This document shows positions 1 through 64,000 of a DNA stretch of 64,000 bases, piece after piece; positions within the stretch are counted from its first letter, which is position 1; every line of letters begins with the position of its first letter. A program made the position numbers and the translations under genes. The notes beneath the pieces are model-generated. The model was not told the DNA's origin. It saw only the letters and a list, made by a program, of their open reading frames with translations, and did no database searches. This DNA is from a bacterium (lineage in GTDB: Bacteria; Patescibacteriota; Gracilibacteria; UM-FILTER-43-11). The DNA is taken from NCBI GenBank assembly GCA_030427295.1, contig JAUHWS010000001.1, positions 14,079 to 78,078 of the forward strand, written 5' to 3'.

Positions 1-954
1 GGTAAAACCTACCAACGCGTCACCCCCAAAACCATCGACGAAATTGGGATCATGACCCATTTCTTTAATGAAATCACCCAGGATCTCGAAAAGATTTCTT
101 ACGATGTCAAAGAGCGCCGCCGCATGTCTTCCGAACTCGACATTGCCGCCAACATTCAGCGAGATGTGTTACCTAAAGAGGTCCCACAAACCCCTGCCTT
201 GGACATTGTGGCCAAAACCCGATCCGCTGCAGAGGTGGGTGGAGATATTTTTGACTTCTTAGAGTCTCAAGACAAAACTCAGCTATTCATTTACATTGGG
301 GACGTGACCGGTCACGGAGTCCCTTCTGGGCTTATTATGATGATGGTGGAAACCCTTGTTACGGCCATGGTGGACCGGGGGATTAACAATACGCAAGAGC
401 TCGTCACGCACACCAATAACCTATTACAACCCCGCATCAGCTCTCGTCTTTTCATGACCTCAGTCATGCTGCGTTGGGACAAGCAAAAACGCCAACTTTT
501 TTATACCGGGGCCGGACACGAACACATTTTAGTTTATCGACACAAAACCGAATCTGTCCAAGCCATCACTTCTGGCGGCATTGCCTTGGGGATGGTTCCC
601 GACGTCAGTCAAATTGCCAAAGAAAATCAAATCCCACTCGAAGTGGGGGATTGCGTTGTGCTTTATACCGACGGGATCACAGAAGCAAAGAATCAAGCGG
701 GCGAGATGTACAGTCTAGACCGTTTAGCCCGTTCCCTCAAAAAAAATGGCTTCAAACCCTCAGCCGAGAGCATCTTTGACGGCATGACCAACGACTTTTC
801 CGCCTTCGTGCGAGAGTATGTCCAAACCGACGACATCACCATGATGGTCATCAAATACACCGGCGACGAATCCACCGAAAACAAGGTCAAGTTGACCATC
901 AGTAAAGATCAAGCCAGTGCCGAACTCAAAAATAGAAATTGGAATTGGAGCTAG
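1..954 (+). CDS. HAMP-domain / PP2C-family (SpoIIE, RsbU-like) serine phosphatase, 5' end outside window
   Basis: Frame 1 is open from nt 1 (..TIDEIGIMTHFFNEI, HAMP-like). PP2C/SpoIIE motifs follow: AANIQRDVLP, GGDIFDF, GDVTGHGVPSG, LYTDGITEA, DDITMMV. Confidence 0.85.
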   Translation, partial: GKTYQRVTPKTIDEIGIMTHFFNEITQDLEKISYDVKERRRMSSELDIAANIQRDVLPKEVPQTPALDIVAKTRSAAEVGGDIFDFLESQDKTQLFIYIGDVTGHGVPSGLIMMMVETLVTAMVDRGINNTQELVTHTNNLLQPRISSRLFMTSVMLRWDKQKRQLFYTGAGHEHILVYRHKTESVQAITSGGIALGMVPDVSQIAKENQIPLEVGDCVVLYTDGITEAKNQAGEMYSLDRLARSLKKNGFKPSAESIFDGMTNDFSAFVREYVQTDDITMMVIKYTGDESTENKVKLTISKDQASAELKNRNWNWS

Positions 955-1025
955 TCTTAGAGCTGGTAGCTTGTAGCTGAGAGCTGGTAGGCTAGTCGGT
1001 ATTTGGAATAACTTAAATTATTCCA
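955..1025 (-). repeat. AGCTNNN heptamer word array; inverted partial copy of the interior of modules 36931-37149 and 60134-60352
   Basis: agctggt agcttgt agctgag agctggt aggctag tcggtatttggaataacttaaatta is the reverse complement of ..taatttaagttattctaaataccgactagtctaccagctaacagctaatagctacc.. at about 60255-60310. It begins 6 nt after the phosphatase stop. Confidence 0.75.
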
Positions 1026-1143
1026 TCAGGGCCTCCCCCTTAATCTTATTAAGTTCACCTTATTGTCCCCCTCCTCAGGGAGGGGGAAAGAGATTAACGG
1101 ATGAATCACTTTTAGGGGGGGTCTAAATGAAAATTGAAATCAT

Positions 1144-1343
1144 CCCTGAAGGCGAGGTTTGCAAACCTCGCCTTCATTGAAAAATAAGAAAACCATTTGT
1201 CATCCTTGGAACCCAAAGGGCCCCCTTAGGGGCTTGATCCAAGAGTCGTCTGTATTTGGAACTTCTGAATTCAAAAAGACTCCCGAGTTCACCTTTCTGG
1301 TAAACCACTCGCTAAGCTCGTGGACCATAAAGGCTCGGGAGTG
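1144..1343 (+). repeat. About 200-bp structured repeat R, copy 1 (second copy at 49811-50009)
   Basis: Near-identical by eye to 49811-50009. Contains a 10-bp-stem hairpin gaaggcgagg..cctcgccttc, a tgtcat-ccttgga..tccaaga-gtcgtc hairpin, and a 9-bp inverted repeat actcccgag..ctcgggagt. Confidence 0.85.
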
Positions 1344-1362
1344 GTAGTGGGGTGTAGGGTGA

Positions 1363-1626
1363 GTATATACTTTGGATTGGGGTGGGTATATACTTTTTCT
1401 CAATGACCAATTTCCAATGTCTCAGTTTCCAAATAAAATCGAATTCTGAATATCTAATTTTTAAACCTTATTCAGACTTTAAATGGCTTAAATAAAACAA
1501 ATTATAAACCATTTGGACATTAAAAATTCAAATTTAGAATTTGTTTGGAAAGTATTGGAATGAATTAGTGAGTATTGGAATGAATTAAGACATAGGTATA
1601 TAGATGAGGAGAGGGTGAGTATATAC
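1363..1626 (+). repeat. GTATATAC double-box module M1 (interior type 1)
   Basis: Boxes at 1363-1370, 1386-1393, 1596-1603 (GTATATAG) and 1619-1626. The interior is an AT-rich word array (ccaatttccaa.. / ..attggaatgaatta) homologous in inverted orientation to 14407-14680. The last box directly abuts the stop codon (1627-1629) of the minus-strand glycosyltransferase gene. Confidence 0.85.
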
Positions 1627-2703
1627 TCACTCCTCCCTCAAGACCTCATACACCTGTTGGGCACAAGTTTCCCAGCGGTATTTTTTGAGGGTTTCAGGAT
1701 GTTTTTTTGTTTTCAAATCCTCTCCTTTTTTAGCCCCTGCAACCCGCTCCATCAACTGGCTCAATTGGACAGCATCGTCGACCTCAAAAAAGAAAGCATT
1801 TTCTGAGGCAATTTCTTTTGAGGTCGGAATCGCTGAAGCAATGATGGGGATGTCTGCATCCATGGCTTCTAAAAGGGGGATTCCAAAACCTTCTTCTCGA
1901 GAGGGAAAGACAAAAGCCAAGGCATGATGTAAAAACACCTGTTTCTCTTCCTCCGAAATGAAGCCTGGCAATACCACTTGGTCTTTCACATGGGGGGGAA
2001 TGGTTTTTAAAATGGCCTCCCCGCCATGGCCTGGAAACCCCGCCAGGACCAATTTAACCTCCTTGTTCCCCTCTCCAAAAAGACCAAAAGCCTGAATCAG
2101 CCGATCTGAGTTTTTTTTATATTCAATCCGTCCCACATACAAAAAATACCCCTTATCCTTCAAATCATATTTCTCTAGGATCTTTTTCTCTTCAATGGGC
2201 TGGACCGAAACCGTTGAAGGGGAAAAGCCCAAAGGAATCACTCTAATTTTCTCAGGATCACAGTCATAATAATGGATCAAATCAGCTTTGGTTTTCTCGG
2301 ACGGCGTGATGATGCGATGAGCCCGTTTGACCGCAAATCGAGTGGCCCAATCCAAATACCAGCGCGATTTCCGGCTGTAGCTTTTAGGCGAGTATTTAAA
2401 CACCACATCATGAATGGTGATGATCGATTTTTTGGGATGAATCAGGGGTAAAACATGAGAAGGAACAAAGAGCGTTTGAATTTCCTTATTCCTCAAAACC
2501 TCCCAACTCAAACGAAGATGGGTCCAAAGTCTCCGAAAAGGAATGGTAATCTGTTTCACTGGTAAATCAATCTTTCGAGGGCTAATCAAGGTGATGTCAT
2601 CCCCATAAGCCTTCACCAAATGCTGGATCAAAAAATAGGAATAATTCTCCACACCCGTGCGCTTTTCGGTGTTGTTGTAACGCGAGGCGTCGATAAATAT
2701 CAT
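1627..2703 (-). CDS. Glycosyltransferase family 4 (GT-B, group 1)
   Basis: 358-aa ORF with a C-terminal EEGFGIPLLEAMDADIPIIAS motif typical of GT4/group-1 glycosyltransferases. Confidence 0.85.
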   Translation of the reverse strand: MIFIDASRYNNTEKRTGVENYSYFLIQHLVKAYGDDITLISPRKIDLPVKQITIPFRRLWTHLRLSWEVLRNKEIQTLFVPSHVLPLIHPKKSIITIHDVVFKYSPKSYSRKSRWYLDWATRFAVKRAHRIITPSEKTKADLIHYYDCDPEKIRVIPLGFSPSTVSVQPIEEKKILEKYDLKDKGYFLYVGRIEYKKNSDRLIQAFGLFGEGNKEVKLVLAGFPGHGGEAILKTIPPHVKDQVVLPGFISEEEKQVFLHHALAFVFPSREEGFGIPLLEAMDADIPIIASAIPTSKEIASENAFFFEVDDAVQLSQLMERVAGAKKGEDLKTKKHPETLKKYRWETCAQQVYEVLREE

Positions 2704-2768
2704 TTCGGATGGGTTACGGATGGGATGCGAATTGTTTTCGAATAGGTTGCGAATGGCTTACGAATAGT
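2704..2768 (+). repeat. 11-nt periodic array, about 6 units (ttcggatgg gttacggatgg gatgcgaattg ttttcgaatag gttgcgaatgg cttacgaatag)
   Basis: Exact 11-nt phasing read from the sequence. On the minus strand it runs directly into the start codon of the GT4 gene (ccatccgaaATG). Confidence 0.85.
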
Positions 2769-2872
2769 TGTTATCAACGGAATATCAGCCACCATCCGGC
2801 CAAAAATGCGGCCCACTAATCAGAGTACACTTAACGAATTAATCCAAAGCTAGTCCTTACAAAAAAGTTGCA

Positions 2873-2901
2873 TTGATGAATCTCTTCACTGCCATTATAA
2901 T
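2873..2901 (+). promoter_or_regulatory. Sigma-70-like promoter (TTGATG-17-TATAAT) upstream of the PUR-like gene
   Basis: TTGATG at 2873-2878, a 17-nt spacer, TATAAT at 2896-2901, about 29 nt before the ATG at 2930. Confidence 0.5.
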
Positions 2902-2929
2902 AGCCTAGCAATACTTTTTTAACCCCAAA

Positions 2930-3274
2930 ATGAAAATGGAAGGAGATAGTACAGATTATCAATTTGATGACGTAGATATGTCAGCTGAACCTCAAACAAC
3001 TGGAGACGATCATGGTCACAGTGATGCCGGTGCTGGTTCAATGAGTTCAGGAAGCCAAGGTCAAGATGGCGGCGGACGCTATGCTGATGAGCTATTTTCA
3101 AAGCAAATTCGAGCCAAATTCCGCACTTTTTATATCGATCTCAAGGAAAGTTCTAACGGAAAATTCATAAAGATCAGCGAAAAAAGTCATGGACGAAAGA
3201 GCACCATCATGATGGATGCTGAAGACGTGGCACCCTTTATCGAAGCGCTTCAAGAAGTGCAAGGTCAACTCTAA
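2930..3274 (+). CDS. PUR-alpha-like ssDNA/RNA-binding protein (DUF3276-like)
   Basis: An acidic/Gly-rich N-terminus, then ELFSKQIRAKFRTFYIDLKESSNGKFIKISEKS..STIMMDAEDVAPFIEAL. This resembles the bacterial PUR repeat family from memory. Confidence 0.6.
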   Translation: MKMEGDSTDYQFDDVDMSAEPQTTGDDHGHSDAGAGSMSSGSQGQDGGGRYADELFSKQIRAKFRTFYIDLKESSNGKFIKISEKSHGRKSTIMMDAEDVAPFIEALQEVQGQL

Positions 3275-3291
3275 ATTTGATCTCAATTCAT

Positions 3292-4548
3292 TCACTGGCC
3301 GCCCGGCGAAACCGCTTGGCGGCTTTTGAGTTTAGATTGTTTGCGCTTATCAAATCCCCAGAGCAAGTAGGGAATCAACAAAATAGAAGCAAAAATGGGA
3401 AAAGCTCCCAAGCTCAAGCCCCCGTATAAAAACCCTCCAAACATCGGCGCCAAGCCATTACTCCCCGCCATAATGGATTCGTCCACTCCCGTCACCCGCC
3501 CTTGTTCTTTTTCACTCACCGCACCGGTCAACATGGTCTTAAAGGTTGGCATACTGAGGCCCATCCCCAAATTAGTCAAATACATCAACGCGAAATAGAC
3601 CATCAAGTTCACCCTGAAAAATAATGCAGCAATGCTCAAAGCTAAAACCAATTGACCCAGATTAAACGTTTTTCGATTTCCTAATTTTTTAGCCAATTTA
3701 GGAGCGATCAGGGCATGATTAAAGACAGAAAAAATACCGATCACCAACATCAAAAGGCCCAACTCCTTAGCATCCAACCCTAAAAAATCTTTTGCATATA
3801 AGGCAAACGTCGAGGTAAAAGTTCCAAAAGCGAAGGCGAAGATAAAGTGCCTCCAAAAAAGGTGGGTGACCAGCTTATTATCTTTAAATTCTCGAATTTT
3901 CTTCACTATATTGATCTCAGACCACAAATGGATTTCCAGTTCCTTGTCTCGTTTTTCATCCGTCAGCGATTCTTTTAAATACAAAATAATCATCAGCAGA
4001 GTAAACAATGAAATTGCCGCAGCAGCGATGACGGTTCCCAAATAACCAATTGAAAACGAAGTGGTGTAGCCTCCTAAAACGGGGCCAACAATAAAACCTA
4101 GGCCAAAGATAGCCCCCACCATGCCATAAAATTTGGTCCTCTCTTCCCGCGTACTGATATCAGCGATGTAGGCATTAGCGACTGAGTTATTCCCCCCCGT
4201 GATGCCATCAATCATGCGGGACAAAAAGATCACTAAAATGGGCAACGAAATTCCCAAAATATCAATGTTGGGTAAAAAATAAGCGATCCCAAAAATCACC
4301 CAACTCAACAAAGTCCCTGCCTGACTCAAAATCAAGGTAGGCCGTCGGCCATATTTATCACTCAGTGAGCCAATGATCGGGGCACCCAAAAACTGAAAAA
4401 AAGCATAAGCTGAAAGCAGTAATCCATACGTAATTGCTCCCGCCCCATAACGCTCGGTCACAAAAGGGAGGACGGGAATCAAAATACTGAATCCAATGGT
4501 GTTCACAAAAGTCAGCAGACCAATGGGGAGGAATTTTTTGCTTGTCAT
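3292..4548 (-). CDS. MFS transporter (drug/H+ antiporter, tetracycline-efflux-like)
   Basis: 418 aa, about 12 hydrophobic segments, MFS loop motif SDKYGRRPTLIL. Confidence 0.85.
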   Translation of the reverse strand: MTSKKFLPIGLLTFVNTIGFSILIPVLPFVTERYGAGAITYGLLLSAYAFFQFLGAPIIGSLSDKYGRRPTLILSQAGTLLSWVIFGIAYFLPNIDILGISLPILVIFLSRMIDGITGGNNSVANAYIADISTREERTKFYGMVGAIFGLGFIVGPVLGGYTTSFSIGYLGTVIAAAAISLFTLLMIILYLKESLTDEKRDKELEIHLWSEINIVKKIREFKDNKLVTHLFWRHFIFAFAFGTFTSTFALYAKDFLGLDAKELGLLMLVIGIFSVFNHALIAPKLAKKLGNRKTFNLGQLVLALSIAALFFRVNLMVYFALMYLTNLGMGLSMPTFKTMLTGAVSEKEQGRVTGVDESIMAGSNGLAPMFGGFLYGGLSLGAFPIFASILLIPYLLWGFDKRKQSKLKSRQAVSPGGQ

Positions 4549-4663
4549 GATTAATTTTTTATCCGAATTTATTTGGAGCCTATTCGAGATTTATAAGCGA
4601 TCACCTGCCTGTCGGCAGGGCGGCTAGCGACAAGCGTTTAGGTACCGCCTCAAAACGATGCAT

Positions 4664-4906
4664 TAACCATCCGTAAAACCATCCATAAACCGTACTTTCA
4701 ATGGTGGGCCGAAGGCTGGCCGCATAGTGGCTGATATTAGTTTTATAACCACCATTGGGTCCACAACTCGGTCCACCATCCGCCCCACGATTCGTAAGCT
4801 ATCCGTAGAACAATTCGTTAACCATTCGTAAAACCATCCGAAAACAATTCGTAGGCTATTCGTAAACAATTCGTTAACCATCCGCAACCCATCCGTAACC
4901 CATTCG
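4664..4906 (-). repeat. 11-nt periodic arrays (CCATTCGTAAN on the + strand): about 3 units, a hairpin-containing gap, then about 12 units
   Basis: ..aagctatccgt agaacaattcgt taaccattcgt aaaaccatccg aaaacaattcgt aggctattcgt aaacaattcgt taaccatccgc aacccatccgt aacccattcg. On the minus strand it begins 1 nt after the rny stop. The central gap carries a 9-bp inverted repeat, caatggtgg..ccaccattg. Confidence 0.85.
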
Positions 4907-4908
4907 AT

Positions 4909-6471
4909 CTACTTCGCCACATCCATCGCACGAATTTCACGAATCACCTGCACCTTGATGGTTCCAGGATAAGCGAGTTCTTGCTCAATCTTTCGCGCAA
5001 TCTCATGAGAGAGTTTGATGGCCTGCATGTCATCCACATCCTTTGGACGAACAAACACCCGGATTTCACGACCCGCTTGGATGGCATACGCCTTTTCCAC
5101 TCCCTCAAACGAGGTGCCCACGCGTTCCAAATCCTTCAAGCGTCTCAAATAAGTCTCAACGGTTTCGCTACGAGCCCCCGGACGAGCCGCTGAAATCGCA
5201 TCAGCCGCTTGAACCACCAAAGCTTCAGCGGTATTCACCGGTATTTCTTCATGATGGGCCTCCACGGCGTGAACCACCTTCTCGGGCAAACCATATTTTC
5301 GCAAAATATCGGCCCCAATCAAGGCATGACTCCCTTCAATGTCGTGATCGACGGCCTTCCCAATGTCGTGCAAGAAGCCAGCGGTCTTAGCCGCTTGGGC
5401 ATCCGCCCCAATGCTGTCAGCAATTTGGCCTGCCAAAAAACCAACTTCCATACTGTGTTTCATCACATTTTGACCATAGCTGGTTCGAAAGCGTAGTCGT
5501 CCAATGATCTTGATCAAGTCTGGATGCAACCCTGTGATTCCCATTTCAAAGGCGGCCTTCTCCCCAAATTCTTTCATCATTTGATGAATTTCTTCCTTCG
5601 TTTCTTCCACAACCGACTCAATGCGGGCTGGGTGAATGCGACCATCTTCCACTAATTTTTCTAAAGCCCGCTTAGCGACGTAGCGACGCACCAAGTCAAA
5701 GCCAGAAATCATGATGGCATTTGGAGTGTCATCCACAATCACATCCACTCCCGTCAAATGTTCAAAGGCGTTAATGTTCCGCCCCTCCTTACCGATCACC
5801 CGGCCTTTAATATCATCATTTGGCAAAGCCACCATGGTCTGGGTCGATTCTGAGGTGACATCCGAAGCCATCTTCTGAATCGCAGATGCAATCACATTGG
5901 TCGCTTCTTTTTTGGCCTCCTCCTTAACTTCCTCATTCATTTGTTTGTAATGCTCCACCAGTTCATCTTTGTACTCCCGTTCCATATTATTCAAAAGCAT
6001 TTGACGGGCTTCTTCTTTCGTCAATTTGGTGATGTTAGCCAGTTTTTCCTCTTGTTCTTGATACAACGCTTCAATTTTATCTTCGGTCTGCTTGAGTTTT
6101 TCTTCACGTTGCTCATAAGCCAACTTCTGTTTCTCGATATCCGAAAGTTTTTTCTCTAAATTATCCTCCTTGGTGATGAGGCGTTCTTCATGTTTTTCAA
6201 GTTGTCGGCGCATGGACTGCTCTTCCTTTTTAGCCTCCTCAACAATTTCCAAGGCCTTGTTTTTAGCATCGACAATTTTCTCTTTCAGTTTGGTCTCGGC
6301 GTCAGCGGCTTTTCGTTCAAGTTCACTCAACTTCTTATCGGCCTGGGCAATCTTTTTTTGATTGGCCTCCTCAATCTTTCTTAGGTAATTGTTACCCTCC
6401 GACTTGAAGTAGATGTAAACACCAGCTGCACCAATGATTAAGCCAATAATGGCATAAATTAGGCTGCTCAT
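4909..6471 (-). CDS. rny: Ribonuclease Y
   Basis: N-terminal TM helix, long coiled-coil, KH domain (GRVIGKEGRNI) and HD domain (FLHDIGK). The ORF opens at TTG 6495; ATG 6471 (MSSLIYAIIG..) is the more likely start. Confidence 0.93.
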   Translation of the reverse strand: MSSLIYAIIGLIIGAAGVYIYFKSEGNNYLRKIEEANQKKIAQADKKLSELERKAADAETKLKEKIVDAKNKALEIVEEAKKEEQSMRRQLEKHEERLITKEDNLEKKLSDIEKQKLAYEQREEKLKQTEDKIEALYQEQEEKLANITKLTKEEARQMLLNNMEREYKDELVEHYKQMNEEVKEEAKKEATNVIASAIQKMASDVTSESTQTMVALPNDDIKGRVIGKEGRNINAFEHLTGVDVIVDDTPNAIMISGFDLVRRYVAKRALEKLVEDGRIHPARIESVVEETKEEIHQMMKEFGEKAAFEMGITGLHPDLIKIIGRLRFRTSYGQNVMKHSMEVGFLAGQIADSIGADAQAAKTAGFLHDIGKAVDHDIEGSHALIGADILRKYGLPEKVVHAVEAHHEEIPVNTAEALVVQAADAISAARPGARSETVETYLRRLKDLERVGTSFEGVEKAYAIQAGREIRVFVRPKDVDDMQAIKLSHEIARKIEQELAYPGTIKVQVIREIRAMDVAK

Positions 6472-6867
6472 AAATACAATAAGGTTACAGGTCAACCTTA
6501 AAGTTAATAAAACCGTTTTTTATTAATGATGATGGTGCTTTTCTTGCTTGAGTCTCGGTTTTTAGTTTGAACAGTGGGTCAAATGGATCAGTTATTTCAG
6601 AGTGCAAACAATCGGGGGATTCTACCATTCATTAGTCAAGGATAGCGCTTAGTCAACAGTTATTAACTCTAGGTCGATGTGATTAAAATAGTGCTGAATG
6701 ATCTCTCATTTAAATACAACAGAATATCAACAGACAAGATCAATCACCCTAATTATAGAATCATAAAATTTATTGTCAAATCATATTTTTTGGCTTAAGC
6801 AAGCTGAGCTTTTTTAAGGATGACTCAAACAAAAGATATTCCCAATAAAAAAAAGTACAAAAAAGAC

Positions 6868-6896
6868 TTGCATAATAAAAAATAATTTGGTATAAT
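6868..6896 (+). promoter_or_regulatory. Near-consensus sigma-70 promoter (TTGCAT-17-TATAAT)
   Basis: TTGCAT at 6868-6873, a 17-nt AT-rich spacer, TATAAT at 6891-6896. No ORF lies downstream on this strand. Confidence 0.65.
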
Positions 6897-6902
6897 GAAA
6901 TA

Positions 6903-7322
6903 TAACGTTAAGAAGAAGATCTTTAAAAACACAGTGCTGGTGAGAGAAACCTGCTAATGGAAACAAAAAATAAAAATTGATTTATTTTGATTGGCAAGTG
7001 ATGGGTCACATGTTGATCAATTGCTTTGCCCATCTTCCTTGGCAGGTTCCTCTCACTAATTGGATGGAGTTAATCAATCCTTCAAGACAAAAATAAAAGC
7101 GTGTTTTTCTTATCTCAACCCCCTTGAGGTCGGAGGATATGCACAATGTGTTTTGCTTCACTTCGGTGGACGCAAGACGTTTGACTTGTTGGAACTTAGG
7201 ATCCTGGACAGTTATCTCTTAGTCGGATAAGTGTTTGAGCCCTACGTTTTAACCACCACCTCTTGGTGAGAGAATAAAAAAACGGTACCACGATCCCTTC
7301 AATCGTGCGTACGGTTTTTTTG
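6903..7322 (+). ncRNA. Candidate orphan structured ncRNA (about 420 nt), class unknown
   Basis: It sits inside an 850-bp stretch (6496-7347) with no ORF of 60 aa or more in any frame, bounded by the promoter at 6868-6896 and an intrinsic terminator at about 7281-7322. Structural elements read by eye are a long-range pairing (ggtgagagaaacctgc at 6939-6954 with gcaggttcctctcac at 7042-7056), a UUCG-tetraloop hairpin (ttcacTTCGgtgga, about 7157-7170) and a 7-bp hairpin (atctcaaCCCCCttgaggt, about 7111-7129). Confidence 0.5.
7281..7322 (+). terminator. Intrinsic terminator (imperfect GC-containing hairpin plus T7 run)
   Basis: acggtaccacgat-cccttca-atcgtgcgtacggt followed by ttttttt. Confidence 0.6.
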
Positions 7323-7347
7323 TTTTAAAAATTATTTTGAAGCCCTT

Positions 7348-7959
7348 TTAAACACGTTGGACGTGATAAATTCCAGTCCTTTTAAATAGCCTATAAAATG
7401 CATAAACTGTTTGTCCATTTTGAGGTCCGGCTATTGCAAAAACAAAAGGTTGATTCGGTGAAATAAGACCATTCTCATAGTCTCTAGCAACATCTTCCAA
7501 ATCAGCCTGAGATGGATCGCAAGGATGTTGACCAGGGTTTAAATCATACACTGTTGTCGGATGAGTGTGCATGTCTCCAATCAATTGAACGTGACGATAT
7601 TCAGAAAATGACCCTTGTATGCCTCTCACGTACTCTTGCACTCCAGCCATGTCAACTGAAACATGATTCGAACCTTCGTTGTAAGCAAAAAGTCGCTGAT
7701 TTTCTTCGGGTGTAATTTCCACCACATGAGTGATTTCCACGTGAGCACTTGAATCTTCTAAATTCGTCCTTCCAAGAAGAATTCGATATCTTTCACGGCC
7801 AGCCTCCAAATCTTGTGGGTTCACTTCTGGAAAATACTGCCCAACATTTTCTGAGTATCCAATGCTTAGCTGTAAATTCTCATCTAAAAAATCCACCCCT
7901 TCCCTCTTTAGCTCGGGATTCTGATAATCATCGTTATGAAAATTTTCTCCAGTTCTCAT
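7348..7959 (-). CDS. JAB/MPN (JAMM) metallopeptidase-domain protein
   Basis: JAMM-like motif GDMHTHPTT..(insert)..PSQADLEDV (H-x-H ... S-x-x-D) in the C-terminal half. The N-terminal 120 aa have no recognisable domain. Confidence 0.6.
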   Translation of the reverse strand: MRTGENFHNDDYQNPELKREGVDFLDENLQLSIGYSENVGQYFPEVNPQDLEAGRERYRILLGRTNLEDSSAHVEITHVVEITPEENQRLFAYNEGSNHVSVDMAGVQEYVRGIQGSFSEYRHVQLIGDMHTHPTTVYDLNPGQHPCDPSQADLEDVARDYENGLISPNQPFVFAIAGPQNGQTVYAFYRLFKRTGIYHVQRV

Positions 7960-8008
7960 TGCAACTTAATTAAGCTCAAGGGCAGTATAGCCCAAAATCG
8001 CCACTGAA

Positions 8009-8245
8009 CTAATATACCCCCCCTACTGTTTCCAAAGCCAAAGGCGTATTATGCTGAGTTACTGCAAAATCTTCCCCGTCGCGCTCTACGGTGAGTCGCA
8101 ACGCACCACGCACGTCTTTGATCATTTTAGGCATCACCCCCCGTTTCACATGGGCTACAAACCCCTGCTTGCTGATGATTCCTCGATAATCTTCCATTTC
8201 AATCAGATCGAGTAATTCGAGTAGGGTGAGTTTTTTTGCAACCAT
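8009..8245 (-). CDS. Small hypothetical protein (78 aa) ending ..ALETVGGVY; possible ubiquitin-like/processed partner of the JAB protein
   Basis: Co-directional and 49 nt upstream of the JAB gene. A GG dipeptide lies 2 residues from the C-terminus. The fold assignment is not supported by any motif I can recognise. Confidence 0.35.
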   Translation of the reverse strand: MVAKKLTLLELLDLIEMEDYRGIISKQGFVAHVKRGVMPKMIKDVRGALRLTVERDGEDFAVTQHNTPLALETVGGVY

Positions 8246-8538
8246 AGTGTTTTTGTTGTTATTTTTTATTTCCCCCCGCTCAAAACAGTCTCAATCTCTT
8301 TTTGCATATCTCCTCATTATACCTGAACAAAAACAATTAATCAAGCCTTTTTAGGCTTTTTAAGAGGAAGAACGGATCATTTGAAGAGTATTTTTTATTG
8401 ACTTTTTGGGTGAAAATTGATAGGGTGGTTTCTTCATTCCGGGTATGAAGTTTTGCTCCTGGGCGCAAAAAAATTCATCCACGGTTTTTTTGTTTCCCAT
8501 TCATTTCTATATCGGTAACCCCCTCTCGATATAAAATC

Positions 8539-11500
8539 ATGAAGAAACTTCTTTCATTTTTGCTTGCCTTCCAAGTCCTTTTTCAATTTCCCGCAGCTGT
8601 TTTAGCCGAGGGAGAAGAGACCCTTCAGGATCCACCCCAAGACGAACAAGTGGAGGACATCCCTAATGAGCCCGTTCCCGAAAACGAGCCTGAGCCCCTT
8701 CTCGAAGAGCCCGAAATCAAGATTGTACTCAACGAAATCCTTCCCGATCCTCTCGAATCCGATGCTGAAAATGAGTTTATCGAACTCTATAATGCTGGAG
8801 AAGCAGAAGTCGATCTAGCAGGGTGGTCATTGGATGATGTCGATTTAGACGACGAAGATATCTATCACTTCGACAACCCCGAACTCAATTATGTGCTTGA
8901 GCCCGATGGCTATCTCACTTTATTCAGACCAGAAACCAATATCACCCTGAACAACACAGGGGACATGGTTTATTTGTTCGATGATCAAGGCGATGAAATC
9001 GACTATTTTGAGTATTTAGACAGCTCAGCAGGAAGGTCGTGGGGACGCAACCTAGAAAATCCCGAAGAGTGGATCCTCTTGCCCAGTCCCAGTCCTGATG
9101 AAGCCAATGAATTTTTAAATGATCCGCCCACGGCAGTCATCACCCTTCAAGGAGGAACAGAGAACATGTCTATCAATGTGACTGGCGAAGACAGCAGTGA
9201 TCCCAATGGGGACAAGCTCAGTTACGTATGGGAATTTGAACCAGGAGTGACAGAAGAAAGTAAAAATCCTCTCACCTATATATATGCCACCGAAGGCCCC
9301 AAAACCATCACTCTCACTGTCACCGATGAGTTTGGTTTATCGGATGAGGTCACCCTCGACTTTATGGCTCAATCACCTCAACAAGAAGATCCAGAGGACG
9401 AAGAAGCTGAAGAGGGGGCTGAATCAGAATCCGATGAGGAAGAGGCGCCCGAGACTTATCCCACCCACCAACTCATCAATGAAATTCTTCCCAATCCTGA
9501 AGGGGCTGATGGAGAAGGGGAATGGATTGAACTCTTCAATTCGACTAACGAAATCATCGATCTGTCAGACTGGTATTTAGATGATGAAGAAGGTGCCAGT
9601 AGCCCCTTTCAAATCCCTCAGGATACTCAACTCCAACCTCAAACCTACTTGGTTTTTAAAGGGCTTGACCTCAACCTCTCCCTCAAAAATTCGGACGATG
9701 TGGTCAGACTCCTTAATCCCAACAAAGAAGAGGTCGAGCGAATTGAATACACAGAAGCCAAGGAGGCTCAAAGTTATGCCAAGCAGTCTGATGACTTATT
9801 CTCCTGGACCTCAACGGTGACCCCAAATGCAGAAAACAGCTTTCCGCCCCCACCCAAAACCTACCAAAAAGGCGATGTTTTGATCGACTCCGCGCTGCCT
9901 AATCCCGAAGGGGCTGACACCGGAAAGGAAAAGATAAAACTTAAGAACACCACTCCAGAGACCATCGACCTGTCCTACTGGAAAATCGCGGATAGCAGCA
10001 GCGAAACCGAGCTGCTCAACCTTTCCATTCCAGCCTATGGAATCAAAGAGCTCAATGCAGAGGATTTTAAATTCTCCCTCAACAACAGTGATGAATCGCT
10101 CACGCTCTACGACCCAACAGGCAACGTCATCGATGAGATAAGTTGGACCAGCTCAACATCAGGACTTTGGACCTTCAATCTCAACCTTCTTTCAGAAGGA
10201 ATGTCAGTCAGTGTGGTTGAGGTGGTCGATGGAGACACCTTCAAAGTGCAGGCAGGTAACAGAGAGCTGACCGTGCGACTGATTGGCGTGGACACCCCCG
10301 AAACCGTTCACCCCTCCAAACCGGTTGAGTATTACGGTAAACAAGCATCAGACTTCCTCAAAAACTTACTTCAAAACCAAACTGTTCGTTTGTATTTTGA
10401 TGAACGTAAAACAGACAGTTATGGTCGAGTTTTAGCTTATGTTTACCTCCACGACACCCTAGTGAATGTCAAAATGATCCAAGAAGGCTATGGCTATGCC
10501 TACACCCGATTTCCCTTTGTTCGCCTAGATGAATTTATTGCTTACGAAGAAGAGGCGAGGACTGCCGGGCGAGGGCTTTGGGCAGATGAAGACGTGGTGG
10601 AGGTGATCGAGGAATTGATTGAAGAAAACGCTCAAAATAAAGGCAAAGTGGAAGCTGAAGTCAAGTCAATTCCTGAGAATGAGGAAGAAATTGATGATGA
10701 AGACGGAGCTCCCAAAAATACTGATGAAGAAAAGGTTGACGATGAGTTGGGAAAAGATTGTGATTCCGACACCCTCAAAATCGATTCCTTCTTGGCGTAT
10801 GCGGAAAAAGGGGTTTCCGAGGAATTTATCACCCTCATCAATACGGGGGACCAGCCTGTCTGTTTGTCTGGATGGCAGTTGGATGACGAATTGGAGGGAG
10901 GTTCAAAACCTTTCACCATAAAGGAGGGTGAAATCGCTCCAGGGAAAACCATGGAATTTGGGAAAGAGATCAGCAAAATTTCCCTCAATAATTCCAATGA
11001 CTGTGCCAGCTTAATTCGGCCCAACGGAGAATTAGCAGATCAGATCTGCTATGGCAAAACGAGTAAAGGGGAAATCCTCACTCACGCTGGAAGCGCCGGA
11101 GCTTCCGAAAAATCAAGTTCCAAAAAAACCACTTCGTCGTCCAAAAAATCCTCTAAAAAAAATGAGGAAAAACCTGCCAAGCACACCTTCAAACGTGACA
11201 GTACTTCCTATCGAGGAGAGTTGGTCAATAAAAGTTACGCAGGATGGGTCGTGGGCTTTGATCAAGATGAGCAAGTATTGGTACTCAAGCTAGACGATGA
11301 AAAGCTCAAGCCCATTTCCTATGCTCACAGTTTGTTCGATATCGATACGATTAAAGATTTAGCTGATTTGTCCGAGGAGGTTGTGTTGGATGTTTATGAA
11401 ACCCCTGATGAAGCACACTTGATTTCCATGCACTCCTCGGCACCAGAACAGATCAAAAAACACTCATGGGCTCACCTATTTCCATTTATCCTGATTCCTG

Positions 11501-11547
11501 TCCTTCTCACAGGACTCATTGCCTACAAAAAATTTGGCCTCAAGTGA
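8539..11547 (+). CDS. Membrane-anchored extracellular multidomain nuclease (signal peptide, 4-5 lamin-tail domains, PKD domain, staphylococcal-nuclease/thermonuclease domain, C-terminal TM anchor)
   Basis: LTD motifs (LNEILPDP..EFIELYN..DLAGWSLDD, repeated); PKD (DPNGDKLSYVWEF..TITLTVTDEFGLSDEV); SNase (VVDGDTFKV..VRLIGVDTPE..YGRVLAYVY..QEGYGYAY..ARTAGRGLWA); N-terminal signal peptide; C-terminal hydrophobic helix. Confidence 0.88.
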   Translation: MKKLLSFLLAFQVLFQFPAAVLAEGEETLQDPPQDEQVEDIPNEPVPENEPEPLLEEPEIKIVLNEILPDPLESDAENEFIELYNAGEAEVDLAGWSLDDVDLDDEDIYHFDNPELNYVLEPDGYLTLFRPETNITLNNTGDMVYLFDDQGDEIDYFEYLDSSAGRSWGRNLENPEEWILLPSPSPDEANEFLNDPPTAVITLQGGTENMSINVTGEDSSDPNGDKLSYVWEFEPGVTEESKNPLTYIYATEGPKTITLTVTDEFGLSDEVTLDFMAQSPQQEDPEDEEAEEGAESESDEEEAPETYPTHQLINEILPNPEGADGEGEWIELFNSTNEIIDLSDWYLDDEEGASSPFQIPQDTQLQPQTYLVFKGLDLNLSLKNSDDVVRLLNPNKEEVERIEYTEAKEAQSYAKQSDDLFSWTSTVTPNAENSFPPPPKTYQKGDVLIDSALPNPEGADTGKEKIKLKNTTPETIDLSYWKIADSSSETELLNLSIPAYGIKELNAEDFKFSLNNSDESLTLYDPTGNVIDEISWTSSTSGLWTFNLNLLSEGMSVSVVEVVDGDTFKVQAGNRELTVRLIGVDTPETVHPSKPVEYYGKQASDFLKNLLQNQTVRLYFDERKTDSYGRVLAYVYLHDTLVNVKMIQEGYGYAYTRFPFVRLDEFIAYEEEARTAGRGLWADEDVVEVIEELIEENAQNKGKVEAEVKSIPENEEEIDDEDGAPKNTDEEKVDDELGKDCDSDTLKIDSFLAYAEKGVSEEFITLINTGDQPVCLSGWQLDDELEGGSKPFTIKEGEIAPGKTMEFGKEISKISLNNSNDCASLIRPNGELADQICYGKTSKGEILTHAGSAGASEKSSSKKTTSSSKKSSKKNEEKPAKHTFKRDSTSYRGELVNKSYAGWVVGFDQDEQVLVLKLDDEKLKPISYAHSLFDIDTIKDLADLSEEVVLDVYETPDEAHLISMHSSAPEQIKKHSWAHLFPFILIPVLLTGLIAYKKFGLK

Positions 11548-11572
11548 CTGAAATTGAAATGATTCACCGTTT

Positions 11573-11614
11573 GCAAAAGTATATACTAGGTATATACCTA
11601 GTATATACTTTTGC
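11573..11614. repeat. Perfect 42-bp palindrome with three GTATATAC boxes spaced 11 bp apart
   Basis: GCAAAAGTATATACTAGGTATATACCTAGTATATACTTTTGC equals its own reverse complement. Boxes at 11579-86, 11590-97 and 11601-08. Confidence 0.9.
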
Positions 11615-11661
11615 TTGACAAAAAAATTTGAAAGAATAAAATCAAATGACTGATTGATAAC

Positions 11662-12111
11662 TTGTTTATTGTAATGGGTCAGCCTTCAATTAACGTATTG
11701 TTTTTAAGCCAGAGGCCTGAGGCACCTGATGAAGGTGACCTCAAGACTATCAGAGGATACTTGCACGGAGTCCTGATGAGAATTGCATCTGTGGCAGCTT
11801 CGAGTGAAGATATGAGTGAAATTCGAAATGGCGTCGATAACTTTGTACACTCAGGCATGACAACTGCCAGGCAAAGAGGTCACTATGTGCAGACCGGTAA
11901 TGATGGCCGCTGGGAATACATAACTCATGATTTAGAAGGGGTTGATGTACGCAGACAAGTGATGTGTGTCCTAGAGGTGGCTGCACAACTTTTACATACA
12001 GCTGGCTCCTTTGTTCCCGCTCTATCTGGTCAGGACAAGAATGCTATTAAGCGCTTGGCAGGAGAAATTCGACGGCAGTCATCAGGTTCCAATGCACATG
12101 CAACTGCTTAA
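11662..12111 (+). CDS. Hypothetical protein (ORFan)
   Basis: 149-aa ORF (TTG start; an ATG alternative at 11674) with no recognisable motif. Called coding only from ORF length and absence of competing ORFs. Confidence 0.45.
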   Translation: MFIVMGQPSINVLFLSQRPEAPDEGDLKTIRGYLHGVLMRIASVAASSEDMSEIRNGVDNFVHSGMTTARQRGHYVQTGNDGRWEYITHDLEGVDVRRQVMCVLEVAAQLLHTAGSFVPALSGQDKNAIKRLAGEIRRQSSGSNAHATA

Positions 12112-12161
12112 AAGTCAAAACTCCCCCTTTATTCTCTCGCCAAAAACCATTACCATGGTGG

Positions 12162-13133
12162 GTGGTATTTTTCACCACGTCCATGACCTACCTACTCCTC
12201 ATCCTCGGTTTTGTTTTGCTCATTAAAGGGGCAGACTTTTTGGTGGACGGAGCCAGTTCCATTGCCAAGCGAGTAGGAATTTCGGATCTCATCATTGGGC
12301 TAACTATTGTTTCATTTGGAACCTCAGCGCCCGAACTGGTGGTCAACCTCATTTCCAGCTTACAGGGAGAAGGGGATATCGCCGTGGGGAGTATTGTGGG
12401 GAGTAACATTTCTAACATCCTGCTCATTTTAGGGATTTCAGCCATGATTTATCCCCTCAAAATCAAAAGTCAGACCACGTGGAAGGAGATCCCACTCAAC
12501 CTTTTAGCCGCCATCGTCTTATTCCTTGTTGCCAACGATCAATTGATCGATGGAGCTGAAACCTCGCTCTTGACCCGTATTGATGGACTAGTACTCATCT
12601 CCTTTTTCACTATTTTTATCTACTACACCATCCATATTGCTCGCTCGGAGCGAGAATTAACGGAGCAAACTCATTCTCGTCCCATCTGGCTGGCTCTAGT
12701 CATGACGGCAGTTGGAATTGTAGGGCTCACCTACGGAGGGCGTTGGGTAGTCAATAGCTCAATTGAAATTGCCTCCTCGCTCGGATTGAGTGAGGCGCTC
12801 ATTGGTTTAACTGTTGTCGCCCTAGGAACTTCATTACCAGAACTCGCCACCTCAGCTGTAGCCGCTTACAAAAGGAATACCGACATCGCCGTGGGAAATG
12901 TCGTGGGCTCCAACATCTTCAATATCTTTTGGGTCCTTGGCTTCAGCTCAAGTATCAATGACATCAATTTTTCCCCAAGCATCAACACCGACATCCTTAT
13001 CTTCGTTGGGGCGACCATTTTACTCTTTTTCTTCTCATTCACAGGAGGTCACCACCGAGTCACCAAACAAGAGGGTTTCATGATGCTTTTTGCCTACGTT
13101 GGCTACATCGTCTTTTTAGTATTGCGAGGATAA
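12162..13133 (+). CDS. Ca2+/Na+ (CaCA family, YrbG-like) antiporter
   Basis: Two alpha-repeat motifs, GTSAPELVVN and GTSLPELATS, and about 10 TM segments. Confidence 0.88.
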   Translation: MVFFTTSMTYLLLILGFVLLIKGADFLVDGASSIAKRVGISDLIIGLTIVSFGTSAPELVVNLISSLQGEGDIAVGSIVGSNISNILLILGISAMIYPLKIKSQTTWKEIPLNLLAAIVLFLVANDQLIDGAETSLLTRIDGLVLISFFTIFIYYTIHIARSERELTEQTHSRPIWLALVMTAVGIVGLTYGGRWVVNSSIEIASSLGLSEALIGLTVVALGTSLPELATSAVAAYKRNTDIAVGNVVGSNIFNIFWVLGFSSSINDINFSPSINTDILIFVGATILLFFFSFTGGHHRVTKQEGFMMLFAYVGYIVFLVLRG

Positions 13134-13145
13134 CTTTCAAAACAA

Positions 13146-14405
13146 ATGAAATCGATCTTTAAACACCTCATTCAATTTTTGCTGGGATTTAAAGCACATC
13201 GTTTCCTTAAAAAAAATCGTATCCAAGTCATTGCCATCACAGGCAGTGTGGGGAAAACCAGTACCAAAGAAGCCATTTACACGGTCTTGAAGGATCGATT
13301 CTCCGTGATGCGAAGCCGCAAGAGTTTTAACACGCCCATCGGCATGAGTCTAGCCATTCTAGGTGAGGAAGAGTCCGGTTTTTCATCTACAAAAGCCTGG
13401 GTCAAAATCTTATGGCGGGTGTTTGTAAAGAAAGGGGAAATTCCTCAAAAGATCATTCTCGAAATGGGGGCCGACAAACCCGGAGATATCAAGGCGCTCA
13501 TGCGCATTGCTCCACCTCATATTTCCATCGTCACAGCAGTTAAACCGGTTCATTTGGCAGAGGGACAATTCAAAGACATCGATGATATTGCCAAAGAGAA
13601 AGGTCGACTCGTCAACGATCTCCCTCGATTTGGTTTGGCCATTTTAAACCAAGATGACCCCCGTGTCAGTCAAATGAAAACCGTCGCCAAAAAGCTGACC
13701 TACGGCATTGATAGATCGTCAGATTTACAAGCCTCCGAAATCAAAATGACCCCCAAAAAAATCCATTTTGAAGTGCTCTATAAAGGAGAATCAGCCCGTT
13801 GTGAACTACCAGTGGTGGGCGCCTATCATATCTATGTGGCGCTCCCTGCCATTGCGGTGGGCATTTCGATGGGCATGAGTTTAGCCGAATCGTGTAAGAC
13901 ATTGGCTCATTTTCATCTCCCTTCAGGGCGCATGAACCCGATTGAAGGCCTTAATGGGGCGCACATTTTGGATGGTTCCTATAATGCCAGCCCCTCCACC
14001 ATGAAAGCGGCACTACAGATGTTAGAAGAGCTCAAAGCTCCTCGAAAAATAGCAGCCTTAGGGACCATGAATGAGTTAGGAAAACAATCCTTCGACGCCC
14101 ACATTGAAGTGGGAAAAATGGCAGGAGCGATTGCAGATCTAATCATTGCCGTAGGGCCAGAAGCCCAAAATCTCAAGCAGGGTGCCGTGGTCGCAGGGAT
14201 GAATGCTGAGTCTATTTTTACCTTTGACGATTCAAAAGAAGCAGGAGACTTACTCGCCAAAAAACTTCAAGAAGGGGACCTGGTTCTAGTGAAGGGGTCT
14301 CAAAATAAAGTACGCATGGAACGTTTAGTCAAACAAATCATGAAGGACCCCAAGCGCGCCCCCGAACTCCTCTGCCGACAAGGAAAAGCCTGGACTGAAC
14401 GGTGA
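13146..14405 (+). CDS. murF: UDP-N-acetylmuramoyl-tripeptide--D-alanyl-D-alanine ligase
   Basis: Mur ligase P-loop ITGSVGKTSTKE, plus central and C-terminal Mur ligase domains (DGSYNASP). Confidence 0.88.
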   Translation: MKSIFKHLIQFLLGFKAHRFLKKNRIQVIAITGSVGKTSTKEAIYTVLKDRFSVMRSRKSFNTPIGMSLAILGEEESGFSSTKAWVKILWRVFVKKGEIPQKIILEMGADKPGDIKALMRIAPPHISIVTAVKPVHLAEGQFKDIDDIAKEKGRLVNDLPRFGLAILNQDDPRVSQMKTVAKKLTYGIDRSSDLQASEIKMTPKKIHFEVLYKGESARCELPVVGAYHIYVALPAIAVGISMGMSLAESCKTLAHFHLPSGRMNPIEGLNGAHILDGSYNASPSTMKAALQMLEELKAPRKIAALGTMNELGKQSFDAHIEVGKMAGAIADLIIAVGPEAQNLKQGAVVAGMNAESIFTFDDSKEAGDLLAKKLQEGDLVLVKGSQNKVRMERLVKQIMKDPKRAPELLCRQGKAWTER

Positions 14406-14406
14406 A

Positions 14407-14680
14407 GTATATACTCATCCTCTCCCCAACTATATACCTAAGTCTTAAATTTCCAATTCACACCAATTCATTCCAATTCACCCCAAACAAATTTTAAAGT
14501 CTAATTCTTAATTTCTAAATTGGTTTGAATTTGCTTTATTTAAGCTATCTTTATTCCAAATAATGTTTAAAAATTAGACATTCGGAATTCGGTTTTATTT
14601 GGAAATTGTGACATTGGAAATTGGTCATTGAGAAAAAGTATATACCCACCCTCACAAAAAGTATATACCTAAGTATATGG
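14407..14680 (-). repeat. GTATATAC double-box module M2 (interior type 1, inverted relative to M1)
   Basis: Boxes at 14407-14, 14430-37 (CTATATAC), 14638-45 and 14661-68, plus a degenerate box at 14673-80. The first box starts 1 nt after the murF TGA (ggTGAaGTATATAC). Confidence 0.85.
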
Positions 14681-14714
14681 TTGTCATTCCCCCGCCACGG
14701 CGGGGGAATCGTCC
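14681..14714 (+). repeat. GTCATTCC-hairpin-GGAATCGTCC element
   Basis: ttgtcattcccccgccacggcgggggaatcgtcc. The architecture matches the elements at 19738, 20128 (inverted) and 20198. Confidence 0.75.
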
Positions 14715-14764
14715 AAATTCAGAAAAACTAAATACAGGTCACCCTCGGACTCACGTTCAGCAAC

Positions 14765-15271
14765 TCAGACCTTCCTCACCACCAAATAAACCACCGTGAT
14801 GAAACCTACCGAGATCAAGATCCAAAAAAACGGCTGATCCTTAATAGGGCTTGGATAGCCTTCCATCGAATACCCCTCCCCCAAGGCTTGTAAATCCTCT
14901 TCAGCATCGGTCAAAAGCATGGTGCGGCTACACAAATTGACCGCAAATTCCCCACTGTATTCTCCCGCGTAAATCAAGTATTCCTCACCGTCTACGAAGG
15001 GATACCCACAAGCCGCTGAATCAGAAGCGGTGGTAAACGTCACGGTTGGGCCCATTTCACCTTGCCACACCTCGTATACCTCAAAATTCACTTCAATGCG
15101 CTCCTCTTTAAAGCGAGTTTCCTTCACTTGCCCAGAGAAAACCGCGTTAGACTTCCCCATCTCCTCTAAAGCCGATCCTGGCTGAAGGCACGAGCAGGCA
15201 TGCGCTTGAGGCAAATAAAAGCCGAAGGAAAAAATAAACAGGGCAATGGTGGCAAAAAAGCGCTTTTTCAT
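14765..15271 (-). CDS. TIMP/NTR-module-like secreted protein with C-terminal TM anchor
   Basis: The signal peptide ends ..AHA and the mature N-terminus starts CSCLQPGS..AVFSGQV. Later comes ..SAACGYPFVDGEEYLIYAG..VNLCSRT. This matches the pattern of TIMP N-domains (CTCxP..., ..SVCGY..EEFLIAG..TTCS). Confidence 0.55.
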   Translation of the reverse strand: MKKRFFATIALFIFSFGFYLPQAHACSCLQPGSALEEMGKSNAVFSGQVKETRFKEERIEVNFEVYEVWQGEMGPTVTFTTASDSAACGYPFVDGEEYLIYAGEYSGEFAVNLCSRTMLLTDAEEDLQALGEGYSMEGYPSPIKDQPFFWILISVGFITVVYLVVRKV

Positions 15272-15301
15272 AAGATTATTTTGGTCAATTTTAAGTCAAA
15301 T

Positions 15302-16201
15302 TTATTTTTTAGAAGCCATCTTTTCCAGTCCAATAATAAAGAGGGCTCCGACGATCATCAGGGCAATGCTCCACACCACCTCTACATTAAATTGCTGAGG
15401 CAAAAACCACTCATAACCCACCACTTTTTCACGGCCGTTAAAATTTTCGAAAAGCGCCTCTTTCCAGGGCCACAAAATACTCAGTGACCCCAAAATAAAA
15501 CCTGTCAAAAGACTGATGATCGGATCCTTGTAGCTTTTTAAGGCCCAGGCCAGCAATCGAGAGAAAGCTAAAATGCCAAACACGGCCCCCAAGCCCACGG
15601 GCACCAAAATACGCATGTCCATATTCTGGACCCCCTCAATCATGATCAATTGGTAGTTTCCCATCAAAATCAAAACAAAAGAGCCTGAAAGTCCCGGCAG
15701 GATCATGCTCATGATGGCCACCATCCCACATAAAAATAAGTAACCCATACTACTATTGGCCGCGGCGGGTTCGATCAAAGTACTCAAGCTCAAAGCAATC
15801 AACGCTCCCACAATAAAAAACCCAATCACCAAAGCGGTCCAGCGTTTGACTGTTTTTCCCACAAAATAAACAGAGGCAGCAATCAATCCAAAAAAGAAAG
15901 CCCACACAAAAACAGGATAACTCTCCAGTAGAGGTTCCAAAACAAAGGTTAAACTATAAATGCCCGTCAAGGCTCCCACAAGCACTGTCAGCAAAAAAAG
16001 CAGGTCAGTATGTTTAGCAAAGGCTTTAAATCGACCCGAAAAGAACAGTTTCAAAGCTTCTAAATCAAAAGATTTGATCGAATGGATCAAGCGTTCAAAC
16101 AGATTGGTCAGTAAGGCAATCGTCCCTCCGGATACGCCAGGCACGATGTTGGCTGCCCCAATGCCCAAACCTTTTAAAAATACAATCAATGTCGATCTCA
16201 T
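15302..16201 (-). CDS. DUF368-family membrane protein (polyprenyl-phosphate transporter family)
   Basis: GIGAANIVPGVSGGTIALLTNLFERLI signature and a second PGLSGSFVLILMG repeat; about 8 TM segments. Confidence 0.85.
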   Translation of the reverse strand: MRSTLIVFLKGLGIGAANIVPGVSGGTIALLTNLFERLIHSIKSFDLEALKLFFSGRFKAFAKHTDLLFLLTVLVGALTGIYSLTFVLEPLLESYPVFVWAFFFGLIAASVYFVGKTVKRWTALVIGFFIVGALIALSLSTLIEPAAANSSMGYLFLCGMVAIMSMILPGLSGSFVLILMGNYQLIMIEGVQNMDMRILVPVGLGAVFGILAFSRLLAWALKSYKDPIISLLTGFILGSLSILWPWKEALFENFNGREKVVGYEWFLPQQFNVEVVWSIALMIVGALFIIGLEKMASKK

Positions 16202-16365
16202 GGGAATGAATTATCTGGTTGCCGTTTAAGGTCAGCCAACGTAAAATAGTAACACGTTTTAATGAACTCAAATACAGGCCGTCCCTATTTTAGCAGGGGT
16301 CCTCGTCGTTAGCTACGGTTTTGCGTGGACGGCCAACAGAATTTTCTCTTTTTAACACACCCAGC

Positions 16366-17625
16366 ATGCACGCTCATCGTTTTTTAGTCACCGGAGGACA
16401 GATTTTAAGCGGTTCAGTCAAAGTCAGTGGTTCCAAAAATGCCGCCTTACCCATCATCGCCGCAGCACTTTTAACTGACGAAGAAGTCATTCTCAGTAAT
16501 GTCCCCAATATCGCGGACATCGAGGTCTTTTCAGGCATTCTCGATGTCCTCGGGGTTGAAAATCATTTTGATGGAGGCATATTTAAAATTAAAGCAAGCA
16601 CTGTCAAAGCCATCGAAATCAAACACGAGTTGGTCAGTAAACTCCGTGGATCCAGCCTGATGATGGGCCCTCTTCTAGCTCGAAATGGAGAAGTGCGCTT
16701 GGCTTATCCCGGAGGATGTGTCTTGGGAAAACGTCCCATGAACGCCCATTTGGAAGCTTTGGAGGCTCTTGGGGCCCATGTGGTGGAACAAGATGAAGTC
16801 CTCCATCTCAAGGCCAATAAACTTATTGGATCGGATTTTACCATGACCGAAGCCAGTGTGACCGCGACTGAAAATGCCATCATGGCTGCGGTGCTGGCAG
16901 AAGGGGAAACCACCATTCGACTCGCTGCCTCTGAGCCTCACGTCCAAGACCTCTGCCACTTCCTCAATGCCATGGGGGCTCAAATTGAAGGCATTGGCAA
17001 TCACACCCTCCACATCAAAGGAGTTGAAAAGTTGCACGGCACAGAATATCGCGTCACCTCTGACTACCTCGAAGCCGGCACGCTCGTTTTGGCAGCTGCT
17101 ATCACAGGGGGGACCGTTGAAGTGCAAGACATCGTCCCTCACCACCTGGACATCTTCTGGCAAAAATTGCGCGAGGTGGGCGTTCAGTTTGAACTTTCTG
17201 AAAATGCCGTCAAAGTCTTTCCCTCTAAAAATCTCAAAGCCATCAAGCTTCAAACCGCTATTTTCCCGAGTTTTCCCACCGACTTACAAGCGCCCTTTGC
17301 CGCGCTCCTCACTCAGGCTGAAGGCACCAGTACCGTTTTTGAAACCTTGTTTGATGGACGCCTTCAATACCTCTACGAACTTGAAAAAATGGGGCTCCAA
17401 CCTAAAATTCTCAACCCCTACCAAGCCGAAATCACCGGTCCGGTTCAGCTCAAAGGTGCTTCGGTAGCCAGTTGTGACATTCGGGCTGGGGCTGGAGTCG
17501 TCTTAGCCGCCCTCGCCGCCGAAGGAGAAACGGAAATCACTAGCATTTACTACATCGATCGCGGTTATGATAAAATAGACGAGAAATTAAACCGCTTGGG
17601 CGCTAAAATCAAGCGGATTAAATAA
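16366..17625 (+). CDS. murA: UDP-N-acetylglucosamine 1-carboxyvinyltransferase
   Basis: VSGSKNAALPIIAAALL, GGCVLGKRPMNAHL, DRGYDKIDEKL. The ORF opens at 16321, but ATG 16366 (MHAHRFLVTGG) fits MurA N-termini. Confidence 0.93.
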   Translation: MHAHRFLVTGGQILSGSVKVSGSKNAALPIIAAALLTDEEVILSNVPNIADIEVFSGILDVLGVENHFDGGIFKIKASTVKAIEIKHELVSKLRGSSLMMGPLLARNGEVRLAYPGGCVLGKRPMNAHLEALEALGAHVVEQDEVLHLKANKLIGSDFTMTEASVTATENAIMAAVLAEGETTIRLAASEPHVQDLCHFLNAMGAQIEGIGNHTLHIKGVEKLHGTEYRVTSDYLEAGTLVLAAAITGGTVEVQDIVPHHLDIFWQKLREVGVQFELSENAVKVFPSKNLKAIKLQTAIFPSFPTDLQAPFAALLTQAEGTSTVFETLFDGRLQYLYELEKMGLQPKILNPYQAEITGPVQLKGASVASCDIRAGAGVVLAALAAEGETEITSIYYIDRGYDKIDEKLNRLGAKIKRIK

Positions 17626-17644
17626 TTTTTTTAACCCTCTTAAC

Positions 17645-18952
17645 ATGCTCGACAAAATTAAAAACCGTCAGTCAAGCATCACGACCAAAATTGTGGTGAT
17701 TGGTGTTTTAGTGGTAGCCTTAATGATTCCCGCAGTCTTCATTCAAGGGCTCGTGTCCGAACGCAAGTCTCGCCAAGCCGAAGCCATGATGGACGTGAGT
17801 CAAAAATGGGGCACCTATCAAGTGGTTGAAGGCCCTGTGATCACCGTGCCCTATGCCCGATTCCCCATTACCGAAGACAATGCGGCCAATCAACTCCTTG
17901 GAACCGTCCACATCCTTCCCGATGAGCTAAGTGTCAACGGAGAAGTTCTTCCCGAAATCCGCTCTCGAGGCATTTTCGATGTGCCACTTTACACCACAGA
18001 CCTCAACGTCTCAGGAACTTTTTCAAAAAACACCTCAGAATTCCCCGTGCCCGAGGAGCAGATTTTGTGGGACCAGGCTAAAATTTCCATGGGAATTTCT
18101 GATATCCGAGGGTTGCGTGAGCAAGTTGAAATGGATTTTGATGGCAATAAAGTCACTCTCGAATCAGGCATGACTGAAAAACAGCTATTCGATTCGGGTG
18201 TGGGCGTTGACCTTTCTTCATTTGGAAAGAAAAGCACTCACGAATTTTCAATCGACCTTATGTTGAACGGAAGTGAAATGCTCGACTTCGTTCCGATGGG
18301 AAAAGAGAGTAAGGTTACCCTCAATTCTGCGTGGCAAGACCCTAGTTTTGATGGCTCCTTTTTGCCCACCGAACACGAAATTACTGAAGATGGCTTCAAG
18401 GCCAGCTGGTCTATTTTGGATGTGAATCGTAACTATCCTCAAGTGTGGATCGACGAAACCTATCCAACTCACGAGTCCCAGTTCGGCGTGAAATTATTCA
18501 TGCCAGTGGATCATTATCAACAAACAACTCGCTCAGTTAAATATGCAATTTTGTTCATCGTTCTCACTTTCTTAGCTTTCTTTTTAGTCGAGGTGCTCAA
18601 TCGCTACCGCATTCACCCGATTCAATACCTGTTGGTTGGATTTGCCATCGTCCTATTCTATCTTCTCCTCCTTTCACTCTCCGAACATCTAGGCTTCCAA
18701 ACCGCTTACCTAGTCGCTTCAGTTGCTACTGTAGGGATGGTCAGTCTCTATGCCGGTAGTATGCTCCACATCCGACGCCTGGGCTACCTGATTGGCTTAT
18801 TTTTAGCCGTGCTTTATGTTTTCCTTTACTTCCTGCTTCAGATGGAAGACCTGGCTCTGGTTCTAGGTAGTGTAGGGCTCTTCATCATCCTTGGCTTGGT
18901 CATGTTCCTGACCCGCAACATCGATTGGTATGCCATGAAGAGCGGAGAATAA
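17645..18952 (+). CDS. creD: CreD-family inner-membrane protein
   Basis: N-terminal TM helix followed by GLVSERKSRQ, a periplasmic domain and C-terminal multi-TM region typical of CreD. Confidence 0.75.
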   Translation: MLDKIKNRQSSITTKIVVIGVLVVALMIPAVFIQGLVSERKSRQAEAMMDVSQKWGTYQVVEGPVITVPYARFPITEDNAANQLLGTVHILPDELSVNGEVLPEIRSRGIFDVPLYTTDLNVSGTFSKNTSEFPVPEEQILWDQAKISMGISDIRGLREQVEMDFDGNKVTLESGMTEKQLFDSGVGVDLSSFGKKSTHEFSIDLMLNGSEMLDFVPMGKESKVTLNSAWQDPSFDGSFLPTEHEITEDGFKASWSILDVNRNYPQVWIDETYPTHESQFGVKLFMPVDHYQQTTRSVKYAILFIVLTFLAFFLVEVLNRYRIHPIQYLLVGFAIVLFYLLLLSLSEHLGFQTAYLVASVATVGMVSLYAGSMLHIRRLGYLIGLFLAVLYVFLYFLLQMEDLALVLGSVGLFIILGLVMFLTRNIDWYAMKSGE

Positions 18953-18967
18953 TCTGTCTCAATCACC

Positions 18968-19008
18968 AAAAAACTGGAGTTCTACTTTTGTCAGAGCTCC
19001 AGTTTTTA
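18968..19008. terminator. Bidirectional intrinsic terminator between convergent creD and the relE-like gene
   Basis: aaaaaaCTGGAGttct..agaGCTCCAGttttt: the stem is flanked by an A-run and a T-run. Confidence 0.7.
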
Positions 19009-19014
19009 AATAGC

Positions 19015-19296
19015 TCAATAGACTTCGTCGTGTGAACCAATGTTAAGCAGCCAAATTCCATCTTTTTTTCGTCGAAAAATAACTCTTAGGTCGTAAGTCA
19101 GTGAAAAAGCATAACGGTCTTTCATATCACCCTTTAATTTGTGTATTTTTAAAGATTCTGATTGAAATTCAAGGTGAGATAAAAGCGCAATGGCGTTTAA
19201 CAATAGTGAGATGACTGAAGGTCTTTTCTTAATTAGCTTCTGAAAATTTCGATCAAATTGCTTACTGATTTTTATGACAATCCTCATTTGCTTCAA
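19015..19296 (-). CDS. RelE/YafQ-family type II toxin (mRNA interferase)
   Basis: HKLKGDMKDRYAFSLTYDLRVIFRR..LLNIGSHDEVY, a RelE/ParE-superfamily C-terminal pattern. It overlaps the upstream antitoxin gene. Confidence 0.75.
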   Translation of the reverse strand: MKQMRIVIKISKQFDRNFQKLIKKRPSVISLLLNAIALLSHLEFQSESLKIHKLKGDMKDRYAFSLTYDLRVIFRRKKDGIWLLNIGSHDEVY

Positions 19297-19585
19297 TTAT
19301 TGTTTCAAAATGTTTTTCTAATGCTTCTATGCTATTAAAAGAGCCCGCAACTTTCCCTCGTTCCATGTCACGTTCAGCTTCCAAAGTTTCTTGTACAAAC
19401 AATTCGTGCTTCAAATCCTTGATCATCTCATGGAGTCGATTGAGCTCGTTAATATCGATCATGGCGACGTCAAATTCCGAATGAGTTAAAACAGGCACGA
19501 CCTTCTCTTTTTTAACCCGTTCTAAAAGCGATTTAGGATCCCGCCGCATGTCGGTAACGGTGGCAGGTTGGACAATATAAGTCAT
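19262..19585 (-). CDS. Phd/YefM-like type II antitoxin
   Basis: N-terminal ..TVTDMRRDPKSLLERVKKEKVVPVLTHSEFDVAMIDINELNRL (Phd/YefM-like). It lies directly upstream of the toxin and overlaps it. Confidence 0.65.
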   Translation of the reverse strand: MTYIVQPATVTDMRRDPKSLLERVKKEKVVPVLTHSEFDVAMIDINELNRLHEMIKDLKHELFVQETLEAERDMERGKVAGSFNSIEALEKHFETIIEANEDCHKNQ

Positions 19586-19737
19586 TTTGCGATATTTATT
19601 GCTAATATTTGTATTATATATGATGCTATATTTAATGTCAAATTTAGTGCTATTTTTAAGTTATCCTAGTTCAATAGCTCAAAAACTAAGCAGTTCCTCT
19701 ATTTGTAGTGAAATGACAGTTAGAGCCAACTACACAA

Positions 19738-19780
19738 TGTCATTCCACACCGAAGCGAAGCGGAAAGCGTGGAATCGTCC
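19738..19780 (+). repeat. GTCATTCC-hairpin-GGAATCGTCC element
   Basis: tgtcattccacaccgaagcgaagcggaaagcgtggaatcgtcc. Confidence 0.8.
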
Positions 19781-19794
19781 ATAAGCTAAAGCAC

Positions 19795-20084
19795 TCAATA
19801 CCAATTCTCTGACAGATCCTTCCACTCAGGATTATTTTTTTCAATCAAATCCGTTTTCCATTTCCGTTTATACCGCTTGAATTGTTTTTCTCTTCGAATG
19901 GCTTCGGATACATCGTTCGTTTCCTCAAAATACACCAACCTGTTGATGCTGTATTTAGCAGTGAAACCATTGGGGTTTAATTTTTCCTTATGCTGACTCT
20001 AGCTAAAAGATTATTGGTGACTCCAACGTAGATGGTTTTATGCTCATTGGCCAAGATGTAGGTGTAGTAAGTTTTTTCCTTCAT
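19795..20084 (-). pseudogene. Frameshifted GIY-YIG nuclease superfamily gene (UPF0213/YhbQ-like)
   Basis: The minus strand reads MKEKTYYTYILANEHKTIYVGVTNNLLAR, then a stop. Another frame continues SQHKEKLNPNGFTAKYSINRLVYFEETNDVSEAIRREKQFKRYKRKWKTDLIEKNNPEWKDL. The frame break is at about 19995-20000. Confidence 0.75.
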
Positions 20085-20127
20085 TTGGTACAGGAAAAGT
20101 ATTGAGTAAGGATGAATTATAGTCATT

Positions 20128-20159
20128 GGACGATTCCATGGTCAAGCCATGGAATGACA
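20128..20159 (-). repeat. GTCATTCC-hairpin-GGAATCGTCC element (inverted orientation)
   Basis: The reverse complement reads tgtcattccatggcttgaccatggaatcgtcc. Confidence 0.8.
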
Positions 20160-20197
20160 ATCAAAAATTTAAGCTCAAAAATAAAAATAATTACAAA

Positions 20198-20240
20198 TGT
20201 CATTCCACACCGGAGCAAAGCGGAGAGCGTGGAATCGTCC
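20198..20240 (+). repeat. GTCATTCC-hairpin-GGAATCGTCC element
   Basis: tgtcattccacaccggagcaaagcggagagcgtggaatcgtcc, near-identical to 19738-19780. Confidence 0.8.
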
Positions 20241-20312
20241 CAATACAAATTTCCTAACCCTTTGCTTGCACCCACCCTTCTGCTATCATGTTTTCCGACT
20301 AACTTGATCGAC

Positions 20313-21359
20313 ATGCAATCCAAAATTGAATCCCTCAAAAAAGACACCCTCACGGCTTTAGAAAAGGCTAAAACCGAAGACGAGGTACGCGAGCTCGAGA
20401 TCAAATATTTAGGTCGAAAAGGGCCGTTCAGCGATCTGATGCGTGGACTCAAAGACCTCTCCGATGAGGAAAAGCGAACCGTAGGAAAGTTAGCCAACAT
20501 GGTGAAAAAAGAATTAGAGCTCGCGGTCCAACAAAAATACGCTGCCCTCGAAACTGCTGCCATGGATGAAATTGTCGAAACGGAGTGGCTCGATGTCACG
20601 GTGCCAGGCAAAAAACCCCAAATGGGACACCGGCACCTCATCTCCAAATTTATCGACGACCTCGAAGTCATTTTTGGACGCATGGGCTTTTCCGTCGCCG
20701 AAGGCCCTGACATCGAAACCGAACACTTCAACTTCGATCAGCTCAACATGCCCGACGACCATCCCGCCCGGGACATGCAAGATACCTTCTGGCTCAAAAA
20801 TTTAGACAAATCCGTCCTCCGCACCCAAACCTCCCCCGTCCAGATCCGCTATATGGAGGCGCATAACCCCCCCCTTCGCATCATCAGCATGGGAAAAACC
20901 TTTCGTAAAGACAGCGATGCCACCCATTCCCCCATGTTCCATCAATGTGAAGGCTTGATGGTCGGCGAAAACATTTCCATCGCTAATCTAAAAGGTGTGA
21001 TGACCGCCTTTCTTCAGCAAGTATTTGAAGACGATTCCATTAAAACCCGTTTTCGCACCAGTTATTTTCCCTTCGTCGAACCCGGGCTCGAAGTCGACTG
21101 CACCTGCCCCATCTGCCATGGTGAAGGTCGTCTCCCGGATCACTCGCCTTGCCGACTCTGCAAACAATGTGGCTGGCTCGAGATTGGCGGAGCAGGGATG
21201 GTTCATCCAAAAGTCCTTGAAAATGTGGGCTATGATCCTCAAAAATTTACCGGTTTTGCCTTTGGAATGGGGCTCGATCGCATGGTGATGATCAAATACC
21301 GAGTCAATCACCTCCGCCTCCTGTTTGAAAATGATTTGAGATTCATTGAACAATTCTAA
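20313..21359 (+). CDS. pheS: Phenylalanine--tRNA ligase alpha subunit
   Basis: Class II aaRS motifs (HPARDMQDTFW, LRTQTSPVQIRYM, FRKDSDATHSPMFHQCEG, GFAFGMGLDRMVMIKY). The ORF opens at 20112, but the first 67 codons translate the hairpin repeats. ATG 20313 (MQSKIESLKKD) is the likely start. Confidence 0.93.
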   Translation: MQSKIESLKKDTLTALEKAKTEDEVRELEIKYLGRKGPFSDLMRGLKDLSDEEKRTVGKLANMVKKELELAVQQKYAALETAAMDEIVETEWLDVTVPGKKPQMGHRHLISKFIDDLEVIFGRMGFSVAEGPDIETEHFNFDQLNMPDDHPARDMQDTFWLKNLDKSVLRTQTSPVQIRYMEAHNPPLRIISMGKTFRKDSDATHSPMFHQCEGLMVGENISIANLKGVMTAFLQQVFEDDSIKTRFRTSYFPFVEPGLEVDCTCPICHGEGRLPDHSPCRLCKQCGWLEIGGAGMVHPKVLENVGYDPQKFTGFAFGMGLDRMVMIKYRVNHLRLLFENDLRFIEQF

Positions 21360-21488
21360 TTCGAATGGTTTACGGATTGCTGCGAATCGCTAACGGATCG
21401 TTTAACGAATAGATTGTCACTCTGAATGCAAACCATTCGTAAGCCATTCGTAAAACAACTCGTTAAACCATGCGTGGAACAATCCGAA
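21360..21488. repeat. Two opposed 11-nt periodic arrays (CGAATGG-type, then CCATTCG-type) filling the whole spacer
   Basis: ttcgaatgg tttacggattg ctgcgaatcg ctaacggatcg tttaacgaatag ... aaaccattcgt aagccattcgt aaaacaactcgt taaaccatgcgt ggaacaatccgaaATG. Confidence 0.85.
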
Positions 21489-22097
21489 ATGAAAAATCAC
21501 TACCAAACCCTCGGCCTCACTCCACAAGCCTCGCACGAGGAGATTAAAAAAGCGTATTTTGACTTAGCCAAGAAATACCATCCCGATGCCGGAGATGCCG
21601 CTGAAGTCCGAAAATTCCACGAGCTCACCGAAGCGTACAAAACCCTGACTGACAAAGAGCTCAGGCAGGCGTATGATCTCAGTTTAAAATCGGGTCTCGA
21701 GCAAATTGACCATGTGGAGGAAGAGCTCACCCAAAAAAACCCCGCTGATCCTCTTTTTTCAAAGCAAAAACGCGAATCTTATCGTGATGAAGAACTCCGT
21801 GAATTTCATCAAAACCGTTTCAAAAAAGCAGTCTTTCGGGTCATCTTGCTTTCCATCATCTTCTCCCTACTCGGTGCCTTTTTCGGAATCTTACTCGAAC
21901 ATCCCACCCTCATCACGGGAACAGCCGGCTTGTTGATTGGGCTCAGCTTATCCATCCGCAAAAATTTTGACCTCAGCTCCTTTTTCCCATCCGCAAAACA
22001 ACAAAAAAAACTCAAGCTCCTCCTTTGGTTTGCCATGACGGTAGGGATTTTATACTTTGTCGGTTTGATTTTATTTAGTATTCTATCAAGTGGATAA
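21489..22097 (+). CDS. J-domain (DnaJ-like) membrane protein
   Basis: J domain NHYQTLGL..EIKKAYFDLAKKYHPD, then 3 TM helices at the C-terminus. The ORF opens at 21426 inside the repeat array; ATG 21489 is preferred. Confidence 0.8.
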   Translation: MKNHYQTLGLTPQASHEEIKKAYFDLAKKYHPDAGDAAEVRKFHELTEAYKTLTDKELRQAYDLSLKSGLEQIDHVEEELTQKNPADPLFSKQKRESYRDEELREFHQNRFKKAVFRVILLSIIFSLLGAFFGILLEHPTLITGTAGLLIGLSLSIRKNFDLSSFFPSAKQQKKLKLLLWFAMTVGILYFVGLILFSILSSG

Positions 22098-22127
22098 GCC
22101 CTCGGATATTTTCTAACATCCAGAATC

Positions 22128-22319
22128 ATGACCTCATTTTTCAAAAAAATCTCACTGCTAATTTCTGTAACCCTTTTTCCAACGATGGCTAATGCTCATT
22201 TGATTGGGGGCCACAGTCATGTGACAGAGGCCACCCACTCAGCGCTTGGGCTGGAGCACTTCTTTTTAGCCGGAGTGGTTGGATTCATCCTATACAGCAT
22301 CATTAAAAAATTAAGTTAA
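22128..22319 (+). CDS. Small His-rich membrane/secreted protein (63 aa)
   Basis: Signal-like N-terminus (..PTMANA), HLIGGHSHVTEATH and a C-terminal TM helix. No family recognised. Confidence 0.4.
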   Translation: MTSFFKKISLLISVTLFPTMANAHLIGGHSHVTEATHSALGLEHFFLAGVVGFILYSIIKKLS

Positions 22320-22323
22320 ATTC

Positions 22324-22824
22324 ATGACAAAAGTTTTTATTGGTTCCGATCACGTTGGATTCGAACTCAAAGAAAAGCTCATTGTTTATTTGCAGGAACT
22401 CGGTTACGACGTCGAAGACAAAGGAGCTTTTGATTACGACAAGGCGGATGATTATCCCGACTTCATCCTTCCCGTGGCGCGTGCTGTGGCTGAAAATCCC
22501 GATGAACATCGCGGCATTGTCATGGGAGGTTCTGGTCAAGGAGAGGCCATGGCAGCCAACGCGGTTAAAGGCGTTCGGGCCGCTCTCTTCTATGCCCCCG
22601 CCTTGCCCGAAGCAGCGGTCGATGTGAGCGGTCGTCAAAGCGAAGACCCCTTCGAAATGATTCGCCTCACGCGCGAGCACAACAACGCCAACGTCCTCTC
22701 TCTCGGGGTCCGATTCCTGACGGAAGAAGAAGCTAAAAAAGCCGTCAAACTTTGGCTCGAAGCCCCATTTACGGAAGAAGAACGACATGTGCGCCGAATT
22801 GATAAATTTAAGGAGGTTTCTTAA
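22324..22824 (+). CDS. rpiB: Ribose-5-phosphate isomerase B
   Basis: KVFIGSDHVGFELKEKL..GIVMGGSGQGEAMAANAVKGVRAAL, RpiB/LacAB family. Confidence 0.9.
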   Translation: MTKVFIGSDHVGFELKEKLIVYLQELGYDVEDKGAFDYDKADDYPDFILPVARAVAENPDEHRGIVMGGSGQGEAMAANAVKGVRAALFYAPALPEAAVDVSGRQSEDPFEMIRLTREHNNANVLSLGVRFLTEEEAKKAVKLWLEAPFTEEERHVRRIDKFKEVS

Positions 22825-22826
22825 AA

Positions 22827-22855
22827 GTGGTTAGGGGTCAGTGGCTAGCGAGTGG
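22827..22855 (+). repeat. Heptamer word array (gtggtta ggggtca gtggcta gcgagtg)
   Basis: Starts 2 nt after the rpiB stop. It is an inverted partner of 23560-23589. Confidence 0.7.
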
Positions 22856-22899
22856 ATTTCTTTTGTGCTAAAATTGAAGCAATTAATATAGCCGTTCTC

Positions 22900-23217
22900 A
22901 TGAATTCAATCGTTCAAAACAAAGACGATTTGTTGGCTCGTTTACTCGAAAAAAGAGCAGAAATTGAAAAGCATGGCATCAGGCGCTTGGGCCTCTTTGG
23001 CTCCTTTATGAAAAACCAGGTCACTCAAGCAAGTGACGTTGATTTTTTAGTGGAATTTCACACAGGGAAAAAAAATTATCAAAATTTTATCGAGTTGGCC
23101 GAGTTCCTAGAATCCCTTTGTCAACGAAGGGTAGAGCTTGTCACCCCAGAATCACTCAGCCCCTACCTTGCCGACAGTATTAACTCCGAAGTCGAATATA
23201 TCCTTGGATCCGATTAA
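22900..23217 (+). CDS. MNT-type nucleotidyltransferase antitoxin
   Basis: RRLGLFGSFMKNQVTQASDVDFLVEF (GS-x10-DxD minimal nucleotidyltransferase motif). ATG 22900 is preferred over the ORF opening at 22852. Confidence 0.85.
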   Translation: MNSIVQNKDDLLARLLEKRAEIEKHGIRRLGLFGSFMKNQVTQASDVDFLVEFHTGKKNYQNFIELAEFLESLCQRRVELVTPESLSPYLADSINSEVEYILGSD

Positions 23218-23530
23218 ATATCTGCAACATATCTTGGACGAAATCCTTTATTTAGAAAAGGCTTCTAAAGATTTGAGCTATGAGAATTTTTTAAAGGATG
23301 AGAATTTAATAAGGGCGTTCGCAAGAAGTCTTGAAATCATAGGTGAAGCCAGCAAAAAAATCCCAGATGAATTTAAGCAGAATCATGAAGAAATTGAGTG
23401 GAAATCCATGGCTGGGATGAGAGATAGGCTCATTCATGATTATTTTGGAGTGGATTTTGAGTTGGTGTGGGATGTGATTAAAAATCATCTGCCCGCCTTG
23501 AAGTTAAAATTGGAAAAATTGATGAATTAA
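23204..23530 (+). CDS. HepT (DUF86) RNase toxin
   Basis: The RDRLIHDY (RxxxxH) HEPN motif. The probable TTG start at 23204 overlaps the MNT stop, a typical MNT-HepT operon arrangement. Confidence 0.85.
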   Translation: MDPIKYLQHILDEILYLEKASKDLSYENFLKDENLIRAFARSLEIIGEASKKIPDEFKQNHEEIEWKSMAGMRDRLIHDYFGVDFELVWDVIKNHLPALKLKLEKLMN

Positions 23531-23559
23531 ATCGAATGTCATTCTCGTTTCGCAAAAAG

Positions 23560-23589
23560 CTAACCACTGATCACTAGCCACTATCCACT
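23560..23589 (-). repeat. Heptamer word array (reverse complement: gtggata gtggcta gtgatca gtggtta)
   Basis: Runs directly into the rpe ATG at 23590. Inverted partner of 22827-22855. Confidence 0.7.
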
Positions 23590-24216
23590 ATGCAATTAAA
23601 AATCACCCCCTCCATCCTCGGCATCGACTATGGTCGGATGAATGAACATCTAGCCGAACTCGCGCCGCATTCCGACATGTTTCATGTGGATGTGATGGAT
23701 GGCAATTTTGTCCCAAATCTGACGATCGGGGCGCCTGTGGTGGCTTGTATCAAAACCGAGGTACCGCTCGACTGCCATTTGATGATCCGCAATCCACACC
23801 GTTACATCGAGGATTTTGCCAAGGCCGGGGCGGCCTCGATCACCATCCATGCCGAGGCCAGTTTGCATCTGGCTCCCGATGTAGAAAAAATCAAAAAAGC
23901 CGGTTGTAAGGCCTGCGTAGCCATCAGCCCGGACACCCCGGTTGAAAAAATCTCAGCCGTCTTGCCCATGCTCGACATGGTGCTGGTCATGTCCGTGGTT
24001 CCCGGTTTTGGAGGCCAAGCCTTCATTCCCGAAGTCCTCGACAAGGTCCGTTGGATCCGCGAACACTACCCCGAACTCGACATTCAAATCGACGGAGGCA
24101 TCAACGACAAAACCGCCCCGCTAGCCATCGAAGCCGGCGCCAACGTCCTCGTCGCAGGGTCCTACATCCTCAAATCTGAGGATTATGGGAAGGCGGTGGA
24201 GAGCCTAAAAAAATAA
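23590..24216 (+). CDS. rpe: Ribulose-phosphate 3-epimerase
   Basis: PSILGIDYG, FHVDVMDGNFVPNLTIG, VMSVVPGFGGQAFIP, DGGIN. Confidence 0.93.
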   Translation: MQLKITPSILGIDYGRMNEHLAELAPHSDMFHVDVMDGNFVPNLTIGAPVVACIKTEVPLDCHLMIRNPHRYIEDFAKAGAASITIHAEASLHLAPDVEKIKKAGCKACVAISPDTPVEKISAVLPMLDMVLVMSVVPGFGGQAFIPEVLDKVRWIREHYPELDIQIDGGINDKTAPLAIEAGANVLVAGSYILKSEDYGKAVESLKK

Positions 24217-24227
24217 TGTAAATCAAA

Positions 24228-24794
24228 ATGAACCTGAAGAAAATTTTTTTTGGAGAACCTGAAACACCAAGTTATATTCTTCATGTGGCAGTTAGTCCGC
24301 TTTTTTTAAAGAATGCCAAAGCTGAATGGACTCATTTAAGAGTTTTTAAACTTAAAAAAGAAGGTTTAGAAATAAATTGGGATCCAAAAAGAAAGGATTT
24401 TGGCCAAATACTTCTTGATGATCGCTATGAAGAAAAGAGCTATGAAATAAGTTTATCAGGAAAATCAGTGACTTTTATTGATAAACGGGTAAAAAATAGC
24501 GAAAAATATTATACAGTTTTTTATTCTGACTTTATTGACTTTATTGTTCGTAGTTATCAAAAAGGGAAGTTGTCAGTTGAAATTAAAGACTTTTTAAAAT
24601 TTGCAGAATCTACATATGATAAAAAATATTTTGAAGCTAACTATAATTTAAAAAAAGAATATGAAGAGCTCTACTCCATTAACTATCTTGCTAAAATGAA
24701 AATGGAGGGTAGTGGCTACAGAGATTCAAATTCAATTAGGCTAATAATGCAAGACATCTTTGAAATTAGTATCGCAACATACAACATAATTTAG
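24228..24794 (+). CDS. Hypothetical protein, markedly AT-rich gene
   Basis: 188-aa Lys/Tyr/Ile/Asn-rich ORF. Its base composition is visibly more AT-rich than the flanking genes. Confidence 0.5.
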   Translation: MNLKKIFFGEPETPSYILHVAVSPLFLKNAKAEWTHLRVFKLKKEGLEINWDPKRKDFGQILLDDRYEEKSYEISLSGKSVTFIDKRVKNSEKYYTVFYSDFIDFIVRSYQKGKLSVEIKDFLKFAESTYDKKYFEANYNLKKEYEELYSINYLAKMKMEGSGYRDSNSIRLIMQDIFEISIATYNII

Positions 24795-24954
24795 CTAGAA
24801 CCAAAGTTGATCTATTAGATTTTTCAAGTTGAGACATGCTCTTTGGTAGAACGTGTCTGTTCCTCGGTAAGTTCAGACTCCAGCCCTCCTCTTGATTATT
24901 TTATAAATGCACTCTATTTTGTACACAAATAAGTACATTTTAACGTACCTAATC

Positions 24955-25191
24955 ATGCTACCCATCATCGTCTCACCCACCACATTCCGTCGAAAACTAG
25001 CTCACTACCTCGATCTTGCCGCCCATCAAATCGTCGTCGTGACCGATAAAGAATCCAACAAAGTCATCCTAGACGAAAGGGAATACAATCGCTTGTGTCG
25101 CCTCAGTCAAAGCCATCCTCAAACCCTCAAACGCCGAAAATATCCGCGCTCCCGCCTACTAGCCGGACGACGAGGAAAGCTTAAATCATAA
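24955..25191 (+). CDS. Possible orphan Phd/YefM-like antitoxin-fold protein
   Basis: MLPIIVSPTTFRRKLAHYLDLAAHQIVVVTDKESNKVILDEREYNRL resembles Phd/YefM N-domains, with a basic C-terminal tail. No toxin gene is adjacent. Confidence 0.4.
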   Translation: MLPIIVSPTTFRRKLAHYLDLAAHQIVVVTDKESNKVILDEREYNRLCRLSQSHPQTLKRRKYPRSRLLAGRRGKLKS

Positions 25192-25194
25192 AGC

Positions 25195-25572
25195 ATGAAA
25201 AAATGGACCGTTCACATATGGGACGAAGGAAAATATGTTGACCTCTGGACGCTCAATCACACTCTAGCCGGCTCACTGCCTGCAGGTGTCATCTTTTTTC
25301 TAGACATGCCCTACAGCTATGGATTCCTATTCACGGTCATAGTGGCACTAGCTTGGGAAGTCATCGAATTGACACTCGGCATTCGTGAACAAGCTTGGAA
25401 TAAATTTTTTGATGTCATCACAGCCATTCTTGGTTTCATAGGAACCTATGAGCTCATGGCAAAAAATGTCCTCAACAACAAAATTCTCTTCATCATACTC
25501 CTAGCAATTTACGTCATTTTAGAGCTGTGGGGATACTTAACAGTCAAGTGGCGGCATCAGAAAGAAAGTTAG
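25195..25572 (+). CDS. Small integral membrane protein (3-4 TM)
   Basis: Hydrophobic segments; no family recognised. Confidence 0.5.
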   Translation: MKKWTVHIWDEGKYVDLWTLNHTLAGSLPAGVIFFLDMPYSYGFLFTVIVALAWEVIELTLGIREQAWNKFFDVITAILGFIGTYELMAKNVLNNKILFIILLAIYVILELWGYLTVKWRHQKES

Positions 25573-25710
25573 CATTAAGTCTTTTATAAAATAGAAACCA
25601 GACGCAAGTATTTCCTTTTTTGAAATATGGTTTTTTGCATCTCCACACAGGCTATGAAAGTAATCTTGACATAATTAATAAAATAATTTATTTTAATTTT
25701 CACATAATAA

Positions 25711-27258
25711 TTGAATAACGCATTGATCATGGAAGAAGAAGGGCTTCAACAAATCGGCGGACCAGAAAAAACTCAAAACCCTGAAGCTAGAACGGCTGAA
25801 GAAATTCGGGCGGAGATAGACGTGCTACTCGATAAATATCGAGAGGCTTTTGAAAGAGGGGGTATTGTTGATCAGCCTAGTATTCATGATCTGGGGCCCA
25901 ATGATTTCAGAAGTCAACCATTTGGAGAATCCGGAACCGGTTATGTGATTGCAAGTGATCTGAGGCGACGGGGGTTGATAGAGGTTCCGTTCGCCGGGAG
26001 CTTAATGATTTCACAGGACACATTGTGGCAAATTCGTGAATTATTGGGTCAACCGCTCATGGACCGAGGTCGCCTACAAATTATTTTAAGTGCATTGGAA
26101 GAACATGAAGCTGTTGACGAAGACACCTTCAGTCAAATGGACATGGACCTTTTGCGCCGAGCTTTAATTAAATTTGGGAATATCGGCTATACCCCTCAGC
26201 TCTACCATGCTACAACCGGTAAATTTCTAGGAAGGCGACATTTTACTGGAGAGCGTCGCAAAGAAATCGCTGATGCGGTAGAGTTCACTGTTTTTGGCAA
26301 AGTTCGTCGTGCTTTATTTGAAAAAGGTTACGTCGATCGTGGGTCTTTAATGACAGTTGACATGAAAGAGTTTTGCCAAGAGCAATTTGAAGGGTTTGGG
26401 AGTGGGTACATGTTAATTAAGTCAATGGCAGAAGCAAATTTAATTACTGTCAATAAGGATGAAAAAAGTGGAATGCTGATTATAAATCGAAATATCTTTG
26501 CACAGATTGTTGATCGATTCGATCTTCCCAAGCTAAATAAAAGGCGGCGAATTGAGTTTTTTGCAGCCCTCGAGGAACACGGTACAACCAGCCGAATCGC
26601 ACTCCGAAAATTAAGTCGTCAATTTGAAGAGGGTTCTATTGAGCTGGGAGGATTCGAATCGGGTAAAGATTTTTATTGGAAATTAACAGGAAGACGATCT
26701 CCAGAAGGATACATTGCCTACCAGCACATGGATGAAATGGCTGACATCATGGGATTTGATTTAGTTGAAGATGCAAAAAAAGCGTTTCGCGAAAAAGGAA
26801 TTCGTAGCCAATCAGAGGTTTTGGCCATGAAAGTGAAAGAATTTTCCCGCATGGATTTCGGTAAGTACGGAACTGGGTATGAAATTGTTAAATCTTTAGC
26901 TGATGAAGGATTACTCCAGGTTGAGCGAAGGGATGGCAGTAAAGTGAGGGTCAAAAAGCCTGTATTAAAACAATTGTGTAAGCTATTAGAACTGCCACTT
27001 ATTAGCAAAAAAGAGCATGCCAAAATAAGTCATGCATTGGAAACAAAAAGAGTTGTGGACAGAGAAAGCTTAAAAGCCTTAAAAATTGATGAATTAAGAA
27101 GGGGGGGAATAAAATTTGGAGAACTTGGAACCATTCGAGCTATTTACAAAGCTATTTTTGGTGAATCAATAAAAGGTAGGCTTCAACCAAGTCACTTGGA
27201 CCAAATCGCCGATGTTATTTTCGACGGCAAAATTCCAGAAGGAGCATTGGAAAGTTAG
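25711..27258 (+). CDS. Hypothetical protein with three tandem modules of about 130 aa
   Basis: Three copies of the pattern ..F(G)xxG(T/S)GYxI(x)S(L/M)Axxx(L)(I/L)xV.. followed by ..L(x)(L/Q)P(L)..(R/K)xxIxxALE(E/T)(H/K).. at about aa 60-160, 215-300 and 375-465. TTG start at 25711, with ATG 25729 as an alternative. Confidence 0.6.
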   Translation: MNNALIMEEEGLQQIGGPEKTQNPEARTAEEIRAEIDVLLDKYREAFERGGIVDQPSIHDLGPNDFRSQPFGESGTGYVIASDLRRRGLIEVPFAGSLMISQDTLWQIRELLGQPLMDRGRLQIILSALEEHEAVDEDTFSQMDMDLLRRALIKFGNIGYTPQLYHATTGKFLGRRHFTGERRKEIADAVEFTVFGKVRRALFEKGYVDRGSLMTVDMKEFCQEQFEGFGSGYMLIKSMAEANLITVNKDEKSGMLIINRNIFAQIVDRFDLPKLNKRRRIEFFAALEEHGTTSRIALRKLSRQFEEGSIELGGFESGKDFYWKLTGRRSPEGYIAYQHMDEMADIMGFDLVEDAKKAFREKGIRSQSEVLAMKVKEFSRMDFGKYGTGYEIVKSLADEGLLQVERRDGSKVRVKKPVLKQLCKLLELPLISKKEHAKISHALETKRVVDRESLKALKIDELRRGGIKFGELGTIRAIYKAIFGESIKGRLQPSHLDQIADVIFDGKIPEGALES

Positions 27259-27278
27259 ATCGCTTTCCAGACAAAACC

Positions 27279-27307
27279 TTGCAACTTCAAGTTCCTTTAG
27301 ATAAAAT
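27279..27307 (+). promoter_or_regulatory. Sigma-70-like promoter (TTGCAA-17-TAAAAT) about 175 nt upstream of the tRNA
   Basis: TTGCAA at 27279-84, a 17-nt spacer, TAAAAT at 27302-07. Confidence 0.45.
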
Positions 27308-27481
27308 GACCAAGCTCCTTTTTTCAAAACCGCATTCCTAGAAAAAAGGGGTCCCCATGAAATGCGAAATGAATCCCGAACAAAGTGAGGGATGAATGAA
27401 TTTCGTGGGGAGGAGGAGTTCACAAAAGTTGAAGCAAATGCTGAGCAAGCAGATGCGTAAACTGAAGTGAAGCGACGACGA

Positions 27482-27558
27482 GCGCCAGTAGCTCAGGGGA
27501 TTAGAGCGTCCGGTTGCGGTCCGGGAGGTCGCAGGTTCGATTCCTGCCTGGCGCACCA
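27482..27558 (+). tRNA. tRNA-Arg (anticodon GCG), CCA encoded
   Basis: Cloverleaf read by hand: acceptor GCGCCAG/CTGGCGC, D arm GCTC-AGGGGATTA-GAGC, anticodon arm TCCGG-TTGCGGT-CCGGG, variable loop AGGTC, T arm GCAGG-TTCGATT-CCTGC, discriminator A, then CCA. Confidence 0.9.
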
Positions 27559-27682
27559 TCGCAAAATAATGCTTCAGCTTGCACATGAGTCTCATTCTAA
27601 GCCTCCTGTTTCAGCTTATGTACCATTTTGCTCTTTCCCATGAAATATGCCTTCGACTTCGCATTTTATGGGGACCTCTGAC

Positions 27683-27773
27683 TAATCGCTAATCGCTAAT
27701 CGCTAATCGCTAATCACTAATCGCTAATCACTAATCGCTAATCACTAATCACTAATCGCTAATCACTAATCGC
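27683..27773 (+). repeat. Perfect-phase heptamer microsatellite, 13 units of TAATCGC/TAATCAC
   Basis: Read directly. The order of G/A unit variants is G G G G A G A G A A G A G. Confidence 0.92.
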
Positions 27774-27873
27774 TCTTTAAAAATCATTGATATTTCCGCA
27801 AAGCCGAAAACGCACACCAGCCGAACAAAGAATTCCCCTTCCTCTCCCGCCCGCTTTACACTACAATACAGCC

Positions 27874-28521
27874 ATGATCAGCTTTCAAAATGTCAGCAAA
27901 AAATTCGGGTCGCATTTAGTGCTCGACGACATCACGTTTTACATCGATAAGAACGAATTCGTCATCCTAACTGGTTCCTCTGGGGCCGGGAAGTCCACCG
28001 TGATCGCGCTCCTCATTGGAGCTGAAAAACCCACCCATGGGGTCATCGAAGTCGACGACATGCACATCAGCGACATGGACACCTCCACCCTACAACTCCT
28101 GCGCCGAAAAATCGGAGTGGTTTATCAAGATTACAAACTCCTCGATAAAAAAACCGTTTTCGAAAACGTCGCGTTTGCCATGGAGGTCTGCAACGAAGAC
28201 GATGATAAAATCAAGGAACGCGTCCCCGAAGTGCTCGAAAAAGTCGGACTACTTCATTTTCAGGATAAATTTCCCGACGAACTTTCTGGAGGGGAAAAAC
28301 AACGCCTTTCCATCGCCCGAGCCCTCGTGCACAACCCCTACCTCATCATCGCCGATGAACCCACGGGGAACCTGGACGAAGAAAATGTTCGAGGGATCAT
28401 CCACCTCCTTCAAAAACTCCACAAAGAAGGCGCCACCGTGCTCCTGACCACCCACGATCCCAAAGTTAAAGAACTCGTCAAAGGCCGGATGTTAACGTTG
28501 GAGAAAGGGAAAATTAACTGA
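27874..28521 (+). CDS. ftsE: Cell-division ABC transporter ATP-binding protein FtsE
   Basis: Walker A GSSGAGKST, signature LSGGEKQRLSIARAL, Walker B LIIADEPTGNLD. About 215 aa from ATG 27874. No ftsX gene is adjacent. Confidence 0.85.
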   Translation: MISFQNVSKKFGSHLVLDDITFYIDKNEFVILTGSSGAGKSTVIALLIGAEKPTHGVIEVDDMHISDMDTSTLQLLRRKIGVVYQDYKLLDKKTVFENVAFAMEVCNEDDDKIKERVPEVLEKVGLLHFQDKFPDELSGGEKQRLSIARALVHNPYLIIADEPTGNLDEENVRGIIHLLQKLHKEGATVLLTTHDPKVKELVKGRMLTLEKGKIN

Positions 28522-28650
28522 TGAAGCGACTAGCGAGTAGCGACGAGCGATTAGCTAAAATAGATCTTAGAATAGAGCTAAACACTACACGCCAATCGCT
28601 AAACGCTCTAAAAATTCGTAATTCGTAATTTGTAACTCGTAATTAAAAAG
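28522..28650 (-). repeat. Box-less copy of module interior type 2 (AGCGNNN and ATTCGTA heptamer blocks)
   Basis: tgaagcgact agcgagt agcgacg agcgatt agc ... aattcgt aattcgt aatttgt aactcgt aatt aligns with the reverse complement of 31140-31270. It fills the ftsE-purM spacer. Confidence 0.75.
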
Positions 28651-29697
28651 ATGACCACCTACAAAGAATCCGGCGTTGATGTTGATTTGGGCGATCGTTG
28701 TTCCAAAATCGCCTACCAGGCGGCCAAAAATACCTTCTCGGGTCGAACTGGAATGATTGGTCAGGCCGTCACCGATGAAGGAGGATTTGCCGGACTTTTG
28801 GACATGGGCGATTTTTATTTGGTCCAGAATGACGATGGCGTGGGAACCAAAATCGAAGTGGCTGAAAAAATGAAGCAATTCGACACGCTGGGTTACGACC
28901 TGATCGCCATGGTGGCCGATGACGCAATTTGCCTGGGCGCTGAAACCATCTCCATCACCAACACCCTGGATTCTCCAGGTCTGGATGAGCCAATGATCAA
29001 AGGTCTCATGGAAGGGCTAGAAAAAGCCGCCCTAGAACAAAAAATCGTCATTCCTGGGGGTGAACTCGCTGAGCTTGGCGGGGCCCTCAACGGCAACGTA
29101 TGGAATGCTACCGCCGTGGGCATCCTCAAAAAAGATCGCGTGATTACAGGTTCGGATATCCAAGTGGGGGATGCGATTTTAGGCTTCAAATCCAAGGGCG
29201 TTCGTTCCAATGGATTGTCACTGGCGAGACACATCCTCCACAAAAACTTTGGAGACAATTGGGTCGACGAACCCTACAACGACCAAGAAACATGGGGGCA
29301 AGTCGTTCTCACTCCCTCCAAAATCTACAGCCGCGCTCTACTCAATATCATCGGCACCTTCGACGAACCCAAAGCCCACTTCATCAAAGGCCTGGTTCAC
29401 AACACAGGCGGAGGCATCAAGGGCAACTTACCTCGACTTCTCAAAAAACAGGACTTCGGAGCCACGCTGGACCACCTGATTCAACCACACCCTTTCATGC
29501 TCAAATTGATGGAATTGGGCAGTGTTTCCTTTGAAGAAGCTTACAAAACCTGGAACATGGGTGTCGGCATGATGGCCGTTTGCCACCAGGATAAGGCCGA
29601 TGAGCTCATCGCTCAACTCCGCGAAAATAACATCGACGCTCAGATCATTGGAGACGTGACTGATACAGGAAACATTGAATTCGTGTATCCCCATTAG
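28651..29697 (+). CDS. purM: Phosphoribosylformylglycinamidine cyclo-ligase (AIR synthetase)
   Basis: TYKESGVDVDLGD.., DDGVGTKIEVA, PGGELAE: the PurM family pattern. Confidence 0.88.
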   Translation: MTTYKESGVDVDLGDRCSKIAYQAAKNTFSGRTGMIGQAVTDEGGFAGLLDMGDFYLVQNDDGVGTKIEVAEKMKQFDTLGYDLIAMVADDAICLGAETISITNTLDSPGLDEPMIKGLMEGLEKAALEQKIVIPGGELAELGGALNGNVWNATAVGILKKDRVITGSDIQVGDAILGFKSKGVRSNGLSLARHILHKNFGDNWVDEPYNDQETWGQVVLTPSKIYSRALLNIIGTFDEPKAHFIKGLVHNTGGGIKGNLPRLLKKQDFGATLDHLIQPHPFMLKLMELGSVSFEEAYKTWNMGVGMMAVCHQDKADELIAQLRENNIDAQIIGDVTDTGNIEFVYPH

Positions 29698-29726
29698 ACA
29701 TCAGAAATTAGCCATCAGACATCAAA
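29698..29726 (+). repeat. Heptamer word array (acatcag aaattag ccatcag acatcaa) filling the entire purM / DUF1704 spacer
   Basis: Begins at the nt after the purM TAG and ends at the ATG at 29727. Related words (agacatc/agacatt) recur at 56471-56554. Confidence 0.7.
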
Positions 29727-31088
29727 ATGCAGTCTAAAAAAACCCACACCACTCCACTCGACACCCAATGGCTTGCTCAATTCGAACCCCTGGGAGCCTT
29801 TCAAGCTCACCAATTTTTTTCAAATGTCAAAGGGGGATTGTCCACGATTAAAAAATCATTTCTTTCAGATGAAATCGAAAACCCCCATTTTGAGTACATA
29901 GACATCAATCCCTCCGATTTGGATGAGAAGAAGCAAGCACTCCTGGATCTAAAAAAAGAACTGCTCAAAAGCGAAAAAAATGAGGTGGTTCAATCGGCTT
30001 ACGAATGGAAAATTGACGAGAAGCTTACTGAGCTCAAACTCCTTCAAGCCGTCTTGCAAAACGACATGGAGACATTTCAGAAAACCAACGAATCACTCTA
30101 TGGCTCACCCGCTCCCGACTTATTTGCTCACAGTCTCCAAGTCATCCACCATGAAATCCAGGTCGCTCAAAATCCCGATCATGCTGATTTAATGCACGCG
30201 GCCACTGATTTAAAAGAGAAGCTCCCACCACTTTCTTCCACCAAAACCGAGATTGCCCTGCCGTCTAAAACACGGATTGAAAGCATCAAAGTTTATGTCC
30301 AAAAACAACTCCAGCTTCTTTTAGGCGAAGCGTATGAAAGTCTTCAAGAAGGCATCCAAGCGAAAAAAAATTATTCAAATGTCGAATTAAAAGCTCTTTT
30401 TCAAAGCGTTTTAGGGCATCTAAACGCCAATGATTGGACGGTCATTGCTCATGATCATTCGGAACGGGGTGTTTTTAGTATCGATCAAGGCAAAAAAGAC
30501 ATTCACATCCCCGAACGTGTTTACCCTGCCCAACGGGTTCTCGAGCTGGTGGCACACGAAATTGGTGTCCATGTTGTCAGGCGACTTCATGGAGATCGGG
30601 CCCCCCTCAAACTTCTAAGTATTGGCCTCGATCGTTACACACGAGGGGACGAAGGCTTGGCAGCCACCTTGGAAGATGCCATCAAACCAGAGCTCCACGA
30701 TTTTTTTGGTCTCGATCGCTACCTGGCCATCAGTTTAGCACTAGGATTGGATGGTAAAAAAAGAAATTTTAGGCAGGTCTTCGAGATCATGAAATCCTTT
30801 CACATTTTTAGGGGATGGCAAGCCAATCTCCCCTCCGAAAAAATTCCCGAACTTGCTCAAGAAAAAGCCTGGATGAATACCTACCGCACGTTCCGAGGCA
30901 CCAATGGTCAGCAAGCCGGTTTTTGCTACACCAAAGACATGCTTTACCGCGAAGGAAATATTGGCGTTTGGGATCTCCTAGCAAATGTCCCCACGTCTAA
31001 TGTGGAAGATCACATTGAAACACTCCTCCTCGGAAAATACGATCCCCTCAACTCTCGCCATCAATGGGTGATGGAGCAATTGGGGTGA
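29727..31088 (+). CDS. DUF1704 (QEGLA-motif, MATCAP-like) putative metallocarboxypeptidase
   Basis: HEIGVHVVR zinc-binding-like motif and RGDEGLAATLE (QEGLA-type motif). Confidence 0.7.
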   Translation: MQSKKTHTTPLDTQWLAQFEPLGAFQAHQFFSNVKGGLSTIKKSFLSDEIENPHFEYIDINPSDLDEKKQALLDLKKELLKSEKNEVVQSAYEWKIDEKLTELKLLQAVLQNDMETFQKTNESLYGSPAPDLFAHSLQVIHHEIQVAQNPDHADLMHAATDLKEKLPPLSSTKTEIALPSKTRIESIKVYVQKQLQLLLGEAYESLQEGIQAKKNYSNVELKALFQSVLGHLNANDWTVIAHDHSERGVFSIDQGKKDIHIPERVYPAQRVLELVAHEIGVHVVRRLHGDRAPLKLLSIGLDRYTRGDEGLAATLEDAIKPELHDFFGLDRYLAISLALGLDGKKRNFRQVFEIMKSFHIFRGWQANLPSEKIPELAQEKAWMNTYRTFRGTNGQQAGFCYTKDMLYREGNIGVWDLLANVPTSNVEDHIETLLLGKYDPLNSRHQWVMEQLG

Positions 31089-31102
31089 GAGTGTGCACTT
31101 AG

Positions 31103-31343
31103 GTATATACTTTGGGTTGGGGTGGGTATATACTTTCGCCTCAATTACGAGTTACTAATTACGAATTACGAGTTTATTTTTTGAGCGTATAGCGATCAGC
31201 GTATAGCGTTTAGCTTTTTAAAATAAGGTTTTTAGCTAATCGCTACTCGCTATTCGCTAATCGCTTGTTGAAAAATGTATTGAGATGGTGCTCAGCATTT
31301 TGAAGAGGGTGAGTATATAGTTGAGGCGAGGATGAGTATATAC
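31103..31343 (+). repeat. GTATATAC double-box module M3 (interior type 2)
   Basis: Boxes at 31103-10, 31126-33, 31313-20 (GTATATAG) and 31336-43. The interior has ATTACGA x4, AGCGNNN x5 and CGCTANT x4 heptamer blocks, homologous to 50039-50270. Confidence 0.85.
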
Positions 31344-31404
31344 TCTTGGCACTCTCCTAAAATTATGTTAGCCTAAAGGCACTTTATTAACCTATTTTTT
31401 CTTT

Positions 31405-32082
31405 ATGGAAAACCAAGCTTTATTCGACGACATCAAACAAAAAATTGACGAAAAACACATGCTCAACCACCCGTTCTACCAAGTGTGGTCCAAAGGAACC
31501 TTGACTAAAGAAGAGTTGGCGGATTACTTGGCTCAATATTTTTATCTCGAAGCAGCCTTCCCACGCTTCATGAGTGGGCTCCATGCGCGCACCCTCGACG
31601 CGGACATGCGTCAAAAAATGTTGGACAATCTCGTTCATGAAGAAATGGGTCCCAACAATCACGTCGCACAACTCGTCCATCTCGCGGAAAAAGCCTTCGG
31701 GATGACCAAAGAAATGATCATGGAAATTGGCCCCAACGAAAAGACCAAAGCCATCATTAAAGCTTTCGAAGAAGCCACTCAATCGGACGACATTCAAGAA
31801 GGATTGGCAGCCATGATCGTTTACAAACAACAAGTTTCTGACGTGGCTCAAACCAAGCTCGACGGACTCAAAGAGCACTACGGGGTCACGGATCAAAAGT
31901 CTCTTGAATTCTACGAAACTCATGCCGAAATCAACCGTGACTACCACCAAATGCTCGATCAAGTGTACCAACCCCTTTCTCGCGACAAGGTGCTCAAAAA
32001 AACCGAAACCATCCGCGATGCCTTCTGGGGCTTTTTGGATGGCGTGACCACTCCAGAAATTCTAGAACGCTGCGAGATGTAA
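31405..32082 (+). CDS. Heme-oxygenase-like di-iron oxidase (CADD/PqqC/TenA-like family)
   Basis: HPFYQVWSKGTLTKEELADYLAQYFYLEAAFPRFMS..HEEMGPNNH: the pattern of CADD/PqqC-like proteins. Confidence 0.7.
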   Translation: MENQALFDDIKQKIDEKHMLNHPFYQVWSKGTLTKEELADYLAQYFYLEAAFPRFMSGLHARTLDADMRQKMLDNLVHEEMGPNNHVAQLVHLAEKAFGMTKEMIMEIGPNEKTKAIIKAFEEATQSDDIQEGLAAMIVYKQQVSDVAQTKLDGLKEHYGVTDQKSLEFYETHAEINRDYHQMLDQVYQPLSRDKVLKKTETIRDAFWGFLDGVTTPEILERCEM

Positions 32083-32203
32083 TCATTACTCATCACTGAA
32101 AAGAACTTAAAGTCAGCCCTGCCTTAAGTGGATAGGGCTGATTTGACATGTAGATAAATTTATGAAATAATCAATCCCAAAAACATGCTCAATTGATTAA
32201 AGA

Positions 32204-32854
32204 ATGATGGATGAACTCCAAAGCAATCCTCTTATAGAGGTAGGTTGGGCAAGTTACGAAGAGTATTTTGGTCGACAAGAACAAGAAGTCGCTGCTTTCA
32301 GGGATCACGTCATGACCACTTTGGAGCGGGTTTATGGCGATCAACCAGAACGATTTCGCCAACGACTCCATGAAATCTTAGAATTGGGAATGCAGGTCAA
32401 GAACGATTTAATAAAGCGCTACTTCAGGGTGGCCTGCTTAGCAGAAGGGGAGGACAGGGAGCTTTCCCCCGAAGAGGTTTTGCAGATCATTGGTGAAAGA
32501 CCTTTAAAAAGAGGTGACAAGATTTATCATTTTTCAGCCATCAAACGCGCTATTGGATTTGAGGGGCACAAACGCATGTATTTTTCCTCATCACCAAATC
32601 GCCGTGATGTTGAAGCGGATAACTTGAATAAAGCGGAAATGAAAGGTTTGAGTATTTGGCGGCACACTTGCGTAGTTCAAGAGCCCGACAGTATCATAGA
32701 TCATGATGCACATGCTTTAACCGCAGAAAGTAGGGATAGTTTAATTCGAGAATATATATTGGGTAAGCTAAAAGAAGAGGCAAGGTGGTATATTGTTCAG
32801 AAGAAAGGTGCCATCAAAGTTGTCTTGGTTGAGAAAGTGTTAGAAGAAGACTAA
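32204..32854 (+). CDS. Hypothetical protein (ORFan)
   Basis: 216-aa ORF with no recognisable motif. Confidence 0.5.
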   Translation: MMDELQSNPLIEVGWASYEEYFGRQEQEVAAFRDHVMTTLERVYGDQPERFRQRLHEILELGMQVKNDLIKRYFRVACLAEGEDRELSPEEVLQIIGERPLKRGDKIYHFSAIKRAIGFEGHKRMYFSSSPNRRDVEADNLNKAEMKGLSIWRHTCVVQEPDSIIDHDAHALTAESRDSLIREYILGKLKEEARWYIVQKKGAIKVVLVEKVLEED

Positions 32855-32924
32855 GTATCTTTACCTCATGTCTTTTTTCTGCTAAGCTAGAGCTCCGGGT
32901 CTTACTTCATCATTCCATCAATTC

Positions 32925-33995
32925 ATGGCAGACCCGTACCGTTTTTTCTGGGCCCAGTGGGGGATTCTCAAGCTCAAATCGCTCCGCGCCATTCTTCAAT
33001 TATTTGGCTCTTTTGAACGTGCCTGGAAAAAAACCATGCCCGAGCACCTCCGCCACCTCAATTTACGGGAGGACACCATCAAACGCGCCTTCGAACAGCG
33101 AGACAGTCAGACCTTTCAAAACGCCATCTCCATTGCCGACGAGCTCAACATTCAACTCCTTTTTGTCGACGACGAAAACTACCCTCACCTTCTCAAGCAA
33201 CTCGACACCGCGCCTCCATTCCTTTTTGTACGAGGAAGACTTCCCAGCTTCCACAAGTCCATGGCCATCGTAGGCACTCGGGCTGCCACCGATTATGGGC
33301 GGCGCATCACGCAAAAGCTCACCACCGATTTGGTCCACGAAGGCTTTGTGATTGTCAGTGGTTTGGCCCTAGGGATCGATGCCGCCGCCCACCGTGCCAC
33401 CCTCCAAAGCAAGGGCATCACCGTGGCTGTTTTGGGATCTGGCGTCGATCAAATTTATCCCCGCAGTCACCATCGCCTCGCCTCCGAAATGCTAGAATCC
33501 GGTGGTGCCCTGGTCTCCACCTATCCCATCGGCACCCTCCCCGAAACCTATCACTTCCCTCAACGCAACGAAATTGTGGCCGGGCTCACCCGAGGCACCC
33601 TCGTGATCGAAGGGGGTATCAAGTCTGGCGCCCTCATCACGGCCAAGCTCGCCCTCGAACAAGGTCGAGAGGTTTTTGCCGTGCCCGGCAATGTCACTCA
33701 ATTGGGGCTCAGCGGCACCAATCATCTCATCCGAAATGGGGAAGCCAAACTCATCGAAAATGTCGATCACCTCATTGACGATTTAGGATTCAAAACCAGC
33801 GAAAAAAAACCTCAAGCCCACGACTTCAACTCCGACGAGCGCAAAATCCTCGAATCCCTCTCCACCCAAGCCAAAAACGTTGACCAACTCTTTGCTTGCA
33901 CCGAATTTGACATTCCTCAACTCTCCGAACACCTCCTCAACCTGCAACTCAAAGGTGCCATTGCTCAACAAGGCGAGCGGTGGGTACTTGTTTAA
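32925..33995 (+). CDS. dprA: DNA-processing protein A
   Basis: MAIVGTRAATDYGRRIT..GFVIVSGLALGIDAAAHRATL..EIVAGLTRGTLVIEGGIKSGALITAKLALEQGREVFAVPG, with a C-terminal winged-helix-like domain. Confidence 0.92.
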   Translation: MADPYRFFWAQWGILKLKSLRAILQLFGSFERAWKKTMPEHLRHLNLREDTIKRAFEQRDSQTFQNAISIADELNIQLLFVDDENYPHLLKQLDTAPPFLFVRGRLPSFHKSMAIVGTRAATDYGRRITQKLTTDLVHEGFVIVSGLALGIDAAAHRATLQSKGITVAVLGSGVDQIYPRSHHRLASEMLESGGALVSTYPIGTLPETYHFPQRNEIVAGLTRGTLVIEGGIKSGALITAKLALEQGREVFAVPGNVTQLGLSGTNHLIRNGEAKLIENVDHLIDDLGFKTSEKKPQAHDFNSDERKILESLSTQAKNVDQLFACTEFDIPQLSEHLLNLQLKGAIAQQGERWVLV

Positions 33996-34110
33996 ACGAA
34001 TGGGATGCGGATAGGTTGCGAATGGGCGACGGATAGTTTTACGAATGGCTTCACGGATGGTTTACGGATTGTTTTTGAATAGGGTGCGAATAGGTTACGA
34101 ATTGATTTCG
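33996..34110 (+). repeat. 11-nt periodic array, about 10 units (acgaatgg gatgcggatag gttgcgaatgg gcgacggatag ...)
   Basis: Starts at the nt immediately after the dprA TAA. It lies between convergent genes. Confidence 0.88.
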
Positions 34111-34189
34111 CTTAGTCCTTAGTCCTACAAAAAAATCCCAACACCGCCTCCAAAAGAAACGATGCTGGGATTTTCAAAATTTAAAAGTG

Positions 34190-35836
34190 CTAAAGTTCTT
34201 CAAATAAATGGGTCAATTCATCGATGCTATTCACGTCAGTGGGAGCGGTGATTTTATTGTCCGCTTCTGCATTCACAAGGTCAAATTGATAGCGAATGGT
34301 CATGTCGACAAAGTCTCCTTCAGTAAATCTAAATCGCGCTTTCAAGTCATCCAAAAGACCCTCTTCATTCAGATGATAGAGACCACCCAAACGCATCTTC
34401 CCGAATTCTCGACGCAGTTGATCAAATCCTCCAGGGGGGGGTGTTTCCCCTGTGATCAAAGCCACTTGATAGATAAAATCAGCCAATTTGTTGTGATTTA
34501 AGCTGAAAAACTGATAACCTGCATGCTCGCCCCGAGCGACTGTTTTGTGTCTAAAAAAGTCAGTGTCAAAAAATAGGTTCACACCTCGTCGGGCTTGAGC
34601 GACTTTGGCAGCAATGGCCGTTTCATCATAATCAAACGTTTCTCTCAAGGCTTGCTGTTCTTCAAAGTCTGGATAGTGGGGATATACTTCCACAATGTAC
34701 CAGTCTCCATCCACATGAAGCCATTCACCCCCTCTTTTCTCAATAAAATCCAGCACCGATTGCTCCTCTTGAATCAACTCTCCCTGATATTTTTCATTGG
34801 GAAAACAATACATGTGTTGAAATCCATTCTCAAAAGATTCAGGTTTTTTCATGAGTTCTTCATCCAAGTTAATATCCTCAATTTCCTCAACATCAAACCC
34901 TTCAATCAACTCCATATCAATCTCGTCACCCTTCATGGGTAGTTCTTGGGGCAGTTCATCTTCCAATTCTTCTTTGAGCTCAGGTTCGGGCACAAGACCA
35001 ATTTCAGCTTCCTCCATCAAAATTTCCTCGTCAAACACAGGGAAATAATGACAAATCAAGACGCCCTTTTCTTCTAGGGCATCCTTATCAATCTTCGTTT
35101 TTTCAACCTCATCATCCTCTAAATAAGTATTGTAATCCACAGAAAACGGGTCAACAAAATCTTCTTCAAAGCGAGGGTAAAGGGCTTCAAAAAATTGTGA
35201 ATCTTTTTCATTTTGTTCAACAATTTCTTCGATCATCTTATGAATCGCTTCCTCAGGGTTCATCTTAAAATCAGCCAAAAAAGCAAGCTGATCTAAATCA
35301 GGTCCAAAGCCTCGCATATCTTCAAGTTGATCCAAGGCATACCACTTACCCACAATAGTACGAATGAGATCAGAGACCTTCATCAATTCCACTTCCATAC
35401 TGGTATCATTTCCTTCAAAATCAAAGTCAAATCGGTCAAGTTTAATGTAGGCTTTGTCCATTTCTAGACCAATCACTTCAGCAGCGCCTTGCAGGCGAAG
35501 ATATTCGAATTCCGGTTCGTAGCCCGGCATGTCTTCAGCGTAAATTTCTGAGTCCATTCGGAGTTCGATGTAGCCTTCCATCGCGGTGCTGACAGCGTAA
35601 CCATCTTTATTGTCTAAATTATTTTTAGCTGTCAATTCAAACACGACATCCACAAAGTCGGTGTCGAATTCACCGTGAAGAATCTCGGCGGTGTCATAAT
35701 TTTCAAGTGATGCCACTCGTCTGACAGCTTCCAAAAAACCGACGCTCTCAGTCTCACTCACATCTTGAGCACGAGCCGGTCCAACCATCACCATCATCAT
35801 GGCAAACGAGCTCAGCAGGGCAAATAATTTCTTCAT
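34190..35836 (-). CDS. Secreted, highly acidic hypothetical protein
   Basis: Signal peptide MKKLFALLSSFAMMMVMVGPARA, very Glu/Asp-rich, no recognisable domain. Confidence 0.6.
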   Translation of the reverse strand: MKKLFALLSSFAMMMVMVGPARAQDVSETESVGFLEAVRRVASLENYDTAEILHGEFDTDFVDVVFELTAKNNLDNKDGYAVSTAMEGYIELRMDSEIYAEDMPGYEPEFEYLRLQGAAEVIGLEMDKAYIKLDRFDFDFEGNDTSMEVELMKVSDLIRTIVGKWYALDQLEDMRGFGPDLDQLAFLADFKMNPEEAIHKMIEEIVEQNEKDSQFFEALYPRFEEDFVDPFSVDYNTYLEDDEVEKTKIDKDALEEKGVLICHYFPVFDEEILMEEAEIGLVPEPELKEELEDELPQELPMKGDEIDMELIEGFDVEEIEDINLDEELMKKPESFENGFQHMYCFPNEKYQGELIQEEQSVLDFIEKRGGEWLHVDGDWYIVEVYPHYPDFEEQQALRETFDYDETAIAAKVAQARRGVNLFFDTDFFRHKTVARGEHAGYQFFSLNHNKLADFIYQVALITGETPPPGGFDQLRREFGKMRLGGLYHLNEEGLLDDLKARFRFTEGDFVDMTIRYQFDLVNAEADNKITAPTDVNSIDELTHLFEEL

Positions 35837-35945
35837 GATCTTAATTTAATGAGATAAAACAGCTCCATTGTACACAATTTGTGTTAAAATAGCATCCACT
35901 AAAATCGTTCACGTGAATGAGGGGATCAAAAACATCGGCCACTTA

Positions 35946-36350
35946 ATGCTGTTCGTCCTACTCTCCATCCATTTGGGATTCATGTTTCTCATCCTTTCAC
36001 CCACCCCCCTACTCTTTCGAATGAACTACGAATCCCTCCCCCTGGTAGAGGCTTCTCTGATTCCCAAAAAGGTCCAACGTTTTTTAGAGGATTCAAGCAC
36101 ACCTCTTTCCATTTCCTCAGATGGGGCGGTCAATTTCTCCGACCAACTCAAGGCCAAATTCCTCGAATTCCGTCGCGAAAAATTTTTGGATGACACCGAA
36201 CGTCTCGCCCTCGATCTCAGTCTGGTCAACTTTGGCTCAGACATTTTGGGTATGGAAGCCGGCGCTCAATATTATTTTCAAAAACCTCTCAGTGATCTCA
36301 CCGAGGACCAATGGATGTCGCTGATTTATTTTCAGGCGATTTTTAATTGA
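35946..36350 (+). pseudogene. Truncated/degenerate GT51 peptidoglycan transglycosylase-like gene
   Basis: TM helix, then ..IPKKVQRFLEDSS.. where EDxxFxxHxG is expected, then LDLSLVNFGSDILGMEAGAQYYFQKPLSDLTEDQWMSL (GT51 motif-3-like). The ORF ends about 80 aa early, directly at an 11-mer array. Confidence 0.45.
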
Positions 36351-36436
36351 GCGGATAGGTTACGAATGGGTTGCGGATAGCTGCGAATGGTTTACGAATA
36401 GTTAACGGATAGGTTGCGGATGGGTAGCGAATGGTT
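36351..36436 (+). repeat. 11-nt periodic array, about 8 units (gcggatag gttacgaatgg gttgcggatag ctgcgaatgg tttacgaatag ttaacggatag gttgcggatgg gtagcgaatgg)
   Basis: Starts at the nt after the TGA at 36348-50. Confidence 0.88.
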
Positions 36437-36465
36437 AAGGAGTTATCCCTTTTAATAACATAGTA

Positions 36466-36849
36466 ATGTCTAAAAAAATCATTCACAATCGAGGTGAATT
36501 TAAAACTAGAAGAAGATTGCTTAGGGCAAATCAAACGCGTGCTGAGCAATTGCTTTGGGATAGAATAAGAAACAGAATGTTTCATGGCTTAAAATTTAGG
36601 CGTCAACATAGTGTGGGTCCATTCATTCTTGATTTTTATTGCGTTTCTTTAAAATTAGCCATTGAGGTTGATGGCCCGACTCACTTGAGTGATGAGGCAA
36701 AAGCATACGATCAGCATCGCGAGGACCATATTAAAAACTATAATATTCATTTTTTGAGATTCACCAATCAAGAAATCTACGAAAATTTAGAAGGTGTTTT
36801 AGAAGTCATTTGGAATTGGGTTCAGGACCTCCCCCAAACCCCCTCCTAA
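36466..36849 (+). CDS. DUF559 (Vsr-like endonuclease fold) domain protein
   Basis: RANQTRAEQLLWDRIRNR..KFRRQHSVGPFILDFYC..LAIEVDG..H..D..R...L...G...LRF.N.E. Two cccctcc..ggagggg-type hairpins follow at 36838-36895. Confidence 0.85.
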   Translation: MSKKIIHNRGEFKTRRRLLRANQTRAEQLLWDRIRNRMFHGLKFRRQHSVGPFILDFYCVSLKLAIEVDGPTHLSDEAKAYDQHREDHIKNYNIHFLRFTNQEIYENLEGVLEVIWNWVQDLPQTPS

Positions 36850-36930
36850 CCTAGGAGGGGGCTGTTATTTTTCCCTCTCCTAACATTTTAGGAGAGGGAC
36901 ACAGGGTGAGGTCCTGGATAAAAGAATGAA

Positions 36931-37149
36931 GTATATACTCACCCTCTCCTCAACTATATACCTATCCTCCTCAAAAAGCTGAGAGCTCGCAGCTTGTCGC
37001 TGGGAGTGAAATTCAGTTGATACAATTCTCTATTCATCTTAAATAAGAGATAATTTGAGTTATTCTAAATATTGAATAGTCTACCAGCTAACAGCTAATA
37101 GCTACCAGCTAGAAAAAAGTATATACTAACCCCACCATAAAGTATATAC
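36931..37149 (-). repeat. GTATATAC double-box module M4 (interior type 3)
   Basis: Boxes at 36931-38, 36954-61 (CTATATAC), 37119-26 and 37142-49. The interior, with ACCAGCT/AACAGCT/AATAGCT heptamers, is homologous to 60134-60352. Confidence 0.85.
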
Positions 37150-37256
37150 GCTAGCTACCAAGTTGCCCGCTTAAAAAATACTATTTAAAAACTTGACAAA
37201 TAAAAGAATATAGTTAATAATATCAACCTTTGTGTAAAAAATAGCTCAATATTAAA

Positions 37257-38270
37257 ATGCCAGAAAAACTGCCCACAATCGCCGCACTTGCCATCCCAAA
37301 TTCTGATAGGCAAGGAGACGCGCAGCATGATGCAGATAGAATAAAAGCTTTGGTAGAGCTCAGTTCATACGAGCCCAGGCTCGTCACGACCGATGGCGGA
37401 GAAGAAGCCTTCGAACAGGGAACCGTTGAACGCGAGGCAGCCGAGATCGTTTTGGCGCGCCGGCACGAAATCGCTGATTTAGACACAGTTGACAATGCTG
37501 ATTATTCAGTACTGTATGGAGAAATACCTTCGGATGCTGAGTTGGGAAAATACATTCAAGAATTAATTCCACATGTCCTCAGTAGCATTGCACCAACCCT
37601 TAGAGAGGGGCTAGTTTATGAGTTGGTCACCCAAATCATAGAAGGGGGGAGGCCGAATGCGGTCGATCAATACAAAGATCTAGAAAATCTGCCCAAAAAC
37701 TTAACCGAAGAAAGCCTTAAAAAAGCCGTTAGTGAAAGAATAGGGGCAGAATTAAATCGAATGCACCCCATCCTAAATAAAGCACTCGGGGCCCTAATAG
37801 GAGCAATAATCATTAGTGCATTTTTGGTCGCAATTGGAGGTGTTTTGACAGAGAATTTCCTAACCATTGTCATCGCGCTTTCAGGTACCGTTGCCGGTAT
37901 GGCAGGTGCAATGACTGGGCTTGAACGATTTAGAAAAAATTATGAATCCCTGGCCGCAGCTGATCCAAGTCGATATCGAATTGGAATTCCTGGACTACCT
38001 CCAACACTAGAAAACAGCGATATCACGTCAGTTGCCAATCAGCTCATCGAACTAAGTAGTCTGATTGGTCAGTTCCGAGCCCGTTTTGATAACGCCACCC
38101 TGAGGGGTCTAACGGCAAATGGAATGTTGGACGAGCAAAAACACATAGACATTGCCTTTGAAATTGAGACAATCAGAGTCCTTTCAAGAAGAATTCAAGA
38201 GCGTCTAGAGCCGCTTGTCAGCTTACAGCTGGATAGGCAACCTGCAACAAAAGCTCTAAAAAGTAAATAA
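37257..38270 (+). CDS. Hypothetical membrane protein (2 central TM helices)
   Basis: 337-aa ORF with hydrophobic segments ALIGAIIISAFLVAIGGVL and FLTIVIALSGTVAGMAGAM. No family recognised. Confidence 0.55.
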   Translation: MPEKLPTIAALAIPNSDRQGDAQHDADRIKALVELSSYEPRLVTTDGGEEAFEQGTVEREAAEIVLARRHEIADLDTVDNADYSVLYGEIPSDAELGKYIQELIPHVLSSIAPTLREGLVYELVTQIIEGGRPNAVDQYKDLENLPKNLTEESLKKAVSERIGAELNRMHPILNKALGALIGAIIISAFLVAIGGVLTENFLTIVIALSGTVAGMAGAMTGLERFRKNYESLAAADPSRYRIGIPGLPPTLENSDITSVANQLIELSSLIGQFRARFDNATLRGLTANGMLDEQKHIDIAFEIETIRVLSRRIQERLEPLVSLQLDRQPATKALKSK

Positions 38271-38479
38271 TAATAATATACTAATTTAGTCAAGCCATTT
38301 TAGTCAAAGCCATTGACTATGTTAGACAGCTTGACTACAATAAATCAGCTATAATCGCGCTACCGATTGTGTTGTGGTTGCTTGCGCATTGGCCATCTGA
38401 GCTTTGTACAAGCCCTATTTTGGTGTCCAAGCGTGCTCGGATGTGAACTGAATTATTCATCCTTCAAAACCTCAACAAC

Positions 38480-41400
38480 ATGGCTAAAACCAAGCAAGCT
38501 GCTTTGACTCTTGAGCCCACGAAAGTTATCAATGGGCGACATTACTTCACCGAGACCGAAGACAGCTACCGTTTACCCCCACTGATTGAGATCCAACTCA
38601 ATTCCTATCAGTGGTTTTTGACCGATGGACTCAAAGAGCTCCTCCAAGAAGTCTCTCCCATCACCGACTTTTCGGGCAAGAAGATGGAACTCCACTTCCT
38701 CAGTCATAGCTTGGACAAGCCAAAACACGATCCTCTCACCGTCAAACGCAAAAATCTCACCTACGAAGGATCGCTTAAGGCCCACGTTCAGCTCATCAAC
38801 AAAGAAACCGGCGAAATTAAAGAGCAAGACATCTTCTTGGGTTCCATCCCTTTAATGACCGACAAAGGAACCTTCATCATCAACGGAATCGAACGGGTGG
38901 TCGTCAATCAAATTGTTCGAAGTCCGGGCGTGTTCTATTCCAAAAATCCTGCCGCCCCGCAGTACTTCAACGCCAAAATCATTCCAAAACGAGGGGCCTG
39001 GCTCGAAATTGAAACCGATAAAAAAGGCGTCATCTACGTCAAAATTGATCGAAAACGCAAAATCCCAGTCACGCAACTCCTCCGCATCTTCGGGATGGAG
39101 AAAGATGCTGACATGCTAGACATGTTTAAAGACGTGAATGTCGATTTAAACAACGATTACATTCAAAACACGCTCGAAAAAGACAGTGCGCGCACCTTGG
39201 ATGATGCCTATCAATCCATCTATAAAAAAATCCGCCCCGGTGATCTGGCCACACCCGAAAACGCCAAGCAGCTTATCGAAGGGCTTTTCTTCGACTTTAA
39301 GCGCTACGACATGGGGCTGATTGCGCGTTACAAACTCAATAAACGATTCGGCACCTCCATCGGTACCGAAATGAAAGATCGCATTTTCCAAACTGAAGAT
39401 TTTGTCAATATTCTCAAGCAACTCATCGAGCTCAACAACGGCGAAGGAGGTCCAGACGACATTGATCATCTGTCCAACCGTCGGGTTCGCAGTGTCGGAG
39501 AACTAGTTCAAAACAAGTTCCGCATGGGGCTACTCCGTACCGACCGCATTGCCAAAGATCGCATGACCATCATGGATCTAGAAGCAGCTACGCCGACCCA
39601 GCTCATCAACTGCCGACCGATCACGGCGGCGCTACGCGAATTCTTCGCCAGCTCTCAGTTGTCTCAGTTCATGGACCAAACTAACCCATTGTCTGAACTG
39701 GCGCACAAACGCCGTATTTCAGCCATGGGTCCTGGAGGGTTATCACGTGAACGCGCCTCCTTTGACGTGCGTGATGTGCACGCTTCTCACTACGGACGTA
39801 TTTGTCCCATCGCCACGCCCGAAGGACCGAACATCGGACTTGTGGTACATCTGGCCGCTTATGCTAGAGTCAACGAATATGGATTCATCGAAACACCCTA
39901 TCGAACCGTTGAGCACTTTAAAGAACCGGTCGCTTCAGAGCTCACGGGTTTGATGATTGATGAAGAAGTGAAAGATGGTCGAAAAATAATCGCCAAACCC
40001 GGTGATCGCTTGACCAAGACACAAGCCAGTGCGGTTGCAAAGATTAAAAAAGCCATCAAAAACCCACCGGTTGAAAAACTAGACAAACCCATTCCTGTTC
40101 AACTCATTGGGAAACTTGCTGCTGAAGACCTAAAAGTGGGTCGAAAAATCATTCTCAAGAAAGGGGAAGAAATCACTCCAGAAAAAGCACGGGCAGCCGT
40201 CAATGGAGGAAAATTAAAATCCATTAAAGTCCAAGAAAAGGCTCAAAATCTCGTCCGCATTCGAGCCCGCCTTATCGACGAAGTCAAATATTACGATGCC
40301 GACGCTGAGCGACATTTCGTCGTGGCTGAAACCAATGCAGAAATTGATGAAAACGGACAATTTGTAAGCACTCGTGTGGCTGCTCGTAAGCAGGGTGAGC
40401 CCAACATCGTGCACATCCGTGACCTGACCCACATCGACATCGCACCGAAACAAATTGTATCGGTCACCACTTCGCTCATTCCCTTCCTCGAACACGATGA
40501 CAACACTCGTGCGTCCATGGGATCAAACATGCAACGTCAAGCCGTCAGCCTCCTTTCCCCCGAAGCACCCATCGTCGGAACCGGGATGGAAGGACTCACC
40601 GCTTCCAGTTCAGGGCAAGCGGTGGTGGCACGTGGAAGTGGAACCGTTGAGATGGTGGATGCGGACCACGTGGTCGTCAAATACGCTGACGGAAAAAAAG
40701 AAGAATATCCCATTCTCTCTTTCCAACGCTCCAACCAAGCCACGGCCATCAACATGCGTCCCGCTGTGACCAAAGGTCAAAAAGTCAAAAAAGGAGACAC
40801 ACTCATCGATGGCGCCGCCGTACAAAAAGGCGAACTCGCGCTCGGTCGAAACTTGATGGTAGCCTATATGTCTTGGGGGGGATACAACTACGAAGACGCG
40901 ATCATCATTTCCGATCGTGTGGCCCGCGAAGGATTCTACGATTCAGTGCACATCGAATCCTTCACCGTCGATGTCCGCGACACCAAACTCGGTCCCGAAA
41001 TTGTCACGCGCGACATTCCAAATGTCGGAGAGGCTCGCTTAAAAGATCTTGATGTCGATGGAATTGTTCGCATCGGAGCGACGGTTCACGAAGGAGACAT
41101 CCTCGTAGGTAAAATCACACCAAAAGGAGAAACGGAACTCACGGCTGAAGAACGGCTTTTACAAGCCATTTTCGGTGATAAAGCCAAGGATGTTAAAGAC
41201 ACTTCACTCCGGCTTCCCGGAGGAGAAGGGGGGAAAGTGGTCGACGTTCAAATTTTCAGTAGACAAGAAGGCGATGAGCTCCCCACCGGAGTCATCCGAC
41301 AAATCAAAGTCTTTGTGTCCCAAACCCGTAAAGTTCAAGTGGGGGATAAAATGGCCGGTCGGCACGGGAACAAAGGGGTGATCTCTCGCATTGTTCCTTC

Positions 41401-42310
41401 TGAAGACATGCCGTTCATGGCGGATGGAACACCTGTAGACATCATCCTCAACCCACTCGGGGTATCCAGCCGTATGAACATTGGGCAGATTCTCGAAACC
41501 CATCTCGGTTGGGCAGCAGGTAAACTTGGTATTAAAGTGGCTACCCCAGCGCTCAATGGGATCAGTCTCGATCAAATTGGTCAACTCATGAAAGACGCTG
41601 GACTCCCAGAAGATGGAAAAATTCAACTCTTCGACGGTCGAACCGGAGAACCCTTCCAATACCCAACCGTGGTCGGAAAGGTTTACATGCTCAAGCTCCT
41701 TCACTTGGTTGAGGATAAGTTGCATGCCCGTTCAGTGGGGCCATACTCTCTGGTCACTCAGCAGCCTCTCGGGGGGAAAGCGCAGCATGGAGGACAGCGT
41801 TTCGGAGAAATGGAAGTATGGGCCTTGGAAGCTTATGGGGCCGCCTACACGCTTCAAGAAATGCTGACCATCAAATCCGATGATGTGGTGGGACGTGCCA
41901 AAGCCTACGAATCGATCGTTAAAGGAGAATCTATCAAAACCCCAAGTGTCCCTGAATCATTCAACGTCTTGGTCAAAGAGCTGAAGAGCTTGTGTTTGGA
42001 TGTTGAACTCCTCAAAACCGCTGGAGGCCATATAGAAGAAGTGGAGGTAGAGGATGTCATTGATGCTGGAGATGAAGATGAATTGATTCCATCTGCCGAT
42101 CAAATCGACGAACTCAATGAAGGAAAAGAGTCCGAAGAAGACGTTGAGAAAGAAGTGGAAGGCGAAAATCTTGGCGCCCATGATGCCATTGAAGAAATGG
42201 AAGAGGCAGCCACTGAAGATGAAGGCTCCGATGGACAGCTCTCTCAAAAAGAAATCAGCGATTTAGAAGAAGCAGCCATCGACGAAGAAGATAAGAAGAA
42301 TAAAAAATAA
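38480..42310 (+). CDS. rpoB: DNA-directed RNA polymerase subunit beta, with a lineage-specific insertion and a 90-aa acidic C-terminal tail
   Basis: Conserved blocks throughout (GTFIINGIERVVVNQ, SQLSQFMDQTNPLSELAHKRRISA, NMQRQAVSL, GRHGNKGVISR, GGQRFGEMEVWALEAYGAAYTLQE). Confidence 0.97.
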   Translation: MAKTKQAALTLEPTKVINGRHYFTETEDSYRLPPLIEIQLNSYQWFLTDGLKELLQEVSPITDFSGKKMELHFLSHSLDKPKHDPLTVKRKNLTYEGSLKAHVQLINKETGEIKEQDIFLGSIPLMTDKGTFIINGIERVVVNQIVRSPGVFYSKNPAAPQYFNAKIIPKRGAWLEIETDKKGVIYVKIDRKRKIPVTQLLRIFGMEKDADMLDMFKDVNVDLNNDYIQNTLEKDSARTLDDAYQSIYKKIRPGDLATPENAKQLIEGLFFDFKRYDMGLIARYKLNKRFGTSIGTEMKDRIFQTEDFVNILKQLIELNNGEGGPDDIDHLSNRRVRSVGELVQNKFRMGLLRTDRIAKDRMTIMDLEAATPTQLINCRPITAALREFFASSQLSQFMDQTNPLSELAHKRRISAMGPGGLSRERASFDVRDVHASHYGRICPIATPEGPNIGLVVHLAAYARVNEYGFIETPYRTVEHFKEPVASELTGLMIDEEVKDGRKIIAKPGDRLTKTQASAVAKIKKAIKNPPVEKLDKPIPVQLIGKLAAEDLKVGRKIILKKGEEITPEKARAAVNGGKLKSIKVQEKAQNLVRIRARLIDEVKYYDADAERHFVVAETNAEIDENGQFVSTRVAARKQGEPNIVHIRDLTHIDIAPKQIVSVTTSLIPFLEHDDNTRASMGSNMQRQAVSLLSPEAPIVGTGMEGLTASSSGQAVVARGSGTVEMVDADHVVVKYADGKKEEYPILSFQRSNQATAINMRPAVTKGQKVKKGDTLIDGAAVQKGELALGRNLMVAYMSWGGYNYEDAIIISDRVAREGFYDSVHIESFTVDVRDTKLGPEIVTRDIPNVGEARLKDLDVDGIVRIGATVHEGDILVGKITPKGETELTAEERLLQAIFGDKAKDVKDTSLRLPGGEGGKVVDVQIFSRQEGDELPTGVIRQIKVFVSQTRKVQVGDKMAGRHGNKGVISRIVPSEDMPFMADGTPVDIILNPLGVSSRMNIGQILETHLGWAAGKLGIKVATPALNGISLDQIGQLMKDAGLPEDGKIQLFDGRTGEPFQYPTVVGKVYMLKLLHLVEDKLHARSVGPYSLVTQQPLGGKAQHGGQRFGEMEVWALEAYGAAYTLQEMLTIKSDDVVGRAKAYESIVKGESIKTPSVPESFNVLVKELKSLCLDVELLKTAGGHIEEVEVEDVIDAGDEDELIPSADQIDELNEGKESEEDVEKEVEGENLGAHDAIEEMEEAATEDEGSDGQLSQKEISDLEEAAIDEEDKKNKK

Positions 42311-42364
42311 GCAATCTAAGGTAAAAGCTAATTAAGAAAATAGTAATACGTAACCATTACGATC

Positions 42365-42790
42365 ATGAGAAGTGTTAATAAGGTCATCCTTGTTGGAAAC
42401 CTCACACGAGATCCTGAGCTCAAGCAAACGACAGGAGGACAATCCATTGTCACCTTTGGCATGGCCACCAATCGAGAATGGGTCACGGGAGACAATGAAA
42501 AAAAATCACTTGCCGAATACCACAATATTGCTGCTTGGGGACCCCTCGCTGAAATTTGTGGAAAATACCTCAAAAAAGGAAAATTAGTCTACATCGAAGG
42601 CTACTTAAAAACACGCTCATGGGACAGTCCGGAAGGGGTAAAAATCTTCAAGACTGAGATTGTCGCCACTGACATGATCATGCTCGACAAGCGCCCTCAA
42701 GATGAGGGCTTGCCAAATAACGACCATTTTGAAGATCATATGAGCAGCCCTGAAGAGCCGGATGACAATGTATTTGATCCCGCTGCCTAA
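42365..42790 (+). CDS. ssb: Single-stranded DNA-binding protein
   Basis: OB-fold pattern VNKVILVGNLTRDPELK..TFGMATNREW..EYHNIAAWGPLAEICGKYLKKGKLVYIEGYLKTRSWD. The acidic tail ends DDNVFDPAA. Confidence 0.9.
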   Translation: MRSVNKVILVGNLTRDPELKQTTGGQSIVTFGMATNREWVTGDNEKKSLAEYHNIAAWGPLAEICGKYLKKGKLVYIEGYLKTRSWDSPEGVKIFKTEIVATDMIMLDKRPQDEGLPNNDHFEDHMSSPEEPDDNVFDPAA

Positions 42791-42835
42791 AGCCAGTGTT
42801 TTAGAACTTTTTTAATCGTCCATAATCATTCAACA

Positions 42836-45800
42836 ATGACACAATTAAAAGGCCCAAAGAAGCACGAAGACTTTGACTCCATCAGTCTTTCGATTGCGAG
42901 TCCTGACTCCGTGCTCGCCTGGTCTCATGGAGAAGTCACCAAGCCAGAAACCATCAACTACAGAACCCAAAAACCAGAACGAGACGGGCTTTTCTGCGAA
43001 AAAATCTTTGGCCCCACCAAAAACTGGGAGTGTTACTGTGGGAAGTACAAACGCATTCGCTACAAAGGTGTGGTGTGTGAAAAATGTGGAGTTGAAGTCA
43101 CTCGTAGCATCGTTCGCCGTGAACGTATGGGGCATATCAGTCTAGCAGTACCGGTCACTCACATCTGGTTTCTCCGTTCCACACCAAGCCGACTTGGTCT
43201 ACTTTTAGATCTACCGATCAAAGCCATCGAACAAGTGATTTATTTTGCCGCCTACATCATCACCAATGTCGATGGAGAGGCTAAAAAAGAAGCCCTCGAG
43301 AATTTGGACAAAGACTTCCAAACCTACAAAAAACAAATTCAAGAAGAGTTCAAAGCCAAATCCAATGATTTAAAGATCAAGGCCCGAGCCAAAAATGAAG
43401 AATTGTCTGAAGAAGAAATGGAAGCCATCGATCACGATGATTCCGAAGCAGAGGCCGTGCTGAAATCAGAAGATTCCTTTGCTCAAAAGATCGAGGAACT
43501 GACCATGCAACACAATCAGGCCAAAGATGATCTAGAAAACCTTGCCATCGGAAAGGTTTTGGGAGAAATCGAATACCGAGAACTTTCCATGAAATTTGGT
43601 CATGTCTTCCATGCCGGAACCGGGGCAGAGTCCATCCGAAAAATTCTCGAACAAATGGACTTAAAAGCCTTTATTAAAGAATTAGAAGAACTTCGAAAAA
43701 AGAGCACGGGTCAAAAGTATAAAAAACTCCTTCGCCGTATCCGGCTTGCTTCTGCACTGATCAAAGCCAAAATTCGCCCTGAATGGATGGTGATTAGCCA
43801 ATTGCCTGTCATTCCACCAGATTTAAGACCAATGGTTCAACTCGATGGCGGGCGTTTCGCCGCCTCAGATCTCAATGACCTTTATCGTCGTGTGATCAAT
43901 CGTAACAACCGTCTAAAACGCCTCATGGCCATCGGAGCTCCTGAGGTCATCTGCCGAAATGAAAAACGCATGCTGCAAGAAGCTGTCGACACCCTCTTCA
44001 ACAATGCTGCTCGTGCGGGCCGTGCCGTCTTCACAGCAGGGGACAAGCGTAAGCTCCGCTCTCTTTCTGACATGCTTAAAGGGAAGCAAGGGCGCTTCCG
44101 TCAAAATCTCTTGGGTAAACGTGTGGACTACTCTGGTCGTTCCGTGATCGTGGTCGGTCCTCAGCTCAAGCTTAATGAATGTGGGCTACCTAAAGAAATG
44201 GCCCTCAAACTCTTCAAACCCTTTGTCGTCGGAGAGCTCATCCGCCAAGAGTTAGCTCACAATGTTAAAGGAGCCGAACGTCTCATCGATGAAGGGAAAA
44301 AAGAAGTGTGGGACATCCTAGAAAATGAAACTCAAAAGCGATTGGTCTTGCTCAACCGGGCACCGACCCTTCACCGCTTAGGGATTCAAGCTTTCAAACC
44401 TGTCCTGATCGATGGGAAGGCCATCCAAATCCATCCGCTTGTTTGTGCAGCCTTCAACGCCGACTTTGATGGAGACCAAATGGCCGTTCATCTGCCACTT
44501 TCTGTAAAAGCCCAAGATGAGGCTAAAGAACTCATGTTGGCCACCACCAACTTGCTCAAGCCATCGGCTGGGGAACCGATCATCACACCGTCTCAAGACA
44601 TGGTATTAGGGGTATACTACCTTACTCAGGGCTTCAAAGGAAAGAAAGGGGAAGGCATGACCTTTGCCAATGTCAACGAAGCCATCAATGCGTATCGGAT
44701 GGGGTATGTTGATTTACAAGCCTTTGTCAACGGACGTGCAGAAGGACAAATCATTGAAAACACCACAGTAGGACGCCTGATTTTTAACACCTTCCTTCCC
44801 GAAGAGATTGGTTATGTCAACGAAACCGTCGGAAAAAATGGGCTCAAAGGCTTATTGGCAGACATTCTCGACAAAGCCGGCCCAGAAAAAACTGCATTGG
44901 TCGCCGACGAGTTCAAACGAATCGGATTTAAATTTGCCACCAAATCAGGGATCACTATCTCAGCCTTCGACATGCTGGTGCCAGAATCTCGTGAAGAGCT
45001 CATTGCTGAGGCAGACGAAACGGTTCGAAAGATCAACAATCAGTACTGGAAAGGATGGATCACAGAAGACGAACGTTACCATCATGCCATCCGTCTGTGG
45101 TCTTCCCTCAAAAACAGTGTGACGGGCCAAATGATTGAAAAATTTCAAGGAAACCCCGAAAACAACATTTATTACATGATCGACTCAGGTGCCCGTGGGA
45201 ACTGGGGGCAGATCACCCAGCTCTGTGGAATGAAAGGGTTGGTAGCCAACCCCTCTGGTAAAACCATTGAGCTCCCGATCAAGTCCAATCTAAAAGGAGG
45301 ATTCTCCATCCTCGAATACTTCATCGCAACGCATGGAGGACGTAAAGGAAAATCGGATACTGCGCTTAAAACAGCGGAAGCCGGTTACCTCACCCGTCGT
45401 TTGGTGGATGCCGTGCAAGATATCGTCATCAAAGAGTCTGATTGTGGAACCATTGTAGAACACATCATCACACGTGAAGAAAGTGAGCAAATTGGGGAAG
45501 ATTTCGAAAACCGTATCTTTGGGCGAACCTTGGCAGTCAATATCGAGGATCCAAAAACCAAGAAAGTCATTGCCAAGAATGGTGTGCAGCTAGACAACGA
45601 TATCACCGCAGCCGTCAAAGGTGCTCAAATTGAGGAAGTGGCCGTTCGATCCATCATGACCTGTACCACCGAAAATGGCATTTGCCAACAATGTTACGGA
45701 TTCGACTTGGGAACCAACAAGTTGGTCGATTTAGGAACTGCTGTCGGGATCATTGCCGCGCAAAGTATCGGAGAGCCTGGAACGCAGCTCACCATGCGGA

Positions 45801-46732
45801 CCTTCCACATGGGAGGGGTGGCCGAAGGGTCTGATATCACCCAAGGGCTGACTCGGGTGGAAGAACTTTTTGAAGCCCGTTCACCAAAAGGCGCCGCAGT
45901 TTTGGCTGATATCTCTGGGAAAATATCGATTAAAAATAACAAAGATCAGATTGAAGTCACCATCAAAGCTCAAGAATTAGGAGGTGACACCTACCGCATC
46001 CCACCCGATTTTGAAGCTGTGGTTAAAAAAGGCGACAAGATCAAGCCAAAGCAAATCATTGCACGAGCCATTGGAGAAAAGAATACTTTCAAATCGACCG
46101 ATGAAGGAGAAGTGGTGAAAGTGACCGAGACCGAAATCATCACAAAGCACACTGAAAAGCACGAAAAAACCTATCTTTTCGGTCCAAAGGAAAAAATCAC
46201 TGTCAAGAACAACGATCTCATCGCTCGGGGGACCCCTCTCAACCGTGGTCACCTCAACCTGCAAGAGTTGATGCAAGCCACCGATGTGTACACCACTCAG
46301 AAGTATATCATGACGGATGTGCAGCACATCTATGCGTCTCAAGGTCAAACCATTAACGATAAACACATCGAGATCATCGTGAAACAAATGTTCTCCAAGG
46401 TGCGGATCATGAATCCAGGGGATTCAGATTTCTTGCCAGGCGAATTGGCCAATACCGAGCAGTTCAACAACACCAATAATGAACTAAAGAAAGCCAAAAA
46501 GACCCTGGCCCACGGAGAACGCCTGCTCTTAGGAATCTCACGTGTGGCTATCACCACCAACAGCTGGCTATCAGCCGCTTCCTTCCAAGAAACCATCCGT
46601 GTTTTGGTGGAAGCAGCGACCACTCGAAAGATTGATAACCTAAAAGGCTTGAAAGAAAACGTAATTATTGGTAAACTCATCCCCGCTGGCCACGTCTATA
46701 AGAGTAATTATGAAGCAAAAAGCCAGGAATAA
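42836..46732 (+). CDS. rpoC: DNA-directed RNA polymerase subunit beta'
   Basis: Zn-finger [23 protein letters not shown], catalytic [12 protein letters not shown], trigger-loop and bridge-helix blocks. Confidence 0.97.
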
Positions 46733-46816
46733 AGCCAAATTTTGACCATCGATACAACTTAGACAAGCTGTCTAAAACCCTCCATGTAATAATAATAAGT
46801 AATAAAGAATTAAGTC

Positions 46817-47236
46817 ATGCCAACCATCAACCAATTGGTCCGAAAATCTCGAAGAAAGCAAAAGAAGAAAAGTAAGGCACCTGCGCTTCAATATACTTTC
46901 AACACCTTGAAGAATAAAACAGTAGCCTTTAAAAAAGGAGCCCCTCAAAAACGGGGTGTTTGTGTCAAAGTAACCACGATGACTCCTAAAAAGCCAAACT
47001 CGGCCTTGCGTAAAATTGCACGTGTTCGATTGACCAACGGAAAAGAGGTAAATGCTTACATCATGGGAGAAGGTCACAATCTTCAAGAGCACTCGGTAGT
47101 CACACTTTATGGAGGTCGTGTGAAGGATTTGCCAGGGGTGCCTTATCACATCACTCGTGGGGTGCTCGACTGCCAAGGGGTTCAAGACCGAAAGCAAGGC
47201 CGCAGCCGTTATGGAGCCAAAAAACCTAAAAAATAA
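46817..47236 (+). CDS. rpsL: 30S ribosomal protein S12
   Basis: [44 protein letters not shown]. Confidence 0.97.
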
Positions 47237-47281
47237 TTTTACAGAACTCGCTAATCACTAACCGCTAATCGCTCTAATTCT

Positions 47282-47743
47282 ATGAGTAAAGTTAAACATC
47301 AATACATTCCTGCAGGATCTACCGCGTGGCAAGAAAAGTTCATCAATTGCATGATGCTCCGTGGTAAAAAATCAGTCGCTCGGTCCATTTTTGCTGAAGC
47401 CATGAGACACATGCGTGACCAAGGCATTAAGAATCCTGAAGAGATATTTGAAAAAGCCATCCGGAATGTCATGCCAAACATGGAAGTACGAGCAAAGCGT
47501 GTCGGGGGTAGTGTGTACCAAATTCCAGTCGAAGTAAAACCAAAGCGACAATTAGCACTCAGTATTCGATGGATCATCAACGCATGTCGCAGTAAAAAAG
47601 GAAGTCCTATGGGAAAACGACTGGCGAATGAATTGATGGAAGCTAGTAAAGAAGCTGGTTCTGCTTTCAAGAAACGAGAAGACACCCACCGTATGGCTGC
47701 TGCCAACAAAGCCTTTGCTCACTTGGCCCGATACAGTCGCTAA
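47282..47743 (+). CDS. rpsG: 30S ribosomal protein S7
   Basis: FINCMMLRGKKSVA..NVMPNMEVRAKRVGGSVYQIPVEV...HRMAAANKAFAH. Confidence 0.95.
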   Translation: MSKVKHQYIPAGSTAWQEKFINCMMLRGKKSVARSIFAEAMRHMRDQGIKNPEEIFEKAIRNVMPNMEVRAKRVGGSVYQIPVEVKPKRQLALSIRWIINACRSKKGSPMGKRLANELMEASKEAGSAFKKREDTHRMAAANKAFAHLARYSR

Positions 47744-47838
47744 TTTTTAGAGACCTTTTTTTCATTTATAGGCGTACTGCTTTAGACTTGCTTTAGTAAA
47801 ATAATTGTGGTACTTTGAGGCAAGATTAACATTTCATT

Positions 47839-48867
47839 ATGTCCAATAAGATCAGCCTAAAAAAATGTGTGAGTCTTTTTTTGGCGACCATGGCATTGGT
47901 GGTTTATCTGCCTACCTTTGCCCAAGGTCAAGACGAAGCAAAAAAGGGATTTTTGGATGTCGCCAGGACGCACGAATATTATGTGCCCATCACCTATTTG
48001 GCGAGCCAAGAAGTGATCAAGGGGTATGATGATGGCAATTTCAAATCTGACAAATTTGTCAATAAGGCTGAGGCCCTAAAAATCATCATTGAAGGCTCAG
48101 ACATTCCAACCGATGTTGTCTTTAGCCCCCTTTTTCCGGATGTCACTCAAGCTGATTGGTTTTGGAGTTACGTGATGAAGGCTCATGGACTGGGCATCGT
48201 CAACGGGAATGACGAAGATGGAACGTTCACTGGTTACGAAGTCGTCAATTTGGCGGAGTTCCTAAAGATGCTCCTCTTAGCCAACGAGATTGATGTCACG
48301 ATTTTTGAAGGCAAGCAAATTGTTCCGAATGTCGATCCCGCCGTGTGGTTTTCGAATTACGCCAGCTACGCCGCTCAAACTGGGATCATCAGTCTGAATG
48401 AAAATGGAGAAATCGACCCCTCTGCCACCCTAACTCGTGGAGAAGTGGTCAATCTGATGTACCTCCTCATTATTGTCATGAATGGCTCAGACACCGATTT
48501 TCTGACCGAACAAATGGAGCAACAAGTTGGACAAATTGAGATCTACATTGCCGACAATCGCTTGGATTTAGCCAAAACCGCCTCCAAACTGGCCGATGAC
48601 ATCGGGCAGCAAATCATCAAAAATGACGGAGAAGATCTCACGGTTGTGGCAGCCGCCAAGGTGGCCCGTGCCTATGATTTATTGGTGGATGCTTACATTG
48701 CAGGCACCGAAGGTAACAATGAAAAGGCCACTGATCTGGCCAATCAAGTCATCCAAAAGGCCAATGAAGCTCAAGAGACCGACGGAGCCCAAGAAAGCAT
48801 CGCCATCCACCTAAAAGAAATCGCCCAGGACATTCTAGAAGAGGTCGAAGCCGATACTACTCAGTAA
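47839..48867 (+). CDS. Secreted protein with three S-layer-homology (SLH) domains and a C-terminal helical region
   Basis: Signal peptide, then three SLH-like repeats: FLDVARTHEYYVPITYLASQEVIKGYDDGNFKSDKFVNKAEALKII; FPDVTQADWFWSYVMKAHGLGIVNG..; VDPAVWFSNYASYAAQTGII..LTRGEVVNLM. Confidence 0.75.
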   Translation: MSNKISLKKCVSLFLATMALVVYLPTFAQGQDEAKKGFLDVARTHEYYVPITYLASQEVIKGYDDGNFKSDKFVNKAEALKIIIEGSDIPTDVVFSPLFPDVTQADWFWSYVMKAHGLGIVNGNDEDGTFTGYEVVNLAEFLKMLLLANEIDVTIFEGKQIVPNVDPAVWFSNYASYAAQTGIISLNENGEIDPSATLTRGEVVNLMYLLIIVMNGSDTDFLTEQMEQQVGQIEIYIADNRLDLAKTASKLADDIGQQIIKNDGEDLTVVAAAKVARAYDLLVDAYIAGTEGNNEKATDLANQVIQKANEAQETDGAQESIAIHLKEIAQDILEEVEADTTQ

Positions 48868-48900
48868 AACCAACTAAAAACCAGCTAAAAACCAGACAAA
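48868..48900 (+). repeat. 3 x 11-nt array (aaccaactaaa aaccagctaaa aaccagacaaa)
   Basis: Starts at the nt after the SLH-protein TAA. Confidence 0.8.
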
Positions 48901-48958
48901 TTTTTTAAAAATTGATCATGTTTTTTTGTTACTCTAAAAACCAATAACAACCAATCTT

Positions 48959-49369
48959 ATGGCGTTAGAAGGAGAAAGAGGTGATGATATCAGCCTTCAT
49001 GGTCTTAATAAAAGTCAGCTTCTCACGGATTTGGGAGAATATGAGCGAGTTTCAAGATTATTAGAGCAACAAGATGAGGTCGGTCCAGAATTGGATCAAC
49101 TGATCCTCCGAATGGCAAAAATCAGAGCACGTATCAATGCAGTTATTCTTACATGGTGGAGCGGTGATGACCCAAGTGGACAACCAAGGCATAAACGCTT
49201 AGGACTCCGGGCTGAACACATGGGTCATATTTTATTAGGGGTAGCATTCCATTATCCTCCAGAGCTCATTACTACAATGCGCAACTACGTTAATCGATCT
49301 TTGGCTGAAGACAGTGGCTCGCGATTGCCTGCCGCCGTAGCGCGACAAGAAATTAGCGCAGCCACCTAG
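48959..49369 (+). CDS. Hypothetical protein (ORFan)
   Basis: 136-aa ORF with no recognisable motif. Confidence 0.45.
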   Translation: MALEGERGDDISLHGLNKSQLLTDLGEYERVSRLLEQQDEVGPELDQLILRMAKIRARINAVILTWWSGDDPSGQPRHKRLGLRAEHMGHILLGVAFHYPPELITTMRNYVNRSLAEDSGSRLPAAVARQEISAAT

Positions 49370-49400
49370 TTAAGATAATTTTTTATTTTAATATTACAAC

Positions 49401-49757
49401 ATGACCAATCCCGACACCCGTGACCCCACTTTAGAGGATCTTGTCGAAGAAGTGGCAGGAACAATAATTGGCCCTAATATCAACATAAAACCGCAAGGGT
49501 TAAGGGTAAGAGCAGAAGCACTTGAAAATGACAGCTATTTGAGAGAGAAAGTTTTAGCTGGCGCACGCAGAGCAATTATGGATGTCGACAGAAAGAGTGA
49601 TTGGTTTCCTAGACTGATGGAGGGGATAGCGCAAGGCACCGACGCAGAGAGGTTAAGGCTAGCGGCCTTTTACCGAGCTCTCGCAGAAAAACTGACAAAA
49701 ATAAGTTCCCAAGCTGGTTCTGTTGACCAGTCAATTTCTGCTGCTGCATCAGCTTAA
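49401..49757 (+). CDS. Hypothetical protein (ORFan)
   Basis: 118-aa ORF with no recognisable motif. Confidence 0.45.
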   Translation: MTNPDTRDPTLEDLVEEVAGTIIGPNINIKPQGLRVRAEALENDSYLREKVLAGARRAIMDVDRKSDWFPRLMEGIAQGTDAERLRLAAFYRALAEKLTKISSQAGSVDQSISAAASA

Positions 49758-49810
49758 TCTCTCAACAGGAGTGCACGTAAGTAGGCTTCGGCATTGAATT
49801 TTTTGGCAAA

Positions 49811-50009
49811 CCCTGAAGGCGAGATTGGCTAATCTCGCCTTCATTGAAAAATAAGAAAACCATTTGTCATCCTTGGAACCCTAAGGGCCCCTTAGGGGCT
49901 TGATCCAAGAGTTGTCTGTATCTGGAACCTCTGAATTCAAAAAGACTCCCAAGTTCACCTTTTTGGTAAACCACTCGCTAAGCTCGTGGACCATAAAGGC
50001 TCGGGAGTG
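49811..50009 (+). repeat. About 200-bp structured repeat R, copy 2
   Basis: Near-identical to 1144-1343 and likewise followed directly by a GTATATAC module. Confidence 0.85.
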
Positions 50010-50038
50010 ACATTAAGGTGTGGGGTAGGTATATACTT

Positions 50039-50270
50039 TGTGTGAGGGTTAGTATATACTTTATTCTTAGTTACGAATTACGAGTGACGAATTACGAGTT
50101 GATTTTTTGAGCGTTTAGCGGTCAGCGTATAGCGTTTAGCTCTATTCTAAGCTCTATTTCAGCTAATCGCTAGCCACTCACCACTGACCACTTGCCGAAA
50201 AAGGAAGCGGGACGATTCCCAGCATTTCGAAGAAGGTAGGTATATAGTTGGGAAGAAGGTGAGTATATAC
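50039..50270 (+). repeat. GTATATAC double-box module M5 (interior type 2)
   Basis: Boxes at 50039-46, 50062-69, 50240-47 (GTATATAG) and 50263-70. The interior is homologous to M3. Confidence 0.85.
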
Positions 50271-50282
50271 TTCTTTTCCAGC

Positions 50283-50310
50283 TTGTCTTTTTCGCTCCAA
50301 TCGGTATACT
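50283..50310 (+). promoter_or_regulatory. Candidate promoter for fusA (TTGTCT-16-TATACT)
   Basis: TTGTCT at 50283-88, a 16-nt spacer, TATACT at 50305-10, about 105 nt upstream of the fusA ATG. Confidence 0.4.
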
Positions 50311-50414
50311 ATCTTCGCCTTTTTATTGAAGTGACAACGAGTGGAAAGCAATTCCAGCTGCCCAGGGTCACTCACTATAAACAGTAAGTAATCAATAATA
50401 ATTAATAATTCAAT

Positions 50415-52502
50415 ATGTCAGACTACAAGGAAGCACTCAAGAAGGTCCGAAACTTTGGGATCATTGCCCATATCGATGCAGGGAAGACCACCTGTACCGA
50501 ACGTATTTTGTACTACACCGGTAAATCTTACAAAATCGGGGAAGTGCACGAAGGAGAAGCCACCATGGACTGGATGGAACAAGAGCAAGAACGCGGGATC
50601 ACCATCACTGCTGCCGCCACCACTTGTTTCTGGAAAGATCATCACTACAACATTATCGATACTCCAGGTCACGTGGACTTCACCGCTGAAGTAGAACGTT
50701 CCATGCGTGTGCTCGATGGGGGGGTAGTGGTTTTTGATGGGGTGGCTGGGGTAGAACCTCAGTCTGAAACCGTATGGCGCCAAGCTGACAAATACCATGT
50801 ACCTCGCATGTGTTTTATCAACAAGCTCGACCGTACTGGAGCCAGTTTTGAGCGTTCGTTCCAAAGTATCTTGGATCGCTTGACCAAAAATGCCTCACCC
50901 ATTCAATTGCCGATTGGAATGGAGTCAGACTTCAAAGGGCTGGTTGACTTGGTCGAAATGAAAGCCACCATCTACACCAACGACTTGGGAACCGACATGG
51001 AAGAAACCGACATTCCCGAAGACATGAAGGCCGATGTAGAAAAATGGCGCGCTCAGATGCTCGAAAAAGTCGCCGAAGGGGACGAGCAATTCATGGAAAA
51101 GTATTTGGGAGGTGAAGAATTCACCACCGAAGAACTCAAAGCCGCCATTCGCCGTGCTGTGATTGCCAACAATTTTGTCCCGGTCCTCACCGGGACAGCC
51201 CTCAAAAACAAGGGGGTACAACTGCTTTTGGATGCCGTAAACGACTACCTACCTTCTCCACTCGACATTCCTGCCATCAAAGGACACATGGCAGATGATC
51301 CAGAAAAAACCGTGGAACGCCACACTGATCCAAATGAACCTCTTGGAGCCCTCGTCTTCAAAATTGCTACGGACCCTTTTGTAGGACGCCTCTGTTTCGT
51401 TCGTGTCTATTCAGGAGTCCTCAAATCTGGATCTTATGTGTACAACTCCTCTCAAGATGCCAAAGAACGAATTGGACGCTTGGTGGAAATGCACGCCAAC
51501 GATCGAAAAGAAATTCAAGAAATTTCAGCGGGACACATTGGGGCCGTCATTGGTCTCAAATCAGTGCGAACCGGATCCACTCTCGTGGGAGATGGTCAAC
51601 CAAAAGTGATTCTCGAATCCATCGAGTTCCCCGAACCCGTGATCTCGATTGCCATCGAACCTAAAACCAAAGCCGACCAAGAAAAGATGGGGCTAGCGCT
51701 TCAAAAATTGGCCGAAGAAGATCCAACCTTCCGTGTACGCTCGGATGAAGAAACCAATCAAACCATCATCTCAGGAATGGGTGAGCTTCACCTCGAAGTC
51801 CTCGTAGACCGCATGAAACGCGAATTTAAAGTGGAAGCAAACATTGGTAAGCCTCAAGTGGCCTATCGTGAAACCATCCAAAAAGAAGTGGAAGAAGAAG
51901 AGAAATACTCCAAGCAAACCGGTGGACGCGGTCAATACGGTCACGTGCTCATCCGTGTCATGCCAAACGAAGCCGGAAAAGGATACGAGTTCATTGACTC
52001 GATCGTGGGAGGGCGTATTCCTAAAGAATACATCCCTGGGGTGCAAAAAGGTCTCGACGAAGCCCTCACGCGTGGGGTGATTGCTGGCTACCCAGTCGTC
52101 GATGTCAAAGTAGAGCTCTACGACGGGTCTTACCATGACGTCGACTCTTCTGAGTTAGCCTTTAAGATGGCTTCTAGCATTGCCTTCAAGAACGCCTGTA
52201 AAAAAGCCAGTCCAGTACTTCTAGAGCCCACCATGCACGTGGAAGTCGTGACTCCAGAAGATTACATGGGGGATGTGATGGGGGACATCAACTCTCGTCG
52301 GGGGCAAATCGATTCGATGGGGGATCGTGGACAAGCCAAAACCATCGAAGCCAAAGTCCCACTCTCCGAAATGTTCGGTTATGTTGGTGACCTCCGCTCG
52401 ATGACCCAAGGAAGGGCTTCATACACCATGGAATTCTCTCACTACGCCAAAGTGCCTAACAACGTGGCTGAGAAGATCCGTGAAGAACGAGGGATGGCGT
52501 AA
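50415..52502 (+). CDS. fusA: Elongation factor G
   Basis: [27 protein letters not shown], and domain IV/V blocks. Confidence 0.97.
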
Positions 52503-52545
52503 GTCTAATTCATTCCAATACGTTCCAATTCATTACAATTTCCAA

Positions 52546-52582
52546 ACGAAGGCGAGGATATATATCCTCGCCTTCGTTTTTT
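52546..52582 (+). terminator. Intrinsic terminator after fusA
   Basis: acgaaggcgagga-tatata-tcctcgccttcgt followed by tttttt. The stem sequence gaaggcgagg is shared with the first hairpin of repeat R. Confidence 0.85.
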
Positions 52583-52708
52583 GGAATATAAAATATGTAG
52601 GTCTTCACACACGAGCTTTCAAAATCTCAATTTTTCCTCTTAATAAAAGCCAAAAATCACATTAAAGAATGACGTAATTAATTACATAATTTTGTATTTT
52701 CATCGACA

Positions 52709-53422
52709 TCATTTATTACTTTGCTTCTGTCTTCTGATCTCCGCATTCACTTGCTCAAGAGTATCAAAAAAGGCTTTACGAGACCCAGACGCTCTATCTA
52801 ACATTGACATGTAAGTAAGGACCTCTGGATCATTTAGAGGTCCCCTTAAGGCATCTCTCCACAGAGTTTCAGTTTTTGTATCAATGCTTCCACTCGACAA
52901 ACCCTCATTTAAACGGTTAAGTATAAACATAGCTGCCATTATTTTACCAGATGACTCACCATGAAGTCGCAGTCTGTCTTTGATATGCAGCCGTCTTGCA
53001 TATTGAGTGAATATAGACTGAATTGTTCCCACCTGTTCTTTATGGGGCAGACTTGCTACGTAATCTATGGCAGACATGACAAAGTTCTCGCCCTCACTTG
53101 CATCCGAAGCCAAAATTTCATCCACTAATGGCTCAGTTTCGTGCTGAAGTCTATCGCCCAAAGCGTTAATCCATCGATTTCGAATGTCATCAGGCAATTG
53201 CCTAATATAACCCATTATTTGATGAACAAATTTGCGTTGAACGTGCTCAGGTGTAATCCAATCGTGATGATGTGAAGATGCGTTCCTCATTCCTCTATCA
53301 AAGGCTGCTTGCATCGCATCAGCATCTCGAGCTGCATCCATCTCGTATAAAAATTGTTCAAAGTAATCGCGCTTGGGTTCAGGTGCGGGAATCCGATAGG
53401 TGTCTTTTGATCTTTCATTCAT
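52709..53422 (-). CDS. Hypothetical protein (ORFan)
   Basis: 237-aa ORF that looks helical, with no signal peptide and no recognisable motif. Confidence 0.5.
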   Translation of the reverse strand: MNERSKDTYRIPAPEPKRDYFEQFLYEMDAARDADAMQAAFDRGMRNASSHHHDWITPEHVQRKFVHQIMGYIRQLPDDIRNRWINALGDRLQHETEPLVDEILASDASEGENFVMSAIDYVASLPHKEQVGTIQSIFTQYARRLHIKDRLRLHGESSGKIMAAMFILNRLNEGLSSGSIDTKTETLWRDALRGPLNDPEVLTYMSMLDRASGSRKAFFDTLEQVNAEIRRQKQSNK

Positions 53423-53529
53423 CCCTTAATTATAACATTTTCTTAGTTAAAACACAAAAAATAACCCTTAATTCCCATTTGAAACGCCTTTGTCTTTCTG
53501 CTACACTCCAAACAGAAAAAAACAAAAAA

Positions 53530-54018
53530 ATGAAAAGCGTAGTAAGCACATCACTTTCTCGTAAACTCAAATCCGGCGTCCTGTGGGGGCTGGGATTTTT
53601 TGCGGCTTTTGGGTTGGCATTTTATGCCTACGCCATTGGATTTCCTGACACCCAACCGGGTCCCGCCTCTGGCGTCGTGGGGATGTTTGTAGGAGCCACG
53701 CCCCAGGTTTATACTGGAAACATCAGCAATTACGACAAGGCCAATGGAAATTGCATCGACGCCTACGAAGACAGCCACATTTGCACGACCACCGAAATAA
53801 TCAATACTTACAATCACAATTCAGCTACCCTTCTGGGTCAAACCGATAGTTTTTGGGTCAACGGTGGCAGCCCTGCAAATCTAGAAGACTTCAGCAGTGA
53901 TTGTTTAGGATGGAGCACGGATCTTAGTGTTGCTTTCGGATATGTATGGGATACCGGTGATCAGCGGGCCTACCTCACCTCCTGCGACCAACAGCGCGCT
54001 TTTGCTTGTTGCAAGTAG
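53530..54018 (+). CDS. Membrane-anchored/secreted Cys-rich protein
   Basis: ATG 53530 (MKSVVSTS..) precedes a TM/signal helix. The C-terminal domain has 6 Cys (..NGNCIDAYEDSHICTT..SSDCLGWST..YLTSCDQQRAFACCK). A C-type-lectin/endostatin-like fold is only a guess. Confidence 0.55.
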   Translation: MKSVVSTSLSRKLKSGVLWGLGFFAAFGLAFYAYAIGFPDTQPGPASGVVGMFVGATPQVYTGNISNYDKANGNCIDAYEDSHICTTTEIINTYNHNSATLLGQTDSFWVNGGSPANLEDFSSDCLGWSTDLSVAFGYVWDTGDQRAYLTSCDQQRAFACCK

Positions 54019-54072
54019 GTCCGAATGGGTTGCGAATTGGCCGCGAATAGTTCACGGATAGATTACGAATTG
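54019..54072 (+). repeat. 11-nt periodic array, about 5 units, followed by three TGGACCNNNTGG 12-mers
   Basis: gtccgaatgg gttgcgaattg gccgcgaatag ttcacggatag attacgaattg. Starts at the nt after the TAG at 54016-18. Confidence 0.85.
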
Positions 54073-54184
54073 TGGGACGGGTGGTGGACCGAGTTGTGGA
54101 CCAAATGGTTGTCTTAACTGAATAGAAACCACAACCCGGCCAACAATGCGGCCCACGGATTGACTTGGATAAAACAAAATAAAT

Positions 54185-55945
54185 ATGACGCTCAAAAAAT
54201 TTCTCCCTATCGCTACCTTTTTCATGGCTTTGCTTGCGTTTCCCACCCTCACGCAGGCGGGCTTGAGTGATCGTTGTTTTCCCTCCATTCAATGTGATGA
54301 AAGCAGTGACTACTACGCGGGCAGCTGTCAGAAAAAAATCGATACGATCAACGATTGTCCTGTGCCTCCTTTTGGGCAATTCTCTGCCTTTAGTTGTGAT
54401 TACGGATGTTATTTTCGGACGCGCCCCGAATTTCAAGAATGCGCAGGGGGTTTCATGGTCAATGGTACCTGCATGACCTCCCTCGAAATCGTCAACGACG
54501 AAAATCAAAGTAAGATTTGGGATGGGGTCGAACTCGAATCCATCGGAGCCGGTGGTGAAGGGTTGTGGGAAACCGACGGAGTCCACGTGTATCGCAGCTC
54601 CGGAAATGTCGGGATTGGTGTCGAAAATCCCGAAGACTACCCGCTGGATGTAGCAGGCCCTATCAATGTAAATCATGACGTTGAGGGGGCGGCGATTTAT
54701 GCCAACCAGCGTCAAATGCTTTGGTATAATAAGGAATTTGGACTTGCGGGGTGGGGCTTTGACGCCGATGTCAATCTCTTTCCAAAGCGCGTGGGAATTG
54801 GAGCAATGCCTCCAGAAGAAACCAATCTGTATGTCGAAAAAGATGAGGAAGTCAACGCGTTAGGAGGCAATTATACTGGTTATTTCTATAACAAAAATAG
54901 TGGGACCACAGCTACGACTGGCATCTTCACACGCGGAGAGGCAGCCAACGCTTCAACGTATGGGCTCACTAGCTACGCCTGGAGCACCGGATCCAATGAT
55001 GCACACGGGATTTATAGCTATGCCTTAGTACAAGACAACAACAATGCAGACATTGCTTACGGACTGTACTCCATATCAATGAACAATTCCAATAACTGTG
55101 ACAATGAAGGGTGTGCCCACAGCTACGGAGTGTATTCCAAGGCTAATGGACCACTTTCAACAGGGGTGTATGGGGAAGCGCGTCAAACCGCAGGGCATTT
55201 TGTAGGTGCTTCAAACGGAAATAGCAATACCGTTGGATTAAAAGTAGAGAGTGAAGCATCTGGTTCGACCGGAGCCACCTTTAACTGTGACGGCCCTTGT
55301 ACCTCAGCCATTTTTTATGATGGGGATGATGTGGCTTACAACGAATACAAGTCTGGCATGGTGATCATTGGCAGTCCGACATCAAACCATCTCAGTTTCG
55401 ACAACAATGAAATCATGGCTAAACAATTGGGGAGTTTTTCCACCCTCCACCTCAATGCCGATGGAGGGAGTGTGATGCTCACCAAGGGCAATCCAGCTTA
55501 CAAGCTCCAATTGGCGAATGACAGTAATAATTTAAAAGGACGAGGGTTGGCATTCTCGTGGGATACCTTTTCTGACAGTCGGGTCAAGATGAATCAAAGA
55601 GATCTAAAATATGGATTAGATACTCTTATGAAATTACGACCCAAATCTTACGATCATTACAGTGGTACCGTCCAAAACGGCCAAGTCATGCTAGGAGAGG
55701 ATTATGAACCCACCATCGGATTCATTGCTCAAGAGGTTTACGACGTTATTCCTGAGGCTGTCAGAAAGCCAGCGGATGAGTCCAATGAACTCTGGACCAT
55801 GGACAGCGACAAATTGGTCCCGGTGCTGGTCAATGCCATCCAAGAACAACAAACCACCATCGATCAGTTGACTTCTGCCGTCTGCGATCTCAATCCCAAG
55901 GCTGACATCTGCAGCGAATCCAATCAAAAAGCACCCTCAATTTAG
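54185..55945 (+). CDS. Secreted tail-fibre-like protein with C-terminal peptidase S74 intramolecular-chaperone domain
   Basis: Signal peptide; Cys-rich N-domain; central repeats of the xYG(L/V/I)YS type. The C-terminus reads FSDSRVKMNQRDLKYGLDTLMKLRPKSYDH..PTIGFIAQEVYDVIPEAV...DKLVPVLVNAIQEQQ, the endosialidase/tail-fibre chaperone pattern. Confidence 0.8.
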   Translation: MTLKKFLPIATFFMALLAFPTLTQAGLSDRCFPSIQCDESSDYYAGSCQKKIDTINDCPVPPFGQFSAFSCDYGCYFRTRPEFQECAGGFMVNGTCMTSLEIVNDENQSKIWDGVELESIGAGGEGLWETDGVHVYRSSGNVGIGVENPEDYPLDVAGPINVNHDVEGAAIYANQRQMLWYNKEFGLAGWGFDADVNLFPKRVGIGAMPPEETNLYVEKDEEVNALGGNYTGYFYNKNSGTTATTGIFTRGEAANASTYGLTSYAWSTGSNDAHGIYSYALVQDNNNADIAYGLYSISMNNSNNCDNEGCAHSYGVYSKANGPLSTGVYGEARQTAGHFVGASNGNSNTVGLKVESEASGSTGATFNCDGPCTSAIFYDGDDVAYNEYKSGMVIIGSPTSNHLSFDNNEIMAKQLGSFSTLHLNADGGSVMLTKGNPAYKLQLANDSNNLKGRGLAFSWDTFSDSRVKMNQRDLKYGLDTLMKLRPKSYDHYSGTVQNGQVMLGEDYEPTIGFIAQEVYDVIPEAVRKPADESNELWTMDSDKLVPVLVNAIQEQQTTIDQLTSAVCDLNPKADICSESNQKAPSI

Positions 55946-56031
55946 CTTGGTAGTTTAGTCGTTTCGCTAGCTTATTAAGCTCTGTATGCTGCTATGGTGG
56001 CTTCAGCAATAAACAATAGAAATCAGTAAAC

Positions 56032-56469
56032 ATGAAAAAAATAGCCAAAAAAATCAGTGCCGTGCTCCTTGCCACCTTCATCCTCTCCGCTTGTGCCAAT
56101 CAGGATGAAGCGCCAAATATAGAATCAGAGGTCACGACCGAGCCTGATCAAAGTACGACAGATAACTCAAATGCCGAAACTGAAGCCGTTCAAAACACTG
56201 GTACACCAGCCCTTCCCACCACTCCCGACCCCACAGAAGTCCTGGTTCAAGACCTGATGAATGAAACCCAGCCCACCGAAACGGGCACCCTCGATGACCT
56301 CCCTCAAGATCTCCCAGAAGCCACCGACAGTCCCGAATACAGCCAAGCGACCACTCCCGAATCTCCCCAAGATTGTGAAGCCATTCAAGATGCAGAGTTG
56401 AAATCAATCTGCTATCACGCCGCAGGCTACAGCGACAATTCACCCTCTGTCGAGGAAGATGCTTTGTAA
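56032..56469 (+). CDS. Acidic Pro/Thr-rich lipoprotein
   Basis: Lipobox ..FILSAC at aa 15-20. The remainder is low-complexity and acidic. Confidence 0.65.
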   Translation: MKKIAKKISAVLLATFILSACANQDEAPNIESEVTTEPDQSTTDNSNAETEAVQNTGTPALPTTPDPTEVLVQDLMNETQPTETGTLDDLPQDLPEATDSPEYSQATTPESPQDCEAIQDAELKSICYHAAGYSDNSPSVEEDAL

Positions 56470-56470
56470 A

Positions 56471-56554
56471 ATGTCTGATGTCTAATGGGCTAATGTCTAA
56501 TGGGGACAATCATTTGGAAAATACAAAAAGCATAAGACATTAGACATCAGACAT
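56471..56554. repeat. Perfect 17-bp inverted repeat (atgtctgatgtctaatg / cattagacatcagacat) with a 50-nt loop
   Basis: Left arm 56471-56487, right arm 56538-56554. Built from agacatc/agacatt heptamer words. It starts 1 nt after the lipoprotein stop and is followed by an A-run, not a T-run. Confidence 0.85.
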
Positions 56555-56566
56555 CAAAAAAACCCT

Positions 56567-56595
56567 TTGACAGGCGAGGGGGCATTTGCTAAAAT
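56567..56595 (+). promoter_or_regulatory. Strong sigma-70-like promoter for tuf (TTGACA-17-TAAAAT)
   Basis: TTGACA at 56567-72, a 17-nt spacer, TAAAAT at 56590-95, about 100 nt upstream of the tuf ATG. Confidence 0.65.
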
Positions 56596-56695
56596 CCAGC
56601 TTGCTTGTTTTTCAGATTGGCAAAGTTCGTATTGAATGAACGACGCAAATGTGTAAGAATAGGCGTGACTATTAACTATTTAATCAATACATATT

Positions 56696-57883
56696 ATGGC
56701 TGAAGGAACATTTGATCGCAGCAAGCCACACGTGAATGTTGGGACCATTGGTCACGTCGACCATGGTAAAACAACACTCTCTGCTGCACTTTGTACAGTT
56801 GCTGCTGCACAAGGACATGGTAAGGCAGTAAGCTTCCAGGACATTGATAATGCTCCTGAAGAAAAGGCTCGTGGTATTACCATTGCCACCTCTCACCAAG
56901 AGTACGAAACAAACAAGCGTCACTACGCTCACGTGGATTGTCCTGGGCATGCTGACTACGTTAAGAACATGATTACGGGTGCCGCTCAAATGGATGGTGC
57001 CATCTTGGTGGTTTCTGCTGCTGATGGACCAATGCCACAAACTCGAGAACACATCCTATTGGCTCGCCAAGTAGAAGTACCTCACATTGTGGTCTTCTTG
57101 AACAAATGCGACATGGTAGACGATCCAGAACTTCTCGACTTGGTTGAAATGGAGATCCGTGAACTTCTCAACAAATACGAATTCCCTGGAGACGACACGC
57201 CAATCATCCGTGGTTCTGCGCTTAAAGCGCTTGAAAACCCATCTGGAGATGATGCTAAGCCAGTGGTTGAACTCCTCAACAAGTTGGATGAATACATTCC
57301 AGATCCAAAACGTGATATCGATAAAGACATGTTGATGCCCGTTGAAGATATCTTCTCTATCAAAGGTCGTGGTACCGTTGCCACGGGTCGTATCGAACAA
57401 GGGGTGGTTAACGTGAATGACGAAGTTGAAATCGTCGGTCTACGTGACACCAAGAAAGTGGTTGTGACGGGAGTAGAAATGTTCCGAAAACTGCTTGATC
57501 GTGGTCAAGCTGGAGATAACGTTGGCTTGCTCCTTCGTGGGGTAGAGCGTGACGATATCGAACGTGGACAAGTGATCGCTAAACCAGGAACCATCACACC
57601 TCACAGTGAATTCGAAGCTGAAATCTACGTTTTGAGTAAAGAAGAAGGAGGGCGTCACACGCCATTCTTCAAAGGTTACAAACCTCAGTTCTACATCCGA
57701 ACGACTGACGTAACCGGTGAAGTTCATCTTCCAGAAGGAACCGAAATGGTGATGCCTGGAGATAACATCAAACTCCGTGTGACCCTTGGTAAAAACATCG
57801 CCCTAGAAGACGGAACCCGTTTCGCGATCCGCGAAGGAGGTCGAACCGTTGGAGCGGGTGTGGTCACCAAGATCATCAAATAG
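56696..57883 (+). CDS. tuf: Elongation factor Tu
   Basis: [22 protein letters not shown], and full-length similarity to EF-Tu. Confidence 0.98.
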
Positions 57884-57891
57884 ACCTTTTG

Positions 57892-57935
57892 TCCCGATAG
57901 GCTTCCGAGCTTATCGGGATTATAAGTTTTATTTG
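57892..57935 (+). terminator. Hairpin plus T-rich tract after tuf (terminator/attenuator)
   Basis: tcccgatag-gcttccgagc-ttatcggga followed by ttataagttttattt. Confidence 0.55.
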
Positions 57936-58036
57936 ACTGGAGCAATTCCCTTTGTGGAAACTCCTACCACATTTAAGCTTAGTAAGCTCCATAAGCTCTG
58001 TAAGCTAAAATGTACAATTCGTAACCTCTCAAACCC

Positions 58037-58369
58037 ATGGCTGCTAAAAAAGATTCTGGCAATAAACAACGCATTCGCATTACCCTAAAAGCCTTCGATC
58101 ATACCATCATCGATAAGGCTGTTGAAACCATTATCAGCACAGCAGAACGCACGGGGGCTATTGTGGCTGGGCCAATTCCGCTTCCTACCAAGATTAAAAA
58201 ATTCACGGTTCTCAAATCAACTTTTGTCTCTAAAGACTCTCGTGAACAATTCGAAATGCGCATCCACAAACGTTTGATTGACCTGCGCGAAACCACCTCT
58301 TCAACCATCGACTCACTCACCAACCTCTCGCTTCCTGCCGGAGTGGACATTGAGATTAAAATGCTTTAA
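58037..58369 (+). CDS. rpsJ: 30S ribosomal protein S10
   Basis: [11 protein letters not shown]......I...A...GA...GPIPLPT......VL.S....[15 protein letters not shown]. Confidence 0.96.
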
Positions 58370-58402
58370 TAGCGATTAACGATTAGCGAGTAACGAATAA
58401 CA
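58370..58402 (-). repeat. Heptamer word array (tagcgat taacgat tagcgag taacgaa taac)
   Basis: Starts at the nt after the rpsJ TAA. Confidence 0.75.
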
Positions 58403-58472
58403 TAAAAGCAGTTGTCCAACTTATAAAGTACCTCCTTTGAGTGGTGCTTTTTAGTTTTTAATCCTAAATATA

Positions 58473-58832
58473 ATGAAAACCTTTAAAGATGTGCTTGTTT
58501 GGAAAGAGTCATATAAATTCACATTGCTGATTTATAAACTGACAAATAACTTTCCCACATCCGAGGAATTCGGGCTAAAATCTCAAATGAGACGAGCCGC
58601 TGTATCTATTATTTCAAACTTCGCTGAAGGGTTCAAGAAGGCTAGTTTTAAAGAAAAAAATCATTTTTATAAAATCTCTGAAGGATCCTTAGAAGAAATC
58701 AAATGTCAAACGATGCTCTCCAAGGATTTGTCCTATTTGAGTGAGCAGGAGTACGAACAAATCGCATTGTTAGAAAATACCATCAGAAGACTGCTTCATG
58801 GTTGGATAAAATCCCAAAAATCTCACTACTAG
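58473..58832 (+). CDS. Four-helix-bundle protein (23S rRNA intervening-sequence protein family)
   Basis: FKDVLVWKESYKFTLLIYKLTNNFP..E.FGLKSQMRRAAVSIISNFAEGF.....KEK.HFY.IS.GSL.E, the TIGR02436-type pattern. Confidence 0.85.
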   Translation: MKTFKDVLVWKESYKFTLLIYKLTNNFPTSEEFGLKSQMRRAAVSIISNFAEGFKKASFKEKNHFYKISEGSLEEIKCQTMLSKDLSYLSEQEYEQIALLENTIRRLLHGWIKSQKSHY

Positions 58833-58863
58833 CTAATCGATAATCGTTACTCGTTAATCGTTA
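58833..58863 (+). repeat. Heptamer word array (ctaatcg ataatcg ttactcg ttaatcg tta)
   Basis: Starts at the nt after the TAG at 58830-32. Confidence 0.75.
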
Positions 58864-58901
58864 TAAGGATTTGCTATAATTTCAGTAAGCGCTTTAAAGA
58901 A

Positions 58902-59921
58902 ATGACATCAAAAAAAACCATCATCATTGGCGCAGGGCCTTCAGGGTTGGCGACGGCCTACTATCTCAAACGTGCAGGAGTGGATTTTGTGATGTTCGAA
59001 AAAGGGGATCGGCCGGGATTTTCCTATGCGAGTATGCACGAGAGCCTCAGGCTCCTCACGCCGGCCTGCTACTCCAACTTGCCAGGATTCAAACTCTCTC
59101 CCAAAAAACTTCCCTACTACACCCGTCCTCAGCTGATCGATTACTATGAGGATTACGCCGAACACTTTGAACTCCCCATTCAATTTGGTCAGGAGGTTGA
59201 ATCGGTCACAACTCACTCCGGTGGGTTTGAGGTGAAGACCAAAACTGACATCTATCAAGCCAAGTCCCTGGTTTGTGCGACGGGGCAATTTACTCACCCA
59301 TTTATCCCGCCTCTGAAGGGCCTAGCATCCACTGCCATCACGGTGATGCATTCGTCTGCCTATCAGTCGCCCCAAGCGCTCAAATCAACTCTAAACGGCA
59401 AGCAACGGGTGCTAGTGGTTGGAGGAGGAAACACGGGTACCGAAATCGCTTGTGAACTGGCCGAGGCAGGATTCAAGGTGGGTCTCTCGACCAAGCGCCC
59501 TCTCCACGTGCTCCCGCACCGTATTGTAGGGCTGGATGTTCATTTTATCGCCCGCCCTTTTGAGCACCTCACTCGCCTTGTCACCCGCATCACGGGTAAG
59601 CCTTTTGAGGTCAAAAAGACGCCGGTTTTAGGCCGACAGATCTTGCAGAAGATCAAGTCGGGTCAAATCCACGCGTATACTCAATTGCTAGGATTCGACC
59701 ACGATCAAGTCCAATTCAAGTCCGAATCCGTTCCTTTCGATGCTGTCATTTTGGCGACGGGTTATCGTTACGAAACGCCCTATCTCAAATTCTCCAGCGC
59801 CCCTCCCGGCCTCTTCTATGTCGGCAAGCCCGGCCAATCCGGCCTCGACTCGGCCTTCCTTCGCGGAATCAACTTGGATGCCAAGCGAGCCGCGAAGCAA
59901 GTGTTGCGGTATTTGAAGTGA
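58902..59921 (+). CDS. NAD(P)/FAD-dependent oxidoreductase (flavin-monooxygenase-like)
   Basis: Two Rossmann GxGxxG motifs, IIIGAGPSGLATAYYL and VLVVGGGNTGTEIACEL, plus an ATGY motif. Confidence 0.8.
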   Translation: MTSKKTIIIGAGPSGLATAYYLKRAGVDFVMFEKGDRPGFSYASMHESLRLLTPACYSNLPGFKLSPKKLPYYTRPQLIDYYEDYAEHFELPIQFGQEVESVTTHSGGFEVKTKTDIYQAKSLVCATGQFTHPFIPPLKGLASTAITVMHSSAYQSPQALKSTLNGKQRVLVVGGGNTGTEIACELAEAGFKVGLSTKRPLHVLPHRIVGLDVHFIARPFEHLTRLVTRITGKPFEVKKTPVLGRQILQKIKSGQIHAYTQLLGFDHDQVQFKSESVPFDAVILATGYRYETPYLKFSSAPPGLFYVGKPGQSGLDSAFLRGINLDAKRAAKQVLRYLK

Positions 59922-59922
59922 A

Positions 59923-60164
59923 GTATATACTCACCTTCTCCTCATCTATATACCTACCCTCTATGAAATGCTGAAGTTCATTTCGATACCTTTTTCAACA
60001 AGCGAATAGCGAGTAGCGAGTAGCGATTAGCTAAAATACAGCTTTCAGAAGCCCCCTCTAACTCCCCCGAAGGGGGAGGGTAAATAATGCTTCCTTGCAC
60101 CTCGCACTTAGCCCGCCGCACTTGTGACGAAAAGTATATACTTATCATCTTCCTAACTATATAC
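59923..60164 (-). repeat. GTATATAC double-box module M6 (interior partly type 2)
   Basis: Boxes at 59923-30, 59946-53 (CTATATAC), 60134-41 and 60157-64 (CTATATAC). The first box starts 1 nt after the oxidoreductase TGA (gTGAaGTATATAC). The interior contains agcgaat agcgagt agcgagt agcgatt agc and a ctcccccgaagggggag hairpin. Confidence 0.85.
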
Positions 60165-60352
60165 TCACCCTCTGAAAAAAGCTGGGGGCTCAGAGCTTGT
60201 TGCTGGGAGTAAAATTCGGTTAGTATAGCTCTTCATTCGTCTTAAATAAGAGGTAATTTAAGTTATTCTAAATACCGACTAGTCTACCAGCTAACAGCTA
60301 ATAGCTACCATCTCGAATAAAGTATATACCCACCCTACCTTCAAGTATATAC
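60134..60352 (-). repeat. GTATATAC double-box module M7 (interior type 3), sharing its left box pair with M6
   Basis: Boxes at 60134-41, 60157-64, 60322-29 and 60345-52. The interior is homologous to 36931-37149. Confidence 0.85.
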
Positions 60353-60426
60353 CTAAGTGTACCGTTATCACTCTCCTGCCTGAGCAAGACAATCATCTGA
60401 ATTTTACAATGTCGGAGACAGAATGC

Positions 60427-61083
60427 CTATTCAGCGAATTCCAGAAAGGGATTGTTGTCCTCGTGATCTGGATCTGCTGGTCTTTTAAGGTCATCATCCA
60501 TCCAGCCCCGAGTTAATTGTTCAGCTTCAACAACTTTATCCCTTTTAATGATAAAACTAGTACTTGCCTCGCCATTTAGTTTGGATTTTGCCTTCCGCAG
60601 TTGGTTTTCCTCACGGGTCAAATTCCCTTCGTTTAACCCATCAAAAAATGAAGCTAGTCCAGCCTTTCGATTCAAAGTCATGACTTGATTGCCAGCTTCA
60701 TCCAAAGTAACTGATTGGATGATCACTCTAACATAGGGGGTGCCCCCGACCATATCAACTCGCTCCACAAGCGCAAGATTTTCTGAAGAAGTTCCATCTT
60801 CATTGTGTTCGTAACGAACCATTGTGCCAGGAAGGTATTTATCTCTAGTGTCTAAATATTCCAATAAATCACCCCCCATATCTCCATCCCTAAATTGAAT
60901 CACACAATCTGCAAAAGCAGCTCGCTGCTCTTCAATTAATTGCGCTTCACAAGATCTTTCAGCTGCAGCTTGCCGTTCAGCGTCAATTCTTCTTACCATA
61001 TCACCCACTGTGCTGACTAAGCTCAGCCCTCCTGCTTGAGACATTTCAACATCTCTACGTTCGAATGTTCTTCCATCAGGCAT
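60427..61083 (-). CDS. Hypothetical protein (ORFan; shares a beta-rich segment with the 61145-61846 product)
   Basis: 218-aa ORF. The segment GTMVRYEHNEDGTSSENLALVERVDMVGGTPYVRVIIQSV aligns by eye with GSEVLHARLEDGSADPDRVALVDDVETIEGLRLVRCLVERV in the next gene. Confidence 0.5.
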   Translation of the reverse strand: MPDGRTFERRDVEMSQAGGLSLVSTVGDMVRRIDAERQAAAERSCEAQLIEEQRAAFADCVIQFRDGDMGGDLLEYLDTRDKYLPGTMVRYEHNEDGTSSENLALVERVDMVGGTPYVRVIIQSVTLDEAGNQVMTLNRKAGLASFFDGLNEGNLTREENQLRKAKSKLNGEASTSFIIKRDKVVEAEQLTRGWMDDDLKRPADPDHEDNNPFLEFAE

Positions 61084-61144
61084 ATCATCGTGAGTTATGA
61101 GCTAAGAGTTTATTTTTACACACCAACTGACCTTAAGACAAGTT

Positions 61145-61846
61145 TTATTGAGGGTTTCTTCCACGTACAGCCCCAACAAATTCATTGATAAATCGTTGAG
61201 TTGTCCACCCAGGGATCTCCAATGATTGGGCAACTCTCTTATCACCATTCTTAGCTAATCGGGCCTTGGCTTCTGCAAGCCTCTCTAAATTGACTGCTAA
61301 ATCATCTGGGTTCAATTCGTCTAAATCCACAGGACGACCATAAAGGACTTCAATTATGGTGGTTCTCTGGCCATCTTTACCTTGAACCACCCGTTCGACA
61401 AGGCATCGGACGAGACGAAGGCCTTCAATGGTTTCCACATCATCAACCAGGGCCACTCTGTCAGGGTCAGCGGAACCATCCTCCAAGCGGGCATGTAAGA
61501 CTTCAGAGCCTCTTGCGTAGCGCTTTTCTGCTCTTTTTTCTGCTTCTGTCCTTTGGCGATCATTCTCATCTAATTGAGCCAGAGTTTGGTCTGCTAAGGC
61601 CTGATATTCCTCGGCAGCTGCCTCGTCCATTCTGGGGCCACCTAAAGACTGACCTTTTCCGTCCATCAAATCAGCAAATTTACCTCTTTTAGAAGTAACT
61701 GCAGCATGAGCAGTATCTTGCCCATCTTTTTCAGCTAAAAACCGTGAACCACTTTCCGAAGCCAGACGGAGCTCTCTCTGTCTCTGTCTATCAGCAGCCG
61801 CTGGGTCGATAAGGTCTTCATAGGTTTCTAGTTTTCTGGCACCCAT
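61145..61846 (-). CDS. Hypothetical protein (ORFan, putative paralog of the 60427-61083 product)
   Basis: 233-aa ORF, rich in charged residues, with no signal peptide. Confidence 0.5.
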   Translation of the reverse strand: MGARKLETYEDLIDPAAADRQRQRELRLASESGSRFLAEKDGQDTAHAAVTSKRGKFADLMDGKGQSLGGPRMDEAAAEEYQALADQTLAQLDENDRQRTEAEKRAEKRYARGSEVLHARLEDGSADPDRVALVDDVETIEGLRLVRCLVERVVQGKDGQRTTIIEVLYGRPVDLDELNPDDLAVNLERLAEAKARLAKNGDKRVAQSLEIPGWTTQRFINEFVGAVRGRNPQ

Positions 61847-61918
61847 AATTTGAAAAGTTAGTAATTTAGTAAGTTTTTAAGCGCTTTAAACTGGAAAAAT
61901 GAATCTAGAATCTTAAAT

Positions 61919-62617
61919 TTAATCATTTTCAACATCAATCTGAATTTGCTCACCCATATATTCATTAACAACTTCATCAAGCTCCCTAGTATCATTGACG
62001 TTATCAACAGGACCATGTGGACATGGTATGATCGAAAGTTGATTGATTATTTCTTTTGGAAAAGAAGCTGGGACATTAGCTCCAGTCTGGGATCGGGTAT
62101 AGACAATCACTGAGCCATCTTTTTCCGGATCAAGGCCAAGGTAAATCATGCAGGCCACTACTTTTTCAGCTTGATCACAAACCAAAAGTACATCACCCGG
62201 TTCACATGTTTGAATATCAAAACCAAGGTCTGCAACATCCAATGGATATTCATCCTCTTCTTTCACGAGTGTTGCATCATTCACAATTTCATGGGCATCA
62301 CTTGGCTCTACTTGAGGAACGCCGTAACATGGCGCGGCCGCGATTGGCTCAGACCCGATAGTCCGATTTTCAGGTCTAGCAAGGACAAACCCACCACTTA
62401 CCTTTAAAGAAGTGACCCCACGGGCAGCCGCTAAAAATTTAGCTCGATTGCTGTTTGCCGCGCGCAACAAATCAGCACCAGAAACATCTCCTAAAATACT
62501 AAATCTGTTCCTAATGGCCTTAGTCACATTTGGGCCAAGTTGAACTAAGCCCTCAAAACTTTTTGGTTCTTCTATGATGTCAGTTTCAGTATATAAATCT
62601 TCTGCTGCGCCAGCCAT
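61919..62617 (-). CDS. Hypothetical protein (ORFan)
   Basis: 232-aa ORF with no recognisable motif. Confidence 0.5.
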   Translation of the reverse strand: MAGAAEDLYTETDIIEEPKSFEGLVQLGPNVTKAIRNRFSILGDVSGADLLRAANSNRAKFLAAARGVTSLKVSGGFVLARPENRTIGSEPIAAAPCYGVPQVEPSDAHEIVNDATLVKEEDEYPLDVADLGFDIQTCEPGDVLLVCDQAEKVVACMIYLGLDPEKDGSVIVYTRSQTGANVPASFPKEIINQLSIIPCPHGPVDNVNDTRELDEVVNEYMGEQIQIDVEND

Positions 62618-62726
62618 GGTAGCTAAATTTAATTTTTTAAAATTATTTAACCATTAACTTTATACAATAATATATTGAAAAATGTCAAGAGGAAGTTGGC
62701 AAGGAGAAGGTGAAAATTTCAGCGTG

Positions 62727-63560
62727 TTAGAGTTGTTTTCTACCGAAACCTGCTAAAAGTTCTTGAAAGAGACTAATAAGTCTTTTGCTCAGTCTAGATA
62801 ATTTTTCAATCACAGAGTCAAATGATAAACCTGCAGAAACTACTGGTTTATTTGACTGTCTTAAGGCAATCGCCTTATTTAACTCTTCAACATTAACAAC
62901 TCTTGTCATCCGATTTTCATCGCATTCTGCATTAACAATTTGGCTAATAGAGCCTGTTCTAGACCTAACATCGGAGATTACACCCATGCGAACCAAGTCC
63001 AGACGCCCAGTCCTTTCCATAGCCGCTAGTAGTTCTCCAATCTTAGCTCGTGATTCATCAAATCGAGTCACAGCTTCACGACCTCTCTCTTGATCGTCAG
63101 CCAGTCTTAATGCCGCCCTAGCCAACGTCACCATCCGTTCGACAGAATCATAAAGATCTGTATGCTCAAACCCTTTAGAAATAAGCTTATCAGCCAATCT
63201 AAGCCCATGTCTTTGGATTTCTTGCAATTGTTCATCCAATCGATTATCAGATTCACCATTGTACTCCAGTTCATTAGGAATGCCTGGTGCAAGTTCCGCC
63301 AATTCAATAACTGGCGTGCCATGCTGACTTATAATATCTTCAAAATGGACATCTTTGTGACCCGTTTCACCCCCAGGAGTTTCAAACTCAATTCTTATAA
63401 AAGGGTACTCCAGCTGAGTGGTGGCAACTCCCTGATACCAGTTGCCGTCGCTCCGTTTAAACTGAACTGGCCGTTTATTCACAAGAATAAAAATACGATC
63501 AAAGCGAGCGATATCAGCACCGCTTGGCTGTTCACTTGGATTAGTTCGGGGAGCATGCAT
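62727..63560 (-). CDS. Hypothetical protein (ORFan)
   Basis: 277-aa ORF with an N-terminal beta-rich segment (FILVNKRPVQFKRSDGNWYQGVATTQLEYPFIRIEFE) and a helical C-terminal half. Confidence 0.5.
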   Translation of the reverse strand: MHAPRTNPSEQPSGADIARFDRIFILVNKRPVQFKRSDGNWYQGVATTQLEYPFIRIEFETPGGETGHKDVHFEDIISQHGTPVIELAELAPGIPNELEYNGESDNRLDEQLQEIQRHGLRLADKLISKGFEHTDLYDSVERMVTLARAALRLADDQERGREAVTRFDESRAKIGELLAAMERTGRLDLVRMGVISDVRSRTGSISQIVNAECDENRMTRVVNVEELNKAIALRQSNKPVVSAGLSFDSVIEKLSRLSKRLISLFQELLAGFGRKQL

Positions 63561-63921
63561 GGCTAGAGGGTTAATGAATTAAGTAATTAACCTTATACCC
63601 CACCATACCACACCTTAAATTTTTGTAAAATTTTTTCTCCAAAAAAGTCATGCCACTCAAAGCCTTGACTTCTGCAGTCAATCTGATACACTCATTTTAA
63701 TAACTCCCTCATACATACCCACCACAGCACTTAAGCACAGACAAAAATGAACTAAACGCTAAACGCTGACCGCTACTCAAAAAATTGAGCACAGCCAAAA
63801 CCCAAAGCGGTGTGTAGAAGAGTTAATAACATATCACGAATGGATTCGCGCTCCACGTTGGTTTGTTTTTATTTAAAAATCAATGTCGGATTCGACATTC
63901 CATCCACAACCCCAAATAAAC

Positions 63922-64000
63922 ATGGAAATGCCCCTTTACCTCACCTACGACGACGTCCTCCTCTTACCCCAATACTCCGAGATCTTACCTCGGCAAGTCG
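63922..64000 (+). CDS. guaB: IMP dehydrogenase / GMP reductase family protein, N-terminal 26 codons only
   Basis: MEMPLYLTYDDVLLLPQYSEILPRQV matches the conserved IMPDH N-terminus (LTFDDVLLxPxxSxVLPxxV). It runs off the window end. Confidence 0.6.
   Translation, partial: MEMPLYLTYDDVLLLPQYSEILPRQV

Follow-up and report, generated by a model that had tools for sequence, protein, structure and literature searches.

Short tandem arrays in the intergenic spacers of a Peribacteria genome, their adjacency to stop codons and their carriage by mosaic elements

Introduction

Heptanucleotide repeats are described as the most abundant long SSR class, for which polymerase slippage has been proposed (Mrazek, Guo & Shah 2007, as summarised in PMC4679880 and PMC4692102). 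For the cyanobacterial STRR sequences and the heptamers of Nostoc, modest effects on expression are reported (PMC4692102; bioRxiv 10.1101/2022.06.06.494920). The heptamer TAACTGA carries stops in all three forward frames, which has been discussed as a constraint on the position of the repeat (PMC4679880). Our literature search found no earlier report of such arrays in the Candidate Phyla Radiation (CPR) or in Peregrinibacteria.

Short modular extragenic elements, namely REP/BIME of E. coli, ERIC and the pneumococcal BOX, often lie 3' of genes, form hairpins that can stabilise or process mRNA, and break contigs. Extra stop codons are the subject of the "ambush" hypothesis and of the tandem-stop idea, according to which they limit the cost of read-through or frameshift. 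The stretch of DNA analysed here (the window, 64 kb) comes from the genome of an uncultured bacterium of groundwater type, belonging to the Peregrinibacteria/Peribacteria (CPR). An earlier note on the window had pictured many of its spacers as arrays of short words that would form a translational firewall behind each gene.

Short-period arrays in the spacers

We compared the period spectrum of the intergenic DNA with dinucleotide shuffles, as the earlier note had proposed, and it turned out to lie far above chance both at lag 7 (identity 0.311 versus 0.269 in 200 shuffles; z=9.8) and at lag 11 (z=6.6). In the 11.1 kb of spacers TRF called 16 arrays of period 7, where 0.27 were expected and the maximum among 100 shuffles was 2; the 52.8 kb of CDS in the window contain none. 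Three more spacer arrays have period 14 (19 arrays of period 7 or 14), and periods 10 (9 arrays versus 0.53 expected) and 11 (7 versus 0.31) are also in excess. Nearly all of the examples listed earlier were recovered by TRF or in the sequence, including the arrays at 23560-91 and 57974-58006. The one listed at 22827-55 is weakly periodic but received no TRF call.

Generally, the arrays are short (3-5 units) and most of them are degenerate, with unit identities of 75-90%. The heptamers keep a fixed 4-nt core, AGCG, so that conservation is position-specific. Their words are rich in A, T and C and contain TAA or TAG; the only G-rich words are those of an 11-mer family (family D). About 12 unrelated words stand side by side in the window, and the heptamer families occur in both orientations relative to transcription. 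The words had been called locus-specific, which does not hold: 13 of the 19 period-7/14 arrays lie in sequence common to another locus, and the array words reduce to a few families related by rotation or reverse complement. Coding potential was rejected for the arrays, which contain stops and have periods that are not multiples of 3.

Repeat-derived sequence makes up 32.8% of the intergenic DNA, and the density of arrays is about 3-fold that of relatives. Arrays are not restricted to the window. Peribacteria relatives show an excess both of period 7 (26 versus 3.1) and of period 14 (7 versus 0.7), and a Cloacimonadota outgroup has 6 period-7 arrays versus 0.88.

Arrays around ftsE and behind other genes

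The flagship microsatellite (27682..27774, plus strand; TRF score 151) lies between tRNA-Arg and ftsE. It consists of 13.3 units of CTAATCG/CTAATCA that vary at a single R position, which bears out the 13-unit TAATCGC/TAATCAC array seen earlier. Its RNA is essentially unstructured (MFE -1.4 kcal/mol over 116 nt; z=+2.08), and the array is complementary to another one at 28525-28555, across ftsE. Consensus scans for promoters and terminators around it gave nothing better than shuffles, and a terminator scan of 27200-31500 returned 1 site versus 5.5 expected.

The ftsE-purM spacer (28522..28644) repeats, in reverse orientation, the interior sequence of mosaic family B, described below. It contains, in this order, an AGCGNNN array (28525-55), an inverted partner (about 28575-28612) and an AATTCGT array (28613-44), and the first two fold as a zipper hairpin (z=-3.3). 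By self-BLAST, 28524-28644 matches the reverse complements of 31143-31266 (81% over 125 nt) and of 50064-50171 (83%). The array in the purM-MATCAP spacer (29693..29726, plus strand; TRF 29693-29719, period 14) has a unit that opens with the purM stop codon (TAGACATCAGAAAT / TAGCCATCAGACAT).

Other arrays lie behind further genes, several of them at a stop codon. Directly behind the stop of a SpoIIE-like gene lies an AGCTNNN array (955..1021, plus strand; TRF 961-990, AGCTGGT), a copy of one interior arm of mosaic family C with 87.5% identity to the reverse complement of 60254-60317. An 11-mer array at 48868..48895 (plus strand; TRF 48866-95) has the units TAAAACCAAC / TAAAAACCAGC / TAAAAACCAGAC, of which the first opens with the TAA stop of the gene. 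The 10-mer array (AATTCATTCC) at 52507..52540 (plus strand; TRF) begins 4 nt past the fusA stop, and a canonical terminator hairpin follows downstream of it, near 52560. At 56470..56556 (plus strand) an AATGTCT array pairs with its inverted counterpart, CATCAGA (TRF 56470-502 and 56531-56), in a zipper hairpin that begins at a stop codon (fold z=-7.95). By eye, a promoter-like TTGACA-N17-TAAAAT was seen just 3' of this hairpin. In the spacer between rpsL and rpsG (S12 and S7 by Pfam), TRF called TCGCTAA x3.7 (47248..47273, plus strand), which is unaltered in the one other strain found (L064, 99.87% identical).

Some arrays bracket genes. An inverted repeat encloses a bAvd-like gene. Its left arm, a TAGCGAT/TAACGAT array (58369..58399, plus strand; TRF 58370-401), begins at the rpsJ stop (TAA TAG...). 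The right arm (31 nt, 81%) is a TAATCGT array (58834..58864, plus strand; TRF) that starts 1 nt past the stop of that gene and is also complementary to 60001-31. Inverted heptamer arms GTGGCTA/TAGCCAC (22826-49 and 23559-82, within 22826..23582; 24 nt, 83%) bracket an MNT/HepT toxin-antitoxin pair, which is inserted between rpiB and rpe (Pfam); in 10 relatives rpiB and rpe are adjacent without it.

To summarise position, 10 of 46 arrays in the window lie within 6 nt of a stop codon, versus 2.4 expected (P<2e-4), and relatives replicate this (11 of 37 versus 5.0; P=0.001). The statement that most arrays start right after a stop is therefore correct as an enrichment but not as a majority. Adjacency to starts is not enriched, either in the window (4 versus 2.0; P=0.13) or in relatives (9 versus 8.3).

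Dispersed mosaic modules and family D

The 64 kb contain seven dispersed non-coding copies of mosaic modules, 220-265 nt in length. They end in direct terminal repeats some 35 nt long, and every such repeat contains two GTATATAC boxes, which are 8-bp palindromes; GTATATAC occurs 22 times in the window versus 0.15 expected. The ends of families A, B and C are about 75% identical in direct orientation (GTATATAC-YCACC..., by eye from the A1 alignment) and surround three unrelated, interchangeable interiors.

Module A1 (1363..1626, minus strand) shares 83% identity over 265 nt with the reverse complement of 14406-14668. Its interior holds inverted 10-mer arrays of the CCAATTCA type, and its left end adjoins the TGA stop (1627-1629) of a minus-strand glycosyltransferase gene. 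The self-match, A2 (14407..14668, plus strand), begins 1 nt past the TGA stop of a Mur-ligase gene (14403-14405), and its interior arrays at 14453-86 (10-mer) and 14599-635 are inverted partners. In B1 (31103..31343, minus strand) the direct terminal repeats are two GTATATAC-box pairs, and the interior has arrays of AATTACG, AGCGTAT and GCTAATC, the last two forming a zipper hairpin (z=-5.46). Its paralogue B2 (50029..50270, minus strand), which a family-E repeat precedes, is 77% identical to B1 over 248 nt. C1 (36931..37149, plus strand; 82% over 221 nt to 60132-60352) contains inverted AGCTNNN / NNNAGCT arrays with a hairpin of z=-2.58. Finally, the region 59923..60352 (plus strand) comprises a partial module X followed by C2 (60134-60352). 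X consists of a left end and an AGCGAGT array (60001-31) and begins 1 nt past the TGA stop (59919-21) of an FMO-like gene.

Family D is separate from these modules and has a period-11 unit, T-R-C-G-R-A-T-N-G-N-T, with the conserved core CGRATNG. Its arrays, all called by TRF unless stated, begin at the dprA stop (33996..34102, plus strand), at the stop of the gene 35868-36350 (36351..36440, plus strand), directly behind the RNase Y stop at 4909 (4640..4906, minus strand, of which 4790-4906 is the array and the rest a tail) and behind the pheS stop, where an inverted pair (21360..21489, plus strand) forms a long hairpin (z=-3.05). An array with a conserved tail (54019..54160, plus strand) begins 3 nt past the stop of the gene 53272-54018, and this region aligns with the reverse complement of 4704-4817 at 80% identity (116 nt). 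The sole copy that is not behind a stop, also with a tail (2704..2830, plus strand; TRF), lies 160 nt upstream of a PurA-like gene, in a divergent spacer.

Turnover among relatives

Little synteny is available for comparing spacer lengths, and ftsE-purM is the sole informative pair. Across 34 relatives this spacer ranges from 2 to 205 nt, with 129 nt in the window. In the closest relatives (L001-L003 and L067) it measures 2-11 nt and contains no array, and in L004, L005, L007 and L012 the words differ. L067, known from a 2-kb contig with 83% PurM identity, is the sole intermediate relative in the collections. Arrays thus turn over rapidly at the orthologous ftsE-purM spacer.

Origin of the arrays

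In our judgement, the spacers have probably been colonised by degenerate arrays of the LSSR/STRR type, which mosaic elements specific to this genome have amplified. Going by the literature, slippage during replication or unequal recombination would create such arrays and alter their length. Published surveys, as relayed for Mrazek 2007 in PMC4679880 and PMC4692102, fit the excess of period 7 seen here, with 7-nt units appearing as the most over-represented class in bacteria. Arrays of 7, 10 and 11 nt would be purged from coding DNA because these periods are not multiples of 3, and would persist in spacers only, in agreement with the absence of period-7 arrays from the CDS. In a compact genome whose ancestral spacers presumably had a few nt, the least constrained stretch would be the one after a stop and before the next promoter or start, and for this reason arrays and inserted elements may gather at the stops, where they are indeed found. 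Much of the load did not originate on the spot but is carried by the mosaic elements, through their A, B and C interiors, and by family D, as the shared sequences show. Copies or fragments of elements have entered spacers, ftsE-purM among them, as the comparison with relatives shows. Paired inverted arrays are predicted to form zipper hairpins, which may act at mRNA 3' ends or in processing, and for lone arrays, the 13-unit one among them, a sequence-specific role is improbable. The richness in TAA and TAG would come mainly from word composition, seeding beside stops and a filter against ORF extension, rather than from a selected six-frame firewall.

Several observations run against colonisation by such arrays as the explanation: the position-specific conservation, the sense orientation of family D, an excess of stops in the window that survives a control for composition (12/12 versus 8.4), and the failure to find, in the window, an enzyme that would mobilise the mosaic elements.

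Paired arrays as possible RNA-hairpin cassettes

It is possible, although on balance we lean against it, that the functional units are the paired arrays, as hairpins behind stops or around cistrons. By analogy with REP, BIME and ERIC, they might block 3' exonucleases, offer sites to RNase III or RNase Y, or act as U-tract-independent terminators, and in this way tune operon expression; lone arrays would be half-sites or debris. Such a role could be added as a layer to the colonisation of spacers and is compatible with it.

Splitting the arrays by type gave two classes. Paired arrays fold as zipper hairpins (z=-7.95, -5.46, -3.30, -3.05 and -2.58) and lone arrays are unstructured (z=+0.6 to +2.1). 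In silico, the conserved 4-nt cores of the heptamers pair and the three variable positions bulge. Inverted partners are found for 7 of 42 arrays in the window and for 12 of 59 in relatives, far above chance. Duplex scores of z=-5 to -11 were obtained for the long-range brackets, which enclose tRNA-Arg, ftsE, MNT/HepT and the bAvd-like and FMO-like genes. Besides, the ftsE-purM and rpiB-rpe spacers of L005 and L007 show the same paired architecture with other words. However, about 80% of the arrays have no partner, no U-tract follows the zipper hairpins as it would in a rho-independent terminator, and the terminator scan was not enriched. The alternation of orientations in the ATCGCTA/TAGCGAT family that would form the brackets (5 of 7) is not significant (P=0.23) and was rejected as evidence of deliberate gene bracketing. 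The closest relatives lack the hairpins, which are therefore not essential. Selection of the arrays as unstructured RNA was also rejected as a general reading, as the pooled arrays are slightly more structured than shuffles (mean z=-0.6).

A possible mobile system

A more ambitious reading, which we consider unlikely, is that the arrays, rather than being passive microsatellites, are working parts of a non-autonomous mobile system specific to this genome. Its GTATATAC-box cassettes would dock at the 3' ends of genes, where three of the seven would supply the stop codon of the gene with their own terminal TGA. They would bring in zipper hairpins, or inverted arrays that bracket a gene, and the AGCG and CGRATNG cores of these would be read by a putative protein or RNase. 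Accessory genes (MNT/HepT, possibly the bAvd-like gene) would ride between the arms.

The modules resemble REP/BIME elements in being an extragenic mosaic of interchangeable motifs with interior hairpins (z=-2.6 to -5.5), and an empty site in relatives was seen for the box-less family-B fragment in ftsE-purM. As short, non-coding dispersed copies they also resemble MITEs, but their ends are direct and not terminal inverted repeats. Pfam information for 41 window proteins (scans of 40, and precomputed matches for the bAvd-like gene), all from 64 kb of the genome, revealed no transposase, RAYT-type or other mobilising enzyme. GTATATAC-box pairs are absent from the relatives, and a metagenome scan for the right end of the modules gave 0 matches. 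With Rfam, tRNA-Arg alone reached the gathering threshold in the whole window, and 49700-50450 gave nothing at E<=1.

If the mobile-system reading were true, the modules would be a new kind of mobile element in CPR, combining operon-spacer or 3'-UTR regulation with cassette capture. They would provide a tractable example of the spread of non-coding cassettes, and of small accessory genes, in genomes that are compact, and would show how expression within operons might be tuned in uncultured organisms.

Arrays as possible protein-binding sites

We regard it as quite unlikely that the arrays are cooperative sites for a DNA- or RNA-binding protein. In one variant, heptads bind an omega-type ribbon-helix-helix (RHH) repressor or centromere protein; in another, CGRATNG at period 11 presents one site per helical turn on one face of the DNA; in a third, the binder is a multi-domain RNA-binding protein, for example the PurA-like one (2930-3274). 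The operator and centromere heptads of omega-type RHH proteins have the consensus WATCACW, and AATCACT, which would fit it, is found in 5 of 13 units of the flagship array.

The conservation in family D is consistent with such a role. The invariant columns C, G, A, T and G recur across six arrays in an anchor-free alignment, and the non-anchored G is kept in 49 of 49 anchored units, with positions 8 and 10 free. Of 41 intervals, 31 measure 11 nt, and triple-unit matches number 18 versus 0 expected. Together with the fixed AGCG of the heptamers, the invariant columns suggest a core kept for binding or pairing rather than decay under neutrality. The PurA-like gene, which codes for a putative binder of single-stranded DNA or RNA, adjoins one family D array. 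The 5 family D arrays next to stops all read in the sense direction (about P=0.03), which may point to a function in the RNA or one tied to transcription. On the other side, a single specific binder cannot account for about 12 unrelated words, the heptamer families occur in both orientations relative to transcription, and the window has no RHH or omega-like gene. The CGRATNG 11-mer is absent from all of the relatives' loci examined. The idea that this motif is conserved and widespread was also rejected: a scan returned at least 120 matches in metagenomes and 27 in viral contigs, versus 11 and 37 viral matches for scrambled cores, and these matches are generic 11-mer repeats.

Stop codons and the proposed firewall

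Selection of the arrays as a firewall, in which units of 7, 10 or 11 nt with TAA or TAG end ribosomes that have read through or shifted frame, is in our view very unlikely. Several facts do speak for it. Nearly all words contain TAA or TAG, as claimed: 14 of 16 consensus heptamers do so on either strand, versus 7.0 in random intergenic 7-mers (P=0.001). In heptamer arrays 4.21 of the 6 frames contain a stop, versus about 2.7 in three controls. Besides the enrichment within 6 nt of stops, units often start with TAA, TAG or TGA in register with the stop of the gene, and in-frame second stops within 3 codons are marginally more frequent behind 53 genes (15 versus 9.4; P=0.04). Stop fidelity could matter here, the lineage being sister to the UGA-recoding Gracilibacteria/Absconditabacteria.

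However, the arrays do not generally put a stop in every frame, as had been supposed: all three plus-strand frames are closed in 7 of the 19 period-7/14 arrays and all minus-strand frames in 8. Stops in all six frames, the "cassettes" of the earlier note, are found in 2 of 19 (those at 27682 and 47248), and the firewall model gives antisense-frame stops no role in any case. Behind the 53 genes, closure of the three sense frames occurs for 2, 4 and 14 genes within 21, 30 and 45 nt, versus 0.9, 3.4 and 10.2 in shuffles, a non-significant difference. With a control for the composition of the words themselves, the excess of stops in the window shrinks (12/12 versus 8.4; P=0.01) and is gone in Peribacteria relatives (17/19 versus 15.6, non-significant). 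Some relatives have words at stop codons that carry a stop on neither strand, such as ATTTCGC in L005 and TCCACTT/TCCTCTT in L045. Arrays are missing from the closest relatives, and most of those in the window are copies of dispersed elements, many inherited within mosaic ones. A firewall behind each gene is not borne out by these data; the wealth of stops is more readily understood as a side effect of the composition of the words and of a filter on the sequence tolerated beside a gene end.

Translation leaders and assembly artefacts as unlikely readings

By analogy with the proposal for TAACTGA in Beggiatoaceae (PMC4679880), the arrays might serve as unstructured landing pads for ribosomes that initiate independently of an SD sequence, but this we hold to be extremely unlikely. 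Lone arrays have unusually little structure (z up to +2.1), and four arrays (28613-44, 47248-73, 48935-55 and 50377-409) end 3-8 nt before a start with no obvious SD. Against this, start adjacency is enriched neither in the window nor in relatives, many arrays lie far from starts or between convergent genes, and the orthologues in close relatives manage without arrays.

The chance that the arrays are mis-assembled low-complexity joins or a binning artefact is virtually nil: although the source is a short-read MAG and the copy number of the 91-nt flagship array rests on its assembly, other assemblies reproduce arrays and related arrays occur in dozens of unrelated MAGs. Among the Logan assemblies, made with a different assembler, three contigs of run ERR3428543 match at 100% and reproduce several arrays, with 100% identity over 9.6 kb that hold more than 10 arrays. 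A contig of SRR36445358, from a different run and sample, matches at 99.87% identity and covers one 3.7-unit array, and this is the only one certainly independent of the MAG reads. None of the Logan contigs recovered spans the 13-unit array. Contigs from the other assembler end exactly at the dispersed repeat families. Look-ups of the exact proteins PurM, S12 and S10 returned contigs of the same strain or of the 99.87%-identical strain only, and that of FtsE returned no contig because short contigs break at the repeats.

Significance

Colonisation of the spacers by LSSR/STRR-type arrays, as the ordinary reading, would extend the heptanucleotide bias of bacterial intergenic DNA to the CPR, and its value is descriptive. 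Even a streamlined genome of roughly the 1-Mb class can spend about a third of its spacer DNA on repeats. The positional rule, replicated in relatives, is that arrays stand behind stops and not before starts, and functional models must account for it. In practice, such repeats fragment short-read assemblies of these genomes. The stop-docking mosaic elements and the gene-bracketing inverted arrays are the parts most worth attention.

Comparison with known repeat systems

The "ambush" and tandem-stop ideas share the core of the firewall, but they concern stops inside the CDS or in frame directly after it, and in the window frame closure after genes is not above the expectation from composition. 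REP/BIME, ERIC and BOX are similar to the window elements in being modular, spacer-borne and hairpin-forming. The window elements differ in their direct ends of about 35 nt with two GTATATAC palindromes, in their heptamer interiors and in that no RAYT-like or other transposase was found in the window.

The heptamers GGGAATC / GGGGA(T/C)T of Xanthomonas and Nostoc (Rehm et al. 2015, PMC4692102) resemble the window arrays in recurring at the same gene pairs across species, in varying in length and sequence, and in forming inverted pairs. They are G-rich and G-quadruplex-capable (PMC4692102), whereas the heptamers of the window are rich in A, T and C. The TAACTGA repeats of marine Beggiatoaceae, Cyanobacteria and Bacteroidetes (MacGregor 2015, PMC4679880) are likewise intergenic heptamers, in 2-6 copies, found in ribosomal-protein operons and in spacers without a canonical Shine-Dalgarno sequence. 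Lone TAACTGA arrays are predicted to have no RNA structure (PMC4679880), like the lone arrays here. That system uses a single word, forward and immediately upstream of starts, while the window has about 12 words, in both orientations and close to stops; no TAACTGA dimer was found in it with up to 2 mismatches.

Cyanobacterial STRR (Mazel et al. 1990, cited in PMC4692102) and the Nostoc heptamers (bioRxiv 10.1101/2022.06.06.494920) share with the window several words per genome, many intergenic loci and some inverted pairs that form stem-loops. They belong to another phylum and have other words, and these sources place them mainly near promoters and starts and describe no GTATATAC-box modules, whereas the window arrays stand at stops. 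To the prokaryotic LSSR, as far as PMC4679880 and PMC4692102 outline them, the likeness lies in the dominant 7-nt period, the confinement to intergenic DNA, the scattered phylogeny and the fast evolution. In comparison with these LSSR, the arrays of the window are short and degenerate with conserved cores, denser, enriched at stop codons and carried by mosaic elements.

Periodic arrays in the intergenic spacers

The arrays of the window are a real and statistically robust feature of a known kind, namely heptanucleotide simple-sequence repeats of the STRR/LSSR type, here in a CPR genome. Our gene model (longest non-overlapping ORFs plus tRNA) left 11.1 kb as spacers and assigned 52.8 kb to coding DNA. 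Compared with 200 dinucleotide-preserving shuffles of the spacer DNA, the self-match of spacers was raised at lag 7 (0.311 vs 0.269, z=9.8), lag 11 (z=6.6) and lags 14 and 21. Tandem Repeats Finder, run identically on the real spacers and on 100 shuffles, found 16 period-7 arrays against 0.27 expected (shuffle maximum 2). Arrays of period 10 (9 vs 0.53) and period 11 (7 vs 0.31) were also above expectation, three arrays had period 14, and no period-7 array was found in the 52.8 kb of coding DNA. The periodic spacer structure which the earlier note had claimed, proposing a period spectrum against shuffles as the check, is borne out with high significance. An assembly artefact is ruled out as the source, since contigs from a different assembler (100% identity) and from a second sample (99.87%) reproduce more than 10 of the arrays.

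The microsatellite at 27682-27774, between the tRNA-Arg(GCG) gene (27482-27558) and ftsE, is the extreme instance of this window-wide pattern. As first described (13 units of TAATCGC/TAATCAC), it is present, with 13.3 clean units of CTAATCG or CTAATCA which differ at a single G/A position. It is not unique in length, because long near-perfect heptamer microsatellites are also found in a Cloacimonadota contig (L039 372-480, 15.6 x ATTTAAG) and in Peribacteria (L051 3436-3651, 6.9 + 8.7 x AGATTGA; L049 4429-4469, 5.9 x CTATCAG).

Word sharing and position relative to genes

The heptamers collapse to about 12 words after reduction by rotation and strand, and 13 of the 19 period-7/14 arrays lie in sequence common to another locus, so the idea of locus-specific words is mostly wrong. 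Self-BLAST of the window revealed that dispersed repeats contain many arrays. For example, the whole ftsE-purM spacer (28524-28644) repeats 31143-31266 in reverse orientation (81% over 125 nt, E=4e-25), and likewise 50064-50171. Further matching pairs are 36929-37149 with 60132-60352 (82% over 221 nt) and 1363-1627 with 14406-14668 as reverse complement (83% over 265 nt), and the period-11 arrays match one another, adjacent tail included. Arrays and dispersed families together account for 32.8% of the spacer DNA.

It had also been suggested that most arrays start right after a stop codon. The tendency stands and the majority does not: of 46 arrays, 10 begin no more than 6 nt from the end of a stop codon, vs 2.4 expected when each array is placed at random within its own spacer (P<2e-4). 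The adjacency recurred in an independent set of 40-odd Peribacteria-like loci (11 of 37 arrays vs 5.0, P=0.001). Adjacency to start codons was not enriched in the window (4 vs 2.0) or in those loci (9 vs 8.3).

Mosaic modules, hairpins and other repeat families

The GTATATAC box occurs 22 times in the window (0.15 expected) and marks the boundaries of seven dispersed modules, usually as two boxes 23 nt apart. An exception is a cluster of three boxes with 11-nt spacing at 11579-11608, outside any full module, between a giant gene with LTD/nuclease domains and the next ORF. When the seven copies are aligned, they share the left end AGTATATACTCACCCTCTCCTCAACTATATACCTA and the right end AAGTATATACCCACCC...AAAGTATATACCTAAG around three unrelated types of interior (A, B and C). 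By eye, the left and right ends agree at about 75% of positions when read in direct orientation, not inverted, and classical MITEs are therefore rejected. No transposase, RAYT or RHH protein was found among the 41 window proteins with Pfam information (40 scanned, plus precomputed hits for a bAvd-like gene). Three of the seven modules begin exactly at the TGA of the upstream gene (14403-14405; 59919-59921; 1627-1629 on the reverse complement), reading ...GTGA and then AGTATATAC. Because the TGA belongs to the left terminus of the element itself in four of the seven copies, the element may supply or replace the stop codon of the gene.

The module interiors are arrays in inverted pairs, which as RNA are predicted to fold into long zipper hairpins, where the four conserved bases of each heptamer are paired (AGCG with CGCU) and its three variable ones are left in small internal loops. 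Such folds were obtained at 31180-31270 (z=-5.46), directly behind the ftsE stop (z=-3.30), in module C1 (z=-2.58) and at 56467-56562 (z=-7.95), and inverted 11-mer arrays behind pheS also give a hairpin (z=-3.05). A significant inverted partner within 220 nt exists for 7 of the 42 window arrays and for 12 of 59 arrays of relatives, far above chance. Lone arrays are the opposite of paired ones; the microsatellite beside ftsE has an MFE of only -1.4 kcal/mol over 116 nt (z=+2.08).

A separate family of period-11 arrays (family D) has the unit T-R-C-G-R-A-T-N-G-N-T. In an anchor-free alignment of six arrays, the columns C, G, A, T and G are invariant in each of five successive units; when units are anchored on CGNAT, 49 of 49 have a G at position 9, outside the anchor, and positions 8 and 10 vary almost freely. 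Successive units lie 11 nt apart in 31 of 41 intervals, and triple-unit matches number 18 vs 0 expected. Five of the six arrays begin 0-3 nt past a stop codon, with the G-rich strand as the sense strand; the genes in front of them encode RNase Y, PheS, DprA and two other products. None of the loci of the relatives contains the motif. A four-unit version of the motif matched many metagenome and viral contigs, which were rejected as relatives of the family and regarded as generic 11-mer repeats, since scrambled-core controls gave similar counts (viral matches 27 vs 11 and 37). An analogous 11-mer family of another organism, unrelated to the repeats of the window, consists of TCGAATCGTAG-type arrays followed by CGCAATTGTAATAGGCCCATTA in dozens of short contigs (L068-L187, e.g. 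L068 50-89, L073, L090), usually at contig ends and with many contigs from the JGI study series Ga0126325-Ga0126334. A PurA-like gene (PUR-alpha/DUF3276, an ssDNA/RNA-binding protein) lies at 2930-3274, 160 nt downstream of a G-rich family D array, and its product is a candidate binder of purine-rich repeats.

Besides, a repeat of about 200 nt (family E) at 1144-1345 and 49811-50012 adjoins modules A1 and B2, and the two copies share 93% identity. It opens with a 28-nt near-perfect palindrome, GAAGGCGAGG...CCTCGCCTTC, in which the copies differ by a paired G:C to A:T change, and it has no match in Rfam. The canonical terminator behind fusA (about 52555-52600) is built on this GAAGGCGAGG/CCTCGCCTTC stem too, with another loop and a T-run after it, and therefore a terminator stem is reused in family E.

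Genes bracketed by inverted arrays

Five brackets have strong predicted duplexes (z=-5 to -11). In the segment 22825-23589, an MNT/HepT toxin-antitoxin pair (nucleotidyltransferase and HEPN RNase) is flanked by inverted GTGGCTA/TAGCCAC arms at 22826-49 and 23559-82 (24 nt, 83%). It lies between rpiB and rpe, and since these are directly adjacent in all ten relatives having them, the whole segment of arrays and toxin-antitoxin pair is an insertion. In one relative (L005), a paired-array hairpin occupies the rpiB-rpe spacer and encloses no gene. Right behind rpsJ, at 58473-58832, a small gene with Pfam hits to 23S_rRNA_IVP/bAvd is likewise flanked by inverted heptamer arrays (58369-99 and 58834-64; 31 nt, 81% complementary). 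The tRNA-Arg(GCG) gene stands within a 22-nt non-heptameric inverted repeat (27347-27368 and 27658-27679, 91% complementary) with 289 nt between the arms (z=-9.7), and the microsatellite begins 3 nt past the right arm; this repeat may be a stem for processing of the precursor, or may mark the two ends of a tRNA cassette that was inserted. The other two are ftsE, with the microsatellite upstream and an AGCGANT array right behind its stop as an inverted bracket, and an FMO-like gene. Strand alternation creating brackets in the shared ATCGCTA/TAGCGAT family was not significant (5 of 7, P=0.23). Only the toxin-antitoxin and tRNA brackets are clearly specific; their sequences occur nowhere else in the window.

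The conserved rpoB-rpoC-rpsL-rpsG-fusA cluster is unusually arranged at two places (42365-42790 and 47839-48867), in that an SSB gene separates rpoB from rpoC, and a gene with an SLH (S-layer homology) domain and two unknown ORFs separate rpsG from fusA.

Relatives and turnover

PurM-centred loci from GTDB genomes place the source among the Peregrinibacteria/Peribacteria (CPR, Patescibacteria). The closest representatives have 72-73% PurM identity, one JGI contig (L067) is a relative at 83%, and an identical PurM is encoded on an 80-kb MAG contig at NCBI. The comparison with related genomes proposed in the earlier note revealed that the heptamer excess is not confined to the window. In 63 kb of Peribacteria-like spacers, no period is as strongly enriched as 7 (26 vs 3.1 arrays); period 14 has 7 vs 0.7, and period-7 arrays are enriched in the Cloacimonadota outgroup too (6 vs 0.88). 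Arrays are about three times denser in the window (1.7 per kb spacer vs 0.5 in relatives), and the words vary between genomes. The ftsE-purM spacer measures 129 nt in the window. Its orthologues have 2-11 nt without array in the closest relatives (L001-L003 and L067), 27-34 nt of heptamers with unrelated words in L004, L007 and L012, and 166 nt with ATTTCGC arrays as an inverted pair in L005. The arrays are therefore quickly turning-over, lineage-specific additions and not conserved elements.

Stop codons in the array words

The earlier note interpreted the arrays as a translational firewall, whose stops close every frame behind each gene. Its remark that nearly all words contain TAA or TAG is accurate for the window (14 of 16 consensus words on either strand, vs 7.0 expected from random spacer 7-mers). 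The heptamer arrays there have stops in 4.21 of 6 frames, compared with about 2.7 for each of three controls: spacer stretches free of arrays, arrays after shuffling, and perfect arrays built from shuffled units. Repeat units at junctions often start with TAA, TAG or TGA in register with the stop of the gene (for instance, TAA followed by TAGCGAT TAACGAT TAGCGAG, or TGA followed by TGAAGCGAC TAGCGAG). However, only two arrays, 27682-27774 and the rpsL-rpsG spacer at 47248-47273, are six-frame stop cassettes, and the functional predictions fail. Downstream of 53 genes, closure of the three sense frames within 21, 30 and 45 nt (2, 4 and 14 genes) stays near the values of composition-matched shuffles (0.9, 3.4 and 10.2), and the sole gene-end statistic raised is a marginal excess of in-frame second stops within 3 codons downstream (15 vs 9.4, P=0.04). 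Against shuffles of their own letters, stop-containing words are in modest excess in the window (12 of 12 vs 8.4, P=0.01) and in no excess in relatives (17 of 19 vs 15.6). Moreover, words with no stop on either strand abut stop codons in relatives (L005 ATTTCGC; L045 TCCACTT/TCCTCTT), the arrays are missing entirely from close relatives, and antisense-frame stops would be useless in such a model. A firewall function is not supported. We concluded that the stop-richness is a by-product, because the words are A/T-rich with TA, the arrays are seeded beside or including a stop codon, and a stop-free sequence against a gene end would extend the protein.

Proposed mechanism and comparison with known systems

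The mechanism we favour, which is probable rather than assured, has four parts taken jointly. The non-triplet period would exclude slippage-type tandem repeats from coding DNA; the repeats would accumulate directly behind stop codons, the least constrained position of a compact genome; a mosaic dispersed element family would amplify them in this genome; and a subset would form hairpins. That these hairpins have a secondary RNA-level role is compatible with this mechanism and seems rather doubtful. Four features deserve another look, i.e. the core conservation by position, the sense orientation of the 11-mer family, the modules supplying the TGA of a gene, and the accessory genes between inverted arms.

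According to Mrazek et al. 2007, as summarised in PMC4679880 and PMC4692102, the long simple-sequence repeats of many prokaryotic genomes are most often of the heptanucleotide class; they lie mainly between genes, and slippage of the polymerase has been proposed to cause them. STRR heptamers are known from Calothrix/Nostoc, and Xanthomonas and Nostoc have GGGAATC-type repeats whose length differs among closely related species and which also occur in inverted pairs (PMC4692102). TAACTGA repeats of Beggiatoaceae, of which no arrays were found in the window, stand ahead of start codons in spacers without Shine-Dalgarno sites, ribosomal-protein operons included, and it was pointed out that their stops, present in every forward frame, limit the places where they can reside (PMC4679880). 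Promoter-proximal heptamers of Nostoc are reported to have modest expression effects (bioRxiv 10.1101/2022.06.06.494920). In the literature compared, none of these four has a demonstrated function. We found no description of such repeats in CPR bacteria, and the repeats mentioned in the Peribacteria genome paper are one long direct repeat and origin-proximal short repeats only. The arrays of the window share with known heptanucleotide repeats the period of 7, the statistical excess, the intergenic confinement and the fast turnover, but differ from the known systems in their stop-proximal placement, many words, conserved cores and embedding in mosaic elements.

Follow-up and report, generated by a model that had tools for sequence, protein, structure and literature searches.

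Seven modular intergenic repeats with paired invariant palindromic boxes in a 64-kb stretch of a gracilibacterial genome

Seven non-coding modules of one common architecture and a single triple-box palindrome were characterized in a 64,000-nt stretch of contig JAUHWS010000001.1 (hereafter the window), and all readings given below are based on this one window of one uncultured genome. We tentatively favour, at slightly less than an even chance, the view that the modules are a modular, genome-specific non-coding repeat of the BOX/BIME/REPIN/MITE-like kind with boxes recognized by a sequence-specific protein. Repeats of this general kind are known, but the architecture, in which four invariant palindromes are arranged as two direct pairs around swappable heptamer-hairpin cores, has not been described before. 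The modules are 219–264 bp in size, occur about once per 9 kb (seven copies in 64 kb), are spaced 5–17 kb apart among core genes and contain only short, non-conserved open frames. Their coordinates are listed in Table 1.

Table 1. Positions of the modules, their double-box units and related features in the window
Feature	Position	Strand	Left unit	Right unit	Remarks
M1, type-1 core	1363–1626	+	1363–1393	1596–1626	Right end adjoins stop codon (1627–1629) of convergent GT4 gene
M2, type-1 core, inverted relative to M1	14407–14668	-	14638–14668	14407–14437	Right end begins 1 nt past MurF stop (14403–14405)
M3, type-2 core	31103–31343	+	31103–31133	31313–31343	Within 3-gene island missing from relatives
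M3 heptamer arms	31143–31171, 31184–31214, 31235–31265
M4, type-3 core	36931–37149	-	37119–37149	36931–36961	Flanked by DUF559 gene and 337-aa ORFan, neither found upstream of rpoB in relatives
M5, type-2 core	50029–50270	+	50029–50059	50240–50270	Ends 12 nt upstream of conserved fusA promoter (TTGTCT-N16-TATACT); absent in relatives
M6, hybrid core (right half type 2, left half of a fourth kind)	59923–60164	-	60134–60164 (left boundary, common to M7)	59923–59953	Right unit begins 1 nt past stop of FMO-like gene
M7, type-3 core	60134–60352	-	60322–60352	60134–60164
Repeat 'U', copy 1	1144–1362	+			Directly upstream of M1 left end
Repeat 'U', copy 2	49811–50028				Upstream of M5; ~89% identical to copy 1
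Box-free type-2 heptamer-hairpin core	28524–28644	-			81–83% identical to M3 and M5 cores
Box-free type-3 core fragment (5' arm and loop)	957–1020	+			84–88% identical to M4 and M7
Triple-box perfect 42-bp palindrome CAAAAGTATATACTAGGTATATACCTAGTATATACTTTTG	11573–11614	.			26 nt past stop of LTD-nuclease gene

The box motif GTATATAS gave 51 strand-matches in the window, compared with 0.54 expected from dinucleotide shuffles, and the pair pattern GTATATAS-N15-GTATATAC was present at 13 loci (19 strand-matches), whereas 0.00 were expected. There are 29 exact boxes, 26 in the seven modules and three in the triple-box palindrome. Boxes with one mismatch outside these features number six and are at chance level (7.9 expected), so that no true box lies outside the modules and the triple-box palindrome. 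The seven modules and the palindrome, which had been proposed in an earlier note on this DNA, are therefore real. That note had named collapsed repeats at contig joins as a finding that would undo the proposal. Short-read contigs from this organism are indeed interrupted at the modules, but nothing else in favour of a chance pattern or an assembly artefact was found. Logan contigs of the run ERR3428543 cover the palindrome, the right end of M3 and part of that of M2, and from M7 they include the left end together with 70 nt of core. These independent k=31 contigs pass through the unit ends into unique flanks and break at or inside the modules, as multi-copy DNA would be expected to do. In addition, linker sequence and flanks differ from copy to copy, and we give an artefact practically no probability. 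The modules in turn account for the fragmented short-read assemblies of this organism.

In all 13 double-box units the two boxes are separated by a 15-nt linker and lie exactly 23 bp apart, start to start; the pairing noticed before thus stands, but not the range of 22–24 bp given for it. Likewise, five of the original module coordinates were retained, while those of M2 and M5 were corrected to the values in Table 1. Oriented by linker polarity, all modules read left unit, core, right unit. The left unit has the form T(A/G)G-GTATATAC-TTTnnnTnnGGGTnn-GTATATAC-TTT with a G-rich 15-nt linker, and the right unit the form T(A/G)(G/A)-GTATATAG-nTnnGnnGAnGnTnA-GTATATAC-T(T/C) with a purine-rich linker of the same length; the inner right-hand box (box 3) is GTATATAG in all seven modules. 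In every module the polarity of the purine-rich linker is unchanged from one end to the other. As had been suggested, the ends are direct repeats and not inverted ones, leaving aside the palindromic boxes. Left and right units are homologous in direct orientation, with a mean column identity of 75%, and an inverted match between the ends exists only through the self-palindromic 8-bp box (10–12 bp with flanks). A similar purine-rich stretch is also found ahead of box 3 (types 2 and 3, M6) and of box 1 (M1, M5). The elementary unit is thus a 23-bp tandem of a purine-rich 15-mer and a box.

The double-box units are 31–35 nt long, all extragenic, combined with variable cores, and fold as hairpins of 8–12 bp with AT-rich stems and loops of 11–15 nt; the end hairpins, with 15-nt loops, reach only -6 to -13 kcal/mol. 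In the left unit the hairpin is followed by a T run. Box 4 is often extended to the palindrome TGA-GTATATAC-T(T)CA, whose outer TCA is, on the other strand, the TGA stop of a convergent gene at M1, M2 and M6. The tetranucleotide before the first box is TTAG in four of the 13 units, GTAG and GTGA in three each, ATAG in two and TAGC in one, and the 5' flanks of the left ends read GTGA, TTAG (three times), GTAG and TAGC. A short motif, T[A/G]G and sometimes GTAG, lies 5' of the unit hairpins. The boxes contain TATACT, the -10 hexamer of the conserved fusA promoter. A promoter role of the boxes was rejected: a -35 element at the proper distance is lacking, the scans gave nothing and, downstream of M5, fusA has kept its own promoter.

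Taken as a whole, each module is an imperfect palindrome with 65–70% Watson–Crick dyad symmetry, and the modules fold better than shuffled sequences on both strands (z from -1.7 to -8.3). The two linkers of a module cannot pair with each other, so that the fold would contain a 15 × 15 bubble of fixed polarity, bordered by the box1:box4 helix and the box2:box3 helix.

No deviation was seen in any of the 26 module boxes, whereas linker divergence is 0.32 (left) and 0.24 (right) per site. At linker-like rates we estimate about 25–30 changes for the 208 box positions, and none was seen. A profile search built from the 13 units detected no degenerate or decayed unit in the window and nothing new in 18 related loci. 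Because the boxes are unchanged and no copy has decayed while the linkers have diverged, the boxes are, as judged from these alignments, under strong constraint, and the lack of a single decayed box suggests that they are still selected at each locus. The box pairs, already regarded as the functional unit, are hence the constrained and defining part of the modules (no box differences compared with 24–32% in the linkers).

Perfect boxes without decayed copies amid 11–32% divergence of their surroundings could also be expected of fixed host operators for a chromosomal protein that organizes the nucleoid, forms loops or insulates, with copies arising by ordinary duplication and recombination; box pairs would then meet across a bendable or cruciform-prone core. 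The palindromic nature of the sites, including the extended box 4, the age of the copies and the box1-to-box3 distances of 188, 188, 210, 211, 211, 231 and 233 bp (17.9–22.2 turns of 10.5 bp) fit such operators. Within a pair, however, 23 bp correspond to 2.2 turns and are out of phase, the sharp borders and the shuffling of parts resemble discrete duplicative units, and the modules are absent from close relatives having the same flanking core genes. Neither was a candidate protein found. The ORF beside the triple-box palindrome (11674–12111) was considered as an autoregulated box-binding protein, an idea that found no support: it is an ORFan with no Pfam or NCBIfam hit and a low-confidence model (AF2 pLDDT 44); among 1.84 billion representative proteins it has no homologue but itself. 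We consider host operators unlikely, although by no means negligible as an explanation.

The core between the two units is a long imperfect hairpin whose arms are complementary heptamer repeats. The heptamer words are CAATGAC-like in type 1, AGCGNNT / ANNCGCT in type 2 and AGCTGGT-like in type 3. Three interior types occurring twice each had been distinguished, and this classification holds, with identities of 83% (M1/M2), 77% (M3/M5) and 82% (M4/M7) and with M6 as a hybrid. Similarity between modules of the same type starts at the T(A/G)G before box 1 and stops one base past box 4. The variants of the left linker cut across the core types, as they pair M1 with M3 and M2 with M5. M1 and M5 have unrelated cores but share the left unit and an upstream repeat of about 220 bp ('U'); this similarity continues through the left unit and ends about 19 nt into the cores. 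The interiors are thus interchangeable, as supposed earlier, within a mosaic of linkers, flanks and cores. The distribution of shared segments shows that parts have been shuffled between copies, and the modules are discrete but mosaic elements.

A core and a core fragment without boxes were found in the window (Table 1); the type-2 core occupies the gap between two genes of an operon that are directly adjacent in relatives. Relatives, too, often have heptamer arrays between their genes; the words differ, and some arrays lie in the same spacer. Such arrays are general in Peribacteria intergenic DNA, and the cores are thus lineage-typical material, while the boxes are the novelty. Besides the modules, heptamer and 11-mer arrays are present in this genome. 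The imperfect palindrome of the whole module, the 23-bp tandem unit, the lineage-wide occurrence of heptamer cores and the box-free cores had all been missed by the earlier note.

Plasmid and phage collections have only heptamer runs in common with the modules, and at the DNA level matches were confined to 40-nt heptamer runs in Nostoc plasmids. A cyanobacterial STRR/MITE origin, prompted by the heptamers, was rejected: the window has an unsplit rpoC, encodes RNase Y and is free of the HIP1 motif, and the best RpoC matches (61–89% identical) all belong to Candidatus Peribacteria/Peregrinibacteria/Gracilibacteria MAGs. The host is accordingly placed among the Peribacteria/Peregrinibacteria of the CPR.

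The triple-box palindrome has the layout CAAAAGTATATAC-TAG-GTATATAC-CTA-GTATATAC-TTTTG, with the boxes 11 bp apart and A/T runs on either side, and folds in either direction into a 19-bp hairpin of -27.7 kcal/mol. In the relative L198 (JGI contig; MurF 79% identical) the palindrome is present at the same site with three identical boxes, and its spacers are changed from TAG/CTA to TCG/CGA, which is a compensatory double change. At this position the more distant relative L199 has a GC-rich hairpin flanked by T and A runs, by its appearance an ordinary bidirectional terminator. The palindrome itself is terminator-like only in its position and its A/T flanks. Since the palindrome is kept in L198 and replaced by a terminator hairpin in L199, the box motif is older than the modules and first appears in a terminator-like setting. 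That the palindrome is an older, conserved hairpin at a terminator position had escaped the earlier note. In L198 the 16 nt past the MurF stop (AGTATAAGCTCATGTC) match the right end of M2 at 12 of 16 positions, where the contig, Ga0136261_1007536 of JGI metagenome 3300010234, ends; this hints at, but does not prove, a degenerate M2 homologue at that locus.

The position of the palindrome and its compensatory change, together with the T run after the left-unit hairpin and the significant folding on both strands, would also suit elements acting at the RNA level only, that is, 3'-UTR or intercistronic hairpins that terminate transcription or protect mRNA in a REP-like manner with no dedicated protein. 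Every module adjoins a stop codon, all are at gene 3' ends and at five of six loci the module is co-oriented with the upstream gene. Structure alone, however, requires neither 26 identical boxes out of 26 nor the fixed G at box 3, and the end hairpins are weak, with 15-nt loops. Promoter and terminator scans of the modules revealed no consistent consensus and no intrinsic terminator, and the modules lack the combination of GC-rich stem, 3–8 nt loop and U tract. Complementarity between the core start and the right linker is strong only in M3 (-16.4 kcal/mol), and a long-range helix between them was rejected because cognate pairs were not significantly better than non-cognate ones (permutation p=0.11). 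Strand choice based on G-U versus C-A mismatches was likewise dismissed, being confounded by the purine-rich linkers. Searches with Rfam 15 at the gathering score detected only one tRNA in the window and no match to a module, and E-value searches of the modules gave only sub-threshold miRNA-hairpin matches. One long structured RNA, which had been named as the competing interpretation, is thus supported neither by Rfam matches nor by cognate covariation, and we regard a function at the RNA level only as quite unlikely.

Eight RpoC-related genomes lack modules at the sites of M3 and M4. In these eight relatives a ThiL-like gene is directly followed by dprA, whereas the window has three extra genes and M3 in between; at the M4 site a transglycosylase-like gene abuts rpoB in relatives, and the window inserts the DUF559 gene, M4 and the 337-aa ORFan. 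L200 is the nearest relative recovered: its EF-G is 94% identical, and fusA and tuf agree at about 80% of nucleotides. It retains the SLH gene, fusA, the S74-like gene, tuf, rpsJ and the FMO-like gene, yet there is no box either upstream of fusA or past the FMO-like gene, so that M5, M6 and M7 are absent. Two further relatives (EF-G 92–93%) also lack a module upstream of fusA, although they share the fusA promoter TTGTCT-N16/17-TATACT, whose copy in the window begins 12 nt past M5. A comparison of orthologous loci had been proposed as a check for presence/absence polymorphism and target-site duplications. Relatives lack modules at the M3–M7 sites, but their intergenic DNA is unalignable and yields no precisely bounded empty site; target-site duplications were not found. 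At the M2 site MurF is followed by a different gene in a relative, and the best homologues of the neighbouring DUF368 gene are only 65% identical and come from Bacteroidota-type MAGs. Truncation of genes by module insertion was rejected on the basis of protein length: MurF has 419 aa in the window, as have almost all MurF homologues, and the FMO-like protein has 339 aa compared with 335 aa in L200. M2 thus follows the native MurF stop.

Judged by gene order, M2–M7 are inside or at the edge of lineage-specific gene blocks, and the proposed association with ORFan islands holds for these six. The conserved operons affected are the rpoB upstream region, rpsG-fusA and the region downstream of rpsJ. 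At four of five such loci (M2, M3, M5 and M6/M7) the module lies 3' in the block and shares its orientation; only M4 departs from this. This placement would be consistent with folded-DNA recombination sites of the attC kind, though unrelated to attC in sequence, at which a putative recombinase captures, exchanges or excises the adjoining islands. The geometry of the fold, with its two helices, the bubble, a fixed mismatch at box 3 and a variable core, fits, and M7 and M6 form a tandem unit-core-unit-core-unit array. On the other hand, neither a tyrosine nor a serine recombinase is encoded in the window. Islands have a single module each, with no box on the far side, and the modules are dispersed among core genes rather than arrayed; M4 is oriented the other way. 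Moreover, the bAvd gene and ORF 11674–12111 are islands without a module, and the cores are repeated instead of being cassette-specific. Such a capture system seems very unlikely to us; if it existed, it would be a new one in a phylum thought to be streamlined and poor in mobile elements.

We return to the preferred reading of the modules as a genome-specific repeat whose boxes are read by a protein. The four invariant 8-bp palindromes would be recognition sites for a probably dimeric protein encoded outside the window, and this protein would copy or recombine the modules without inverted ends or target duplications. Two enzyme classes are candidates: HUH/Y1 proteins of the IS200/IS605-RAYT type, which recognize similar one-strand hairpins at the two ends, and serine transposases of the IS607 type, which bind to multiple subterminal repeats. 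The results do not discriminate between the two functions offered by the earlier note, a binding site for a dimer-of-dimers protein and a recombination or insertion site, and no partner protein was found. Once established, a module would probably serve, through its large hairpin at a gene's 3' end, as a transcript-end or insulator structure; the transcript-end role is suggested because the oldest occurrence of the box motif is the palindrome at the position where a relative has a terminator.

Several observations speak against a mobile repeat. In accordance with the earlier statement that the window contains no transposase or integrase gene, no transposase, integrase, recombinase, RAYT, Y1_Tnp or TnpB domain was detected in its approximately 50 ORFs, nor does the window contain a related autonomous IS with the same ends. 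A PurA-like protein is encoded at 2930–3274. Target-site duplications are lacking, and the flanks of the six loci share no direct repeat. There are no near-identical copies, and with about 83–89% identity for the closest pair no sign of recent transposition is seen. Three modules are on the plus and four on the minus strand, all in one monotonic GC-skew domain, and this mixed orientation is unlike the strand bias of IS200/IS605 elements. Furthermore, the end hairpins are weak for Y1-type ends or terminators, and the co-location with islands could merely mark insertion-tolerant sites. By analogy with REP/BIME elements, however, the readings are not fully exclusive, because these elements are both spread by an enzyme and used by the host.

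The modules were also searched for in other genomes and metagenomes. The right-unit pattern, which fits all seven copies, had no match in 185,579 species genomes (GTDB), JGI metagenomes and IMG/VR, and the left-unit pattern had none in JGI metagenomes and IMG/VR. A loose box-pair pattern gave only scattered single hairpins in IMG/VR. In 80 related rpoC loci (about 1.4 Mb in total) there were no box pairs, and no other palindromic 8-mer was comparably enriched. Literature on the motif or on repeats in Peregrinibacteria and Patescibacteria contained no description of such elements that we could find. The view that no described family has this structure therefore stands for the collections and literature searched.

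CPR/Patescibacteria genomes are usually described as small, compact and repeat-poor, and this one has dense intergenic repeats. The perfect boxes predict a sequence-specific protein partner. The placement of modules beside lineage-specific genes in conserved operons raises the question of whether they have a role in gene gain or insulate new genes, and either role would inform how episymbionts with tiny genomes remodel them.

Among known systems, integron attC sites, such as the Vibrio cholerae repeats, resemble the modules in being species-specific, in their imperfect dyad and in lying at the 3' end of promoterless or ORFan genes; in both, two paired boxes are conserved, the central spacer stays unpaired, an asymmetry is fixed and the terminal structure varies. 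The modules, however, are two to four times longer and have neither the R/L core consensus (RYYYAAC/GTTRRRY) nor an integrase (IntI) and a dense cassette array. Classical MITEs (Correia, Nezha, ERIC) are likewise small, non-coding, multi-copy, hairpin-forming elements of AT-rich intergenic DNA that are absent from orthologous sites. In contrast to these, the modules lack true terminal inverted repeats, as their linkers have the same polarity at both ends, as well as target-site duplications and a matching IS, and their copies are 11–24% diverged.

The ends of IS200/IS605-type (PATE) and IS607 elements are not inverted repeats, and no target duplication is formed. IS200/IS605 ends are similar hairpins on the same strand, and IS607 ends contain several subterminal repeats bound by dimers. 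The direct polarity of the modules, their same-strand subterminal hairpins, paired boxes and lack of duplications fit this group. They differ in that no Y1 or serine transposase or TnpB is encoded in the window, in their only loosely conserved rather than invariant 5' target, in their unusually large hairpin loops and in showing no orientation bias with replication.

REP/BIME elements of Proteobacteria are spread by a RAYT (Y1 HUH) enzyme and are also used by the host and conserved in place. Like REP/BIME and REPIN elements, which consist of palindromic units of about 35 nt and variable linkers, the modules contain palindromic units in the range of 20–40 nt, are mosaic, extragenic and species-specific, and lie at gene 3' ends; the motif 5' of their hairpins may resemble the conserved GTAG-type tetranucleotide of REPs. 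REP stems are GC-rich with small loops and are inverted in BIMEs and REPINs, whereas the modules have AT-rich 8-mers and 15-nt loops, their two units are direct and about 190 bp apart, and no RAYT gene is seen in the window. BOX elements of Streptococcus pneumoniae are modular intergenic repeats of the form boxA-boxB(n)-boxC. The modules have no sequence similarity to them. At their ends, an invariant 8-bp palindrome occurs as two pairs in direct orientation, with purine-rich linkers inside the pairs, and their middle is one of several unrelated heptamer-repeat hairpins, whereas the BOX middle is a variable number of one module. Otherwise both are non-coding elements of a few hundred base pairs that combine conserved ends with a variable middle, form long hairpins and carry no internal transposase.

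The distance from the first to the third of the four GTATATA(C/G) boxes, calculated from the box coordinates of the seven intergenic modules (M1-M7), was 188, 188, 210, 211, 211, 231 and 233 bp. At 10.5 bp per turn this corresponds to 17.9, 20.0-20.1 and 22.0-22.2 turns, and the three core types are set apart by steps of about 22 bp. A speculative candidate for reading the purine-rich linkers between paired boxes is a small PurA/DUF3276-like protein encoded in the window, because the family binds strands rich in purines (GGN).

The window contains several other repeats (see table). The two copies of a 220-bp repeat are about 89% identical and contain several GC-rich hairpins, one of which (GAAGGCGAGG..CCTCGCCTTC) has a stem resembling the terminator of L199, a locus of a related bacterium. 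A separate repeat of 45 nt forms a GC-rich hairpin (TGTCATTCC-stem-loop-GGAATCGTCC); of its copies, one adjoins the left end of M2. Arrays of 11-bp units (CGAATGGGTTG-like), each unit one helical turn in length, are mostly located immediately 5′ of gene starts; one inverted pair of them encloses a two-gene block, and a conserved 40-mer (AACGGAATA..GCGGCCCAC) adjoins the arrays.

Coordinates of genes and repeats (window positions unless a relative is named)
Feature	Position	Remark
PurA/DUF3276-like protein	2930-3274	single-stranded nucleic-acid binding
11-bp-unit arrays	2695-2769, 4654-4912, 33997-34117, 36341-36447, 54011-54074
Conserved 40-mer	2776-2816, 54116-54156, 4704-4740
45-nt hairpin repeat	19736-19780, 20196-20240, 14676-14715
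220-bp repeat	1144-1362, 49811-50028	directly upstream of M1 and M5, respectively
Promoter and 145-aa ORF	11616-12111
ssb	42365-42790
rpsL-rpsG-fusA-tuf-rpsJ cluster	46817-59921	interrupted by SLH protein, small ORFans, Peptidase_S74 tail-fibre-like protein, bAvd
bAvd/23S-rRNA-IVS-protein gene	58473-58832	within 58370-58866
FMO-like oxidoreductase gene		after rpsJ; lineage-variable
Heptamer arrays	27682-27774, 47248-47273, 56470-56556, 58370-58401, 58834-58866
Heptamer arrays, relative L117	1359-1407, 13958-13987
Heptamer array, relative L126	14336-14392
Heptamer arrays, relative L161		many

Directly 3′ of the triple-box palindrome, a near-consensus promoter (TTGACA-N16-TAAAAT) is followed by a 145-aa ORF, for which no homologue was found except in the same organism. 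The corresponding region comprises only about 200 bp in the relative L198. In this relative, whose MurF is 79% identical, the 16 nt that follow the MurF stop (3362-3380) match the right end of M2, in its outer box and linker, at 12/16 positions. The contig stops there, so they may represent a degenerate homologue.

The position of ssb between rpoB and rpoC is kept in all close relatives examined. The rpsL-rpsG-fusA-tuf-rpsJ cluster is broken up by lineage-variable genes; the relatives L200 and L203 share part of the block that separates fusA from tuf, and L200 lacks bAvd in the interval from rpsJ to the FMO-like gene. In the window, bAvd is flanked on both sides by inverted heptamer arrays of the AGCGATT/AATCGNT family, which also occurs in the complementary arms of the type-2 modules.

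Tandem heptamer arrays occupy many intergenic spacers of the window, including intra-operon spacers such as rpsL-rpsG, and in related Peribacteria the same spacers carry arrays built of different heptamer words. These arrays appear to be an undescribed feature of intergenic DNA throughout the lineage and recall the STRRs of cyanobacteria.

What the first reader, a model, noticed from the sequence alone, without database searches (positions are those of the whole stretch)
33996..34110. Six 11-nt periodic CGAATGG/CGGATAG arrays that begin at stop codons and, in the opposite orientation, run into start codons
Arrays of 5-12 units with strict 11-nt phasing (consensus about GTTRCGRATDG) occur at 2704-2768, 4664-4906, 21360-21488, 33996-34110, 36351-36436 and 54019-54072. 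In all five cases where the CGAATGG orientation lies on the sense strand downstream of a gene, the array starts 0-1 nt after the stop codon: dprA TAA|acgaatgg, 36350 TGA|gcggatag, 54018 TAG|gtccgaatgg, pheS TAA|ttcgaatgg, and rny TAG|a|tcgaatgg on the minus strand. In the two cases where the CCATTCG orientation precedes a gene, the last unit runs into the ATG: ccatccgaaATG for the GT4 gene and caatccgaaATG for the J-domain gene. Strand-specific placement relative to ORF boundaries argues for function at the RNA or transcription level, for example a 3'-UTR or leader platform for a multimeric RNA-binding protein, or protein-dependent termination. The 11-bp period also matches one helical turn, as in iteron arrays bound by RHH-type proteins.
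Basis: seen in the sequence. Interest (0 to 1): 0.85.

Follow-up and report, generated by a model that had tools for sequence, protein, structure and literature searches.

The report
Polar 11-bp repeat arrays flanking genes
A candidate-phyla-radiation bacterium (Peregrinibacteria) and its relatives fill the gaps between genes with arrays of an 11-base repeat that always point away from the neighbouring gene; this is a new variant of bacterial "extragenic repeat" whose function is unknown but which appears to be maintained by selection.

Summary
The window holds 52 units in 7-8 arrays. Each unit is a 4-nt A/T-rich spacer plus the core CGRATDG, mostly 11 nt apart. All five arrays downstream of genes start 1-3 nt after a native stop codon. 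Both upstream arrays end 2 nt before the ATG.

The rule is not strand-specific RNA placement. It is a mirror rule: the 5' end of the G-rich strand always faces a coding sequence. Arrays often occur as inverted pairs (-> <-) that fill the whole spacer from stop to next start.

The same architecture occurs in other Peregrinibacteria and Gracilibacteria genomes and in many low-GC metagenome contigs: 15 -> <- pairs and no <- -> pairs. Arrays persist at orthologous sites across about 23% DNA divergence, yet are absent at the rny locus of five relatives, which carry an intrinsic terminator there.

The two arms are systematically non-complementary, so the mRNA strand folds worse than the antisense strand (11 of 13).

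My best reading is a clade-wide, REP/BIME-like extragenic repeat family read at the DNA level. It is not a 3'-UTR RNA-binding platform. Function remains unproven. The adjacent PUR-like gene is ancestral synteny, not a lead.

The parts
2704..2767 (+). Array A: 6 units. The 5' end lies 2 nt from the start codon (CAT on the + strand) of the GT4 gene 1627-2703(-). This is a 'start arm'.
2776..2816 (+). Partial copy (3' arm only) of the variant-repeat hairpin element that follows arrays B and F.
   Evidence: D18, 83% to 54116-54156
4788..4906 (-). Array B1: 11 units on the minus strand. It starts 2 nt after the native stop of rny (4909-6471, minus strand).
4691..4787 (-). Hairpin element made of variant 11-12-nt units (GGACCGAGTTGT type) in inverted orientation. 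A 20-nt core is identical to the copy at 54083-54102.
   Evidence: (I6)
4667..4685 (-). Array B2: 2 further forward units distal to the hairpin element, upstream of the MFS gene.
21360..21412 (+). Array C1: 5 units. 'Stop arm' starting 2 nt after the pheS stop.
21433..21486 (-). Array C2: 5 units in inverted orientation. 'Start arm' ending 2 nt before the ATG of the J-domain gene (21489). C1 and C2 together form a fold-back that fills the whole spacer.
33996..34104 (+). Array D (the flagged one): 10 units, solitary stop arm 1 nt after the dprA stop. Predicted unstructured as RNA (z=+2.0).
36351..36434 (+). Array E: 8 units, 1 nt after the native stop of a conserved 145-aa transglycosylase-like ORF. 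The orthologous locus L242 has only one core-like unit (gTGGATAG) at this position.
54019..54072 (+). Array F: 5 units, 3 nt after the native stop of the ORF ending at 54018.
54073..54165 (+). Variant-unit hairpin element following array F. The whole spacer folds at -56.7 kcal/mol (z=-3.3).

Best explanation
The arrays are copies of a clade-specific family of repetitive extragenic elements found in Peregrinibacteria/Gracilibacteria-type CPR bacteria.

The building block is an 11-bp unit: a 4-bp A/T-rich spacer plus the core CGRATDG. Units form polar arms. The complete element is a fold-back of two inverted arms (-> <-) whose outer ends sit 1-6 nt from the flanking coding sequences, with a stop on one side and the next start on the other. 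Solitary arrays are single arms.

Shown:
- the architecture;
- the fixed polarity;
- the spread across genomes;
- retention at orthologous sites with turnover of unit number;
- gain or loss at other sites.

Inferred:
- The conserved core, spaced one helical turn apart, is read on duplex DNA by a sequence-specific protein that binds cooperatively along one face. This could be the enzyme that propagates the element or a host nucleoid or transcription-unit boundary protein.
- The element is tolerated, and possibly used, in tiny spacers because the degenerate core positions are chosen so that the mRNA strand does not form a strong hairpin.
- Close abutment to coding sequences reflects a compact genome, where the only permissive sites lie between a stop or start and the next functional signal.
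For: Architecture and polarity:
- In all 7 window arrays the 5' end abuts a CDS; no 3' end does.
- 15 -> <- pairs and 0 <- -> pairs were found in low-GC loci.
- In metagenome contigs the 5' end abuts a CDS in 29 of 96 arrays and the 3' end in 11 of 96 (p=0.006).

Same element in other genomes:
- L092, a Peregrinibacteria MAG: TAA|a|TCGAATGG x4, then CAATCCGA x4, then ATG.
- L054, a Gracilibacteria MAG: TAA|t|CGGATTG x12.
- L185, L176, L210, L167, L222, L181, L129 and L201 each show stop | forward arm | reverse arm | ATG.

The core is conserved while the spacer differs between lineages: GTTA/GTTG, ATAT/ATTT, CTAA.

Dispersal:
- The L176 and L210 elements are 90% identical, loop included, between unrelated gene pairs.
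- The window hairpin modules share an identical 20-mer.

Retention:
- L126 and L136 are orthologous at 77% nucleotide identity and keep the array. Its first three units are about 92% identical.
- The pheS-dnaJ spacer carries a fold-back in the window, L243 and L244.

Gain or loss:
- Five rny orthologous loci lack arrays and carry an intrinsic terminator instead.
- L242 has a single core-like unit where the window has eight.

DNA-level rather than mRNA-level reading:
- The mRNA strand is less structured than the antisense strand in 11 of 13 fold-backs.
- The arms differ at position 5 (p=0.0014).
- The solitary array is less structured than shuffles.

Precedents: about half of E. coli REPs lie within 15 nt of a stop (PMC12306157). 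TAACTGA heptamer repeats end 1 nt before start codons (PMC4679880).
Against: - No binding protein, transposase or RAYT-like gene was identified in the window.
- No target-site duplications flank 13 fold-backs.
- The permissive-site argument is qualitative. Several arrays (D, E) have free spacer on their inner side yet sit 1 nt from the stop.
- The pheS-dnaJ spacer keeps a fold-back in three genomes with different repeat sequences, and L244 even has the reverse arm order. That argues for selection on structure at that locus, not on a DNA motif.
- The better-folding antisense strand could itself be the functional RNA or ssDNA.
- Other repeat families in this genome (heptamers, GTATATAC boxes) also abut stops. 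A general repeat-generating process may therefore contribute.
Confidence: 0.5

Rival explanations
1. RNA-level platform. Forward arrays in 3' UTRs, or leader arrays, are single-stranded binding sites for a multimeric RNA-binding protein. The protein would terminate transcription, protect 3' ends or control translation.
For: - Every stop-adjacent arm is in the same sense orientation.
- The solitary dprA array is predicted to be less structured than 198 of 200 shuffles, as expected of a single-stranded platform.
- At rny the array sits where five relatives have an intrinsic terminator.
- UAG-containing cores (position 5 = A) are enriched in stop arms.
Against: - Start-adjacent arms present the complement of the motif on the mRNA, so a single RNA motif cannot explain both.
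- Arms nearly always come as fixed -> <- pairs.
- Sense arrays are G-rich and C-poor, which is anti-rut. No U-tract follows them.
- The proposed PUR-like binder is present in relatives with no arrays at this locus.
Confidence: 0.15
2. Intercistronic RNA hairpin. Paired arms fold so that the stop of gene 1 and the start of gene 2 sit at the base of one imperfect stem. The stem would modulate mRNA processing or stability, or couple translation: the terminating ribosome melts the outer unit and unmasks the next start.
For: - Fold-backs fill spacers exactly from stop to ATG in more than 12 loci.
- The pheS-dnaJ spacer folds significantly in three related genomes despite different sequences (z=-2.5, -3.1, -2.4).
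- The F module folds at z=-3.3.
- No U-tract is present, so read-through is possible.
Against: - In 11 of 13 fold-backs the sense strand folds worse than the antisense strand. For L092, L185 and L222 it folds no better than shuffles.
- The arms are systematically non-complementary at two core positions.
- Solitary arms (D, E; the long 12-unit arm of L054 faces only 2 reverse units) cannot form such a stem.
- The core sequence is conserved across lineages, which a pure structure does not require.
Confidence: 0.17
3. Non-functional minisatellites. Slippage or recombination expands short repeats in the few nucleotides of dispensable DNA in a streamlined genome. Purifying selection on coding sequences sets the boundaries.
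For: - Many unrelated repeat families in the window also abut coding sequences (15 of 43).
- Some arms are 100% homogeneous, implying recent expansion.
- Unit number differs between orthologous loci.
- The window has 17% intergenic DNA, against roughly 8-10% left uncovered by ORFs in relatives.
Against: - The same core, and the same heptamer families, recur across divergent genomes.
- Five core positions are invariant while six others vary.
- Arrays are retained at orthologous sites at 77% flanking identity, with array identity above that of the flanks.
- The absolute -> <- polarity (15:0) is not expected from slippage alone.
Confidence: 0.13
4. DNA-uptake signal (DUS/USS-like) for natural transformation in a competence-dependent CPR bacterium.
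For: - dprA is present.
- Neisseria DUS often occur as inverted pairs after genes (my own knowledge, not tested here).
Against: Isolated cores are not over-represented (46 observed, about 51 expected), and the motif occurs essentially only in tandem arrays. No known uptake signal is a phased tandem array.
Confidence: 0.03

Closest known systems
REP/BIME (repetitive extragenic palindromic) elements of enterobacteria and pseudomonads
   Same: Both are genome-wide extragenic repeats with a conserved sequence. Both occur between co-transcribed genes or after genes, cluster in alternating orientation, and vary in copy number between strains. About half of E. coli REPs lie within 15 nt of a stop codon (PMC12306157).
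   Different: A REP unit is itself a ~35-nt GC-rich hairpin. Here the unit is a non-palindromic 11-mer arranged in polar tandem arms, and only the arm pair is palindromic. No RAYT gene was seen. The sense RNA is weakly structured.
TAACTGA heptamer direct repeats of Beggiatoaceae, Cyanobacteria and Bacteroidetes (MacGregor 2015), and cyanobacterial STRR heptamers
   Same: Both are short tandem direct repeats, almost all intergenic, with a fixed orientation relative to genes. The commonest TAACTGA distance is 1 nt before the start codon. Distribution is patchy across lineages and function is unknown. The window also carries heptamer arrays with the same behaviour.
   Different: The period here is 11 rather than 7, and the motif differs. 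These arrays also abut stop codons and form obligate -> <- inverted pairs. They are found in CPR bacteria.
Fold-back transposons and MITEs with subterminal repeats (Drosophila FB elements; Tn7/Mu-type ends with multiple transposase sites)
   Same: Both have inverted arms made of tandem subrepeats that read inward from the outer ends. Both are small and non-coding, with dispersed copies that keep their sequence between unrelated flanks.
   Different: No target-site duplication was found and no autonomous partner was identified. Arrays are retained at orthologous sites for long periods.
Phased 11-bp direct-repeat operators and centromeres (plasmid R1 parC/ParR; PhoB/OmpR-family boxes of 7 conserved + 4 A/T-rich bp)
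   Same: The geometry matches: a 7-bp core plus a 4-bp A/T-rich spacer, one unit per helical turn, in arrays of 4-10 units. This suits cooperative binding on one DNA face (my own knowledge).
   Different: Those sites occur at one or a few promoters or on plasmids. Here there are 7-8 arrays in 64 kb of chromosome, next to housekeeping genes and at 3' ends as well as 5' ends.

Membership tests
REP/BIME | Extragenic, many dispersed copies with a conserved consensus | tested here: met
   7-8 arrays in 64 kb, all intergenic. The same core occurs in other genomes.
REP/BIME | Each unit is an imperfect GC-rich palindrome that forms a stem-loop | tested here: not met
   The 11-nt unit is not palindromic. 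The solitary array is less structured than shuffles (z=+2.0). Only arm pairs can fold.
REP/BIME | Association with a RAYT (TnpA_REP) transposase | not testable with these tools
   None found among the window proteins. The rest of the genome was not available.
MITE / fold-back transposon | Terminal inverted repeats | tested here: met
   15 of 15 pairs are -> <-. Arms 2705-2769 and 4843-4907 are 82% complementary.
MITE / fold-back transposon | Target-site duplication flanking the element | tested here: not met
   No direct repeats at the outer flanks of 13 fold-backs.
MITE / fold-back transposon | Filled versus empty sites between related genomes | tested here: inconclusive
   The rny site is filled in the window and empty in five relatives, but other genes changed there too. 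At L242 one core-like unit is present at the 'empty' site.
Plasmid iterons / parC-type centromere | Phased direct repeats of about 11 bp | tested here: met
   Spacing is 11 nt in 33 of 44 intervals.
Plasmid iterons / parC-type centromere | Located at a replication or partition locus (rep or par genes adjacent), one or a few per replicon | tested here: not met
   Neighbours are rny, dprA, pheS, GT4 and dnaJ-like genes, within the fusA-tuf interval region. There are seven loci in 64 kb.
Intrinsic terminator | GC-rich hairpin followed by a U-tract | tested here: not met
   No U-run follows the arms in the sequences read. The relatives' rny terminators show the canonical form for comparison.
Rho utilisation (rut) site | C-rich, G-poor, unstructured RNA on the transcribed strand | tested here: not met
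   Sense-strand units have about 4 G to 1 C. Only the complement is C-rich.
DNA uptake sequence (DUS/USS) | Genome-wide over-representation of single copies, including in genes | tested here: not met
   46 isolated cores against about 51 expected.
Known RNA families (Rfam 15) | Match at gathering score | tested here: not met
   Only a tRNA was found in the window.

The most novel reading that the evidence does not exclude
The 11-mer arrays, together with the sister heptamer and GTATATAC families that also abut stops and starts, would form a small 'punctuation code'. Dedicated DNA-binding proteins in a CPR clade would read it as polar boundary elements that mark the ends of transcription units. 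These elements would replace intrinsic terminators (as at rny) and insulate promoters in genomes that have lost most conventional regulators.
Probability: 0.15. Interest if true: 0.85.

Novelty: new variant of a known kind. Interest (0 to 1): 0.6.

Why it matters
CPR/Patescibacteria genomes are regarded as streamlined and poor in repeats and regulators. This one has about 17% intergenic DNA built from a small repertoire of short tandem repeats. Lineages labelled Peregrinibacteria and Gracilibacteria share that repertoire. The repeats obey strict geometric rules: an 11-bp phase, a conserved core, arms that always point away from genes, and abutment to stop and start codons. They persist at orthologous sites.

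That combination implies an unidentified sequence-specific factor. It also gives a concrete handle for finding it, by phylogenetic profiling of array-bearing against array-free genomes. The finding adds a third, independent case, after REP elements and TAACTGA/STRR heptamers, of extragenic repeats placed within a few nucleotides of coding boundaries. It therefore bears on the old question of what such elements do.

Tried and rejected
- **Rfam scan of the window.** Only a tRNA was found.
- **Loose three-unit pattern against genome contigs.** The pattern was too degenerate, and I estimate tens of chance hits in a collection of that size. Without a control motif this says nothing about cross-phylum enrichment. 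Only the CPR hits (L044, L054/L088, L092) were used.
- **Viral-contig scan.** Six unrelated hits.
- **Metagenome hits L122/L147.** These appear to be eukaryote-like satellite DNA and were discarded.
- **Replication-strand explanation.** GC skew shows no switch in the window. Array B follows a minus-strand gene in the minus orientation.
- **Stop codons supplied by inserted arrays truncating genes.** Rejected: all five C-termini are native.
- **CsrA-like GGA sites, TRAP-like triplets, tRNA T-loop mimicry, integron attC cores.** I considered these from memory and dropped them, because about half the units lack the required bases or the geometry differs.
- **Target-site duplications.** None found.
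- **Taxonomy of the metagenome loci by tblastn against window proteins.** Too few shared genes to place them.
- **Literature searches for CPR, Peregrinibacteria or Gracilibacteria intergenic repeats.** Nothing found.

Full report
**Source organism.** RNase Y homologues of the window protein are named Candidatus Peregrinibacteria or Patescibacteria by their sources. A 100% identical protein lies on an 80-kb NCBI contig. PheS homologues say the same. The window has 45% GC. About 17% of it is intergenic, against roughly 8-10% left uncovered by ORFs in related contigs.

**Checking the observation.** Reading the six loci and scanning for the core gives 52 units. Each has a 4-nt T-rich spacer plus CGRATDG.
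- C0, G1, A3, T4 and G6 are essentially invariant. Position 2 is A or G, and position 5 is variable.
- Spacing is 11 nt in 33 intervals, 12 in 9 and 10 in 2.
- Three loci are composite. At 4664-4906 and 54019-54165 the array runs into a ~90-nt hairpin made of variant 11-12-nt units, with a 20-nt core identical between the two copies. A half copy follows array A.
- 21360-21488 is two arms in opposite orientation.

**Junctions.**
- Stop arms: dprA TAA|a|CGAATGG, pheS TAA|tt|CGAATGG, rny TAG|at|CGAATGG (minus strand), TGA|g|CGGATAG at 36350, and TAG|gtc|CGAATGG at 54018.
- Start arms: CCATCCGaaATG for GT4 and CAATCCGaaATG for the J-domain gene.
- The stops are native. The rny C-terminus REIRAMDVAK* matches five orthologues. 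The PheS and DprA domains run to the end. The 145-aa ORF has a 70% identical orthologue of equal length. Homologues of the last ORF align to their final residue.
- Uniform placement inside each spacer would give such junctions with probability of about 1e-6 to 1e-7.
- An independent Logan assembly reproduces the dprA junction and five units.

**The real rule is a mirror rule.** In all seven window arrays the 5' end of the G-rich strand faces a coding sequence. That is a stop on the same strand or a start on the opposite strand. The 3' end never does.

The same holds elsewhere:
- A Peregrinibacteria MAG (L092) has TAA|a|TCGAATGG x4, then CAATCCGA x4, then ATG.
- A Gracilibacteria MAG (L054) has TAA|t|CGGATTG x12.
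- A Patescibacteria MAG (L044) and a dozen low-GC metagenome contigs show stop | forward arm | reverse arm | ATG filling the whole spacer.
- Across low-GC loci there are 15 -> <- pairs and no <- -> pairs.
- In metagenome arrays with at least 300 nt on both sides, the 5' end abuts a coding sequence in 29 of 96 and the 3' end in 11 of 96 (p=0.006).

A solitary array is therefore best read as one arm of a fold-back.

**History of the arrays.** Five contigs syntenic with window positions 1-18 kb (RNase Y 77-84% identical) have no array after rny. They carry a canonical intrinsic terminator 4-15 nt after the stop. They also lack the MFS gene that the window has between rny and the PUR-like gene.

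The family is nevertheless old:
- L243 (PheS 86% identical, same sample as the array-free rny locus L119) has a degenerate fold-back in the orthologous pheS-dnaJ spacer. It has another reverse array upstream of pheS, and the same AGTGGTN heptamer array 1-2 nt after the rpiB stop as the window.
- L126 and L136 are orthologous at 77% nucleotide identity and both keep an array at the same start codon, with 6 and 5 units. The first three units are about 92% identical, which is more conserved than the flanking genes.
- L176 and L210 carry elements that are 90% identical, loop included, between unrelated genes.
- At the orthologue of the E site (L242) there is no array, but one core-like unit follows the stop: TGA|gTGGATAG. 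Arrays may therefore nucleate on, or decay to, a single unit.
- No target-site duplications flank 13 fold-backs.

**RNA level or DNA level.**
- The solitary dprA array is predicted to be less structured than 198 of 200 shuffles.
- Paired arms can fold: pheS-dnaJ at -35.4 kcal/mol (z=-2.5) and module F at -56.7 (z=-3.3).
- The arms are systematically non-complementary at the two degenerate core positions. Stop arms favour CGAATAG/CGAATGG and start arms favour CGGATTG. Position-5 T is found in 32 of 64 start-arm units against 24 of 96 stop-arm units (p=0.0014; units within an array are not independent).
- As a result, the mRNA strand folds worse than the antisense strand in 11 of 13 fold-backs (p=0.02). 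For L092, L185 and L222 it folds no better than shuffles, while the antisense strand reaches z of about -3.2 to -3.5.
- Sense arrays are G-rich and C-poor, and no U-tract follows them.
- A motif conserved across lineages while the spacer changes, spaced one helical turn apart, and present in mirror image on both sides of genes fits recognition on duplex DNA better than a sense-strand RNA platform.
- The exception is the pheS-dnaJ spacer. Three genomes keep a fold-back there with different repeat sequences, and L244 even has the opposite arm order with a CGATTGG-type unit. Structure itself looks conserved at that locus.

**Context.**
- The 11-mers are one of several repeat families in this genome. 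Heptamers (GCTAATC/AGCGATT, AATTACG, AATGTCT and others), 10-mers and a GTATATAC-pair module also begin 0-6 nt after stops or end just before starts. Of 43 other intergenic tandem arrays, 15 abut a coding sequence within 8 nt.
- Contig L185 shares the AATTACG and GATTAGC heptamers as well as the 11-mers.
- Isolated CGRATDG cores are not enriched (46 against about 51 expected). That excludes a DUS-like signal.
- The PUR-like gene is adjacent to rny and GT4 in relatives with no arrays at this locus, so it is not a specific lead.
- No transposase or obvious repeat-binding protein is encoded in the window.

**Comparison with known systems.**
- REP/BIME elements share the extragenic location, alternating orientation and frequent position within 15 nt of stops (PMC12306157). 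However, a REP unit is itself a hairpin.
- TAACTGA heptamer repeats of Beggiatoaceae, cyanobacteria and Bacteroidetes are oriented toward start codons and most often end 1 nt upstream (PMC4679880). This is the closest published analogue, and its function is also unknown.
- Fold-back transposons share the arm architecture, but the target-site duplications are missing here.
- The 7+4 bp geometry is that of ParR/parC or PhoB-type direct repeats. The genomic distribution is not.
- I found no paper describing such arrays in CPR bacteria.

**Verdict.** This is a new variant of a known kind of element. The mechanism is unproven. The best current model is phased protein binding on DNA, with the mRNA hairpin deliberately weakened.

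Noticed in passing
window 14406-14440, 59922-59956, 1592-1627(-); further copies at 1360, 31100, 31310, 36930, 37118, 50026, 50237, 60130, 60321: A ~35-nt module consists of two palindromic GTATATAC boxes separated by a C/T-rich stretch (AGTATATACTCACCCTCTCCTCAnCTATATACCTA). In three cases it begins 0 nt after a stop codon (Mur ligase, the FMO-like gene, GT4), always in the same orientation to the gene. There are at least 12 copies in 64 kb.
   Followed up: partly
window 56470-56556, 58370-58401, 58833-58863, 28524-28555, 28613-28644, 23555-23589, 47248-47273, 27682-27774: Heptamer arrays (AATGTCT, AGCGATT/GCTAATC, AATTCGT, CCACTNA) start 0-3 nt after stop codons or run up to start codons. Some form inverted pairs (56470-56502 with 56531-56556). 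The G-rich version tends to follow stops and the complement tends to precede starts, as with the 11-mers.
   Followed up: partly
window 38480-59921: The conserved rpoB-rpoC-rpsL-rpsG-fusA-tuf-rpsJ region is interrupted by extra genes bounded by repeats. An SSB gene lies between rpoB and rpoC. An SLH protein and two unknown ORFs lie between rpsG and fusA. About 4 kb, including an S74-chaperone-domain protein, lies between fusA and tuf. A 23S-rRNA-IVP/bAvd-like gene and an FMO-like gene follow rpsJ.
   Followed up: no
window 1144-1396 vs 49811-50062; 1363-1580 vs 14451-14668 (inverted); 36929-37149 vs 60132-60352; 31100-31344 vs 50026-50271: Larger composite intergenic repeats of 115-250 nt, 73-91% identical. 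They are built from the small modules (GTATATAC boxes, heptamer arrays, a GC hairpin), which suggests modular mosaic elements.
   Followed up: no
window 14677-14715, 19736-19780, 20196-20240: A small palindromic element, TGTCATTCC-(hairpin)-GGAATCGTCC, is present in at least three copies. Two are 93% identical and lie 460 nt apart upstream of, and inside, the over-extended pheS ORF.
   Followed up: no
window 20112-21359: The 415-aa pheS ORF is over-extended. Orthologues are 348 aa, so the true start is near 20313. Likewise rny is 520 aa (start at 6471), and the ORF ending at 54018 is probably about 165 aa.
   Followed up: yes
window 3292-4548(-): An MFS transporter gene sits between rny and the PUR-like gene only in this genome. 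Four relatives have rny directly next to the PUR-like gene, and a fifth (L119) has a different inserted ORF. This junction is therefore a recurrent insertion site.
   Followed up: partly
L244 7047-7121: The orthologous pheS-dnaJ spacer in a relative is a fold-back of a different 11-12-nt repeat (CCCATTGTGG / CGATTGGG) with the opposite arm order (<- ->). In this one the sense strand folds better than the antisense strand.
   Followed up: partly
window 955-1626: The convergent SpoIIE and GT4 genes overlap by 4 nt in relative L116. In the window they are separated by 672 nt made almost entirely of repeats, an extreme case of spacer inflation.
   Followed up: partly
window 19015-19585(-): A YafQ-type toxin ORF with an upstream small ORF (a likely antitoxin) lies next to pheS. 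The pair is conserved at the same place in L243.
   Followed up: no
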